The notes: generated from the sequence alone by a model not told the origin. Positions 1-47,013 are shown, counted from the stretch's first letter. The stretch: 47,013 bases of DNA from Arthrobacter sp. (GCA_035692345.1 DASSIA010000078.1:1-47013); one strand, 5' to 3'. Program-made: numbers and translations.

Positions 1-1383
1 ATTGTTGAGCAGGAAACCGCGGCCGGGCACCACCATGCCGGACCCGCCCGTCTGCTCGATCGTGAGCGTGTATTCCACCACGTTGCCCCACTTGTCCGCG
101 ACCGTGAGGTTCGTTGTCGAGATGTTCTCGGTGTCCTTCTCATCGGCGGGCGCCGCGGCGGCAGCGGGGCACGCGCCGTCGTACGCGGACACATCCCCGG
201 GCGCGACCGGCTTTGTTGCGGCGTGCAGCGGGTCGATCAGGCACGCGCGTTCCTTGCCGAACACCGGGTCAGTGAGCGCCGCCGTGGGGACACTGGCAAA
301 CGCGGGGTCCCCCACGTACTTGCCACGGTCCGCGAAGGCGAGCGCGCTCGCTTCAAGGTAATGGTGCAGTGCGCCCGCGGTAGACATCCCGGAGAGGTTG
401 AAAGTGTCGAGGATGTTCAGGGATTCGCCGACCGTGGTGCCGCCGCTGCTGGACGGCGCCATGCCGTACACATCCAGTCCCCGATAATCCACCGTCGTGG
501 GCGCCTGGTCGATGGCACGGTATGAGGCGAGGTCCGCCGTCGTCATGTGGCCGGCGGGGACGGGCAACGTGGTGGTATCGGTCTTCGGCGGGGCCTGCAC
601 CGTGGCGGCGATCTCCGCGGCAAGCGGGCCGCTGTAGAAGCCGCTGGTGCCTTGCTTCGCCAGGAGCCGGTAGGTGGCGGCAAGGTCATGGTTCTGGAAT
701 ACGCTGCCGACGGCGGGTGCGTCACCACCGGGAAGGTAAAGGCTGCTCGTGGAAGGGAAAGCTTCGAAACGGAGTTTGTTGTCCAGGGTCTGCTGTCGGA
801 ACGTCTTGTCGACGACGAAGCCGCGGTCCGCGACCTTGATGGCAGGTTTGAGGGCATCGCCCAGGCCCAAGGTACCCCAACGTTCGAGGGCGCGCTCCCA
901 CGTGGCCGCCGTACCCGGGACGCCAACGGAGACGCCGCTGGTGACAAGTTCGGGCGTGAAGCGGTAGGGACTGCCTGCCGGGTTCGCGGGGGTTTTGGTG
1001 GCAGGGTCGATGAACGCATCATGCGGCATGGCGGCCGGGGCGGTTTCACGGCCGTCGATGGTACCCACGCGGCCGGTCTTCGCGTCGTAGAACACGAAGT
1101 ATCCGCCCCCGCCGATCCCTGCACTGTACGGTTCGGTCACGCCCAGGGTCGCGGCCGCGGCGACGGCGGCATCCGCTGCGTTGCCACCCTTGCGCAGGAC
1201 CTCGATCGCGGCAGCGGACGCGTCCGGGTCCACGGTGCTCACAGCTCCGCCGTACCCGGTCGCCGTCGGGGTCTTGTCTGTCTCCCGGGGGTCGGCGAAG
1301 GCGGGACTGATGACTGCGCCACCCGTCACGCTCAAGGCCAGGACAGCCGTTAAGGCAGCAAATTGACGTCTCACACTAGGCAT
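1..1383 (-). CDS. ggt: Gamma-glutamyltransferase, secreted (3' end runs off the window)
   Basis: Manual minus-strand translation from ATG 1383 with GGAG RBS. Signal peptide MPSVRRQFAALTAVLALSV; motifs VLRKGGNAADAAVA, GIGGGG, IDGRETAP, VGVPGT, MAPSSSGG, FADRGKYVGDP; nucleophile segment STTNLTVAD; GFLLNN at the edge. Not in the ORF track because the stop lies outside the window. Confidence 0.93.
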   Translation of the reverse strand, partial: MPSVRRQFAALTAVLALSVTGGAVISPAFADPRETDKTPTATGYGGAVSTVDPDASAAAIEVLRKGGNAADAAVAAAATLGVTEPYSAGIGGGGYFVFYDAKTGRVGTIDGRETAPAAMPHDAFIDPATKTPANPAGSPYRFTPELVTSGVSVGVPGTAATWERALERWGTLGLGDALKPAIKVADRGFVVDKTFRQQTLDNKLRFEAFPSTSSLYLPGGDAPAVGSVFQNHDLAATYRLLAKQGTSGFYSGPLAAEIAATVQAPPKTDTTTLPVPAGHMTTADLASYRAIDQAPTTVDYRGLDVYGMAPSSSGGTTVGESLNILDTFNLSGMSTAGALHHYLEASALAFADRGKYVGDPAFASVPTAALTDPVFGKERACLIDPLHAATKPVAPGDVSAYDGACPAAAAAPADEKDTENISTTNLTVADKWGNVVEYTLTIEQTGGSGMVVPGRGFLLNN

Positions 1384-1478
1384 GGTGGCTCCTGAGGCAG
1401 GGTGTTGCGAAGGGTGGTTTGCGCCACACTACTCCGCAGGGTTGTGACTCTCAAGGAAGGAAGCGCGCTCCCGCGACC

Positions 1479-2735
1479 TCAGACCGGCGCGTCCGTCGCC
1501 GCCGTTGCTGTATCGGCAGGTGAGCGCTGGTGGCGGCTGGCCAGCAGGAACGGTATTGCGAAGAGTTGGATCACGCCGCTGATGGCGAGCGACAGGGGGT
1601 AGCCATACACATCCGCTGCCCGGCCCAGGAGCGGCTGCACCACAATGCCGCCGCTGGATCCCATCAGTGAATCGAAACTGAGCACCGTTGCCCTCTGCTT
1701 TGAGGCGATCATGTCGTTCAAATATGCCTGCCTCACCGGGGTGCCCGCCGCGGAGACCAAAGCCCAGAGCACCAGCAGCAGCAAGGCCACCCAAAACACG
1801 CGCGTGAAGCCCAGCGCCACCAGGATCAGGGCACCCACGCTGCCGGCAACGATCAGCACCGTGGTGCGTTTGCGGACCAGGCGCCGGAGCGTTGGTGCCA
1901 GCCAGCCACCCACCACCTGGGCGCCGGCCACGATGCCCGCCGCCAGTCCGGCAATGGAGTAGGCGTGCGGGTCTCCGAAGAGTTCCAGCAGGTAGGGCTG
2001 CAGCGCGTAGAAGACATAGATTCCGACGCCGGCACTGAACGGCGCGGCAAGCATCATGTACCGCACGGGCGGGTTCTTCAGGCCGTTGTCATTCGAGGCG
2101 GACAGCACCGCCCTGGTGGCCTGAAGCGGATGCGGGGAGCGTTCCGGAGTGAACCCCACATCGTGCATCAGCCAAAAGGCCACAACGAACAACGCCAGGA
2201 GGACTCCCACCCGCACCAGGAACGGCACCCCAAGGTTTGTGGCCTGGGCGATCACCCCGCCTGCCGATGAGCCCACCAGCATCGCGACGCCGTCGATCAT
2301 CTGCCCCCGCCCGAAGACTGTCTCCAGGGCACCGTCATAGCCGGAGAAGCGCAAGGCGTCCACCAGCCAGGCCTCCACCGCCCCGGAGAAGAACGTGAAG
2401 CCAAGGCCCAACAAAACCGACACCACGGCCCAGGACCAGAAAGGCGCGGATAACTGCCACAGCACGTAGTACAGATATGTCGAGGCGGCCAGGGTGACCG
2501 TTCCCAGCAGGAAGGAAGTGCGGCGCCCCCAGCCATCGGCAACGACCCCTGTCGGTATTTCGAAGAGCACCATGCCCGCCGTGAAGAACGCGTTGGCCGC
2601 GAATGCTTCAAGGTTGCTCAACCCTGCATCCAGCAGGAACAGCGTATTGATGCCCCAGATAAAAGAGGCCGCAAGCGTATTGCCCAGCGTCAGGGTGAGG
2701 TAGATGCGTTGGATCTTCCGCGCGGCCGGGTTCAT
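1479..2735 (-). CDS. MFS transporter
   Basis: About 12 hydrophobic segments; MFS motif A-like GVVADGWGRR; start taken at ATG 2735 (MNPAARK), 10 nt downstream of the EF-G2 stop. Confidence 0.9.
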   Translation of the reverse strand: MNPAARKIQRIYLTLTLGNTLAASFIWGINTLFLLDAGLSNLEAFAANAFFTAGMVLFEIPTGVVADGWGRRTSFLLGTVTLAASTYLYYVLWQLSAPFWSWAVVSVLLGLGFTFFSGAVEAWLVDALRFSGYDGALETVFGRGQMIDGVAMLVGSSAGGVIAQATNLGVPFLVRVGVLLALFVVAFWLMHDVGFTPERSPHPLQATRAVLSASNDNGLKNPPVRYMMLAAPFSAGVGIYVFYALQPYLLELFGDPHAYSIAGLAAGIVAGAQVVGGWLAPTLRRLVRKRTTVLIVAGSVGALILVALGFTRVFWVALLLLVLWALVSAAGTPVRQAYLNDMIASKQRATVLSFDSLMGSSGGIVVQPLLGRAADVYGYPLSLAISGVIQLFAIPFLLASRHQRSPADTATAATDAPV

Positions 2736-2745
2736 GATGTGGCGT

Positions 2746-4905
2746 TCATGAGTTGCCGGGCACCGGGTCATGCCGAAGGTACCGGCGGCGGAACCGGCCC
2801 GTACCCGCAGTCAGCGCCCGAAGCTCCACGGCGTACTTCAGCAGTTCCTGGTCCGGGACTTCCGCACTGATTTCGGTCAGCTCGCCGCCGGAGGAGACCG
2901 TACCGGTCAGCCTGCCGCGACGTGCCGAGAGATCAGTCATAACGGCACCCACGTGCTCCTCCGCCACAGTGATGCTGACCGAGGAAACGGGCTCAAGCAG
3001 TTGGATGCGTCCTGCCGCGGCCGCTTCCCGGAGCGCCAGTGCACCTGCCGCCTGGAAGGCAGCATCGGACGAGTCAACGCTGTGGGCCTTGCCGCCCACC
3101 AGCGTCACCCGCAGATCCACCACCGGGAATCCGGCAGCCAACCCCTTTTGCATCTGCGCCCGCACCCCCTTCTCCACCGAGGAAATAAAGGTCCCGGGGA
3201 TCACGCCGCCAACGGTCTTGTCCACGAATTCGAACCCGCCGCCGCGGTCCAGCGGCTCGACGTCGATGTCGCAGACGGCATATTGCCCGTGGCCGCCGGA
3301 CTGTTTGACGTGCCGGCCGTGGCCTGCTGCCGGGGCGGCAAACGTTTCCCGCAGCGGCGTGACCACGCCAGTGGTGTGCAGCTTCACGCCCTGGTCGCGC
3401 AACCTGTCCAGCACCACCTCGGCGTGGGCCTCCCCCATGCACCAGAGGACCAGTTGGTGTGTTTCCGCATTCCGCTCCACCCGCAGCGTGGGATCGCCGG
3501 CCGCGACTTTCGCCAGGCTCCGGGCCAGCGCATCCTCGTCGCTGCGGGAGTCCGCCTCGACGGCCACCGGCATCAGCGGCTCCGGCATCTCCCAGGTGGC
3601 CAGCAGCAGCGGCTGGTCCCTGCCCGAGACGGTGTCCCCGGTTTCGGCGCTTCCCAGTTTCGCTATGGCGCAGATGTCACCGGCCACGCATTGTGCCACG
3701 GGTCGCAGGGTGGCGCCCAGCGGCGAATACAGGTGGGTGAGGCGTTCGTCGGTGTCATGGTCCTGATGGCCGCGGTCCCCAAGACCGTGTCCGCCGACGT
3801 GCACGGGCGTATCTTCCCTCAAAGTGCCCGAAAAGACCCTTGTCAGGCAGACCCTGCCCAGGAACGGATCAATGGTGGTACGGACCACCTCAGCTGCCAG
3901 TGGTCCCCCCGGGTCACAGGCCAGGGGCGACGCCGGAGCGCCCGCCAGGTCAGTCACGTCCGGGAGGCCGCACTCCACTGGCGACGGGAAGCCCCGGGTC
4001 AGGAGTTCCATCAGTTCCGCCGTGCCGAGCCCGGTGACAGCGGACGTGGGAAGGACCGGGAAAAAGGAACCACGGGCGACGGCGGTTTCCAGGTCCGCGA
4101 CGAGGACATCGGTATCGATGTCCTCGCCACCCAGATAGCGGTCCATCAGGGTCTCGTCCTCGCTTTCCGCGATGATCCCCTCGATGAGCTGGCCCCGCGC
4201 GGCTTCTGACCCCGAGCGCTCGCCAGGGTCAGCGTCGCGGGTGCTGGCCCGGGGCTCCCCGGCGGAGTAGTCCGAGACCGTGCCCGTCAACAGTCCGAGC
4301 AGTCCCGTCGTTTCGCCACCGGTCCGGACCGGGACATAGAGCGGCAAAACGGAGTCGCCGAACGCCTGGCGGCAGGCGGCAAGGGCGCCGTCGTAATCTG
4401 CCCGCGGGTGGTCTACCCGGGTGATGACCACAGCCCGCGGCGTGCCCAGTCGTTCGCACTCACCCCAGAGCGCTGTGGTGGTGGCGTCGATTCCGTCAAC
4501 GGCGGAGACGACAAACAGGGCAGCGTCCGCAGCACGTATGCCCGCCCGGAGTTCACCGATATAGTCCGGATATCCCGGCGTATCCAGCAGGTTTACTTTG
4601 ATGCCATTGATCAGCAGCGGCACCAGGGACAGCGTGACCGAGCGCTGCTGCCGCACTGCCGACGGGTCGGAATCGCCAACGGTTGTACCCTCCGCAATGG
4701 AGCCTTTGCGTGAAATCATGCCGAGGGCCGACAGTAAGGCTTCGATCAGCAGGGTCTTTCCTGCACCCGAATGCCCCACGAGCGCCACGTTGCGCACCTG
4801 TTCCGGGGCTGCCGCCGCGATGCCGCCCGGAGCATCAGCACGGCGAATTTCCGGCCCTGCGCGGCCCGGAGTCCGTACAGCATCCTTGGCGCCTTTCACT
4901 GTCAT
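2746..4905 (-). CDS. fusA2: Elongation factor G paralogue (EF-G2-like)
   Basis: RNVALVGHSGAGKT, LLDTPGY, MGEAHAEV, HVKQSGGHGQY, HSVDSSD, LLEPV, DLSARRG; AGGAGG RBS upstream of ATG 4905. Confidence 0.92.
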   Translation of the reverse strand: MTVKGAKDAVRTPGRAGPEIRRADAPGGIAAAAPEQVRNVALVGHSGAGKTLLIEALLSALGMISRKGSIAEGTTVGDSDPSAVRQQRSVTLSLVPLLINGIKVNLLDTPGYPDYIGELRAGIRAADAALFVVSAVDGIDATTTALWGECERLGTPRAVVITRVDHPRADYDGALAACRQAFGDSVLPLYVPVRTGGETTGLLGLLTGTVSDYSAGEPRASTRDADPGERSGSEAARGQLIEGIIAESEDETLMDRYLGGEDIDTDVLVADLETAVARGSFFPVLPTSAVTGLGTAELMELLTRGFPSPVECGLPDVTDLAGAPASPLACDPGGPLAAEVVRTTIDPFLGRVCLTRVFSGTLREDTPVHVGGHGLGDRGHQDHDTDERLTHLYSPLGATLRPVAQCVAGDICAIAKLGSAETGDTVSGRDQPLLLATWEMPEPLMPVAVEADSRSDEDALARSLAKVAAGDPTLRVERNAETHQLVLWCMGEAHAEVVLDRLRDQGVKLHTTGVVTPLRETFAAPAAGHGRHVKQSGGHGQYAVCDIDVEPLDRGGGFEFVDKTVGGVIPGTFISSVEKGVRAQMQKGLAAGFPVVDLRVTLVGGKAHSVDSSDAAFQAAGALALREAAAAGRIQLLEPVSSVSITVAEEHVGAVMTDLSARRGRLTGTVSSGGELTEISAEVPDQELLKYAVELRALTAGTGRFRRRYLRHDPVPGNS

Positions 4906-5066
4906 GGGAACCTCCTGGCGTCTTTGCCATGCACCGGGCCTACACGTGTTCTTTGATTCGACACCCTGGCGGGCCCAAGGGCAAGAGCGCCCACGGGGAC
5001 GGGGTGGCCGTGGCGGAGGATAATTGCAGCCAAAGCCCACAGTCCGCACCAGTGCAAAGGGTCCGC

Positions 5067-5648
5067 ATGCAACCGGTTCCGCGCATCACAGTAGAGGTTC
5101 CCGTGCTTGGAGTGGGCTCGGGACCCGCCGACTATGAGGCGCTGGGCACCTATGTCAACGCCCTGCGCAGGCCACAGGGGCTGCATCTGACCCTGCTGCA
5201 CATCGGCATCCTTGCGGATTTTGGGCAGGATGTCATGGACTGGACCAAGGGCATCACCCTGGATGATGACGCCGTCCACCACACCACCGACTGGTTGCAG
5301 GGCCTGCCCGAACTGGACGGGTTTACAGGAACCTCAGGACAACTGATCGTGCTGGGCGGCGGAAGCATCTCCGGGCTCGAAGTGGACGTGCCACCGCGGG
5401 TCCACGAGTACCGGGTGTCCCTGGTTCAGGGCCTGCATGATCTCCTGGACCGGCTCCTCGTGGACAATGTGGACGACTTCATCCTGAGCTCGCCGGCGCT
5501 GGGCTACCGGTACCCGCACTGGGTCCCCCACGTAGCCGTCGGCCGTCCCATTGCCCGGGAACGCGGTCCATGGACTCTTGCCCCGCTCACCGTCAGCTTT
5601 GGCCCGTCGCGGATCAGGAACGGCCGGTTCCTGGTCCCACGGTCCTAA
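5067..5648 (+). CDS. 2H phosphoesterase (2'-5' RNA ligase superfamily)
   Basis: Two His motifs about 110 aa apart: LHLTL and WVPHVAV. Start position uncertain. Confidence 0.65.
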   Translation: MQPVPRITVEVPVLGVGSGPADYEALGTYVNALRRPQGLHLTLLHIGILADFGQDVMDWTKGITLDDDAVHHTTDWLQGLPELDGFTGTSGQLIVLGGGSISGLEVDVPPRVHEYRVSLVQGLHDLLDRLLVDNVDDFILSSPALGYRYPHWVPHVAVGRPIARERGPWTLAPLTVSFGPSRIRNGRFLVPRS

Positions 5649-6577
5649 TACCGGTCGAGCGCGTCGAGCAGCCGCTTGACCGAGCTTCCAAGGTTCCATT
5701 CGACGGCGAGGTGTTCCAGGTCGGCGCGCGGCCCGCCGACGACCGGCTGCAGGCGGGCTCCGGCCGCCTCAAGGGTGGGCAGTTCGAGGTTGCGTACGAG
5801 CTTCACCACCGTGGGCGCCACCGTGAGATAGTCCGCGGCCGCGGCGAGCTTTGACCGCACGGACGCGGACACCCCGTCTCCCCCATCGGCCGCCGCCAGC
5901 AGATTGTCGAGCGTGCCGTATTCGCCCAAGAGCGACGCGGCGGTCTTCTCACCGATGCCGGCCACTCCTGGCAGCCCGTCGGAGGCGTCCCCGCGAAGTG
6001 TCGCGTAGTCTGCGTACTGGTCCGGGAGCACGCGGTACTTCCCGACGACGACGGCGTCCGTCACGACTTCGAGGTTCCGCATGCCCCGCGCGGTGTAGAT
6101 CACCCGCACCTGGCGGCCGTCGTTGACCACCTGGAAAAGGTCACGATCGCCTGTGACCACGTCGACGGGAACGTCCGCGTGGCTGGCATAGGTGCCGATG
6201 ACGTCGTCGGCCTCGTGTTCAGCAGCACCGACGACGGCGATGCCTGCGAGGTTGAGCACGTGCCGGATCATCGGGATCTGGGCTTCGAGGGCGTCCGGGA
6301 CGACCTCAACGTCGGGGGCATGCGACACAATTTCCGCGACCCGGTGCGACTTGTAGGTCGGGATCAGCTCCACCCGCCAGTGCGGACGCCAGTCGTCGTC
6401 CCAGCATGCCACCAGATGGGTGGCGCCGTAGTCTGTGGTGAGCCGCGCGATCATGTCCAGGAGGCCGCGGACGGCGTTTACCGGCGTTCCGTCAGGGCGC
6501 CGGATGGTGTCCGGCAGGCCATAAAAAGCGCGGAAGTACAGGGACGCAGTATCAAGCAGCATCAGGCGGTGTGGCAT
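5645..6577 (-). CDS. Standalone 5'-3' exonuclease (Pol I N-terminal/FEN-like)
   Basis: LLDTASLYFRAFY, NAVRG, YKSHR, EADDVIGT, TGDRDLFQ, LRGDASDGLPGVAGIGEKTA. Confidence 0.93.
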   Translation of the reverse strand: MPHRLMLLDTASLYFRAFYGLPDTIRRPDGTPVNAVRGLLDMIARLTTDYGATHLVACWDDDWRPHWRVELIPTYKSHRVAEIVSHAPDVEVVPDALEAQIPMIRHVLNLAGIAVVGAAEHEADDVIGTYASHADVPVDVVTGDRDLFQVVNDGRQVRVIYTARGMRNLEVVTDAVVVGKYRVLPDQYADYATLRGDASDGLPGVAGIGEKTAASLLGEYGTLDNLLAAADGGDGVSASVRSKLAAAADYLTVAPTVVKLVRNLELPTLEAAGARLQPVVGGPRADLEHLAVEWNLGSSVKRLLDALDRY

Positions 6578-6777
6578 ACCTGATCCTGACACGGAACCCC
6601 GCTGCGGACCATCCGCACCCCCGCGGTCCTGTCCGGCAGGCACTGGCAATGCACGCTGCGGCGATATTTCGTAAATACTCTGCAAAAATTCGAAGCCAAG
6701 GGCGCGTCCGGGGGTTAGGATGCCTACAACGGTTCAAGAAGTGCGACCAAGCCAGCCCTGATTGGGAGGTTCAGACC

Positions 6778-6957
6778 TTGCCTCAAGATGCCCCTGTTGA
6801 TCCGTCATCCCCTGCGCCTGCAAAAAAGGCCAATGTCCGGCCGGCCTCCCCACATCATGATGGTCACACCGCCCAGGAACACCCCTCGTGGCCGGCCAAT
6901 CGCACGGCCGCCCCTAACCCGTACGGCTTTAATCCGGAGCACTGGCCGGACTCCTGA
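6778..6957 (+). CDS. Small hypothetical protein (59 aa, Pro/His-rich)
   Basis: GGGAGG RBS about 8 nt before TTG 6778; fills an otherwise empty intergenic gap; ends ...NPYGFNPEHWPDS. Confidence 0.5.
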   Translation: MPQDAPVDPSSPAPAKKANVRPASPHHDGHTAQEHPSWPANRTAAPNPYGFNPEHWPDS

Positions 6958-7016
6958 ACCGGCTCCCGTCCTGCGGACGTCCGGAACCCGCCGGCCGTCG
7001 AGGCAGAATAGACAGT

Positions 7017-7601
7017 ATGACCCTCACGACCTTCGCCCTCATCCGGCATGGCCAGACAGACTGGAATGCGCAGCGGCGGCTGCAGGGAGCCACTGACATT
7101 CCACTGAACGACGTCGGGCGCGGCCAGGCGCGCGACGCCGTCGCCGTCCTGTCCGGTTACGAATGGGACGCGATCGTGTCCTCACCGCTGAGCCGTGCCG
7201 CGGAAACGGCCACCCTGATTGCCGACGGACTGGGGTTGGGCGTCACCCGGCACGTGCCTGACCTCACTGAACGCAGCTTCGGACCCGCAGAAGGCCTGCA
7301 GGCCGGCCCTGCGTTGGAGGCCCTGCGCATCCCCGGTGGTTACCGCGGTGCCGAAAGCGAAGACGCGGCAGCCAAGCGGGGTTTGGGCGCGCTGGAGGCA
7401 CTGGCGGAAGAATTCCCCGGCGGCCGGGTCCTGGTGGTGGCGCACGGCACGCTTCTCCGGGTCAGCCTCAGCCGCGCCATCGGCCGTACGTTGCACAGCA
7501 TCGACAACGCTGTCCTGAACCTGGCCCACCGTCATGCGGTTGACGGCTGGGAGCTCGAATACTTCAACGGCGAACGCGTCGTGGCTGCCGTCCCGGGCTG
7601 A
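7017..7601 (+). CDS. Histidine phosphatase (phosphoglycerate mutase family)
   Basis: LIRHGQTDWN, SSPLSRA, ERSFG, VVAHG. Confidence 0.93.
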   Translation: MTLTTFALIRHGQTDWNAQRRLQGATDIPLNDVGRGQARDAVAVLSGYEWDAIVSSPLSRAAETATLIADGLGLGVTRHVPDLTERSFGPAEGLQAGPALEALRIPGGYRGAESEDAAAKRGLGALEALAEEFPGGRVLVVAHGTLLRVSLSRAIGRTLHSIDNAVLNLAHRHAVDGWELEYFNGERVVAAVPG

Positions 7602-7606
7602 TAACC

Positions 7607-7912
7607 CTAGGCGTCCGCCGTGACCTCGAAAGTCTGGATGGTCCTGCGCTCCAGCCGGGGAATGATCTGCGACGCGCCGATCCGCCCAATATGCTCATAT
7701 TCACGGTGGGCGGCAAAGCCGGCGGCATCGCGGTACCGCTCCAGGATGACGATCTGCGCGGGGTCCTCTGCGCCCTGGAAGAACTCGTACGAGAGATTTG
7801 CTTCCTCGGCGCGGGTTGCCGCTGCCATTTCGCCCAGCAGCCGCAGAACGGTGTCGGTTTCTTCAGGTTTCACCTGGTAGCGGACGACCACTTGGAAGTA
7901 TGTCTCTGACAT
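7607..7912 (-). CDS. Antibiotic biosynthesis monooxygenase / putative quinol monooxygenase
   Basis: About 100 aa; TRAEEANLSYE, ILERYRD, FAAHR pattern. Confidence 0.85.
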   Translation of the reverse strand: MSETYFQVVVRYQVKPEETDTVLRLLGEMAAATRAEEANLSYEFFQGAEDPAQIVILERYRDAAGFAAHREYEHIGRIGASQIIPRLERRTIQTFEVTADA

Positions 7913-8095
7913 GTCGGCATTCCTTGCTCTGGAAAGTATCGGGCTGCCACAACTCTATTCCTTGCGCCGGTTCCGGTGTCCATGGGGGAAGGTGTTCACC
8001 GGCGCCGCTGACAGCCCTGCACCCGAACGGACTCGTACGAGCCGATCAGTGCGTGCTGTTCAGCGCGGCCTTGAACGGTCCCCCTTGACCGCCGA

Positions 8096-9883
8096 TCATA
8101 TCGATTGGCGGTAGCCGAAGAATTCGTGGTCTTCGTTGTACCCTCCGAAGCCGCCGCCGAGGTGCTCGAAGTTGTCGACGAACTCAATTCCTTTGATCCA
8201 CTTGACCATTTTGAAACCGAGCTGCGTCTCGTTCCGGAGCCGCAGCGGTGCGCCGTGTCCGAAGGAGAGGGGTTCTCCGTTCATGTCGTAGGCGAGCATG
8301 GTCAGTTCGTAGCTCATCTGTTCGAGTGGATGGGCGTCGTAGTAGATGCCCTTCTCGGCTCCGTCGCCGAGGGAATAGAACACCACCCATTTGGCCTCGG
8401 GTTTGGGCTGAGCGAGATCGAGGATGGTTTGCATGGAGACTCCGCCCCATTTCGCTACGCCTGACCATCCCTGGATGCAGAAGTGCTGGGTGATCTGCTC
8501 GTGGTACGGCATGGCGCGCAGTTGCACCAGGTCCAGTTCCACGGGGTTGTCCACCAGCCCGCCGATCTTCAGCCGGTAGTCGGCAAAGTTGCCGTCGAAG
8601 AGTGCCTTGTATTCGTCGGAGTCGGGGTACTGGCCGTTGTGCCAGAGGTAAGGCGAAATGTCCTTTTCTGTGTATTGCCCCGGTTTGGCGTCAACGTGCT
8701 CGAAGAGGCGCTCCGCCGGTCCGATCAGTGCAGACCCGACACGCTGGATCACCCGCGGATGGCGGATGGTCAGCGGCGTCGCTGCAACCCAGCCCACCAC
8801 AACCACGGCCATGGACAGGGCGAAGATCCAGAAGCCTGCCCAGGAGTCGTCGTCGCGGTTTGCGAAGATGTGGTTGAGGTTGTTCAGGGCGCCTGTGGTG
8901 AAGACGAAAGTGACGTGGATGACGATGAACAGCAGGAACCATACCAGCACGAGGAAGTGGAGCGACCGGGCGGTCTGGATGCTGAGCATGGTGCTGATCC
9001 GCCGGAACCGGGTCGAGAGCGCCGGGGACATGCCGAGGCCAGTGATCAGGGCCAGCGGTGCAGCGATGAAGACGGTGACAAAGTAGGTGAGCAGTTGCAG
9101 GCTGTTGTAGTTTGACCATCCGCTTTCAGCCGGCCAGTCCAGCGACAGGTATTGGATCGCCGCGGACAGCGCGTTCGGGAACACATCCCAATGCAGTGGC
9201 ACCAGTCGCATCCATTGCCCTGTAGCGAACAGGAGGATGTAGAAGACAAGCCCGTTCGCCAGCCATAGGGTGTCGACACCCAGGTGCCACCAACGGGCAA
9301 GTCCGATCGAGTGCCGGAGTCCAGGCAGGCCGATCTGGCCGGGGAGGCTGATGGAGTCTTTTTTCGCTGTCCACAAGGGGTCCGCGGGAACGGGCTTTTG
9401 GGCCCGGAACCAGTCCCGGCCCGGAGTGCTGTGCCTGGTCCAATACAGGCGGGGGTGGTCAGTGAGAATCTGTGCCCCCGAACGAATGATGAAAATCATG
9501 AAGAACAGGTTCAGAAAATGCTGCCACCCCAACCACGCAGGAAAACCCGACGGCGCACTGGCAGGCAGTTCCGATATTCCGGGGAATTCGCTCATGAAAG
9601 ACTGCACACCCGGCACCCCACGGAGGCCCTTCGCTACTGCCACGGCTGCAATCAGGAGCACAAAGCCAATCGGGAGCAACCAGAGCAGATTGAACCATTT
9701 GCTGCCCACCCGCACCCGCGGAGCTATCCCGCGGTCTTGCGGGATGGTGCCCGCAAACGTGGCCGGATCGATGACGTCACGGCCCTCAACCAGTTCCTCC
9801 CGGAAGCTGCGCACCAGGCCGGGGGTCACCGCAGATGCAGAAGGTGCCGGTAGATCCGATGGTGCCGGAGAATTAGGACTCAT
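8096..9883 (-). CDS. Membrane cytochrome b domain fused to a sulfite-oxidase-family molybdopterin oxidoreductase
   Basis: N-terminal TM region with four His (WQHF, WWHL, SLHF, VIHV); C-terminal HFCIQGWS (Mo-Cys), LAYDMNGEPL, HGAPLRL, GFKMVKWI. Start chosen at ATG 9883, just after a TAGCCT -10-like hexamer. Confidence 0.87.
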   Translation of the reverse strand: MSPNSPAPSDLPAPSASAVTPGLVRSFREELVEGRDVIDPATFAGTIPQDRGIAPRVRVGSKWFNLLWLLPIGFVLLIAAVAVAKGLRGVPGVQSFMSEFPGISELPASAPSGFPAWLGWQHFLNLFFMIFIIRSGAQILTDHPRLYWTRHSTPGRDWFRAQKPVPADPLWTAKKDSISLPGQIGLPGLRHSIGLARWWHLGVDTLWLANGLVFYILLFATGQWMRLVPLHWDVFPNALSAAIQYLSLDWPAESGWSNYNSLQLLTYFVTVFIAAPLALITGLGMSPALSTRFRRISTMLSIQTARSLHFLVLVWFLLFIVIHVTFVFTTGALNNLNHIFANRDDDSWAGFWIFALSMAVVVVGWVAATPLTIRHPRVIQRVGSALIGPAERLFEHVDAKPGQYTEKDISPYLWHNGQYPDSDEYKALFDGNFADYRLKIGGLVDNPVELDLVQLRAMPYHEQITQHFCIQGWSGVAKWGGVSMQTILDLAQPKPEAKWVVFYSLGDGAEKGIYYDAHPLEQMSYELTMLAYDMNGEPLSFGHGAPLRLRNETQLGFKMVKWIKGIEFVDNFEHLGGGFGGYNEDHEFFGYRQSI

Positions 9884-10068
9884 GGTGCAGGCTAACAGAG
9901 ATGCACCGCAGCCACTTACGGGTCCGGCCGGAAGTGACCGATAATCCTGAAGGTCCAGACGCCCCGGAACGGACATGTCCTTCCGGGCATCAACACCGGG
10001 CGGCCATCTGCTCGCCCTGGCAAACGCCGAGGCAGTCGCAAATTACCCGCTGCACCGCGCGGATTGGC

Positions 10069-10704
10069 TCACGCCCCGCGGCTGCCCGGCGGACCGCTGA
10101 GCACGGTGGGGACGTATTCGAGCAACTGGAGCCGACCGTCGAAGGTCCTGCTGTCCACCATCTCGAGCGAGACATCCGGGTAGCCGTCGTAGATCCGCTC
10201 GCGCCCGGTGCGGCCCGTGATCACCGGGAAGACCACCAGCCGGAACCTGTCCACAAGGCCTGCGGTCAGCAGCGACCGGCAGAGGCTGAGGCTGCCGAGG
10301 GTACTCAAATGCCCGGTCCCTGTCCGTTTCATCTCCGTCACGGCCTCGACCGCGTCACCGGTGACCAGCTTCGAGTTCGGCCAGGTCAGGGGCGCTGGCA
10401 GGGTGGAGGAGAAGACGACCTTGGGCACGGCGGCAAGGCCACTCAGGCTGGTCCCTTCATTCTCGGAGAATCCCGAACTCTCGCCCGAGGCCTCCTCTGA
10501 CATGCTGGACATCAGGCGGTAGGTGTTTGCCCCGAGCAGGAAGGTGTAGTCCCTTCCCGATTCCTGCCCGAGCCACGCCAAGTATTCCGGCCCCTCCAAA
10601 CCCCACCAGCCGGGCCATCCCTCGGCCGAGGCATACCCGTCCAGGGAAATGATCAGATCGACCATCAGGTCCGCTGATGACGCCTCCGCAGTTGTCTCGC
10701 CCAT
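10069..10704 (-). CDS. Dihydrofolate reductase family (RibD C-terminal-like) protein
   Basis: ISLDGY, LLGANTY, KVVFSSTL, GSLSL, LVDRFRLVVFPVITG. Confidence 0.88.
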   Translation of the reverse strand: MGETTAEASSADLMVDLIISLDGYASAEGWPGWWGLEGPEYLAWLGQESGRDYTFLLGANTYRLMSSMSEEASGESSGFSENEGTSLSGLAAVPKVVFSSTLPAPLTWPNSKLVTGDAVEAVTEMKRTGTGHLSTLGSLSLCRSLLTAGLVDRFRLVVFPVITGRTGRERIYDGYPDVSLEMVDSRTFDGRLQLLEYVPTVLSGPPGSRGA

Positions 10705-10749
10705 GACCGTCTTCCGATCTGATCGACGCCAATGTCTGTATTTTCGCGG

Positions 10750-10953
10750 CTAACTGGCCGGCGCCACGACGTCCTCGAGCACCGACCTGTCGAAAAAACG
10801 GACCTCGCCCGTCGCCTCGAAGAACACCGGAACCACCGATGTGCTCGGGTCCTTGGACGTTTCGTAAATGTCGGGCGCACCTCCGTGCTTGCGGGCAATT
10901 GTTCCAACCAGCTCGGTACCGCGAACCCGGACGGTTCGAAATTTGTAGCTCAT
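10750..10953 (-). CDS. Small hypothetical protein (67 aa)
   Basis: GAAGGGG RBS-like sequence upstream; co-oriented between pobA and the DHFR-family gene; beta-rich, protein-like composition. Confidence 0.6.
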   Translation of the reverse strand: MSYKFRTVRVRGTELVGTIARKHGGAPDIYETSKDPSTSVVPVFFEATGEVRFFDRSVLEDVVAPAS

Positions 10954-11002
10954 GGTGACCCCTTCGTCGACTAGGACAAACCCTACTCCTGGGCACTCCC
11001 GT

Positions 11003-12190
11003 TTAGCGCGAGCCGGGCCATCCGGTGTACGACTCCGCCAGGTATGCCTTGGCGTGCTGGGAGGAGACCACGGAGTGCAGCTCGCCGAGTTGGCGGGCGC
11101 GGCCGAAGTCGTCGGCGCCTGGGACGGTATGCAGCATGGACGTCATCCAGTAGGAGAAGTGCTGTGCCTTCCACACGCGGTCCAGGGCACGGTCACTGTA
11201 GGAGTCGAGCAACGCGGTGGAGCCGCTGGAGTAGAAGGAGTCGAGGCCTTCGAAGAGTACCTTGACGTCGTGGATGGCGAGGTTGAGGCCCTTGGCGCCC
11301 GTTGGCGGGACGGTGTGGGCGGCGTCGCCGGCCAGGAAGAGATTGCCGTGGCGCATGGGGGTGTGCACGAAGCTGCGGAACGGCAGGACCATCTTTTCGA
11401 TGACCGGGCCTTCCTTGAGCTCGAAGCCGTTGCCGTTGACGCGCTTGCGGAACTCGGACCAGATGCGCTCGTCATCCCAGTCGGCCACGTTTTCCTTCGG
11501 GTCGCACTGGAAGTACATGCGCTGGACGGTTTCGGTCCGCTGGCTGATCAGGGCAAAGCCGTTCTCGGAGTTGGCGTAGATCAGCTCATCGGAGCTGCGC
11601 GGGGCCTCGGCCAGGATGCCGAACCAGGCGAAAGGGTATTCGTGGAAGTACCACTTGCGGTTGGCCTCGGGGATCTGAAACCGGCAGTGGCTGCGGGAAC
11701 CGTCGGCGCCCACCAGGAAGTCCGACTGGATCTCGAATTCCTGGCCGTCGGCATCGGCGAACCAGACCTTCGGCTTGCCTTCGAGGTCGTGAACGGTGGT
11801 GTCCGTGACGCTGTACCGGACGTCGCCGCCGTCGGCCTCCCTGCGTGCGGCGAGGTCTGCGAACACGTCCGTCTGCGGATAGAGCCACACCGACTCGCCC
11901 ACGAGCTCTTTGAAGTTGATGCGGTGGCTTTCGCCGTTGAACCGCAGTTCGATGCCGTCGTGGCGGTCGCCTTCACGGAGCACACGGTCCGACACCCCCG
12001 AGTCCACCAGCAGGTTCACGGTGCCGTGTTCCAGGATGCCCGCGCGGACCGTCTCCTGGATTTCCTTGCGGCTGCGGATCTCGACGACGACCGATTCGAT
12101 GCCCTGCTTGGCCAGCAGGTGGGAGAGCATCAGGCCTGCAGGGCCTGCTCCCATGATCGCGACCTGGGTGGTGATGGTGGTGCGTGCCAT
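11003..12190 (-). CDS. pobA: 4-hydroxybenzoate 3-monooxygenase
   Basis: TQVAIMGAGPAGL, VRAGILE, LYPQTDV, GADGS, YPFAWFGIL, LAGDAAHTVPPTGAKGLNLA, LAESYTG; GAGGA RBS. Confidence 0.96.
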   Translation of the reverse strand: MARTTITTQVAIMGAGPAGLMLSHLLAKQGIESVVVEIRSRKEIQETVRAGILEHGTVNLLVDSGVSDRVLREGDRHDGIELRFNGESHRINFKELVGESVWLYPQTDVFADLAARREADGGDVRYSVTDTTVHDLEGKPKVWFADADGQEFEIQSDFLVGADGSRSHCRFQIPEANRKWYFHEYPFAWFGILAEAPRSSDELIYANSENGFALISQRTETVQRMYFQCDPKENVADWDDERIWSEFRKRVNGNGFELKEGPVIEKMVLPFRSFVHTPMRHGNLFLAGDAAHTVPPTGAKGLNLAIHDVKVLFEGLDSFYSSGSTALLDSYSDRALDRVWKAQHFSYWMTSMLHTVPGADDFGRARQLGELHSVVSSQHAKAYLAESYTGWPGSR

Positions 12191-12270
12191 GGTGTTCCTC
12201 GCTTCGTTGCGGATCCCGTTCGGGGCGGGATGAGTATGCAAACAGTGTGGCTCGCGTGACGTGAATGGCG

Positions 12271-13044
12271 TTACCTGGATTCCGTTGAATGGAAGGGGGT
12301 TCCGTGGCCGCCCAGCTGCCTCCCGATGCCCCGAGCCGCCGTCTGCAGCGCCGGAACCAGCGCCTGCAGCCGCATTTCCGCCAAAGGAACCACGACGCCG
12401 AGCGCCGCCACCGTCCGATGCTTACCGTCCAGGACAGGCACGGCGATGCCCCACGTGTCCGGGTCCACCACGCCGGCGAGCTGCGCGTAGCCCTGCCGGG
12501 CGGACTCCGCCAGCAGGTGACGGACGACGTCGGCACTGACCTTCCCTGCCGGATCCTGGAATTGCCCGAGGTACTCCGCCTGCAGCTCACGCGATTGGTG
12601 GGACATCAACGCCAGCCCGGCGGAAGAGATGTGGACCGGCATGCGCCCGGCAATCTGCGCCCGGTTGGCTACAGAACCGCGGCGCGACAAGCGTTCCACG
12701 AACAACGCTTCCCAGCCGTCCAGGACGGCCAGGTTGACGTTCTGGTTGAGGACCTGCTGGATGTCTTCCATAAACGGCAGGGCTGCCTGACGCAGGGCCA
12801 GCGTGGGCGAATTGCGGTTGACGAGCTCCCACAACCGCATGCCCAGCCGGACGGTGCCGCCCTCACCCAACTCCAGGAGCCGGTGTCCGGCGAGTTGGCG
12901 GACCAGCCGATGAGTACTGCTGAGGGGCAGCTCCGCCCGTTCCGCGAGTTCGGACAGCGGCAGGACGGTAACGCCCTCCGGGAAGGCAGCGATGACCCGT
13001 ACCACGCGGTCCACCACCGAATCGCCGGATCCTGAATTGGCCAT
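12271..13044 (-). CDS. IclR family transcriptional regulator (probable PobR)
   Basis: SVVDRVVRVI, HTH LSELAERAELPLSSTHRLV, RMPVHISSAG, GIAVPV; directly upstream of pobA. Confidence 0.92.
   Translation of the reverse strand: MANSGSGDSVVDRVVRVIAAFPEGVTVLPLSELAERAELPLSSTHRLVRQLAGHRLLELGEGGTVRLGMRLWELVNRNSPTLALRQAALPFMEDIQQVLNQNVNLAVLDGWEALFVERLSRRGSVANRAQIAGRMPVHISSAGLALMSHQSRELQAEYLGQFQDPAGKVSADVVRHLLAESARQGYAQLAGVVDPDTWGIAVPVLDGKHRTVAALGVVVPLAEMRLQALVPALQTAARGIGRQLGGHGTPFHSTESR
12280..12294. promoter_or_regulatory. Putative IclR (PobR-type) operator upstream of pobA
   Basis: 15-bp palindrome TTCCGTTGAATGGAA (one mismatch) about 30 nt upstream of a minus-strand CACACT -10-like hexamer at 12244-12249. 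Confidence 0.6.
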
Positions 13045-13061
13045 GGTCGAATCCCGGAGTT

Positions 13062-15227
13062 CTACGCGTGGCCCTGGGCAGGCGGCACGCGCAGACTTCC
13101 GTACCTTTCCATTCGGTGCCACCGCAGGTGCACCCCGGCCAAGGCGGTCACCACCGACTGGATAACGACCAGGTACATGATCTGGCGGTAGACAAACTGC
13201 TGAAGCGGGAGCGTCCACAGCGGCCGGAGCCGTTCATTGTCGAGTCGGAACGCATAGGCAGCCATGAGGAATTGAACAAGAAGGAAGATGAGCCAGAGCA
13301 GCCCGATCCGGACCGGATCAAGGAAGATCAGGCCATAGATGGCGAAGACGTCCACCACCGGTGCGAACAGCGGCAGCAACACCTGCAGTACAAGCAGGTA
13401 GCCAAGGCCACGCCGCCCGAGCTTGCCGGCCGCTCCTCCCTGCAGGACCGCGCCGCGGTGCTTCCACATGGCCTGCAGTGTGCCATAGCACCAGCGGTAC
13501 CGCTGTTTCCAGAGTGCTCCGAGGCTCTCGGGCGCCTCTGTCCAGGCCCTCGCGTCTTCCTGGTAGACAACGCGCCAGCCATCGCGGCACAGTGACATGG
13601 TCAAATCCGTGTCCTCGGCAAGGGTGTCGTCGCTGACTCCGCCAACCCGGAGGAGGGCATCGCGGCGGAAGGCACCAATGGCCCCGGGGACAGTCGGCAT
13701 GCACTCAGCGACGTCGAACAGCCTGCGGTCCAGGTTGAAGCCGACGACGTACTCGATGTGCTGCCAGGCGCCGAGGATGCCGCCGCGGTTGGCGACCTTC
13801 GTGTTCCCCGAAATTGCACCCACCGCCGGGTTGGCGAACGGCTGGATTAGGGCATGAACGGTTTCCGGCTCGAAGACCGTATCGCCGTCGACCATCACCA
13901 CAAGATCGTGGCTGGCAGCGGCAAGTCCGGCGTTCAAGGCGGACGGCTTGCCGCCGTTCTCCTTCCGGATCAGGATGACACCCGGCAGGCCAAGCGCCTC
14001 CACGATGTCCGCGGTACCGTCGGTGGACCCGTCGTCCACCACGATCACTTCGACCGGATGGGTCGAGCCGACGATGGACCGAACCGCAGCTTCGATGCCG
14101 GCCGACTCGTTGTACGCGGGGACAATGACGCTGACAGGCTCGGTGATCTCATTCCGGACCGGCATGTCCACGCGGCGCCGGCTGCGTCCGGCCGCCCGGG
14201 AGCGGCGTGCCGCCTTCCTGTGGCGTGCCGCGAATCCAACCACAAGGACGGCCCGGATGACTGTGACGATTCCGGCTGCAACCAGCGCCCACGAGATGGC
14301 GTTGATGACAAAGTCACTGAGCCGGATCCCCCATACCAACGCGGTTCCGCTGATCCGCTCCCCCGCTGACGCGTCCCGCATGCTCGTAATCCCGACGGCG
14401 TCCCCCACTGTTGTGACCCGGAAGCCTTGCTCCGCGAACTTCGTGAGGGCGGAATCGAGGGCGGCGACCGTCTGGTCCCGGTCGCCACCGCCGTCGTGCA
14501 TCAGGAGCACCTGGCCCTGGGGGCCGGACGGGGTAAGGTTCCGCTCGATCGTGGCCACGCCGGGCCGCTGCCAGTCCTCGCTGTCTTGAGTAGTGAGCAC
14601 CGTGAGGTAGCCCTGGTCTGCGGCGGTGCGCATTGCAGACCATGTGCCGTCCCTGACGGCGTCGTTCTCGGAGCTGTACGGTGGCCGCAGGAGCGTCGCA
14701 GCGCGGCCCGTTATGCCGGCGATGGCCTGCTGGGCCCCCTGCACTTCGAGCTGCCTGCGCCAGGCCGGAGCGCTTCCGAGGTCAGCGTGGGTAAGCGTAT
14801 GGACGCCGATCTCGTTGCCACCGGCGAGGATGCTGCGCACCACGTCGGGATTGTCGATTGCAGCCGAACCAACCACAAAAAACGTGGCATGGACATTGTG
14901 CTTCTTGAGGACGTCGAGGATCTGAGGTGTCCAGACTGGGTCCGGGCCGTCGTCGAACGTCAACGCGAGTGTATGGTCCGCGGGACCCACGGTGCGGACG
15001 TCCGCGCCCCGGGCGTCGACCACCGGGCCACCGTGGGACACCGCGTCAGGGACCGTACTGGCGGAGCCGCCCGCCGGAAGGGAATCATCGGCGATCCCGG
15101 CGAGATGATGCATGTATCCCTGCACGGCGAGTGCGACACCCAGTGCAAAGAGGACGGCCATGAGGACGAACCAGTGAGCCCTGACGCTCGCGGGAAGAGC
15201 ACCTTTGCCCGGACGGGGCCCGCTCAC
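13062..15227 (-). CDS. Bifunctional polysaccharide deacetylase / GT2 processive glycosyltransferase
   Basis: CE4 motifs LTFDDGP, HTLTH, RPPY, LMHDGG; GT2 motifs VPAYNE, DDGS, DGDT, EDTD, QRYRW; C-terminal TM helices. Confidence 0.93.
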   Translation of the reverse strand: MSGPRPGKGALPASVRAHWFVLMAVLFALGVALAVQGYMHHLAGIADDSLPAGGSASTVPDAVSHGGPVVDARGADVRTVGPADHTLALTFDDGPDPVWTPQILDVLKKHNVHATFFVVGSAAIDNPDVVRSILAGGNEIGVHTLTHADLGSAPAWRRQLEVQGAQQAIAGITGRAATLLRPPYSSENDAVRDGTWSAMRTAADQGYLTVLTTQDSEDWQRPGVATIERNLTPSGPQGQVLLMHDGGGDRDQTVAALDSALTKFAEQGFRVTTVGDAVGITSMRDASAGERISGTALVWGIRLSDFVINAISWALVAAGIVTVIRAVLVVGFAARHRKAARRSRAAGRSRRRVDMPVRNEITEPVSVIVPAYNESAGIEAAVRSIVGSTHPVEVIVVDDGSTDGTADIVEALGLPGVILIRKENGGKPSALNAGLAAASHDLVVMVDGDTVFEPETVHALIQPFANPAVGAISGNTKVANRGGILGAWQHIEYVVGFNLDRRLFDVAECMPTVPGAIGAFRRDALLRVGGVSDDTLAEDTDLTMSLCRDGWRVVYQEDARAWTEAPESLGALWKQRYRWCYGTLQAMWKHRGAVLQGGAAGKLGRRGLGYLLVLQVLLPLFAPVVDVFAIYGLIFLDPVRIGLLWLIFLLVQFLMAAYAFRLDNERLRPLWTLPLQQFVYRQIMYLVVIQSVVTALAGVHLRWHRMERYGSLRVPPAQGHA

Positions 15228-15727
15228 GGGTGCGGCGGCGCCGACGGTCGCGTGGCTTGGCCCGGCGCCGTCTCGCTTTTGCCCGGCGCCGTCGCACTCG
15301 GCGCAGGAGCCGCAACAGGGCCCGCCGGCAGAATTGCGGGACTATTGATCTGCGGTGCAGGAGCAGCCGAAGCAGGCGTCGCCGGCGCCTGCACGGCAGT
15401 CACGGGACCCTGCACGGCGCCTCGCGCCACAGGCTCGGTCAATCGGGCTTCGCTGGGTTGGGCACCGGGAGGAGGATTGGCCGGCACCTGGGTTGGTTGC
15501 GGAAGTTCGTGCGCAGGGCCGGCTGTAAGCGGCAGGAAAGGAGCGGCAACATTGGAGCCACCGATGAACGCAACCAGGAGGAGAACGACATACCCCGCCA
15601 CAAGCCCGAGGGCCCCAAGGCCTGTGAGCTTGACCCGCCGCAGGCGCTTTCCTGACGCATCGACAAAGACCGGCCCGCGTGGCGACACGGACCGCGAAGG
15701 ATCAGATGTTTCTTCAAGAGCTGCCAT
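15224..15727 (-). CDS. Single-TM, Pro/Ala-rich hypothetical protein
   Basis: PVFVDASGKRLRR followed by one TM helix; 4-nt overlap with the GT2 gene. Confidence 0.75.
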   Translation of the reverse strand: MAALEETSDPSRSVSPRGPVFVDASGKRLRRVKLTGLGALGLVAGYVVLLLVAFIGGSNVAAPFLPLTAGPAHELPQPTQVPANPPPGAQPSEARLTEPVARGAVQGPVTAVQAPATPASAAPAPQINSPAILPAGPVAAPAPSATAPGKSETAPGQATRPSAPPHP

Positions 15728-15823
15728 CGAGCATCCATTCTAAGGGACTCACAATCCGTGTCCCAAAAACGTCACCACTGACGGATCACGCGGTGACGGA
15801 TCGAAGGAATCTGGAAGAGACTG

Positions 15824-15853
15824 TTGACGGCATGTTGTGATGCAGGATACAGT
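15824..15853 (+). promoter_or_regulatory. SigA-type promoter of the lacI-ABC-GH32 operon
   Basis: TTGACG (15824-15829), 18-nt spacer, TACAGT (15848-15853). Confidence 0.6.
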
Positions 15854-15859
15854 TTTCCA

Positions 15860-15875
15860 AGTTATACGAATAACT
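15860..15875. promoter_or_regulatory. LacI-type operator O1
   Basis: AGTTATACGAATAACT: near-perfect palindrome with central CG, immediately downstream of the -10. Confidence 0.75.
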
Positions 15876-15906
15876 CTCCGCTTTTCTAAGGCCCAAGGAG
15901 GTGCCC

Positions 15907-16950
15907 ATGGCTGGTTCGAGGCCAAAATCAGGACCGACGATGCATGACGTCGCGGCTGCTGCCGGCGTTTCGCAGGCTACGGTGTCCCTGGTCTTGAATT
16001 CGGCCTCCGGGTCACGATTCTCCGAGGATACCCGCAAGCGGGTCCGGGACGCCGTCGCCCGCCTCGGCTACCGCACAAACGCCCACGCGAAAGTCCTCCG
16101 CGAAGGCGTGGCGGGCATGATCGGGTTCATCGGCGATTCGGTTGCGACCACTCCCTTTGCCGGCGCCATCATCGAGGGCGCGCAGCAGCGGGCCTGGGAA
16201 GACGGGCTGCTCCTGCTCTCCGTGAACACAGGCGGGGACAAGGAGCTTGAAGCCGCATCTTTGGACACCATGCTCTCTTATAAGGTTGCCGGCGTGGTCT
16301 ACGCCGCCATGTATCACCGGCGGCTGGAAGTTCCGGAGGCCCTTGCGGGAGTCAGGTCCGTGGTGCTGAATTCGCAGGACCGGGCCGGTCGGGTCCCAAG
16401 CGTCGCCCCTCATGAAGTGAAGGGCGGTTATGACGCTACCCGCAGACTCTTGGACGCAGGGCATTCCCGGATAGCACTGATCAACATTGAAAGCCTCGAG
16501 AGCGGGTTGCCTGCTGCCGTCGGCCGCTACGAGGGCTACACCAAGGCCCTTGCGGAAGCTGGTCTGGAGCCCGATCCCCGCCTCGTCCGCTTCGGTCAGG
16601 GCGGTGAGGAGCATGGCTACAAGTACGCGATGGAGTTGTTGACCTCCGGAACTCCGCCGACCGCGATTTTCTGCGCGAACGATCGCGGCGCCTGGGGTGC
16701 CTATCAGGCCGTCTCGGATCTTCGCCTCTCCATACCCGGGGACGTCTCGATCGTGGGGTTCGATAACCAGGCCACCCTGGCGCCGTTTCTCCGTCCGGGC
16801 TTGACCACTTTTGAATTGCCGTTCGTCGCCATGGGCCGGCGCGCGGTCGAACTGATCCTCCAGGAGGCGGAACCCGGTGGCGGGGTCGAGCTGATGGACT
16901 GCCCTCTGATCGAACGGAACTCAGTGACTCATCCCAAGGAGATGCCATGA
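15907..16950 (+). CDS. LacI family transcriptional regulator
   Basis: TMHDVAAAAGVSQATVSLVLN, PTAIFCAND, DVSIVGFDN, LTT; AGGAGG RBS before ATG 15907. Confidence 0.95.
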   Translation: MAGSRPKSGPTMHDVAAAAGVSQATVSLVLNSASGSRFSEDTRKRVRDAVARLGYRTNAHAKVLREGVAGMIGFIGDSVATTPFAGAIIEGAQQRAWEDGLLLLSVNTGGDKELEAASLDTMLSYKVAGVVYAAMYHRRLEVPEALAGVRSVVLNSQDRAGRVPSVAPHEVKGGYDATRRLLDAGHSRIALINIESLESGLPAAVGRYEGYTKALAEAGLEPDPRLVRFGQGGEEHGYKYAMELLTSGTPPTAIFCANDRGAWGAYQAVSDLRLSIPGDVSIVGFDNQATLAPFLRPGLTTFELPFVAMGRRAVELILQEAEPGGGVELMDCPLIERNSVTHPKEMP

Positions 16951-17921
16951 GCCGCACCATCCCGGCCCGACGCGGGCGTCCGCCGGCGGCATTGTTGCCG
17001 CAACGAAGAATATCCCTTGCACTACGCATGAAGAGGATTTTTCGCGCCTGGCAGTTATACGTATTACTAGCGCCTTCCCTGATCTACATCCTGGTCTTTA
17101 AGTACTGGCCGATGTACGGGGTGCAGATCGCTTTCAAGAACTACAACCCCGCTGATGGGTTTACGGACAGCCCCTGGGTGGGCCTGACGCACTTCATCAG
17201 GTTCGTGAACTCCTACCAGTTCGGCCAGGTCCTCGGAAACACCCTGTGGATTGCGGTCCTGGGCCTGCTGGTGGCCTTCCCTATCCCCATCATCCTGGCC
17301 CTGCTGGTCAACCAGCTCCAGAGTGAGAGGTTCAAGAAGTTCACCCAGACGGTCTTGTATTCGCCCGCTTTCATCTCCACGGTCGTGGTGGTGGGCATCA
17401 TGTTCGTTGTCCTTTCCCCACGGTCGGGGCTGATCAACAACGCGATCCAACTGGCTGGCGGTGAGCCGATCTTCTTTATGGGTTCGGCGGAGTGGTTCCG
17501 TCCCATTTACGTGATCTCCGATGTCTGGCAGAACGCCGGGTTCTCCATGATTGTGTATCTGGCGGCCCTGGCGGCCATCGATCCGGCCCTGCACGACGCC
17601 GCCAAGGTCGACGGCGCATCGAAGCTGCAGCGGATCCGGCACATCGACCTGCCGGGCATCATGCCGGTGGTGACCATCCTCTTCATCCTGGCCATTGGCA
17701 ACCTGCTGAACGTCGGCTTCGAGAAGGCGCTGCTGATGCAGACGCCCTTGAACCTCTCAAGCTCCGAGATCATCCAGACGTACGTCTATCACGCGGGTCT
17801 GCAGCAGGCGCAGTTCAGTTATTCGGCCGCCATCGGCCTGTTCAACTCCCTCCTCAACCTGGCGCTCCTGCTCTTCTTCAACACGGTGGCGCGCCGGGCC
17901 AACCAAGCGACCCTGTGGTGA
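16947..17921 (+). CDS. Carbohydrate ABC transporter permease (LplB-like)
   Basis: TM helices; EAA-like loop LHDAAKVDGAS; ATGA overlap with lacI. Confidence 0.93.
   Translation: MSRTIPARRGRPPAALLPQRRISLALRMKRIFRAWQLYVLLAPSLIYILVFKYWPMYGVQIAFKNYNPADGFTDSPWVGLTHFIRFVNSYQFGQVLGNTLWIAVLGLLVAFPIPIILALLVNQLQSERFKKFTQTVLYSPAFISTVVVVGIMFVVLSPRSGLINNAIQLAGGEPIFFMGSAEWFRPIYVISDVWQNAGFSMIVYLAALAAIDPALHDAAKVDGASKLQRIRHIDLPGIMPVVTILFILAIGNLLNVGFEKALLMQTPLNLSSSEIIQTYVYHAGLQQAQFSYSAAIGLFNSLLNLALLLFFNTVARRANQATLW
17053..17068. promoter_or_regulatory. LacI-type auxiliary operator O2 (intragenic)
   Basis: AGTTATACGTATTACT, 14/16 identical to O1; AT-rich island inside a GC-rich CDS. Confidence 0.6.
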
Positions 17922-17928
17922 TGCCGAA

Positions 17929-18888
17929 ATGTCTCTGACGACCAACCCCCGCACTGCCGACAGCCCCGTACGGGCCGTCATTCAAGACCGCCCCAAGCGG
18001 ACGCTGAGGGACAGGTATGGTGACCGCGCCTTCAGCATCGCAGCCACAGCTATCCTGCTGCTGTCGATCCTGGCGGTTGTCTACCCTCTCTACTTCATCG
18101 TTATCGCCTCAGTCAGCGATCCGAACGCGATCTATGAAGGAAAAGTCTGGCTGTTCCCCTCCGGCGTGACTCTTGAGGGATACCAGCGGATATTCGCTGA
18201 CAGTCGGATCTGGAACGGGCTGGCCAACACCCTCGTATACACCGTCCTGGGCACGGTCGTCAGTGTCACCACGATCCTTTGCGGAGCCTACGCACTCTCA
18301 CGCAAGGACATGCCGGGCCGGAAAATCCTGATGCTCCTGTTCGTCATCACCATGTTCTTCGACGGCGGACTCATCACCAAGTACCTGGTGGTCCGCGACC
18401 TGGGCATGCTGAACACCGTCTGGGCTGTTGTCCTTCCCGGCGCGGTGGGGGTGTGGAACCTGATCATCGCGCGGTCGTTCTTCGAACACACCATCCCGAA
18501 CGAACTCCGCGAAGCCGCCCAGATGGACGGCGCCACCGACTTCAAGTTCTTCTTCAAGATGGTGCTGCCGCTCTCCAAGCCCCTGATCATGCTCATGGTC
18601 ATGATCCACGTCGTGGCCCAATGGAATTCGTTCTTCGATGCCCTGATCTTCCTGAACGACGACTCCAAGTACCCGCTGCAGCTTGTGCTGCGCAACATCC
18701 TCATCCAATCCGATGTTTCATCCACCGGCACCACCGGAGGAGACATCCAGTCCTATGCCGCAGCGCAAAGGATCGCAGAGCTCACCAAGTACGCCATGAT
18801 CGTCGTCTCGAGCCTGCCGCTAATGATTGCCCTGCCATTCATGCAGAAGCACTTCACCAAGGGCGCCATGATCGGCGCCGTGAAATAG
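17929..18888 (+). CDS. Carbohydrate ABC transporter permease
   Basis: ELREAAQMDGA EAA loop; KHFTKGAMIGAVK C-terminus. Confidence 0.93.
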   Translation: MSLTTNPRTADSPVRAVIQDRPKRTLRDRYGDRAFSIAATAILLLSILAVVYPLYFIVIASVSDPNAIYEGKVWLFPSGVTLEGYQRIFADSRIWNGLANTLVYTVLGTVVSVTTILCGAYALSRKDMPGRKILMLLFVITMFFDGGLITKYLVVRDLGMLNTVWAVVLPGAVGVWNLIIARSFFEHTIPNELREAAQMDGATDFKFFFKMVLPLSKPLIMLMVMIHVVAQWNSFFDALIFLNDDSKYPLQLVLRNILIQSDVSSTGTTGGDIQSYAAAQRIAELTKYAMIVVSSLPLMIALPFMQKHFTKGAMIGAVK

Positions 18889-18979
18889 ATCCCTCCCCTG
18901 CGTCAACCCGCCCCGGCAACCACCCGCCGTCGGCCTGCACCATACCCACCTCAAAAACCACCTCAGAATAGGAACGACC

Positions 18980-20587
18980 ATGGCAATCAGCCGCAAATAC
19001 GCCGTCCTCGGCGCCCTCCTGGCCGGAACGATGACGTTCACCGCCTGCTCGGGCGCCAAATCCGGCTCCCCGGAGATCAAAGACGCTTCCGCTGACTTTG
19101 GATTCCAGTCAACAGGTTTTCCGGTCGTCAGCAAACAGCTGACCCTGAAGTTCTCCGGCACCAAGACGGCCCTGGCCCCGGACTACAACACCATGACCGT
19201 GGTGAAGAACTGGGAGAAGGACACCAACATCCATATCGACTGGCAGAACCTGCCCGATACGGTCTTCCAGGAAAAGAAGAACCTCATCCTCGCCAGCGGG
19301 GACCTTCCCGATGCGTTCTTCAACACGGGTCTGACGGATGCAGAAATCGCCACGTACTCGGCCAGCGGCACCCTCATCCCGCTCGAGGGGCTCATCGAGA
19401 AGAACGCACCCAACCTCTCCAAACTGCTCGCGGCGCGGCCCGACATCAAGGCAGCCATCACTTCCTCTGACGGGCACATTTACTCCCTGCCCTCCGTCGA
19501 GGAGCTCGGCCTGGTCCAGTTCCCGAACGAACTGGCCGTCAACACCGCATGGCTGAAGAAACTCAACATCCCCATGCCCAAGACCATCAGCGAGTTCCAC
19601 GACGCCCTTCTGGCTTTCAAGAACCAGGACGCTTCCGGGACCGGCAAGACCATACCGCTGAGCTTCATGCCCGGTTCGTGGTGCGGGGACATCGTGGACC
19701 TCATCGCGGCCCTCGGCGGTGTGCCGGACAACATGGACCACCGGATCGTCCAGAACGACAAGGTGATTTTCACGCCCACCCAGGACGGCTACAAGAAGGC
19801 CATCCAGACCCTGCACCAGTGGTACCAGGAAGGCCTGATCGATCCGGAGTCCTTCTCCCAGGACGACAAGGCTTACCTCGCCAAGGGCAAGGCGGCCACG
19901 GAAAACCTCGGCTCCTTCGTCTGGTGGGAAGTCCCCGAGATGGTCGGCGCAGACCGCGCCACCGACTATTCCCTCGTGCCCGTCCTCCAAGGCGTGGACG
20001 GCAAGCGCATCGCCAGCCAGGCCAACAACCAGGAAATCGCCCGCGGTGCGTTCGCCATCACCCGGGCCGACAAATACCCCGCCGCAACCATGCGCTGGGC
20101 CGACAACCTCTACGATCCCATCCAGTCCGCCCAGGCCAACTGGGGACCGATCGGTGAAACCCTCCAAAAGGACGCCAACGGGCTGCTGGTACAGATCCCC
20201 GCCGCAGCCGGCACCAGTGAAGGCGAACGCCGCCAGAAGGTCGCCCCGGGCGGACCGAAGGCCAACACCGCCGAGAACTTCAAAACGGTCGTAGCACCCG
20301 AACCGCGCGCTGCGGAACGCCAGAAAACCGTCAACGACAACTACAAGCCCTTCGCCGGCAACGACGGCTATCCCCCGGTGGCCCTGTCCACGGAGGAACT
20401 CCAGCAGATCAGCAACATCGAGACTGACACCAGTTCCCTGGTCAAACAGAACATCGCCAAATGGATCGTCTCCGGCGGCATTGAGCAGGAATGGGACGGC
20501 TATGTCACCCAGCTCAAGAACATCGGCGTCGACAAAATGATCGAGGTCTACCAGCAGGCCTACGACCGCTACAAGAAGAACTCCTAG
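18980..20587 (+). CDS. ABC transporter substrate-binding lipoprotein
   Basis: Lipobox FTAC; LASGDLPD, GHIYSLP, WYQEGLIDPE. Confidence 0.92.
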   Translation: MAISRKYAVLGALLAGTMTFTACSGAKSGSPEIKDASADFGFQSTGFPVVSKQLTLKFSGTKTALAPDYNTMTVVKNWEKDTNIHIDWQNLPDTVFQEKKNLILASGDLPDAFFNTGLTDAEIATYSASGTLIPLEGLIEKNAPNLSKLLAARPDIKAAITSSDGHIYSLPSVEELGLVQFPNELAVNTAWLKKLNIPMPKTISEFHDALLAFKNQDASGTGKTIPLSFMPGSWCGDIVDLIAALGGVPDNMDHRIVQNDKVIFTPTQDGYKKAIQTLHQWYQEGLIDPESFSQDDKAYLAKGKAATENLGSFVWWEVPEMVGADRATDYSLVPVLQGVDGKRIASQANNQEIARGAFAITRADKYPAATMRWADNLYDPIQSAQANWGPIGETLQKDANGLLVQIPAAAGTSEGERRQKVAPGGPKANTAENFKTVVAPEPRAAERQKTVNDNYKPFAGNDGYPPVALSTEELQQISNIETDTSSLVKQNIAKWIVSGGIEQEWDGYVTQLKNIGVDKMIEVYQQAYDRYKKNS

Positions 20588-20594
20588 TCCCCGC

Positions 20595-20631
20595 GCAGGT
20601 GGGCCGGCGATCCCCTCGCCGGCCCACCTGC
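20595..20631 (+). terminator. Strong hairpin after the SBP gene (stabiliser or partial terminator)
   Basis: Perfect 16-bp stem GCAGGTGGGCCGGCGA / TCGCCGGCCCACCTGC with a TCCCC loop; no U-tract. Confidence 0.7.
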
Positions 20632-20706
20632 CGCGAACCATCGATGCGCTGGCTTCCCACGGGACGTGCAACGCCCAGACCTGCCAAGAAACGAGACACA
20701 ACCTTC

Positions 20707-22215
20707 ATGACTGCCGCGACCGCCACGACAGCCGAAACATTCCGGCCGGCCCTGCACTACGCAGCCCGGAACACCTGGCTCAATGACCCCAACGGCCTGA
20801 TCCATCATGAGGGTGTCTACCACCTCTACTACCAGAACAACCCGTTGGGTAACGTCTGGGGAAACATGTCCTGGGGACACGCGACGTCCACGGACCTGCT
20901 CACCTGGACAGAGCACCCCGTCGCCATCGCCTGCGACGATGAAGAAGACATCTTCTCCGGCAGCATCGTCTTTGACCGCCACAACAGCAGCGGCTTCGGC
21001 ACCCCCTCAGCCCCGCCCCTGGTCGCCGTTTATACCAGCGCCTTCAAGCCCGGCTCCGCACATGAGGGCATCCAGGCACAGTCCCTGGCCTACAGCCTGG
21101 ACGGTGGCTACACCTGGACCAAACACAAAGACAACCCCGTACTCAGCCGCGGTTCGGCCGAGTTCCGCGACCCCAAGGTCATAAGGTACGACGGCGGTGC
21201 AGGCAGCTATTGGGTCATGGTCGCCGTGGAAGCCACGGACTTCCAGGTGGTGCTGTACAAGTCCGCTGACCTGAAGAGCTGGGAGTTGCTGAGCAGCTTC
21301 GGCCCGGCTAACGCCACCGGCGGCGTCTGGGAATGCCCTGACCTGTTCGCCTTGCCTGTCGACGGTGATCCGGACAACCTCAAGTGGGTCCTGACCGTCA
21401 ATCTCAATCCCGGTGGCCCCAACAACGGCTCGGCCGGGCAGTACTTCGTGGGAGACTTCGACGGGACCGCTTTCACCTCCGCCACCACGGTCACTGAAGG
21501 CCTGCAGGATCCGGACAGGCTGGGCGAGTATCAGTGGCTCGACTGGGGCCGGGACTACTACGCAGCTGTTTCCTTCAGCGACGCGCCCGACAACCGCCGC
21601 CTCATGATCGCCTGGATGAACAACTGGGAATACGCCAACCAGATCCCCACCTCACCCTGGCGCAGCCCCATGACGCTGGTCCGCGAAATCTCACTCCACA
21701 CCAGCGAGGGAAACCTGGGCCTGGTGCAGCGGCCCGTGGGTGACTGGGCCGCACTGGCTGACCCCGCCAAGCCTTTCCGCCTTTCCGAAACCACCATTAC
21801 GGATGGGACCCAGGTCCTCGATGGGGCCGCCGGCACCGTCCAGCGCATCGACGCCACGTTCGCCCCCGGAACCGCCGAGGAGTTCGGCCTTATCCTGCGA
21901 GGAGACGGCGTGCAGGGAACACGTGTGGGCATTCGGGCCGCAGAGGGCTCCCTGATCCTCGACCGCAGGGAATCCGGGCAATCAGACTTCCACGAATCCT
22001 TCCCGTCCTTTGACACGGCACCCCTTCGGACGACAACAGGGACCTACGATCTCACCATCTTCGTGGACCGCTGCTCCGTCGAAGTCTTCGCCCAGGGAGG
22101 CCAGGTCACCATGACCGAATTGATCTTCCCGGCCAACACCAGCACCGAGGTCGCACTGTACGCCATCGGCGGGAGAGCAACTTTGAATAGCTTGAGTGTC
22201 ACGCAATACGCATAA
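20707..22215 (+). CDS. Glycoside hydrolase family 32 (beta-fructofuranosidase / levanase / inulinase-like), no signal peptide
   Basis: WLNDPNG, WGHATS, FSGS, FRDPKV, WECPDL, DWGRDYYA, SVEVF. Confidence 0.94.
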   Translation: MTAATATTAETFRPALHYAARNTWLNDPNGLIHHEGVYHLYYQNNPLGNVWGNMSWGHATSTDLLTWTEHPVAIACDDEEDIFSGSIVFDRHNSSGFGTPSAPPLVAVYTSAFKPGSAHEGIQAQSLAYSLDGGYTWTKHKDNPVLSRGSAEFRDPKVIRYDGGAGSYWVMVAVEATDFQVVLYKSADLKSWELLSSFGPANATGGVWECPDLFALPVDGDPDNLKWVLTVNLNPGGPNNGSAGQYFVGDFDGTAFTSATTVTEGLQDPDRLGEYQWLDWGRDYYAAVSFSDAPDNRRLMIAWMNNWEYANQIPTSPWRSPMTLVREISLHTSEGNLGLVQRPVGDWAALADPAKPFRLSETTITDGTQVLDGAAGTVQRIDATFAPGTAEEFGLILRGDGVQGTRVGIRAAEGSLILDRRESGQSDFHESFPSFDTAPLRTTTGTYDLTIFVDRCSVEVFAQGGQVTMTELIFPANTSTEVALYAIGGRATLNSLSVTQYA

Positions 22216-22309
22216 GAGTCCGGCAGCTACGACTTTAGAGGAACCTCGGATCCATCTGCAGCCAGCCACGTAGTCAAGGCTGCGCCCCCTTTTTCTGACA
22301 GGAAATTTT

Positions 22310-23305
22310 ATGCAATACCGCAAACTCGGCAACAGCGGCATGTACGTCAGCGCGATTGCCCTGGGCAACTGGGCCACCCACGGGGAAACGTTGGACCAGG
22401 ACGTCGCCACCGCATGCGTGCGCAAGGCCTTGGACCTTGGCGTTACCACTTTCGACACTGCAGACGCCTATGCAGGCACCAAAGCTGAAACCATGCTCGG
22501 CGAAGCCCTCAAAGGCGTGCGCCGTGAAGGTATCGAGGTCATGACCAAGGCTTTCTTTCCCACAGGAACGGGCAAGAACGACCGCGGACTGTCCCGCAAG
22601 CACATCATGGAATCCATCAATGGATCGCTGCGTCGGCTCCAGACGGACTACGTTGATGTTTACCAGGCGCACCGCTATGACTACGAAACCCCGCTGGAAG
22701 AAACGATGGGTGCCTTCGCGGACATCGTCCATGCCGGCAAAGCCCATTACATTGGCGTGTCCGAGTGGACCGTTCAAGAGATCCGCGCCGGCGCGGCCCT
22801 GGCGGCCGAGCTGGGCATCCAGTTCGTGTCGAGCCAGCCGCAGTACAACATGCTGTGGCGCGTGATCGAACCCGAAGTCGTCCCGGCCTGCGCGGAGCTT
22901 GGGATCACCCAGGTCTGCTGGTCGCCGCTGGCCCAAGGCGTGCTGAGCGGCAAGTACAGCGCTTCCACCGTTCCTGCAGGCAGCCGTTTCAGCGCCGTCG
23001 ACGGCACCTTGAACACCGAACACAGGTTCATGCAGCCGGCGGTGCTGGAACGGGTGGAGAAGCTCAAGCCGATCGCCGCGGATCTCGGTGTTCCGCTGGC
23101 CACCCTGGCCGTGGCCTGGGTGTTGGCACATCCGAACGTTTCCGCGGCGATTGTCGGCGCCAGCCGCCCCGAACAGCTCGAAGACACGGTCAAATCGGCC
23201 GGCCTTGTCCTCGGGCACGAAACGCTCGAACTGATCGACGGCGCTCTTGGCGATGTTGTGGAGCGCGACCCCGCCAAAGTGGAGTCGTTCGCTCAGCGCG
23301 TCTAA
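22310..23305 (+). CDS. Aldo/keto reductase
   Basis: MQYRKLGNSG, FDTADAY, SLRRLQTDYVDVYQAH, IGVSEW, WSPLAQGVLSGKY. Confidence 0.93.
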   Translation: MQYRKLGNSGMYVSAIALGNWATHGETLDQDVATACVRKALDLGVTTFDTADAYAGTKAETMLGEALKGVRREGIEVMTKAFFPTGTGKNDRGLSRKHIMESINGSLRRLQTDYVDVYQAHRYDYETPLEETMGAFADIVHAGKAHYIGVSEWTVQEIRAGAALAAELGIQFVSSQPQYNMLWRVIEPEVVPACAELGITQVCWSPLAQGVLSGKYSASTVPAGSRFSAVDGTLNTEHRFMQPAVLERVEKLKPIAADLGVPLATLAVAWVLAHPNVSAAIVGASRPEQLEDTVKSAGLVLGHETLELIDGALGDVVERDPAKVESFAQRV

Positions 23306-23958
23306 GCCAGGACGGCCGTAACTGCGTGGACGCCGACCTCGGCAGCGAGGAAACCGCGTACATCGGACAGTTCATCCGCGTTGATGCCGTGTGCCAGTCC
23401 CGGATAGAGCCGCTCTGTCAGCGAGGTGTGCCGCGGAAGATACTCGCTGCTGCGGGTAATAGCCACCGGGGCGATGACCCGGTCTTCGGAGCCCCGGCCC
23501 CAGAAGAGGGAGGGGCGGCTGGCGAGAAGGGTCTCATCGCCCGGCTGCGGACCGCCCAGCACAAATCCGCCCAGAACGACGGGGGCCACCACCCGTTCGG
23601 GCCGGGTGCGCAGCAGTTGGCTGGCCATAAGGCCACCCTGCGAGAAGCCGATGGGCACGATGCGGGTAGCGGGGGCAACGTTGGCCTCGATCCAGGCCCA
23701 GATAGCCTCGGTTGCTGCCTCAACCGGCTCGGCGTCGGGGTTACCGGGGGTGGTGATCGAGAACCAGGCTGCTCCGCCATTGCCAAGCTCAAGCGGCGCG
23801 CGCAGTGATGCCCAGGGCAGGTTCAGGCCAAGCGCCGGCGCCAGCGAGCCGAGGTCGTGTTCGTTGGAGCCGAATCCGTGCAGGAAAAGTGCAACTGCAT
23901 CGGTTGCGGCCTTGGTGGTCCAGTCGTGCGAGCGCACGTCGCGCAGTGAAGTGTTCAT
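23302..23958 (-). CDS. Phospholipase/carboxylesterase (alpha/beta hydrolase)
   Basis: FLHGFGSN, GFSQGG nucleophile elbow, EDRVI, YPGLAHGI; AAGGAG RBS. Confidence 0.9.
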   Translation of the reverse strand: MNTSLRDVRSHDWTTKAATDAVALFLHGFGSNEHDLGSLAPALGLNLPWASLRAPLELGNGGAAWFSITTPGNPDAEPVEAATEAIWAWIEANVAPATRIVPIGFSQGGLMASQLLRTRPERVVAPVVLGGFVLGGPQPGDETLLASRPSLFWGRGSEDRVIAPVAITRSSEYLPRHTSLTERLYPGLAHGINADELSDVRGFLAAEVGVHAVTAVLA

Positions 23959-24199
23959 GTGGAAAATCAGCTCCTTGAGCTCAGGAAACGGGGTCTGGTA
24001 TCCCACTCAACAATACACTATTTACTTGCAGCTTCAACCAAAGAAGGTCGGTCGTGCTGCGGCCGGGCGAGTGCGCTGCCCCGGCCCTGTTGGCGGATCA
24101 GTTCCAGCACCGTGATGGGACAATTCCTGTCCACGCTCCCTCCATCACAGCACCGGACTAATCCGGGCCCTTTGCGCCAGCCGGCATCCGGGCGGCCGC

Positions 24200-24215
24200 A
24201 GGACCAACGACTCTG
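24200..24215 (+). promoter_or_regulatory. DosR/OsdR-like box (degenerate)
   Basis: AGGACCAACGACTCTG, followed by CAGTCT at the same +22 offset seen at the other boxes. Confidence 0.5.
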
Positions 24216-24319
24216 TTGCCCAGCCGTCCCCCAAGGCAGTCTGGTAAGACGATGGGATTTCCGGGAAGGAGCACACGTTGTGATCGCGAATGCTGCGGCC
24301 GTACCGGGAAGAGTCTGCC

Positions 24320-24646
24320 ATGAACGTTGATCTCCCTGCCCTGCCTGCCGGTCTCCTGGTGACGCTGGGGGTCCTGGCACTGTCCGGGCTGGTCCTGGAC
24401 GCGATCGCGTTGATCGACCTATACCAGCGGCCTGCCGAACAGGTAGTGTCCGGCCGGAAGTGGGTCTGGCTTGTGCTGATCCTTCTCCTGAGCCTTCTCG
24501 GCCCGGGTCTGTATCTTCTGGCGGGCCGCAAGCGCGACTCCCGTACGGGCACACCTGCCGGATCGTTCCGCCCATCGCAGCCGCCCGGCGCCGCCGACGT
24601 CATTGACAGACTCTATGGTCCTCCGGGCCACACCTCCCGACAGTGA
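24320..24646 (+). CDS. PLDc N-terminal domain membrane protein (YxlE-like)
   Basis: ALIDLYQRP...KWVWLVLILLLSLLGPGLYLLAGR. Confidence 0.8.
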   Translation: MNVDLPALPAGLLVTLGVLALSGLVLDAIALIDLYQRPAEQVVSGRKWVWLVLILLLSLLGPGLYLLAGRKRDSRTGTPAGSFRPSQPPGAADVIDRLYGPPGHTSRQ

Positions 24647-25569
24647 ACCCTGCAATCGAGGCGGCCGGCCTGACCAAGGTTTTCGGGACGAAACGTGCCC
24701 TCGACGCCGTGGACCTTGCCGTGGAGGAAGGCTCCGTTTTTGGGTTTCTTGGTCCGAATGGTGCCGGAAAAACCACCATGCTCCGGCTGCTAAGCGGCCT
24801 GGCCAGGCCAACCTCGGGTTCGCTCCACGTGCTGGGGCGTCCCGTCCGGGGCACGTCAGCGGGCGCCATGACGGGATTCCTTCCGGACGTTCCCGCGTTC
24901 TACCACTGGATGACGGCTGCCGAAACGATGCGCTTCGCCGGCAGGCTGTATGGCATGGCCGGGAAGGAGTTGGACGACCGCGTTAACCTGCTTCTGGAGA
25001 TGGCAGGCCTCGCACAGGTAGGCTCGCGGATCGGGGAATACTCGCGCGGTATGAAGCAGCGCCTGGGCATTGCCCAGGCGCTCATCAACGCACCCCGGCT
25101 GCTGCTTTTGGACGAACCTACCGGCGCGCTTGATCCCATGGGACGAAAGGACGTCCTCGAACTCATCGCATCCTTGCGGGGCCGTACGACGGTGTTTTTC
25201 TCCACCCATATCCTCGGCGACGCCGAACGCGTGTGTGACGCTGTGGCCGTCCTGGACCATGGCCGGGTGGTGGCCCAGGCGCCCATCGAGGAACTGAAGG
25301 AACGGTACTCCAAACAGAGGATCGTCGTCGAAGTCACGTCCGGGGCTGACCGTTTGGCCGCGGACATCGCACGCTGCGGTTGGGCAAAATCCGTCCTGCT
25401 GGGAGCCTCCGGCGTGGTGGAGGTCGCCGTCACTGACCTCGCAGCTGCCCAGCACGAAATTCCTGCCATGGTCAGCCGCCAAGGGACGGGGCTTGCACGC
25501 CTGGAGGTCACCGAGATGGACCTTGAGCAGGTCTTTGTCCAGTTGGTCAGCGGCGGTGACCGGGCGTGA
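24643..25569 (+). CDS. ABC transporter ATP-binding protein
   Basis: GPNGAGKTT, YSRGMKQR, LLLDEP, STH. Confidence 0.94.
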   Translation: MNPAIEAAGLTKVFGTKRALDAVDLAVEEGSVFGFLGPNGAGKTTMLRLLSGLARPTSGSLHVLGRPVRGTSAGAMTGFLPDVPAFYHWMTAAETMRFAGRLYGMAGKELDDRVNLLLEMAGLAQVGSRIGEYSRGMKQRLGIAQALINAPRLLLLDEPTGALDPMGRKDVLELIASLRGRTTVFFSTHILGDAERVCDAVAVLDHGRVVAQAPIEELKERYSKQRIVVEVTSGADRLAADIARCGWAKSVLLGASGVVEVAVTDLAAAQHEIPAMVSRQGTGLARLEVTEMDLEQVFVQLVSGGDRA

Positions 25570-26330
25570 ACGGATCACTTGTGTTTGCCCGCAAGGAGGC
25601 TCTGGAGATTGTCAGGACCTGGCGCATCTGGGTGCTGCCCTCCATTATCGTGTTTTTCGCCCTCACCGGTCCTCCGCTCGCACGGTTCACCCCCGATCTG
25701 ATCAACACCTTGGCCGGTGACCAGCTCGGCCAATTCACGTTGCCGCCGCCGACGTACCTGGACTCCTACGGGCAGTGGATCAAGAACCTGTCCCAGACGG
25801 TGCTGTTCGCACTCATCATCATCTACGGCGGCCTCATCTCCGCCGAAGTCCGGAACGGCACTGCCGTCTTTGTCCTCACGAAGCCGGTGACCCGGGCGGC
25901 GTTCATCATCGTCAAGGCAGTCGTCCACTCCTTGTTCCTGGCGGTGCTCCTACTGGCCGGAACACTCATTACCTGGGGCATGACCGGCGCCGTCTTCGGT
26001 GAAGCGCCGGCGCCCAGGGTGTGGGAATCAGCTCTTCTCTGGCTGGCGTTCGGCGTCTTCTTCATCGCATTGATGACAGTTTTGTCCGTCGTGATTCCAG
26101 CCCCGGCAGGGGCTGCCGGGGCCGGGCTCGGCGCCTACATCCTGCTTTCGATCGGCGCGGTCTGGAAGCCGCTGAGCACGTACTCGCCGGCGGGCATAAC
26201 CGGCCAAGCCTCCGCACTGGCCGCAGGCGCCGACATCTCCTCTCCGCTGTGGACCGTGACGGCCTCGGCCGTCCTGTCCGTGGCTTTGGTCTGGCTCGCC
26301 GCGGCTCTCTTCCGCCGCAAGGAACTCTAA
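25566..26330 (+). CDS. ABC-2 type permease (YxlG-like)
   Basis: FARKEALEIVRT, EVRNGTAVFVLTKPVTR, about 6 TM helices; GTGA overlap with the ATPase gene. Confidence 0.88.
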   Translation: MNGSLVFARKEALEIVRTWRIWVLPSIIVFFALTGPPLARFTPDLINTLAGDQLGQFTLPPPTYLDSYGQWIKNLSQTVLFALIIIYGGLISAEVRNGTAVFVLTKPVTRAAFIIVKAVVHSLFLAVLLLAGTLITWGMTGAVFGEAPAPRVWESALLWLAFGVFFIALMTVLSVVIPAPAGAAGAGLGAYILLSIGAVWKPLSTYSPAGITGQASALAAGADISSPLWTVTASAVLSVALVWLAAALFRRKEL

Positions 26331-26353
26331 AAGCGAAGCCAGGCACGAGGACA

Positions 26354-27319
26354 ATGTCATCGGAAGTGACCCCCGGCAGCGGACGACGGCGGGTGGCTGG
26401 GATCATTGTGACGCTTGCCCTGCTCGCCCTCATGGTGGTGTTCACTTCCCGATCGGCCGTCCCGCCGTCGCCGTCGTCGCCGCCGTCGGCTGAGCCCTCC
26501 ACCGGGGTCACGACAAGCAGCCCCGGGCTGACGCCGTCTCCTTCACCCTCCCAGACGACGACAGCCCCTGTGCCACCGGCAACAGAAACGCCCGAAGCCG
26601 GCCAGACTCCTGTCGAGCCTCCGGTGACTGTCGCGCCCGTCCCCCCGCCGGAGGAACCCCCCGCACCCCCCGTTCCGTTCCCGCCGTCGCTCCGTGGCCT
26701 CGATCTCACCCTCATTCCCGGCGCCGGGAATGCGGTGGCACTGACCTTTGATGCCGGCGCAAACTCCGCCGGCCTGGCGAAAATCCTGTCGGCGCTCTCA
26801 GCCCAAGGCGTGGCTGCCACTTTCTTCCTCACCGGCACCTGGGCCGCCGACAACCCGGCAGGGGTCACGCAGATCGTGGACGCGGGGCACCGTGTGGCCA
26901 ACCACTCCATGACCCATCCCGGATTCACCGGGCTCTCCGACCAGCAGATAGCGCAGCAGGTTCTGGGAGCGCAGCAGGCGATCCTGACCGCAGGCGCAGA
27001 CCCCCGCCCCTTGTTCCGTTTCCCCTACGGGGAACGGGACGCACGGACCATCGCTGCCGTCAACGATCTTGGCTACGTCGCCATCCGCTGGACCGTGGAC
27101 ACCCTGGGCTGGAAAGGGACCAGCGGCGGGATCAGCACCCAAACAGTCATCGACCGCGTTCTTGGAAGCCTTCAACCGGGTGAGATCGTGCTGATGCATA
27201 TCGGCTCCAACCCCGATGACGGAACCACCCTGGACGCGGACGCCCTTCCCCGGGTGATCGCCGGAATCAAAGCCGCCGGCTACGGATTCGTCACCCTGGA
27301 CGACGTGCTGGGCCGCTAG
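26354..27319 (+). CDS. Membrane-anchored polysaccharide deacetylase (CE4)
   Basis: TM anchor, Pro/Ser/Thr linker, LTFDAG, NHSMTH, FRFPYG, WTVDTLGW, IVLMH; GAGGA RBS before ATG 26354. Confidence 0.9.
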   Translation: MSSEVTPGSGRRRVAGIIVTLALLALMVVFTSRSAVPPSPSSPPSAEPSTGVTTSSPGLTPSPSPSQTTTAPVPPATETPEAGQTPVEPPVTVAPVPPPEEPPAPPVPFPPSLRGLDLTLIPGAGNAVALTFDAGANSAGLAKILSALSAQGVAATFFLTGTWAADNPAGVTQIVDAGHRVANHSMTHPGFTGLSDQQIAQQVLGAQQAILTAGADPRPLFRFPYGERDARTIAAVNDLGYVAIRWTVDTLGWKGTSGGISTQTVIDRVLGSLQPGEIVLMHIGSNPDDGTTLDADALPRVIAGIKAAGYGFVTLDDVLGR

Positions 27320-27328
27320 TCCCGCCAC

Positions 27329-27351
27329 GCTGACCACGACGTCAGCCTTTT
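27329..27351 (+). terminator. Possible weak intrinsic terminator
   Basis: GCTGAC-cacgac-GTCAGC followed by CTTTT, just after the deacetylase stop. Confidence 0.3.
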
Positions 27352-27368
27352 GGATACCGGCTTCCGGC

Positions 27369-27384
27369 GGGACTTTCTACCCTT
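27369..27384 (+). promoter_or_regulatory. DosR/OsdR-like box upstream of acsA
   Basis: GGGACTTTCTACCCTT; ATG starts 34 nt after the last base of the box. Confidence 0.7.
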
Positions 27385-27417
27385 GTTGGCCCCGCCCGGC
27401 GGGTATCGGATGGGAGC

Positions 27418-29229
27418 ATGACCGCAGGAACCAGACGAACTGCGGGCCGGCACCGGATCGCCAAGGACATCCACAGCTTTCCCGTCCGGCCCAACCTGTC
27501 CGACTACGAAGCCGTGTGCGCGGCGTTCACGTGGGACGACGCGCGCCGGGCTCTTTCCGGGCTGCCCGGCGGGGGGCTCAACATCGCCCACGAGGCGGTG
27601 GACCGCCATGCGACAGGGCCGCGCGGCCACCATCAGGCCTTGCGGTTCATCCGCGCCGACGGCTCAGCCCACGCCATCACGTATGCCGAACTATCCGAGC
27701 GGAGCAACCGGTTCGCGGCCGTCCTGACACAGCTGGGCATCGGCCGCGGGGACCGGGTCTTCTCACTGACCGGCCGTAGCCCGGAACTCTACGTCGCGGT
27801 GCTGGGCACGCTGAAGAACGCCAGCGTCTTTTGCCCTTTGTTCTCCGCCTTCGGACCGGAACCGGTCAGGCAACGCCTCCGTCTGGGAGCCGGCCGCGCA
27901 CTGGTCACTACCCGCGCCCTATACCGACGCAAGGTCCGGCAGATCCGCGACGAGCTGCCGGAGCTGAAGTTCATCCTCCTGATCGACGCCGACGGCGAGC
28001 CTGACCCCGGGACCCTGGACCTGGCCGGACTCATGATGAGTGTCCCGGGTGACGGATCCGCCGCCGTGACCCACGGCGAGGACATGGCTCTACTGCATTT
28101 CACGAGCGGGACCACGGGCACCCCTAAGGGTGCCATCCACGTTCATGAGGCGGTGACCGCCCATTACGCGACAGGCCGGTTCGCGCTGGACCTGCACCCT
28201 GACGATGTCTACTGGTGCACCGCGGACCCCGGCTGGGTCACGGGGACGTCGTACGGGATCATTGCCCCGCTGGTCCACGGCGTCACCACGATCGTGGATG
28301 AGGAAGAGATGGACGCCGAACGCTGGTACCGGATCCTTGCTGAGCAGCGGGTCACGGTGTGGTACACGGCGCCGACGGCCCTCCGGATGCTGATGAAGGC
28401 AGGGGCGGAAGCTGCCGTCGGCCACGATCTTTCTGCGCTGCGGTTCGTAGCCAGCGTGGGTGAGCCCCTCAACCCCGAAGTGGTGGTGTGGGGCCAGGAC
28501 GCCTTTGGCCAGCCCGTGCACGATAACTGGTGGCAGACCGAAACCGGTGGCATCATGATCGCCAACTTCGTTGCCACCGAAATCCGGCCCGGCTCGATGG
28601 GACGGCCGCTGCCCGGTGTGGAAGCTTCCTTGGTGGCACGGGACCCGGACGGGAATCCTGTGCTTCGCGGCGGCGAACCTGTCCTGGTGACGGACCCGGA
28701 CACCATGGGCGAACTGGCGCTGCGCACCGGCTGGCCGTCAATGTTCAGGGGCTATCTCAACGCCCCGGACCGCTACCGCCGCTGCTTTGCCGGCGGCTGG
28801 TACCTCACAGGCGACCTGGCGACGAGGGACGCCGACGGATATTACTGGTTTGTTGGCCGTGGCGATGACGTCATCAAATCCTCCGGTCACCTGATTGGCC
28901 CCTTCGAGGTTGAGAGTTCGCTGATGGAGCACCCTGCAGTCGCCCAGGCAGGCGTTATTGGGGTCCCCGATCCGGTGGCCGGAGAGGTGGTCAAGGCGTT
29001 CGTTGAATTGCGCAACGGCTGGGAGCCCTCCGAAGAGCTCCGCCTGGACATCATCGGGTTTGCCCGCAAACAGCTGGGCGCCGCCGTGGCTCCCCGCATG
29101 GTGGATTTCATCACCTCCCTGCCAAAGACCCGCAGCGGCAAGATCCTCCGGCGGCTCCTGAAGGCGCGCGAGTTGGGCCTGCCCGAGGGAGACACGTCCA
29201 CGGTCGAGACCACGCCGGAGCCACAATGA
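27418..29229 (+). CDS. acsA: Acetate--CoA ligase-like AMP-dependent acyl synthetase
   Basis: [62 protein letters not shown]. Confidence 0.9.
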
Positions 29230-30224
29230 GCGGCCAGCCAGGGCCGATCAGCCCGGATCAGGCGGCGAAGGCCACGCACCTGCTGTTCCAGATGCTTCGC
29301 GTCCGGCGGCTGGAGGAGCGATGTGTCGAGCTTTACAGCGAAGCCAGGATCCGGGGGTTCCTGCACGTCTATATCGGCGAGGAAGCCGTCGCGGCGGGCG
29401 TCCTGGACACTCTGGAGCCGGAGGACGCGGTCGTTGCAACGTACCGCGAACACGGCCACGCGCTGCTGCGCGGAGTTCCGGCCGGCGCCATCCTCGCGGA
29501 GATGTATGGCTATGTGCAGGGCTGCTGCCGGGGACGGGGCGGCTCGATGCACCTTTTCGACGCCGGCACCCGGTTTTTCGGCGGAAATGCCATTGTTGCC
29601 GGCGGATTGCCCCTTGCCGTGGGCCTGGCCCTGGCGGATAAGATGGCGGGCCGCTCCCGGGTCACTGCCTGCTTCTTCGGAGAAGGGGCCGTAGCCGAGG
29701 GGGAATTCCATGAGAGCCTGAACCTGGCGGCACTGTGGCAACTGCCGGTGCTCTTCTGCTGCGAGAACAACCTGTACGCCATGGGCACTGCCTTGGGCCG
29801 CTCAGAGTCGCAGACCGATATCGCGCTGAAGGCCGCCGGCTACGAGGTGGCGGCCTGGGCAGTGGACGGGATGGACGTGCTCGCCGTGCACGAGGCCGCC
29901 CGCCGGGCCGTGGATGCGGTCCGGTCCGGCGGCGGACCGCACTTCCTGGAACTGCGCACATATCGCTTCCGCCCGCATTCCATGTTTGACCCCGAGCGCT
30001 ACCGGGAGAAGTCCGAGGTGGCCCGTTGGCAGGAACGGGACCCGATCAACCTGCTCCGCAATGCCCTCCAGGACGGCGGCCTGCTGACCACAGAGCAATG
30101 GTCAGACCTGGAACGCGCCGCCGACGCCGAGGTGGCCGAGGCCATCGAATACGCTGAGGCCGGCACCCCCGAACCCGTCGAAGAACTCACCCGGTTTGTC
30201 TACAGCGAGCGGGGCCCGGCGTGA
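29226..30224 (+). CDS. pdhA: 2-oxoacid (pyruvate/acetoin-type) dehydrogenase E1 alpha
   Basis: [29 protein letters not shown] motif GEGA...[11 protein letters not shown]. Confidence 0.9.
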
Positions 30225-31201
30225 AGACCACCTACCGGGAAGCCGTCCGGGCCTCGATCAGGGATGCGATGATCCGTGACGAACGGGTATTCCTCATGGG
30301 CGAGGACGTGGGCGCCTACGGGGGCTGCTACGCCGTCAGCCTTGGACTGTTCGAGGAATTCGGGCCGGAACGCATCCGCGACACCCCGCTCTCCGAATCA
30401 GGCTTTGTGGGCGCCGGAATCGGCGCCGCGCTTGGCGGCATGCGGCCCATTGTCGAAATCATGACCGTTAACTTCAGCCTGCTGGCCCTGGACCAGATCG
30501 TCAACAACGCCGCCACACTCCTGCACATGTCCGGCGGCCAATTCAATGTACCCCTGGTGATCCGGATGACAACCGGGGCGGGACGTCAGCTGGGCGCCCA
30601 GCATTCCCACAGTCTGGAGGGCTGGTACGCCCACATTCCCGGCCTGCGCATTCTTGCCCCGGCGACGCTGGCGGACGCACGCGGCATGCTCTGGACGGCA
30701 TTGCAGGACCCGGACCCGGTGCTCATCTTCGAACACGGCACGCTCTACAACATGGCGGGCGAGCTCGCTGACGACGCCGGGCCCGTGGACATTGACTCGG
30801 GCGCCGTCCGGCGGCAGGGAACGGACGTCTCCCTGATCACCTATGGCGGCACCCTCCCGGCAACACTCGACGCCGCCGCTCAGCTGGCAGGCGACGGCAT
30901 CAACGCCGAGGTGCTGGATCTGCGTACCCTGCGCCCGCTCGATGATGCAGCGATCCTGGCCACGATGGAACGGACCCACCGGGCCGTTGTGGTGGATGAA
31001 GGGTGGCGAAGCGGCGGCATCTCGGCAGAAATCAGCGCCCGCATCACGGAAGCCGCTTTCTACGATCTGGACGCCCCGGTTGCGCGCGTCTGCAGTGCCG
31101 AAGTTCCGATGCCCTATGCAAAGCATCTGGAGCTCGCTGCGCTTCCGACCGCCGAGCGGATCGTCAAAGCCGCACGGGAGGTGACAGGGGCAGGTGGGTG
31201 A
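30221..31201 (+). CDS. pdhB: 2-oxoacid dehydrogenase E1 beta
   Basis: [41 protein letters not shown]. Confidence 0.92.
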
Positions 31202-32633
31202 TTTCCGGATGCCGTCGCTGGGGGCAGACATGGACCACGGCAAGATGGTGGAGTGGCTGGTGAAGCCGGGCGACTACGTTCACCGCGGGGATGTTGTGGC
31301 CGTCGTCGACACTGATAAGACAGTCATGGACGTGGAGACCTTTGAAGAGGGTGTTGTTGCCGAGCTGCTCGTGGACATCGGCACCACCGTTCCTATCGGT
31401 ACACCCTTGGCCCGGATCACTGCGACCCCCGGCGAGGCGCCCGGAGCCACCGGAAGCCCCCCGCCCGCCCGACCACCGGAGTCGGCCGCTGAGCCGCCCC
31501 GCGAAGGTCCTGCAGGCGATGAACCCGCCGCGCCCCTCTCGCCGCCGGTGCGGCATCTGGCCCACCGCCTTGGAGTTGATCCCGGCTCCGTCCACGGCAC
31601 CGGAAAGCACGGCGCCGTGACCCGCGCGGACGTGGAACATGCCGCAGCCACCGGCGCAGACACAGGCGCAGCCACCGGCGGAGAGGCGGCCGGCACGGTC
31701 CGGACGCCCGCGGCAGGACCAGTGGGTCTGCCGGCCGCGGCCAGGGTGCGATCATCGCCCCGCGCACGGCGGCTGGCAGCCGAACACGGTGTGGATTTGG
31801 GGAAGGTGACGGGAACGGGGCCCGGCGGCGCGGTCACCGAGACAGACGTGCGCCAGGCCGCGGGTGGCGCCGCGCCCGCCGCGCCGCCAGCAGCGCCGGG
31901 AGCACTGCCGCAGGAGTTGTCCGCGGAGGCCGTGCTGTCCGAACCCCGGTCCGCGGATTCCCTCCAGCGTGAGGCGAAACTGCGCAAGGCCGTGGGGGCG
32001 TTGATGTCCCGCTCCAAGAAGTCCATCCCGCACTATTACCTCAGCACAACCCTGGACATGAGCGCGGCGGTGGCCTGGCTGCAGGCGGTGAATCTGCATC
32101 GTCCCGTGGCCTCCCGGCTGGTGGCCTCCGCCCTGTTGCTGAAGGCAACCGCAGTCGCCGCCAAATCAGTGCCCGACGTCAACGGTTTTTATGTCGACGG
32201 CGGGTTCCGGGCCAGCGAGTCGGTTCATCTCGGGATAGCGGTGTCGCTCCGCCGGGGCGGCATAGTCGCGCCCGCCATTCATAACGCGGACATGCTCAGC
32301 CTGGACGCACTGATGGAACGGCTGCGGGATCTGGTGAGCCGCGCGCGGGCAGGAAGGTTGCAGCGGGCGGAGATGGCGGATCCCACCATCACTGTCACGA
32401 ATCTGGGCGACTTGGGCGTGGAAAGCGTTTTTGGCGTGATCTATCCCCCGCAGGTCGCCATGGTCGGGTTGGGACGGCTGATGGAACAGCCGTGGGCGCA
32501 TGATGGAATGCTCGGTGCCCGCCACGTGGTAATTGCCACCCTCTCCGCGGACCACAGGGTCAGCGATGGACTGCGCGGTGCACGTTTCCTGACCCGGCTG
32601 GACGAGCTTCTGCAAAAACCGGAGGAACTATGA
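31194..32633 (+). CDS. pdhC: Dihydrolipoamide acyltransferase E2 (one lipoyl domain, two PSBD)
   Basis: MPSLG...VDTDKT (lipoyl Lys); two GTGxxGAVT PSBD repeats; IPHYY, TNLG, DHRVSDG catalytic motif. Confidence 0.9.
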
Positions 32634-32872
32634 ACGAAGAGAAGGCCCGGGCCGCAGTACATCAGGCCATTGGACAGGTCGCGCCGGACCTCCAGCCGGA
32701 GGACCTCAGCGGGGATGCCAGGCTGCGGCAGGACCTGGAGCTGGACTCGCTGGACTTCCTGCGGCTCGTGGAAGTGATCGACAACGCCACCGGTGTGGAT
32801 ATTCCGGAACGGGACTATCCCGAGGTGGCTACCGTTCAGGGCCTGATTGCCTACGTCGCCGCCCACTGCTGA
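32630..32872 (+). CDS. Acyl carrier protein
   Basis: 80 aa, acidic, LRQDLELDSLD phosphopantetheine motif, GVDIPE, ATV; ATGA overlap with E2 and a GGAGG RBS. Confidence 0.92.
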   Translation: MNEEKARAAVHQAIGQVAPDLQPEDLSGDARLRQDLELDSLDFLRLVEVIDNATGVDIPERDYPEVATVQGLIAYVAAHC

Positions 32873-33057
32873 CCTGCCAAGGGCCTGGCTGCGGGCTCCT
32901 CGGACGGTGGAACGGCCTCAACACTCAGCACGCCATGACATTCGCAGGGTGAAGTGGCCCTCGGCGCTGTTTCTGGCGATCACGCGCGGGCACCTGTTTT
33001 CCAGTAAATACTCGAAAGAACGCAGAAAACAGGGACAGCCCAAAGCCAGGATCTCCA

Positions 33058-33073
33058 GAGACGTTCGGCCCTA
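33058..33073 (+). promoter_or_regulatory. DosR/OsdR-like box
   Basis: GAGACGTTCGGCCCTA; GAAGCT at +22; ATG at +34. Confidence 0.72.
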
Positions 33074-33106
33074 GCGGCGGCCCCGCAGGCGGCGGAAGCT
33101 TGAACT

Positions 33107-33577
33107 ATGAATGCCACCAATCCAGCACCAAGAATCGTCCACACTGCTGCGCAGTCCACCGCCGTTGTCAGGGAAACGATCCCGATGGCCGCCATGTCGG
33201 AGTTTTTCGGCCGGGCATTTGGCACCGTGATGGCTGCCGCCGGGTCCCAGGGCATCCCCGTAGCCGGTCCTCCTTTTGCCCTCTACCGGGGGATGCCTAC
33301 CGAGACCGTCGACGTCGAGGCCGGTTTCCCCGTCGCGGCCGGATTCAGGGAAACCGAAGCAGTGGCTAGCGGCACCCTGCCTGAAGCCGACGCCTTTGAA
33401 GCGATCCATGTGGGATCGTATGACACCCTTGGGCAAACGTACGGTGTCATCCAGGAGCGGATGCGGGCCGAGGGCCGCACCCCCTCGGACACCATGTGGG
33501 AGTTCTACCTTAGCGATCCTGCCACCGAACCCGACCCGACCAAGTGGCAGACCCGGGTGGTCTGGCCCTATTCCTGA
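33107..33577 (+). CDS. GyrI-like small-molecule-binding domain protein
   Basis: GPPFALY, VEAGFPV, HVGSYDTL, WEFYLSDP, TRVVWP. Confidence 0.87.
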   Translation: MNATNPAPRIVHTAAQSTAVVRETIPMAAMSEFFGRAFGTVMAAAGSQGIPVAGPPFALYRGMPTETVDVEAGFPVAAGFRETEAVASGTLPEADAFEAIHVGSYDTLGQTYGVIQERMRAEGRTPSDTMWEFYLSDPATEPDPTKWQTRVVWPYS

Positions 33578-34041
33578 TGAACGCTGCGGCGGGAAAGCCG
33601 GACCGGGTCATCCTGGCGATAGTGTCCGCAATAGCCCTGTTGGTGGTTGTGTCGCTCGCCGTCGTGCTCACCCGCGGGCAGCCGGAAGTCCTGGACGAAT
33701 CGACACCGCAGGGAGTCGTGCAGCGCTACAGCAGCGCTGTGATCGACGGTGATCGGGCCACCGCCACTTCCTACCTCACAGAGGCGGCGACGACCTCATG
33801 CCGCAGCTACCCGGACAGCGGACCGCCGCCCAGCAGGGTTGTCCTGATATCCGCCACTGAGAGCGGTACGTCCGCCGTCGTCAAGGTATCCGTGATCGCC
33901 GCAGCTTCGGACGGCTTGTTCGGACCCTCCGAGTACGAGACCGAGGCCCGGTTCTCACTCGTGAAAACCAACGGCAAGTGGCTGGTCGACCAGGCCCCGT
34001 ACCAGCTCCTGACATGCACCGGATCCGCGGTGAAACAATGA
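33577..34041 (+). CDS. Membrane-anchored hypothetical protein (NTF2-like extracytoplasmic domain suspected)
   Basis: N-terminal TM; TPQGVVQRY...A...YL helix and LVKTNGKWLV terminal strand; two Cys; TGATG coupling to the upstream gene. Confidence 0.75.
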   Translation: MNAAAGKPDRVILAIVSAIALLVVVSLAVVLTRGQPEVLDESTPQGVVQRYSSAVIDGDRATATSYLTEAATTSCRSYPDSGPPPSRVVLISATESGTSAVVKVSVIAAASDGLFGPSEYETEARFSLVKTNGKWLVDQAPYQLLTCTGSAVKQ

Positions 34042-35738
34042 TCTCCCAAGCCCCCGCGACAGGTCCCGGGGCGCGGTCCATCCAACTCACCCTCCGCCGC
34101 ATGATCCTCTACGCACTGTTGTTTGCCCTGGTGATCATCACCGCTGTGGGACTCAGCGGACTTTTGGAGCGCCTGTTCAGTACCGGTGCCCTGCTGGCCT
34201 CAGGCGACGTGGCCGGGCTTGCGCGTTCCTTGGCCTTCACCCTGATCGGCGGGCCGCTCACCGCAGTGCTGTGGTGGATGGTCTGGAGGCGGCTTGACGA
34301 CGCTCCGGAACGGACCGCACCGGCATGGGCGGTGTATCTCAGCGCCGTTTACGCTGTATCACTGATCACGGCGGTGACGGCCCTGCTGACCACGGCGTCA
34401 TCCTTCATCGGCCGGCCGGAACCACAGTGGTACGGGCCGTTGTCCGCGGGACTGGTGTGGGCGGGAATCTGGATCTGGCATCACTGGGTCTGGCGGCACC
34501 CAGTCAAGCATCCACCCGGACTGGAGGACGTCCCCGCGATCACGGGCTGGGTCTTCGGACTGGCGGTGGCCGTGGTGTCCGCCATTTCGGCCCTTGGCGG
34601 CCTGCTCGACGTCGCCGTCCGGGGGAACGCCAGCCTGATCGCGGGAGCACCCTGGTGGCAGCCCATCGTCCGGGCCCTGGTCTGGGCCGTTGGCGGAGCC
34701 GGCGTCTGGTGGTGGCACTGGTTCCGGCGCGGCGGACGGTCGGTGGAGACAACTCTTGGGGACGTGGCCTTGGTTGGAGCAGGTATCTTCGCCGCCGGCG
34801 CAACGGCGCTCACCGGCGCGGGAGTGGTGGTTTTTGTTCTGCTGCGGACGGCATTGGACCGGGGTGGGGCAATGAGTGAACTGCTGGCTCCCCTGGGAAC
34901 CGCCCTGGCCTCTGCAGCTGTGGGCGCCCTGGTATGGCGGTACCACCGCGTCATCGGGACGCGCCGCTCGTTGGCCACGCGACGCGCAGGCCGGCTCGTG
35001 ACGTCCGGGGTTGCCCTGGCGGCCGCCGCATCCGGGATTGGCGTTGTTATCAATGCAACCCTTGCCACGGCCGTATCTCCCCTGGCCGGTGGAGGCGTGC
35101 GCACGCTGCTGTTAGGGGGCGTCAGCTCCCTCCTCGTCGGAGGATGCACCTGGTGGTTTGCCTGGAACCCGCTGCAGCAACCCGGCAGTGCGGACGCGAT
35201 CCCCCCGGGCCGGCGGATCTACCTGGTGGTGTTTTTCGGCATCAGTGCAGTGGTGGCGCTCATTGCCCTCCTGGTGATCGGATACCGGCTCTTCGAGTTC
35301 CTTCTGGGCGGGAGTTCCGGGGCCGGGCTACTGGACCGGGTCCGGGCACCGCTTGGTCTCCTGACAGCTGCAGGCCTCGTAGCTGCCTATCATTTCGCCC
35401 TGTGGCGCCGGGAACGTGCCCGCCCGCCTGGGGCGTCGGCAGGCGCACATGCCATAGACCGGGTCACCTTGGTGGCCCCCTACGACACCGCAGCATTGTC
35501 CAAGGCGGTGAGGGACGCTACAGGCGCCAAAGTCGCGGTCTGGAGAAGGGCAGAATCAGGGCACCAAGCGCTGCCGGCCGGCGCTGCCGTCCCTGTCGAA
35601 CAGGCGCTGGTTGACCGGGTGCTCACTGCACTTGCAGATGTGACCGCCCGGAACGTGTTGGTGGTGATCGGTCCGGGGACCGGTCAGCCGGCACCCTTCG
35701 AGGTGATCCCCGTGGACATGGACGGGCGTAGCCGCTGA
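34038..35738 (+). CDS. Polytopic membrane protein (DUF5671-like repeats)
   Basis: About 12 TM; repeated (RR)xYL...VSL / WxWHW units; ATGA coupling. Confidence 0.75.
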   Translation: MISQAPATGPGARSIQLTLRRMILYALLFALVIITAVGLSGLLERLFSTGALLASGDVAGLARSLAFTLIGGPLTAVLWWMVWRRLDDAPERTAPAWAVYLSAVYAVSLITAVTALLTTASSFIGRPEPQWYGPLSAGLVWAGIWIWHHWVWRHPVKHPPGLEDVPAITGWVFGLAVAVVSAISALGGLLDVAVRGNASLIAGAPWWQPIVRALVWAVGGAGVWWWHWFRRGGRSVETTLGDVALVGAGIFAAGATALTGAGVVVFVLLRTALDRGGAMSELLAPLGTALASAAVGALVWRYHRVIGTRRSLATRRAGRLVTSGVALAAAASGIGVVINATLATAVSPLAGGGVRTLLLGGVSSLLVGGCTWWFAWNPLQQPGSADAIPPGRRIYLVVFFGISAVVALIALLVIGYRLFEFLLGGSSGAGLLDRVRAPLGLLTAAGLVAAYHFALWRRERARPPGASAGAHAIDRVTLVAPYDTAALSKAVRDATGAKVAVWRRAESGHQALPAGAAVPVEQALVDRVLTALADVTARNVLVVIGPGTGQPAPFEVIPVDMDGRSR

Positions 35739-35782
35739 TCGCGCCGAAGCACGGCGTTGTACAACTGAAAAAGGTGATGATG

Positions 35783-36181
35783 ATGGGTGGGGTAGTACAT
35801 TTCGAAATTCCGGCCGATGACGAGGACCGCGCGAGGGCTTTCTACCAGTCGGCGTTTGGCTGGACGTTCCAGGTGTTGCCGGACATGGAATACAGCCTGG
35901 CCATGACCACTCCGCCTCAAGCCGACGGCGTGACGGCCCGGCCGGGATCCATCAATGGTGGCATCTTCCGGCGCGGTAACGTCCTTTCGGCGCCTGTGCT
36001 GACCATCGACGTCGAGGACATCGACGCGGCACTCGCCCGGATCGGGCGGCTGGGCGGGCAGACGGTTCGGGAAAGGATGGAGGTTCCCGGTACCGGCTGG
36101 AATGCCTACTTCCGGGACACCGAGGGAAACGTGGTGGGACTCTGGCAGAGCGCAGAACCGGTAGCCCGGCCTGAGGCATGA
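35783..36181 (+). CDS. VOC (glyoxalase/bleomycin resistance) family protein
   Basis: VVHFEIPADD, FYQSAFGW, INGG, FRDTEGNVVGLW; start could be any of 35774-35783. Confidence 0.9.
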   Translation: MGGVVHFEIPADDEDRARAFYQSAFGWTFQVLPDMEYSLAMTTPPQADGVTARPGSINGGIFRRGNVLSAPVLTIDVEDIDAALARIGRLGGQTVRERMEVPGTGWNAYFRDTEGNVVGLWQSAEPVARPEA

Positions 36182-37632
36182 GCATTAGCCGGACGCCCTT
36201 CAGACTGCTGGCGGCAGTCGTATTTGCCCTGCTGCTTGGCGGTGGCCAGGCAGCAAACGCCGCCACGCCGGTCGGCGTCGTTGTTGAGGACCGGGCGGGA
36301 GTACTCGACCGGAACACCCTGGACCCGGCCCTGCGTGCCATGGAGTTCCATTCCCCCACCAAAGTTGCTGTCTACACCTACAACGGCAGCACCACCGACA
36401 ATCTCAATGAAGAAGTCCTCAGGTTTGCCCGCGCGGAGCACCCGGACTGGATCAGCCCCGACGGCCAAAAATGGGCCGACGGGCTTTTCATCTTCGCCCT
36501 CGATCCGGTGGGCCGCCACGTTGGCACCTATATGGGTGAGGACCGGAAAGTTTCACCGGCACAACGCGATGACATCCAAAACGCTTCCAAGGAACTCCTT
36601 CGGGACGCCCAGTGGACGGACGGGGTCATCGCCGGGGTCCGTCGTGGTGCCGAACTGATCAACCAGCCCTGGTACCAGTCGGCGGCCTTCCTGGTCACCG
36701 CCTGGGTGACAGGAGTGGCAGCCGCGCTGGGGGCGGCGGCCTGGCTGACAGTGCGCGCGGTCACCCGCGCCACCAGCAGAAAGGAACTCAAACGCGGTGA
36801 CACGAGCTATGCCCATGTCAGTGCTGACCTGGATGTCACGGAACTGAATGCCGGCACCATTCCTGAGTCCTCTTCCTACGGCAGCAGGATCCTGGAAAAG
36901 TACCGGACCTTCCGTGACCGGTACGACGCCGCCACCAGGCTTTCGAACCGGGTCCATGCCTTGACGCCGAAGGCGTTGGGCCGGCGATCGAACCTCAAAC
37001 TTGTCCGGGAGTACGCCGACGCCGCCGACGAACTCGATGCCCTCGATGACGTCATTGCCGACAGCAACGCGCTGCTGAACCGCTCAATTACCTGGGCCAC
37101 GGCCTGGGACCGCCAGCTATCACCGTTCCGGAGCGACCTCGCCGGACTTGAACAACTGCTCAGCAAACGACATGGACAAGGTGACTCCGCCACTGCGGCA
37201 GCCTTGAGATCATTCCGCGACCAAAGCCTGCACGAGATAGAGGGATGGACCGCCGGGCTTGCGGATGGGACCACCGCACCGGAGGCGGCTTTGGATCTCC
37301 TTCGGGGCGCCCGCACACGGCTGTCCCTCTTGTTGAGAGACCATGCCCGCACGGTTATCGAAGGTTTTGCCGCCACCGACCATGAGGCCAGGCTCATGGG
37401 CAAGGAGATGGAAAAAGCACAGGAGGGTGCGGACCGCCACTACCTGCGGCGCCACGAACCCAGCATCCTCGGAACGATCTACCCCCGCTACTACTTCTTC
37501 TCGGTTCCCGCCTTCAACTCCGCCATGAACACCGGAGTGGGCAGCGTCAGCTCCGCACGCGGCGGCGGCACCACCGGTTATGGTGCGAGCGGGGGCAGCT
37601 TCTCCGGCTCGGGCAGTTCTTCGGGCTTCTAG
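36178..37632 (+). CDS. Exported TPM-like / DUF5129-like membrane protein with Gly/Ser tail
   Basis: Signal peptide, VEDRAGVLD, internal TM, helical region, C-terminal GYGASGGSFSGSGSSSGF; ATGA coupling. Confidence 0.75.
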   Translation: MSISRTPFRLLAAVVFALLLGGGQAANAATPVGVVVEDRAGVLDRNTLDPALRAMEFHSPTKVAVYTYNGSTTDNLNEEVLRFARAEHPDWISPDGQKWADGLFIFALDPVGRHVGTYMGEDRKVSPAQRDDIQNASKELLRDAQWTDGVIAGVRRGAELINQPWYQSAAFLVTAWVTGVAAALGAAAWLTVRAVTRATSRKELKRGDTSYAHVSADLDVTELNAGTIPESSSYGSRILEKYRTFRDRYDAATRLSNRVHALTPKALGRRSNLKLVREYADAADELDALDDVIADSNALLNRSITWATAWDRQLSPFRSDLAGLEQLLSKRHGQGDSATAAALRSFRDQSLHEIEGWTAGLADGTTAPEAALDLLRGARTRLSLLLRDHARTVIEGFAATDHEARLMGKEMEKAQEGADRHYLRRHEPSILGTIYPRYYFFSVPAFNSAMNTGVGSVSSARGGGTTGYGASGGSFSGSGSSSGF

Positions 37633-37648
37633 ATGACTTTCGGCCCTA
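37633..37648 (+). promoter_or_regulatory. DosR/OsdR-like box
   Basis: ATGACTTTCGGCCCTA; CAGGCT at +22; upstream of a usp gene. Confidence 0.72.
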
Positions 37649-37765
37649 CAACTTTCCCGGTCCACGTCGCAGGCTGAAGAGGCAACGAGATCCCGGGCAG
37701 GCCGCCAGCCGGCCCGTTGTCCGGTCTTGATCCGCAGTTACACCCTTATCGCAGAAAGGCCCGCC

Positions 37766-38632
37766 GTGAGATCCTCCAACCCTATAGCCGTCGCCACCAA
37801 TGATTCCGCCCAGAGCCAAGCGGCCGTGCAGTGGGCGGCGCAACGGGCCGCGCGCGCGCACCTGCCCCTGGTGATCCTTCACGTGGTGGATGACCGTTGG
37901 ACGGCCGAGCCCGTCGCCCTGACCGGAATGCTGCTGGAGAAGGGCGCTGAACTGCTGGAAGCCGCTGCCGGACGCGTGCGCGGCACGGTTCCGGTGGAGA
38001 TCAGCACCAAAGTCCTGGAAGGGGGCGTGGCCGGCGCGCTGCGCAAGTTCTCAACCAAGGCCTCAATGCTGGTGGTGGGTTCAGGTGCTGCCCACCGGGG
38101 CGGCGCGCTCACGGACCGGGCCCTGCAAATAGCTGCCGCAGCGAAGTGTCCCGTTGCGGTGATTGGCGCGGACCACCTTGAGGGGCGGCGCGGAATCCTG
38201 GTGGGGGTGGATGGTTCGGAAGAATCAACCCAGGCTGTTGCCTTTGCCGCTGCCGAGGCGGACCGGGAGGGCCAGGAGCTGACGGTGCTGTATGCGTTCA
38301 GCGGCCCCAACCGTTGGATCAGGGCCGGTCTTCCGTCCAGCAGCCTTGCCGAGCTGGTAGTCCAGGAGGAACAGATTGTCCTTTCCGAGACGGTGGCCGG
38401 CCTCCGCGAGGACTACCCCGATCTTGCGGTGCATCCAGTCCTTGAAACCGACATGGAACCGGCGGAGGCCCTGGTTAAGGCTGCGGCCAACGCCACAATG
38501 CTTGTGGTGGGCAGCCGGGGCCGGGGCGGCTTCAAACGGCTGCTGCTCGGGTCCACAGCCCACGCGGTGCTCACGGAGTTACCGTGCCCCACCGTCATAA
38601 CGCCTATCCGGCGCATAAAGGACAAAGGATAG
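37766..38632 (+). CDS. Universal stress protein (two USP domains)
   Basis: ILVGVDGSEES, LVVGSRGRGGFKRLLLGS, PCP; GAAAGG RBS before GTG. Confidence 0.92.
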   Translation: MRSSNPIAVATNDSAQSQAAVQWAAQRAARAHLPLVILHVVDDRWTAEPVALTGMLLEKGAELLEAAAGRVRGTVPVEISTKVLEGGVAGALRKFSTKASMLVVGSGAAHRGGALTDRALQIAAAAKCPVAVIGADHLEGRRGILVGVDGSEESTQAVAFAAAEADREGQELTVLYAFSGPNRWIRAGLPSSSLAELVVQEEQIVLSETVAGLREDYPDLAVHPVLETDMEPAEALVKAAANATMLVVGSRGRGGFKRLLLGSTAHAVLTELPCPTVITPIRRIKDKG

Positions 38633-38767
38633 GGCCGCCGGATGCAAGCCCGGAAACGGACGTCGAAACCAAACTCGATGCCGTGATCCCGGGCCAACCC
38701 CTGTCTCGCACCGTGGGAGCACGGCAGTAATGTAAAGAACATTTGGTCCGCCTGGCGCCCACGGAAG

Positions 38768-40669
38768 TCAGAGGCCCGGATGTTTTGCCCGGGGCGGCCC
38801 TGCTTCCCCGGGCGCATCCCGGCCACGTCCGCCGTGCAGGGCACGAAGGGCGTTCAGGATGGTGGCCAGATCGACAGCCTCCTGCAGCAGGGCACCTGCA
38901 ACGGCCGGTATATAGCCAAAAACCGCTGCAACCATCAGGACGATGCTCAGCAGGATGCCGGTCCAGATGCTGGCCAGGGCAATCCTGACCGTACGCCTTC
39001 CGATGTCCACGGCCAGCGCCGCCTTGGACAGGTCATCGAGCATGATGACGACGTCGGCTGACTCGCTCGCCGCGGTTGAGCCCTTTGCCCCCATCGCGAT
39101 CCCTACGTCGGCAGCGGCCAGGACGGGGGCATCGTTCACCCCGTCCCCCACCATCATGACCGGCCGTTCCCGCAGCCCTGCCACGATGGCGACCTTGTCC
39201 CCGGGAAGGCACCCGGACCGGACGCGGGTGATCCCGGCCTGGGAAGCGATCTTCTCGGCCGTGGTCCGGGCGTCCCCGGTCAGCAGCAAAGTCTCCTCAA
39301 TGCCCAGCGCGCGCAGCCCGGCCAGCGTGCTGACCGCGTTGGCGCGGAGCGGATCACTCATGATCAGCGCTCCCACGAACCGTCCGTCAATTCCCACGTA
39401 GACCGCCAGCTGTCCGCCAGCCAACCCGACCTCCTCGAAACCGCTGGCCACGGATCTGACGAAATCGGGCTTGCCAACTGCGACGGAACGGTTGCCGCAA
39501 CGGGCCGTAACGCCTTGGGTCGCGTGTTCGGACGCGTTCGTCCCGCGCACAAGTTCAAGGCCCCGCTGCCGGGCAGCATCAATGACTGCTGCGGCAAGGA
39601 CGTGGGACGAATACTGCTCTGCCGAGGCGGCCAGTTGCAGCAGCTGGTCGGCGGTGATCAGTCCTGCTGCGCCCCGGGAGATCCGGATGCTGTGCAGGCT
39701 GGGCCGGCCGTGGGTGAGCGTGCCCGTCTTGTCGAAAACCGCGGTTCGCACCCGGGCGAGCCTTTCCAGCGTTCCCCCGTTCTTGATGATGATTCCGGCG
39801 TGCGCGGCCCGGCTGGTCCCCGCCAGGAAGGCCACGGGTGCCGCTATGAGGAGCGGACAGGGTGTGGCGACAACAAGGACCTGCGCGAACCGGACCGGTT
39901 CCTGGCTGAAATACCAGCCCGCCCCGGCCAGCAGGAAGGCAAACAGGGTGAAGGGAATTGCATACTTATCGGCGAGGCGGACCACCGGCGGCCGGCTCGA
40001 TGCGGCTTCCTGGACCAAGGCCACGATCCGGCTGTACTGGGAATCTTTGGCCGTGGAGGTGGCCACCATGCGCACGGCGTTTTCGCCGTTGACGGAGCCG
40101 CTGAGCAGTGTCTCGCCTGCCACGTGCTCAACCGGCAGGCTCTCACCCGTCAAGGTGGATTCATCAAAACTCCCGGACGCGGAAAGAAGGCGTCCGTCCA
40201 CGGGAACCACCTCCGCGGGCTTGATCAGCAGCGTGTCCCCGGGCCTGACCTCGCCGGCCGGGATGTCCTCCGCGGGTGAACCGGGCAGTTCGCGGTGAGC
40301 CCGCTCCGGGACCCGCTCCAGCAGTGACCGGAGCTCCTTGGTCGCGCGTCCCCGGGAGATCTCTTCCAGGGCTTCGCCGCCGGCAAGCATCAGCACGATG
40401 ATCAGGGCCGCCACGTACTCGCCTACGGCAACGGTCGCGGCAATGGCAGTCACGGCCAGCAGGTCAATCCCCCACCGGCCGTTACGCAGTTCCCTCAGCA
40501 TGGAGCCGGTCCGGACCACCGCGACCAGCAGCGCGAAGATGCTTGCCGTCCACTGAGCCGCCGATGACTGCCCCCCAGCCAGGAGCAGTGCAACGGCCAT
40601 CCCCGCCGCGACGGCACCGGCGACCAGGGGGAACCGGATCATCCAGGTCCGTAACGTTGTCAGGGTCAT
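38768..40669 (-). CDS. Heavy-metal P-type ATPase, P1B-5-like
   Basis: LTGESLP, TPCPL, FDKTGTLT, GDGVNDAP, QEAVD in the last TM; no N-terminal CxxC domain. Confidence 0.92.
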   Translation of the reverse strand: MTLTTLRTWMIRFPLVAGAVAAGMAVALLLAGGQSSAAQWTASIFALLVAVVRTGSMLRELRNGRWGIDLLAVTAIAATVAVGEYVAALIIVLMLAGGEALEEISRGRATKELRSLLERVPERAHRELPGSPAEDIPAGEVRPGDTLLIKPAEVVPVDGRLLSASGSFDESTLTGESLPVEHVAGETLLSGSVNGENAVRMVATSTAKDSQYSRIVALVQEAASSRPPVVRLADKYAIPFTLFAFLLAGAGWYFSQEPVRFAQVLVVATPCPLLIAAPVAFLAGTSRAAHAGIIIKNGGTLERLARVRTAVFDKTGTLTHGRPSLHSIRISRGAAGLITADQLLQLAASAEQYSSHVLAAAVIDAARQRGLELVRGTNASEHATQGVTARCGNRSVAVGKPDFVRSVASGFEEVGLAGGQLAVYVGIDGRFVGALIMSDPLRANAVSTLAGLRALGIEETLLLTGDARTTAEKIASQAGITRVRSGCLPGDKVAIVAGLRERPVMMVGDGVNDAPVLAAADVGIAMGAKGSTAASESADVVIMLDDLSKAALAVDIGRRTVRIALASIWTGILLSIVLMVAAVFGYIPAVAGALLQEAVDLATILNALRALHGGRGRDAPGEAGPPRAKHPGL

Positions 40670-40679
40670 GATGTTGACC

Positions 40680-42215
40680 CTACGGCGGTCCGGGGGGCCC
40701 ATCCAGGGGGCCTTCGGACCACCCGCCGGGAGGCTGGGGTCTGAAAGGTGGGGCGGGCGGCGGCCCCACATCGGCGTCACCCGGTCCCCTCCGAAGGTCC
40801 TCGCTGTCCGTTGGGCCCTGGTCCAGCCGGAACGGTGGGTACTCATCCCGCATTAGGGCCACATACGTGATGACCCGGTAGATCCACCGGTTAAAACCCA
40901 GCAGCAGGTCAAACAGCGGGCGCTGATAGCGGCCTGTGAACAGCAGCAACACCCCGGCGACAAGCACCAGGAAACCGAACAACGAGAACCCGGTGCCGGT
41001 CTCATACCTGAGGCCCGGGACCACGGAGTCGTTCCAACGGACGGTGTCGGTGCCGGTCAGTGCCCCGATGACAATCAGCTGGGGAAGCGCCAGGAGCCAC
41101 CATTTAACAAGAACAAGTCCCCGGGACAGCCGCTCCGGATACTCAACATCGAAATCTGCCGGATAGTCGGTCCTGGCGAGCGTAAACGGCGGATATTTGT
41201 CCGTTCCCAACGCTGCGTAGGCATAAAAGGCCACTCGCCAGTTCCAGCGCAGGACGCCAACATTGAACGTGAAAAGGGAACGGGGATACCGGCCTGTGAA
41301 AAGGATGGCGAAGCCGGCGACGACCGTGACCACAACGAAGGCGAACCAGAGAAAGAACAGCACAACGAAATGCGGTATCGCCAGGAACCACTTGACCAGC
41401 CACAGCCAGCGGGAGAGCCCGGGGTCGAGTTCGCCCCGAATCCGTGCCGGGAACGGCGCTGGCCCGGCCGCGGCAGGAGGCGGCTGCTGCGGCAGGGATG
41501 AACCGGCAGGCACCGGGACAACGGGCGCCCCCGCTCCCTGCCCCGCCCGGCCCAGGCCATGGGCACCAAAGGCCAGCAGCGGAACCCCGATCACCAGCAG
41601 GATTGATCCGGCGGCCAGGAGCCCGGCAGCTATCGGGCCAAAAAGCTCTGACCGGAATCCGGCCTTCAGGTCGGCGCGAATCCCAGGGCTGGCATCGGCG
41701 TTCATCACAACGACGGTCCAGTTCCCGGATTGGATCTTCCAGTCCAGTTTTTGCTCCCCTGCTCCCGAAACTGACGCCGCCCAAAATTGCTGCGCCGACG
41801 GTGGTTGCGGTTTCCCTGCTCCTGACGATTCCCGATACTCCACGTGGAATGGCCGGAAAGTCACATGCAGCAGCTCAGAGTAGCCGGTCCCGGACAGGTA
41901 GCGGTCAACATCTGCCCGGGGCGCTATGCCGACAAAGATTTCCTTGCCGGGATCAGCCGGCTTCGCAAGAATCCGGATGCTGCCCACATCAAAGGGCAAG
42001 GGCCCCGGGGCGGTGCGGTCACGCATGGTGTCTGAACCGGCGAAAATAATCGCCGAGGAATCAACATCGAACCGTTCACTCGGTGAGGTGAGGTAGCCGC
42101 CGTCGTTCTGGAGTGAAGTGGCCCATGAGGCACCTATGCCGCCAACCAGCAATCCGACACCCAGCATCGAGAAGACAATACCGAGAATGAGCATGATGAT
42201 GGACCGGGCCCGCAT
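40680..42215 (-). CDS. DUF4389-like membrane protein
   Basis: Two repeats of LSRxLxLVKWxLAxP...LFTGRYxRxLF...YPPF; N-terminal extracytoplasmic domain between TM helices. Confidence 0.8.
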   Translation of the reverse strand: MRARSIIMLILGIVFSMLGVGLLVGGIGASWATSLQNDGGYLTSPSERFDVDSSAIIFAGSDTMRDRTAPGPLPFDVGSIRILAKPADPGKEIFVGIAPRADVDRYLSGTGYSELLHVTFRPFHVEYRESSGAGKPQPPSAQQFWAASVSGAGEQKLDWKIQSGNWTVVVMNADASPGIRADLKAGFRSELFGPIAAGLLAAGSILLVIGVPLLAFGAHGLGRAGQGAGAPVVPVPAGSSLPQQPPPAAAGPAPFPARIRGELDPGLSRWLWLVKWFLAIPHFVVLFFLWFAFVVVTVVAGFAILFTGRYPRSLFTFNVGVLRWNWRVAFYAYAALGTDKYPPFTLARTDYPADFDVEYPERLSRGLVLVKWWLLALPQLIVIGALTGTDTVRWNDSVVPGLRYETGTGFSLFGFLVLVAGVLLLFTGRYQRPLFDLLLGFNRWIYRVITYVALMRDEYPPFRLDQGPTDSEDLRRGPGDADVGPPPAPPFRPQPPGGWSEGPLDGPPGPP

Positions 42216-42304
42216 GGATTACTCCCGTCGTCGAATTCCGGTGGACCAGCCGGCGCCAGCCGCTGCCGGGTCCTCCCAGCCTCCGTCACGGTGGCCGCAA
42301 CCGA

Positions 42305-42320
42305 TAGGGCCATAGGTCAC
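42305..42320 (-). promoter_or_regulatory. DosR/OsdR-like box
   Basis: Minus strand GTGACCTATGGCCCTA; GAGGCT at +22. Confidence 0.72.
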
Positions 42321-42342
42321 TGCGGACGCTGCCGGGACCGGA

Positions 42343-43185
42343 TCATGATGCCTGCCCGGACGCAGGACGGGTGACAATAGTGGGGCACGGCAACCCACTC
42401 AGCACCTTTTCGGCTATCGATCCGATGGGTTTGCGAAGCCCGCCACGTCCCCGGCAACCAATGACCAGAAGGCTGGCCTGAAGGGCGGAACGGATAAGGA
42501 CCTCAGCCGGAGAACCGTTCGGTTCCAGCGTCTCGTGAACGGTCAATCCGGGATGGGACTCCCGTATGCTGCGGGCGGCTCCTGCGATCAGCGACAGGGC
42601 ATCAGGCTCCCCGCTGGGGACGGGCCCGCCGGGCGGTACCGCTGAGGCCGCATGCAGTATCGTCAGCACCTCGCCGATCCGCTGTGCTTCCGCAGCCGCC
42701 AGCTGAAGAGCCACCACCGAGTCCTCCGACCCGTCAATGCCAGCCACCACGCCGCTGCGGTCCGCCGCCGTGCGCGCAGGAATGACGGCAACGGGACACC
42801 GGCACAGGACCGCAGCCTGGAAGCCGACCGATCCTGATCCTTCCCCGCGCCTGTCCGATGAACGGTCCGAACCAAGAACCACCATCTCGGCTCCGTCCGA
42901 GAGACGGCTCAATACCGGCGCCGGTTCGCCGGGCTGCCAGCCGGTAATGACCTGCAACCCGGGATGACGGGCGGTCAGCCGGCCACGTTCCTGAACCAGC
43001 AGTGTTTGGGCCCGGGCCACGGCTTCGGCGTACTGCGCCGGTGTCCTGTAGTACCAGGATTCGGGAACTACCCGCACCAGGTGCAGGCGCAGACCCAACC
43101 CATCCGCCCTCTGCGCAGCCCAATCGGCGGCGCGGCGGCCCTGGCTGGACGCATCGGCACCTGCCAGGACTTCGATCGCTTTCAT
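42343..43185 (-). CDS. Universal stress protein (two USP domains)
   Basis: VLAGADAS, VVAGIDGSEDS, LLVIGCRGRGG, PCP; GAAAGGA RBS before ATG 43185. Confidence 0.88.
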   Translation of the reverse strand: MKAIEVLAGADASSQGRRAADWAAQRADGLGLRLHLVRVVPESWYYRTPAQYAEAVARAQTLLVQERGRLTARHPGLQVITGWQPGEPAPVLSRLSDGAEMVVLGSDRSSDRRGEGSGSVGFQAAVLCRCPVAVIPARTAADRSGVVAGIDGSEDSVVALQLAAAEAQRIGEVLTILHAASAVPPGGPVPSGEPDALSLIAGAARSIRESHPGLTVHETLEPNGSPAEVLIRSALQASLLVIGCRGRGGLRKPIGSIAEKVLSGLPCPTIVTRPASGQAS

Positions 43186-43239
43186 CCCCCGTCCTTTCAT
43201 CGGTCCATTCTCCAGTTTCGCCCTCATACACCGCCCGGC

Positions 43240-43281
43240 CAGTGCCGGAAGGCCCGACGGCGGGCGGGGCTTTCGTCCCTG
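43240..43281. promoter_or_regulatory. Pair of divergent DosR/OsdR-like boxes
   Basis: Minus strand GGGCCTTCCGGCACTG (43240-43255) and plus strand GGGGCTTTCGTCCCTG (43266-43281), between divergent genes. Confidence 0.6.
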
Positions 43282-43341
43282 TTGCCCGTCGGTCCAACGG
43301 TATGTACTTGAGGGACACCGCGTTTCCAGTAAAGGATGGCC

Positions 43342-43983
43342 ATGACCAACATCACGATTCTCGGCAGCGGGCATATGGCCCGCGCCCTCGCCCTGACGAT
43401 GCTGCGGGCCAACAACCCGGTACAGATCCTTGGCCGCGACGGCACCAAAACACGGGACCTCGTCGAAAGCCTGGGACCGGGCGCAACGGGCGGACTCGCC
43501 GGAGCGCCCATCACCGGCGCCATAGTATTCCTGGCCATCCCGCACAAAGAGGTGCATGCGGCCATCCTGGAAAGCGGCGACCACATGGATGGCCGGGTGG
43601 TGGTGGACATCAGCAACCCTGTCGATGTCAGCACCTTCGATCGGCTGACCACCGATCCCGGTACCTCTGCGGCCGAAGAAACCGCCCGCTTGCTGGAGGG
43701 ACGCGCGGATGTGGTGAAGGCGTTCAACACCACGTTCCCGGCCACACTGGAAGCCGGAAAAGTCGCCGGACAACACCTTGACGTGTTCATCGCCGGCGAC
43801 TCCGAGGAGGCCAAAGAGAAAGTCAGCGCGGTCACGGCAGCTGCCGGGCTGCGGCCGATTGACGTGGGACCGCTCCGGCGTGCGCGCGAACTCGAAGGAA
43901 TCATGCTGGTTGTTATGGGATTGCAGGTCAGCCCTGAGCACGAGCATTTCAACTGGGACACCGCCCTCAGGATTCTTCCGTAG
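43342..43983 (+). CDS. NADP oxidoreductase, F420-dependent reductase-like family
   Basis: ILGSGHMA, VVDISNP, SAAEE, VVKAFNT, IAGD, DVGPL. Confidence 0.88.
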   Translation: MTNITILGSGHMARALALTMLRANNPVQILGRDGTKTRDLVESLGPGATGGLAGAPITGAIVFLAIPHKEVHAAILESGDHMDGRVVVDISNPVDVSTFDRLTTDPGTSAAEETARLLEGRADVVKAFNTTFPATLEAGKVAGQHLDVFIAGDSEEAKEKVSAVTAAAGLRPIDVGPLRRARELEGIMLVVMGLQVSPEHEHFNWDTALRILP

Positions 43984-44014
43984 GGGTTGGCTCTCGCGGC
44001 GCCACGCTGAGGAA

Positions 44015-44062
44015 GCATCCGCCGCCTCCCGCATCTGCCGCCTCCTGCGTCGGCAGCCTCCC
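44015..44062. repeat. 3 x 16-nt degenerate tandem repeat
   Basis: GCATCCGCCGCCTCCC / GCATCTGCCGCCTCCT / GCGTCGGCAGCCTCCC. Confidence 0.6.
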
Positions 44063-44171
44063 AGCGGGCGCAGCGCCACGGTTCCCTGTGGCTTGGTGCC
44101 CGCTGCTGCGGTCCCGAAACCTCCGCTACTCCGGGATGCCTGGGGCGGCCAACGCAAACTCCGGGCCTTCG

Positions 44172-44187
44172 GTGACCTTCGGCCCTA
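44172..44187 (+). promoter_or_regulatory. DosR/OsdR-like box
   Basis: GTGACCTTCGGCCCTA; GAAGGT at +22; ATG at +34. Confidence 0.75.
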
Positions 44188-44220
44188 GGCCCCCGCTCAA
44201 TCCTGGGGGAAGGTACTGCC

Positions 44221-44688
44221 ATGAGTGATAACGATCGCATCCTTGTCGGAATCGATGGCTCCGAATATTCCCCCGCGGCGCTGCGCCTGGCCGGGCGTTT
44301 GGCCTCCGCGCTGGGCGCACCGTTGCACGTCGTCACCTGCCTGGGTTTCTCGGATTTCTACCTGCCGGCGCATTTGCCTCCCGGGGAGATCGACAGCACG
44401 GCAGAGCTTGAGGCGATCGCCAAACGCCTCATGGAGCAGGCTATCGACAGGGCCTACCCTGCGCAGCGTCCCGAACACCTCACCACAGAGGTGAAGGCCG
44501 GCTCACCTGCCAAGGTCCTGGTTGAGGAAAGCCGGAACGCCCAACTGCTGGTTGTGGGGCGGCGCGGCCATGGCGGCCTTCTGGGCCAACTCATGGGCTC
44601 CGTCAGCGCGGCGTGTACAGCCCATGCCCACTGCCCTGTGCTGGTGGTCAGCCAGGATGCAGGGACCCCCGATGCAGCCGGCCACTGA
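44221..44688 (+). CDS. Universal stress protein (single domain)
   Basis: ILVGIDGS, LVVGRRGHGG, MGSVS, HCPVLVV. Confidence 0.93.
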   Translation: MSDNDRILVGIDGSEYSPAALRLAGRLASALGAPLHVVTCLGFSDFYLPAHLPPGEIDSTAELEAIAKRLMEQAIDRAYPAQRPEHLTTEVKAGSPAKVLVEESRNAQLLVVGRRGHGGLLGQLMGSVSAACTAHAHCPVLVVSQDAGTPDAAGH

Positions 44689-45169
44689 ACTGCCGCCAAT
44701 CGTGGTGGGCGTGGACGGAAGCGCTCCATCCATCCTTGCGCTGCGCTGGGCCGGCGCCTTGGCGCCGGTGCTCAGGTGCCGCATCCGGGCTGTGTCCTGC
44801 TGGCAGTTTCACATCGCGGTCGGCACCTTCATACCGGTTGACTGGAACCCCGAAGAGGACGCCCGAAACGTCTGTACAGAGGCAGTGGCCAAGGCCTTCG
44901 ACGGTGCTCCCCCCGACGGGCTGGAGATGGTGGCGGTCCAGGGACCGGCGGCCAAGATTCTGGTCGACGAAAGCCGGACAGCTCAGTTGGTCGTAGTGGG
45001 CAGCCGCGGACATGGAGGTTTTGAAGGGCTGCTGCTCGGGGCCGTCAGTGCAACAGTGGCGGAACACGCAAAATGCCCGGTCCTGGTGGCCCATGGACCC
45101 GACCTGCCGGCAGGGATTTCTGCTGCTCCCGGTCAGGCTTCGCTGGAAGGAGGGGCGCAGGCCCCGTGA
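44672..45169 (+). CDS. Universal stress protein (single domain)
   Basis: IVVGVDGS, VVVGSRGHGGFEGLLLGAVS, KCPVLV. Confidence 0.92.
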   Translation: MQPATELPPIVVGVDGSAPSILALRWAGALAPVLRCRIRAVSCWQFHIAVGTFIPVDWNPEEDARNVCTEAVAKAFDGAPPDGLEMVAVQGPAAKILVDESRTAQLVVVGSRGHGGFEGLLLGAVSATVAEHAKCPVLVAHGPDLPAGISAAPGQASLEGGAQAP

Positions 45170-45249
45170 CCTGCGGATGCTGGGTCCTGGCAGCCGCGGG
45201 ATCGGTGGCTTTAGGTGGGATCAGTACCTGAGCCGCCGCCGTCGGTCCC

Positions 45250-45265
45250 GGGACCTTTGTCCCTT
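45250..45265 (+). promoter_or_regulatory. DosR/OsdR-like box
   Basis: GGGACCTTTGTCCCTT; CATCGT at +22; upstream of adh. Confidence 0.72.
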
Positions 45266-45354
45266 ACGGCTGAGGCACCCGGGCGTCATCGTTGAGGTGG
45301 AGCAGCATGCCGCGCGTGCGGTGGACCTACAATCAACAACAGACAGGAACGGTT

Positions 45355-46410
45355 ATGAAAGCCATCGTGTACGGAGGCCCAGGGAAGAAATCCTGGACAG
45401 ATGTCCCCGATCCGGCCATCCGGAATCCCAACGATGCCATTGTCAAGGTCGACACCACGACCATCTGCGGGACTGATCTGCACATCCTCAAAGGGGATGT
45501 GCCGGCTGTAACGGAAGGAAGAATCCTCGGCCATGAAGGGGTGGGAACCATCACCGAGGTGGGGTCGTCCGTCACCAGCCTGAAGCCGGGCGACCGGGTG
45601 ATCATTTCCTGCATCAAGTCCTGCGGCCATTGCGCCAACTGTAAGAGCGGCCTCTATTCGCATTGCCTGGGCGACGAGGGCGCCTCGGGCATCGGTTGGG
45701 TCTTCGGCCACCTGATCGACGGGACCCAGGCCGAGTACGTCCGGGTCCCCTACGCGGAGAACTCGCTGCACCTGCTGCCGGCCGGTGTGAGTGACGAACA
45801 GGCCGTTATGCTCTCCGATATTCTCCCTACGGGCTTCGAGATCGGCGTGCAATACGGGCGGGTAAAGCCCGGCGACACGGTGGCGGTGGTCGGGGCCGGC
45901 CCGGTGGGACTGGCGGCGATCGCCACGGCGGGGCTCTATGGAGCGGCCACCATCATCGCCGTCGACCTTGACGCGAACCGCCTGGAAAAGTCCCGTGCGT
46001 TTGGCGCAACCCACGTCGTGCTCTCAGGGGACTCCAACTGGAAGGAACAGGTGCTGGGCCTGACTGACGGCCAGGGCGTTGATGTGGCCATCGAGGCAGT
46101 GGGGATTCCCGAGACCTTCAGCATGTGTACCGAGATCGTCCGGCCGGGCGGGAACGTGGCCAACGTCGGTGTCCACGGAAAATCCGTGGAACTGCATATG
46201 GAGGACCTTTGGATCAAGAACATCAGCATCAGCATGGGACTCGTGAATGCCAACACCACTCCGATGCTGCTGAAACTCGTCGCCCAGAATAAGCTCCCGG
46301 CGGAGAAGTTCGCAACGCATCACTTCCGCTTTGACCAGTTCATGGATGCCTACGACACGTTCGCCCGTGCCGCGGAAACAAACGCCCTGAAGGTGGTGAT
46401 CACGGCATGA
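45355..46410 (+). CDS. Zinc-dependent alcohol dehydrogenase (MDR family)
   Basis: ICGTDLH, GHEGVG, CGHCANC...C structural Zn, SDILPTG, GAGPVG. Confidence 0.94.
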   Translation: MKAIVYGGPGKKSWTDVPDPAIRNPNDAIVKVDTTTICGTDLHILKGDVPAVTEGRILGHEGVGTITEVGSSVTSLKPGDRVIISCIKSCGHCANCKSGLYSHCLGDEGASGIGWVFGHLIDGTQAEYVRVPYAENSLHLLPAGVSDEQAVMLSDILPTGFEIGVQYGRVKPGDTVAVVGAGPVGLAAIATAGLYGAATIIAVDLDANRLEKSRAFGATHVVLSGDSNWKEQVLGLTDGQGVDVAIEAVGIPETFSMCTEIVRPGGNVANVGVHGKSVELHMEDLWIKNISISMGLVNANTTPMLLKLVAQNKLPAEKFATHHFRFDQFMDAYDTFARAAETNALKVVITA

Positions 46411-46865
46411 AAGCCCATATTGTCTTCGACTCCGCTTACGGAAACACCAAGGCGGTTGCAGAGGCCATCGCACAAGGCCTCAGACCCATCCGCGCTGCAG
46501 CTGTTTCCGTGACTGACTTCGACCCCGGGAACCTGTCTGCCGGCGACCTTCTCATCGTCGGCTCCCCCATCAACGGCTGGCGGCCCACCCCCAAAATCAC
46601 GGAACTGCTGGGGGAGTTGGGCAACGGCAAGCTCGAGGGCATCAAGGCGGCAGCGTTCGACACCCGCGTCCGGTTCTTCATCCATGGCGACGCTGCAAAG
46701 AAGATAACCAAGTTGCTCAAGGAAGGCGGCGCCAACATCCTTTCAGCGCCCGCCCTCTTTTATGTCCAGGGCAGCGAAGGGCCCCTGCGCGGCGGAGAAC
46801 TGGAGAAAGCAGCGGATTGGGCAAGGAGCCTGGCTTCGGCGTTGGAGCACAAAGGAGCAACATGA
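46407..46865 (+). CDS. Flavodoxin family protein
   Basis: FDSAYGNTKAVAEAI FMN loop, VGSP, AAFDTR, GPL..GELEKA..W. Confidence 0.9.
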   Translation: MKAHIVFDSAYGNTKAVAEAIAQGLRPIRAAAVSVTDFDPGNLSAGDLLIVGSPINGWRPTPKITELLGELGNGKLEGIKAAAFDTRVRFFIHGDAAKKITKLLKEGGANILSAPALFYVQGSEGPLRGGELEKAADWARSLASALEHKGAT

Positions 46866-47013
46866 AGGCGGTCATCACTTGCGAATTCTTCTACGGCCAC
46901 ACACGCGGTCGCCGAAACGGCAGCGCAAGGGCCTGAGCGCCTGCCCGGGCCCGCCTGAGGGCTCCACATGAGCACGGCAGCGGCGCCCTCCCCGGCCGGA
47001 GCTGACTCGCCGG
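46862..47013 (+). pseudogene. Disrupted second flavodoxin gene
   Basis: AAGGAG RBS and ATGA overlap. MKAVITCEFFYGHT resembles the flavodoxin N-terminus, but AVAETAAQG continues in another frame, and both frames hit TGA before 46960. Confidence 0.65.

What the first reader, a model, noticed from the sequence alone, without database searches (positions are those of the whole stretch)
27418..32872. acsA-pdhA-pdhB-pdhC-ACP: a carrier-protein-linked 2-oxoacid dehydrogenase operon without E3
Seen: five genes, all overlapping by 4-8 nt, encode an adenylating acyl ligase, E1 alpha, E1 beta, E2 with intact lipoyl Lys and DHR motif, and a standalone ACP. There is no E3, ketosynthase, NRPS, PPTase or lipoate ligase in the window, and a regulon box sits upstream. 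Established: ordinary PDH uses CoA and needs E3, with no ACP. Inference: the ACP may replace CoA as E2's acyl acceptor with the ligase acting on acyl-ACP (a CoA-independent pyruvate/acetate route, possibly ATP-yielding in reverse under low oxygen). Alternatively, the ligase loads the ACP to feed E2/E1 for acyloin formation. This is the best candidate for an undescribed system here; similar gene clusters probably exist elsewhere, but I know of no biochemical characterisation.
Basis: partly seen in the sequence, partly recalled or inferred. Interest (0 to 1): 0.85.

Follow-up and report, generated by a model that had tools for sequence, protein, structure and literature searches.

The report
Pyruvate dehydrogenase with private acetyl carrier
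Five overlapping genes (an acetate-activating ligase, the E1 and E2 parts of a pyruvate dehydrogenase, and a small carrier protein) form a cassette that recurs across many bacterial phyla, often among low-oxygen genes, and it likely passes acetyl groups on its own carrier protein instead of coenzyme A, which would let oxygen-starved cells turn pyruvate into acetate plus ATP and would feed a protein-acetylating enzyme in some lineages.

Summary
Observation confirmed: five intact genes overlap by 4/4/8/4 nt behind a DevR/OsdR-type box. This is a widespread fixed cassette: the ACP follows E2 in 80 of 80 GTDB loci, its serine is invariant (99 of 99), and about 3.5% of sampled Actinomycetota carry it. 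'Without E3' is unremarkable: the host encodes E3, and two loci append one.

Two tests tie the ACP to both enzymes. (1) Cassette E2 ends where a two-residue deletion makes E. coli E2 a trimer (83 of 94; the hydrophobic knob is kept in 30 of 32 ordinary E2s), so its acceptor face is likely open to a protein. (2) A derived ligase-ACP-Pat acetyltransferase module persists without E1/E2, also in a single-contig genome, and ACP-Pat fusions are common.

Best reading (0.4): E2 loads the ACP from pyruvate and the ligase unloads it to acetate plus ATP under hypoxia. Main rival (0.27): acetyl-ACP is made as an acetyl donor. Nothing biochemical is shown; CoA-binding arginines remain, and most hosts have AckA. 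My searches found no paper on it. This scan noted the cassette at least nine times before on other DNA, once with the Pat link.

The parts
27369..27383 (+). DevR/OsdR-type operator box, 35 nt upstream of the ligase start
   Evidence: Scores 13.6 bits on a matrix trained on six other island sites; 42 sites score as high in 2.32 Mb, 7 of them in this window. The same 15-mer lies before the ligase in L030 and L031. Resembles OsdR sites listed in PMC5069765. A DevR orthologue lies on contig C322.
27418..29229 (+). AMP-forming acetate ligase of the Bacillus subtilis AcsA type; likely acetate:ACP ligase working reversibly
   Evidence: PRK04319 over cut-off; best solved match 9g79, E 5e-166. Pocket residues V274, T275, V347, W372 and catalytic K575 are conserved in 91-92 of 92 aligned ligases.
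29226..30224 (+). Pyruvate dehydrogenase E1 alpha
   Evidence: TIGR03182 equivalog over cut-off
30221..31201 (+). Pyruvate dehydrogenase E1 beta
   Evidence: PRK09212 over cut-off
31194..32633 (+). E2 acyltransferase: lipoyl Lys42 (31317-31319), two PSBDs, catalytic Thr402 and His454; ends at Leu479 without the trimer-trimer knob, so predicted trimeric
   Evidence: AlphaFold2 catalytic domain pLDDT 92, TM 0.90 to 9j1w; PMC10849603
32630..32872 (+). Dedicated acyl carrier protein, phosphopantetheine site Ser40 (32747-32749)
   Evidence: PF00550; DSxD serine in 99 of 99 distinct copies; same ACP clade is fused to or beside Pat-type GNATs elsewhere
33058..45264 (.). Context, not part of the cassette: low-oxygen island with six more boxes, universal stress proteins, a P-type ATPase and a Zn alcohol dehydrogenase just beyond

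Best explanation
The cassette is likely a CoA-independent acetyl shuttle, predicted to be switched on by DevR at low oxygen, in which E1 and a predicted trimeric E2 would move the acetyl group of pyruvate onto the cassette's own ACP and the ligase would unload it in reverse to give acetate and ATP. Steps: (1) DevR binds the box (box and regulator shown; binding inferred). (2) A host PPTase and lipoyl transferase modify ACP Ser40 and E2 Lys42 (sites and host enzymes shown; modification inferred). (3) E1 decarboxylates pyruvate and acetylates the lipoyl arm; host E3 reoxidises it to NADH (family knowledge; E3 shown in trans). (4) E2, lacking the knob that builds cubes and dodecahedra, exposes its acceptor face and acetylates holo-ACP (truncation shown; acceptor inferred). 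(5) The ligase converts acetyl-ACP + AMP + PPi to acetate + ATP (pairing with the ACP supported by gene context; direction inferred). A small private carrier could be driven almost fully acetylated by the PDH step without tying up CoA, which would push this uphill reaction. (6) In some lineages a Pat-type GNAT taps acetyl-ACP to acetylate lysines, probably ligase K575.
For: Fixed linkage: ACP after E2 in 80 of 80 GTDB loci and 8 of 8 plasmid loci opened. Anchored on the ACP instead, a full E2 lies upstream in 13 of 14 genomes. No other neighbour family was found in more than 24 loci, so E2 and the ligase are the only conserved thioester enzymes. E2 tail: 27 residues from the DHR aspartate in 83 of 94; only 1 of 94 has a hydrophobic residue at 28/29, against 30 of 32 controls. 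Position 27 is E. coli L627, and deleting V628-M629 gives stable trimers (PMC10849603 passages). The E2 catalytic domain has a stem of 1.13 changes per site against 0.54, 0.42 and 0.36 for E1 alpha, E1 beta and ligase. Ligase and ACP persist without E1/E2 in 15 of 80 metagenome loci and in G1064. Hypoxia-island markers in 55 of 92 cassette loci against 0 of 40 control loci. Precedents: E1/E2-type proteins loading an ACP (QncNLM as described in PMC6335953); an AMP-forming Acs making ATP (PMC4992975).
Against: No acyl transfer was observed. The arginine matched by my alignment to the CoA-phosphate residue Arg357 of C. thermophilum E2 (PMC8626477) is kept (R385: R or K in 95 of 95), so CoA is not excluded. 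Actinobacterial E2p is natively trimeric and binds CoA (PMC10415282), so a trimer does not imply an ACP acceptor. 50 of 62 cassette genomes searched also have acetate kinase, so they do not need this route. In the three-gene module the ligase can only be the loader, which favours the forward direction. A Pat enzyme silencing the ligase when acetyl-ACP is high suits forward flux better than reverse. The ligase's Arg-to-Leu change at 492 also occurs in two stand-alone sister ligases without a clade ACP, so it is no sign of ACP use. The loop residues that bias Syntrophus Acs1 towards ATP formation cannot be mapped, because this ligase type lacks that loop. The route makes NADH, which is a burden without oxygen.
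Confidence: 0.4

Rival explanations
1. Convergent acetyl-donor system: both pyruvate (through E1/E2) and acetate (through the ligase, forward) load the ACP, and acetyl-ACP is the product. It serves as donor or signal for Pat-type lysine acetyltransferases (or as a fatty-acid primer), reporting carbon, redox and energy state at low oxygen.
For: The same ACP clade is fused to a Pat-type GNAT: 122 aligned fusions keep the serine (122 of 122), the GNAT glutamate (121 of 122) and motif A; closest solved structures are PatZ 9isq/9it0, 4nxy/4u5y and mycobacterial Pat. Ligase-ACP-GNAT without E1/E2 exists, with ligases 67-94% identical to each other and nested inside the cassette ligases. Fusions or separate GNATs lie beside full cassettes in 7 of 80 metagenome loci. 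Acetyl-ACP as a primer for fatty acid synthesis is in the search listing of PMC8666670 (listing only).
Against: A Pat-type GNAT lies near only 8 of 102 five-gene loci, and no GNAT family was found among the 38 window ORFs scanned. The three-gene module is derived, not ancestral. A whole E1/E2 set is costly for a signal. The own genome's Pat-type protein (C160) is unlinked.
Confidence: 0.27
2. Ordinary chemistry: a second, low-oxygen PDH and an acetyl-CoA synthetase both make acetyl-CoA, using host E3. The ACP is a structural or regulatory partner, or is acetylated only as a side reaction.
For: All catalytic motifs are canonical and basic residues at the CoA site are kept in E2 and ligase. E3 is available in 48 of 50 genomes. 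The nearest sister ligases stand alone. Trimeric CoA-using E2s exist.
Against: Leaves unexplained the invariant serine, the ACP's constant position, its retention with the ligase after E1/E2 loss and its fusion to a GNAT. An AcpS-type PPTase gene lies beside the ACP in L086 and L096 (opposite strand, two related genomes).
Confidence: 0.2
3. Acyloin or aldehyde formation, or supply of a starter unit to a secondary pathway: the ligase loads the ACP, and E2/E1 run backwards or hand the unit to a synthase in trans.
For: QncNLM and SclQ1-4 use related parts to supply an NRPS. Two E2 positions near the acyl pocket are small (V412, A452).
Against: No synthase or tailoring family recurs among the 87 commonest neighbour clusters scanned. 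The ligase pocket is acetate-type.
Confidence: 0.06
4. The ACP is a private octanoyl carrier for lipoylating the cassette's E2, loaded by the ligase.
For: A lipoate-protein ligase follows the ACP in L021.
Against: That is 1 of 102 loci. The tryptophan that limits Acs to short acids (role recalled) is kept in 92 of 92. The ACP persists with the ligase where there is no clade E2 to lipoylate.
Confidence: 0.04

Closest known systems
Pyruvate dehydrogenase complex with heterotetrameric E1 (mitochondrial/alphaproteobacterial type, TIGR03182; nearest sister here a Chloroflexota housekeeping PDH, L145)
   Same: E1 alpha/beta pass the family cut-offs; E2 has lipoyl, PSBD and catalytic domains with intact DHR and the E2 fold (TM 0.90 to 9j1w).
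   Different: E2 forms its own clade (100/100), falls below all E2 cut-offs and lacks the C-terminal knob; an ACP stands where lpd usually does; a ligase leads the operon.
QncN/QncL/QncM (quinocarcin) and SclQ1-4 (scleric acid)
   Same: ThDP enzyme, lipoyl domain and acyltransferase domain load a stand-alone ACP (as described in passages of PMC6335953).
   Different: Those transfer a glycolyl unit from a ketose phosphate to an NRPS inside a biosynthetic cluster. Here E1 is pyruvate-type, there is an acetate ligase, and no synthase is linked.
Bacillus subtilis AcsA with AcuA; Acs with Pat (E. coli PatZ, Streptomyces lividans PatA, mycobacterial Pat)
   Same: Ligase is the AcsA type (9g79 best match) with the acetylatable lysine; the linked GNATs are Pat-type. 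Acetylation control of AcsA is described in PMC11255334 (abstract read).
   Different: Known pairs use acetyl-CoA. Here an ACP lies between ligase and GNAT or is the GNAT's N-terminal domain.
[quoted passage not shown]
   Same: Shows that an AMP-forming Acs can make ATP in vivo (PMC4992975 passages; preprint 10.64898/2026.07.06.736832, parts 1-2 of 4).
   Different: Uses CoA, belongs to the long Acs type with a CoA-binding loop that this ligase lacks, and works in a strict anaerobe with high PPi.
Natively trimeric actinobacterial E2p (AceF)
   Same: Loss of trimer-trimer contact by a C-terminal change.
   Different: AceF has a three-residue insertion and uses CoA (PMC10415282 passages); cassette E2 is two residues short instead.

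Membership tests
Pyruvate dehydrogenase complex (heterotetrameric E1) | E1 alpha and beta of the pyruvate type | tested here: met
   TIGR03182 and PRK09212 over cut-off
Pyruvate dehydrogenase complex (heterotetrameric E1) | E2 with lipoyl lysine, PSBD and catalytic Thr/His-Asp | tested here: met
   K42, T402, H454 in the window; H454 in 95 of 95 and D458 in 90 of 95
Pyruvate dehydrogenase complex (heterotetrameric E1) | E3 available | tested here: met
   In trans: own contig C120 and 48 of 50 genomes; in cis in L080 and L099
Pyruvate dehydrogenase complex (heterotetrameric E1) | C-terminal hydrophobic knob for 24- or 60-mer cores | tested here: not met
   Absent in 93 of 94 cassette E2s, present in 30 of 32 controls
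Pyruvate dehydrogenase complex (heterotetrameric E1) | CoA is the acetyl acceptor | not testable with these tools
   CoA-site arginine kept; needs kinetics
AMP-forming acetate--CoA ligase, AcsA type (PRK04319) | Family score, acetate pocket and catalytic lysine | tested here: met
   918 bits against 729; V274, T275, V347, W372, K575 (residue roles recalled from Salmonella Acs)
AMP-forming acetate--CoA ligase, AcsA type (PRK04319) | CoA rather than a carrier protein as thiol acceptor | tested here: inconclusive
   F142 and basic residues 170/172/550 kept; gene context points to the ACP
QncNLM-type carrier-loading E1/E2 systems | ThDP enzyme + lipoyl acyltransferase + stand-alone ACP | tested here: met
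QncNLM-type carrier-loading E1/E2 systems | Lies in a biosynthetic cluster with an NRPS acceptor and uses a ketose donor | tested here: not met
   No synthase among recurrent neighbours; E1 is pyruvate-type
Acyl carrier protein | Conserved serine at the start of helix II | tested here: met
   99 of 99; four-helix model in the fusion
Acyl carrier protein | Carries phosphopantetheine in vivo | not testable with these tools
   Host PPTases present; AcpS gene adjacent in 2 of 102 loci
DevR/OsdR regulon | Operator box upstream and a DevR orthologue in the genome | tested here: met
   binding and induction not tested

The most novel reading that the evidence does not exclude
Acetyl-ACP is a second acetyl currency in bacteria, separate from acetyl-CoA. 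A mobile cassette in roughly 3% of species couples pyruvate oxidation to ATP synthesis from AMP and pyrophosphate through an open trimeric E2 and an ACP-specific ligase, and Pat acetyltransferases with their own ACP domain draw on the same pool to acetylate proteins as cells enter dormancy.
Probability: 0.3. Interest if true: 0.9.

Novelty: new variant of a known kind. Interest (0 to 1): 0.72.

Why it matters
If the ACP is the acceptor, the textbook link between pyruvate dehydrogenase and CoA has a common exception in primary metabolism. How aerobes such as soil actinobacteria keep making ATP when oxygen runs out is an open question, and this cassette gives a five-protein system that can be purified and tested in both directions. 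The ACP-Pat fusions would be lysine acetyltransferases with a tethered, protein-bound donor. Thousands of genomes annotate these genes as plain pdhABC and acsA, so metabolic models may assign them the wrong reaction. Even under the ordinary reading, the clade offers a natural, predicted trimeric E2.

Tried and rejected
Expression: no RNA holder was listed. E2-ACP 'fusions' among longer proteins (for example P0001, P0002, P0003, P0006) lose the E2 frame before the DHR motif, so they are frameshift artefacts and not fusion evidence. Ligase Arg-to-Leu at 492: rejected as an ACP signature, since stand-alone sisters share it. E2 motif changes L[SA][AG]DH and DHRx[ST]DG: rejected, since the sister E2 in L145 has them with a normal tail. 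'Cassette replaces Pta-AckA': rejected (50 of 62 cassette genomes have ackA, against 11 of 15 same-genus genomes without the cassette). 'E3-independent': rejected. Catalytic-bias residues of Syntrophus Acs1 could not be mapped. The AlphaFold2 model of the natural ACP-GNAT fusion (pLDDT 84.6, pTM 0.64, low-confidence linker) shows two folded domains but no docking information. No sigma-70-type promoter was found upstream. Paper searches for the cassette: searches returned 0 papers; some searches returned listings, none describing it by title or abstract start. The original actinobacterial trimer paper was not held.
Full report
1. Observation. The ligase passes PRK04319, E1 alpha passes TIGR03182 and E1 beta passes PRK09212. 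E2 has a lipoyl domain, two PSBDs and a catalytic domain but passes no NCBIfam E2 cut-off; the last gene is a PF00550 carrier protein. The window is contig C78 of a 60%-complete genome whose closest named matches are Arthrobacter/Pseudarthrobacter records. E3, two PPTases and two LipB/LplA-family genes lie on other contigs.

2. Distribution. A close E1 alpha occurs in 15 of 36 same-genus genomes (14 above 80% identity, one broken copy at 68%) and 2 of 24 genomes of other families. On plasmids, 32 records hold E1 alpha and 33 hold the ligase at 58% identity or more; all 8 opened have the five genes, one with E1 alpha and beta fused. An E2-anchored GTDB scan found 617 relatives in 7 of 64 parts (tool estimate about 5800 stretches, which may include non-cassette E2s) and kept the best 80. 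The ACP follows E2 in 80 of 80; ligase and E1 genes are present in 78 of 80 (L093 lost them, L103 is cut off; L071 has only a stub of E1 beta; L073 has the ligase moved). These 80 were chosen by likeness to the query, and four duplicate genomes fetched earlier. Unbiased draws: a clade ACP in 14 of 400 Actinomycetota, with a full E2 upstream in 13 and all five genes in 12; the full or contig-cut cassette in 3 of 200 Chloroflexota. Named hosts span Actinomycetota, Pseudomonadota, Chloroflexota, Thermodesulfobacteriota, Cyanobacteriota, Verrucomicrobiota, Bacteroidota, Acidobacteriota and Myxococcota.

3. Context and control. Neighbours vary: the commonest families are USP (24 of 92 loci of 15 kb or more), a phosphoribosyltransferase (22), CBS (17), Hsp20 (9), PEP synthase (8), V/A-ATPase (6) and group 3b-like hydrogenase (5). 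Any of 11 markers occurs in 55 of 92 cassette loci and 0 of 40 control loci around other E1 alpha or E3 genes of the same genomes. The marker seeds came from cassette loci and the loci are partly kin, so the contrast is overstated. The box at 27369-27383 scores 13.6 bits on a matrix built from six other island sites; 0.05% of random 230-nt windows reach that, and sites of 10 bits or more lie before the ligase in 12 of 50 actinobacterial and 2 of 40 other loci. I picked the training sites with a recalled core, so this is partly circular. The sites resemble OsdR sites in PMC5069765 (passages). A DevR orthologue (E 2e-60 to 3c3w) and a GAF histidine kinase lie on C322 with boxes upstream.

4. E3 is not the point. 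48 of 50 cassette genomes have an E3 over cut-off, and in L080 and L099 an E3 gene follows the ACP on the same strand.

5. E2 is altered. Cassette E2s form one clade (100/100) with a Chloroflexota housekeeping E2 as sister (42 cassette and 17 other rows). In fast trees of about 35 cassette rows the stem is 1.13 for the E2 catalytic domain, 0.54 for E1 alpha, 0.42 for E1 beta and 0.36 for the ligase; against crown depth the contrast is weaker (1.07, 0.63, 0.77, about 0.5). Counting from the DHR aspartate, 83 of 94 distinct E2s stop after 27 residues, nearly always on leucine; 1 of 94 has a hydrophobic residue at 28 or 29, against 30 of 32 control E2s. Later loci agree: 11 of 14 further complete tails stop at 27, two have polar extensions and one is truncated; in metagenomes 16 of 27 stop at 27 and the rest have polar or alanine extensions. 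Residue 27 is E. coli L627. PMC10849603 (passages) reports that deleting V628 and M629 yields stable trimers, with L627 docking back into its own groove. In large cores the CoA site faces the inside (PMC8626477 passages), where a protein-bound thiol would have poor access; a trimer removes that barrier. This is an inference. Against it: the CoA-phosphate arginine is kept, and trimeric AceF uses CoA. Clade-specific changes include an inserted Arg353, Thr-to-Leu at 352 and Asn-to-Tyr at 417; I could not place them on coordinates.

6. The ligase pairs with the ACP. Its pocket and catalytic lysine are acetate-type (roles recalled from Salmonella Acs). A search for longer proteins holding this ACP gave 28 hits, 3 of them ACP-GNAT fusions. 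One fusion as query gave 653 hits; the 120 listed cover at least 91% of it, keep the serine, GNAT glutamate and motif A, and match Pat enzymes best. Of 80 metagenome loci found with ACP motifs, 15 have ligase then ACP with no E2 (14 show the GNAT next), 3 have a fusion beside E2, 4 a separate GNAT beside E2, 29 a fusion with no E2 in view (many short), 20 have E2 without GNAT and 9 are other. Eight three-gene ligases placed in a tree form one clade (SH-aLRT 100) inside the cassette ligases. G1064, whose contig C1 spans the 4.2-Mb assembly, has ligase-ACP-GNAT, no clade E2 (112 bits against 326-345) and no E1 alpha at E 1e-30. Three fusion-bearing genomes (G832, G992, G1027) do have a clade E2. 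A ligase and an ACP kept together without E1/E2 are most simply enzyme and substrate.

7. Mechanism. In the five-gene form only two enzymes handle thioesters, and E1 decarboxylation is one-way (family knowledge), so flux would run pyruvate to acetyl-ACP to acetate plus ATP. With recalled textbook values (PDH about -33 kJ/mol; reverse Acs about +6 to +14) the sum is about -20 to -27 kJ/mol. ATP-forming Acs has precedent (PMC4992975 passages; preprint 10.64898/2026.07.06.736832, parts 1-2 of 4). I give this 0.4. The donor reading gets 0.27: in the three-gene module the ligase must load, but a GNAT lies near only 8 of 102 five-gene loci. Ordinary CoA chemistry gets 0.2; 50 of 62 cassette genomes searched have acetate kinase (two handles are one genome). 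The core claim shared by the first two readings, an acetylated private carrier, stands at about 0.67.

8. Known systems and novelty. E1/E2-type proteins loading an ACP are known from QncNLM and SclQ (PMC6335953 passages), inside NRPS clusters. Six searches of PubMed Central and bioRxiv main texts found no description of this cassette. Subscription papers and supplementary regulon tables were not searched and may list these genes. It works like a PDH joined to an Acs; it is not a plain member of the large-core PDH family or of the Qnc family. Earlier notes of this scan report the same cassette in at least nine other windows, one with the Pat link and one with a trimmed ligase-Pat-ACP module. 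My survey preceded and my GNAT result preceded; those notes are not independent support. The E2 knob loss does not appear in the lines of those notes shown to me.

Noticed in passing
P0004, P0016, P0020, P0029-P0147; L229-L283, L309-L316: A large family of ACP-Pat GNAT fusions and a three-gene ligase-ACP-GNAT module, in Burkholderiales (GTDB order of G083) and metagenomes, with no conserved neighbours. Worth a study of its own.
   Followed up: partly
L059:7300-14461, L055:14542-14958, L078:14124-15650: V/A-type ATP synthase genes lie next to the cassette in 6 of 92 loci, including actinobacterial ones.
   Followed up: no
L087:11843-16966: A group 3b-like [NiFe]-hydrogenase operon follows the ACP; similar genes in 5 of 92 loci. 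It could reoxidise the NADH made by the cassette.
   Followed up: no
L225:7544-7861 (-), L226:7535-8167 (-) (G433): One genome has an orphan clade ACP between a CBS gene and a short ORF that looks by eye like an MBOAT acyltransferase fragment, and a second ACP in frame with an E2 remnant.
   Followed up: no
L086:11691-12044 (-), L096:11820-12176 (-): An AcpS-type PPTase gene faces the cassette ACP in two related actinobacterial genomes.
   Followed up: partly
L093:10001-11232: Only a shortened E2 and the ACP remain; the genome has no clade E1 alpha. Probably a decaying cassette.
   Followed up: partly
L176:2227-4107 (-), L177:8929-10698 (-): Stand-alone sister ligases in two Chloroflexota genomes share the loss of the hinge-loop arginine but have no clade ACP.
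   Followed up: yes
window 33058-46865: Low-oxygen island with six more DevR-type boxes, three or more USP genes, a P-type ATPase, DUF4389, Zn-ADH and a flavodoxin. A GyrI-like gene (33107-33577) has its own box.
   Followed up: partly
window 2746-5049 (-): An elongation factor G-like gene (Pfam EFG domains) away from any ribosomal operon in this window.
   Followed up: no
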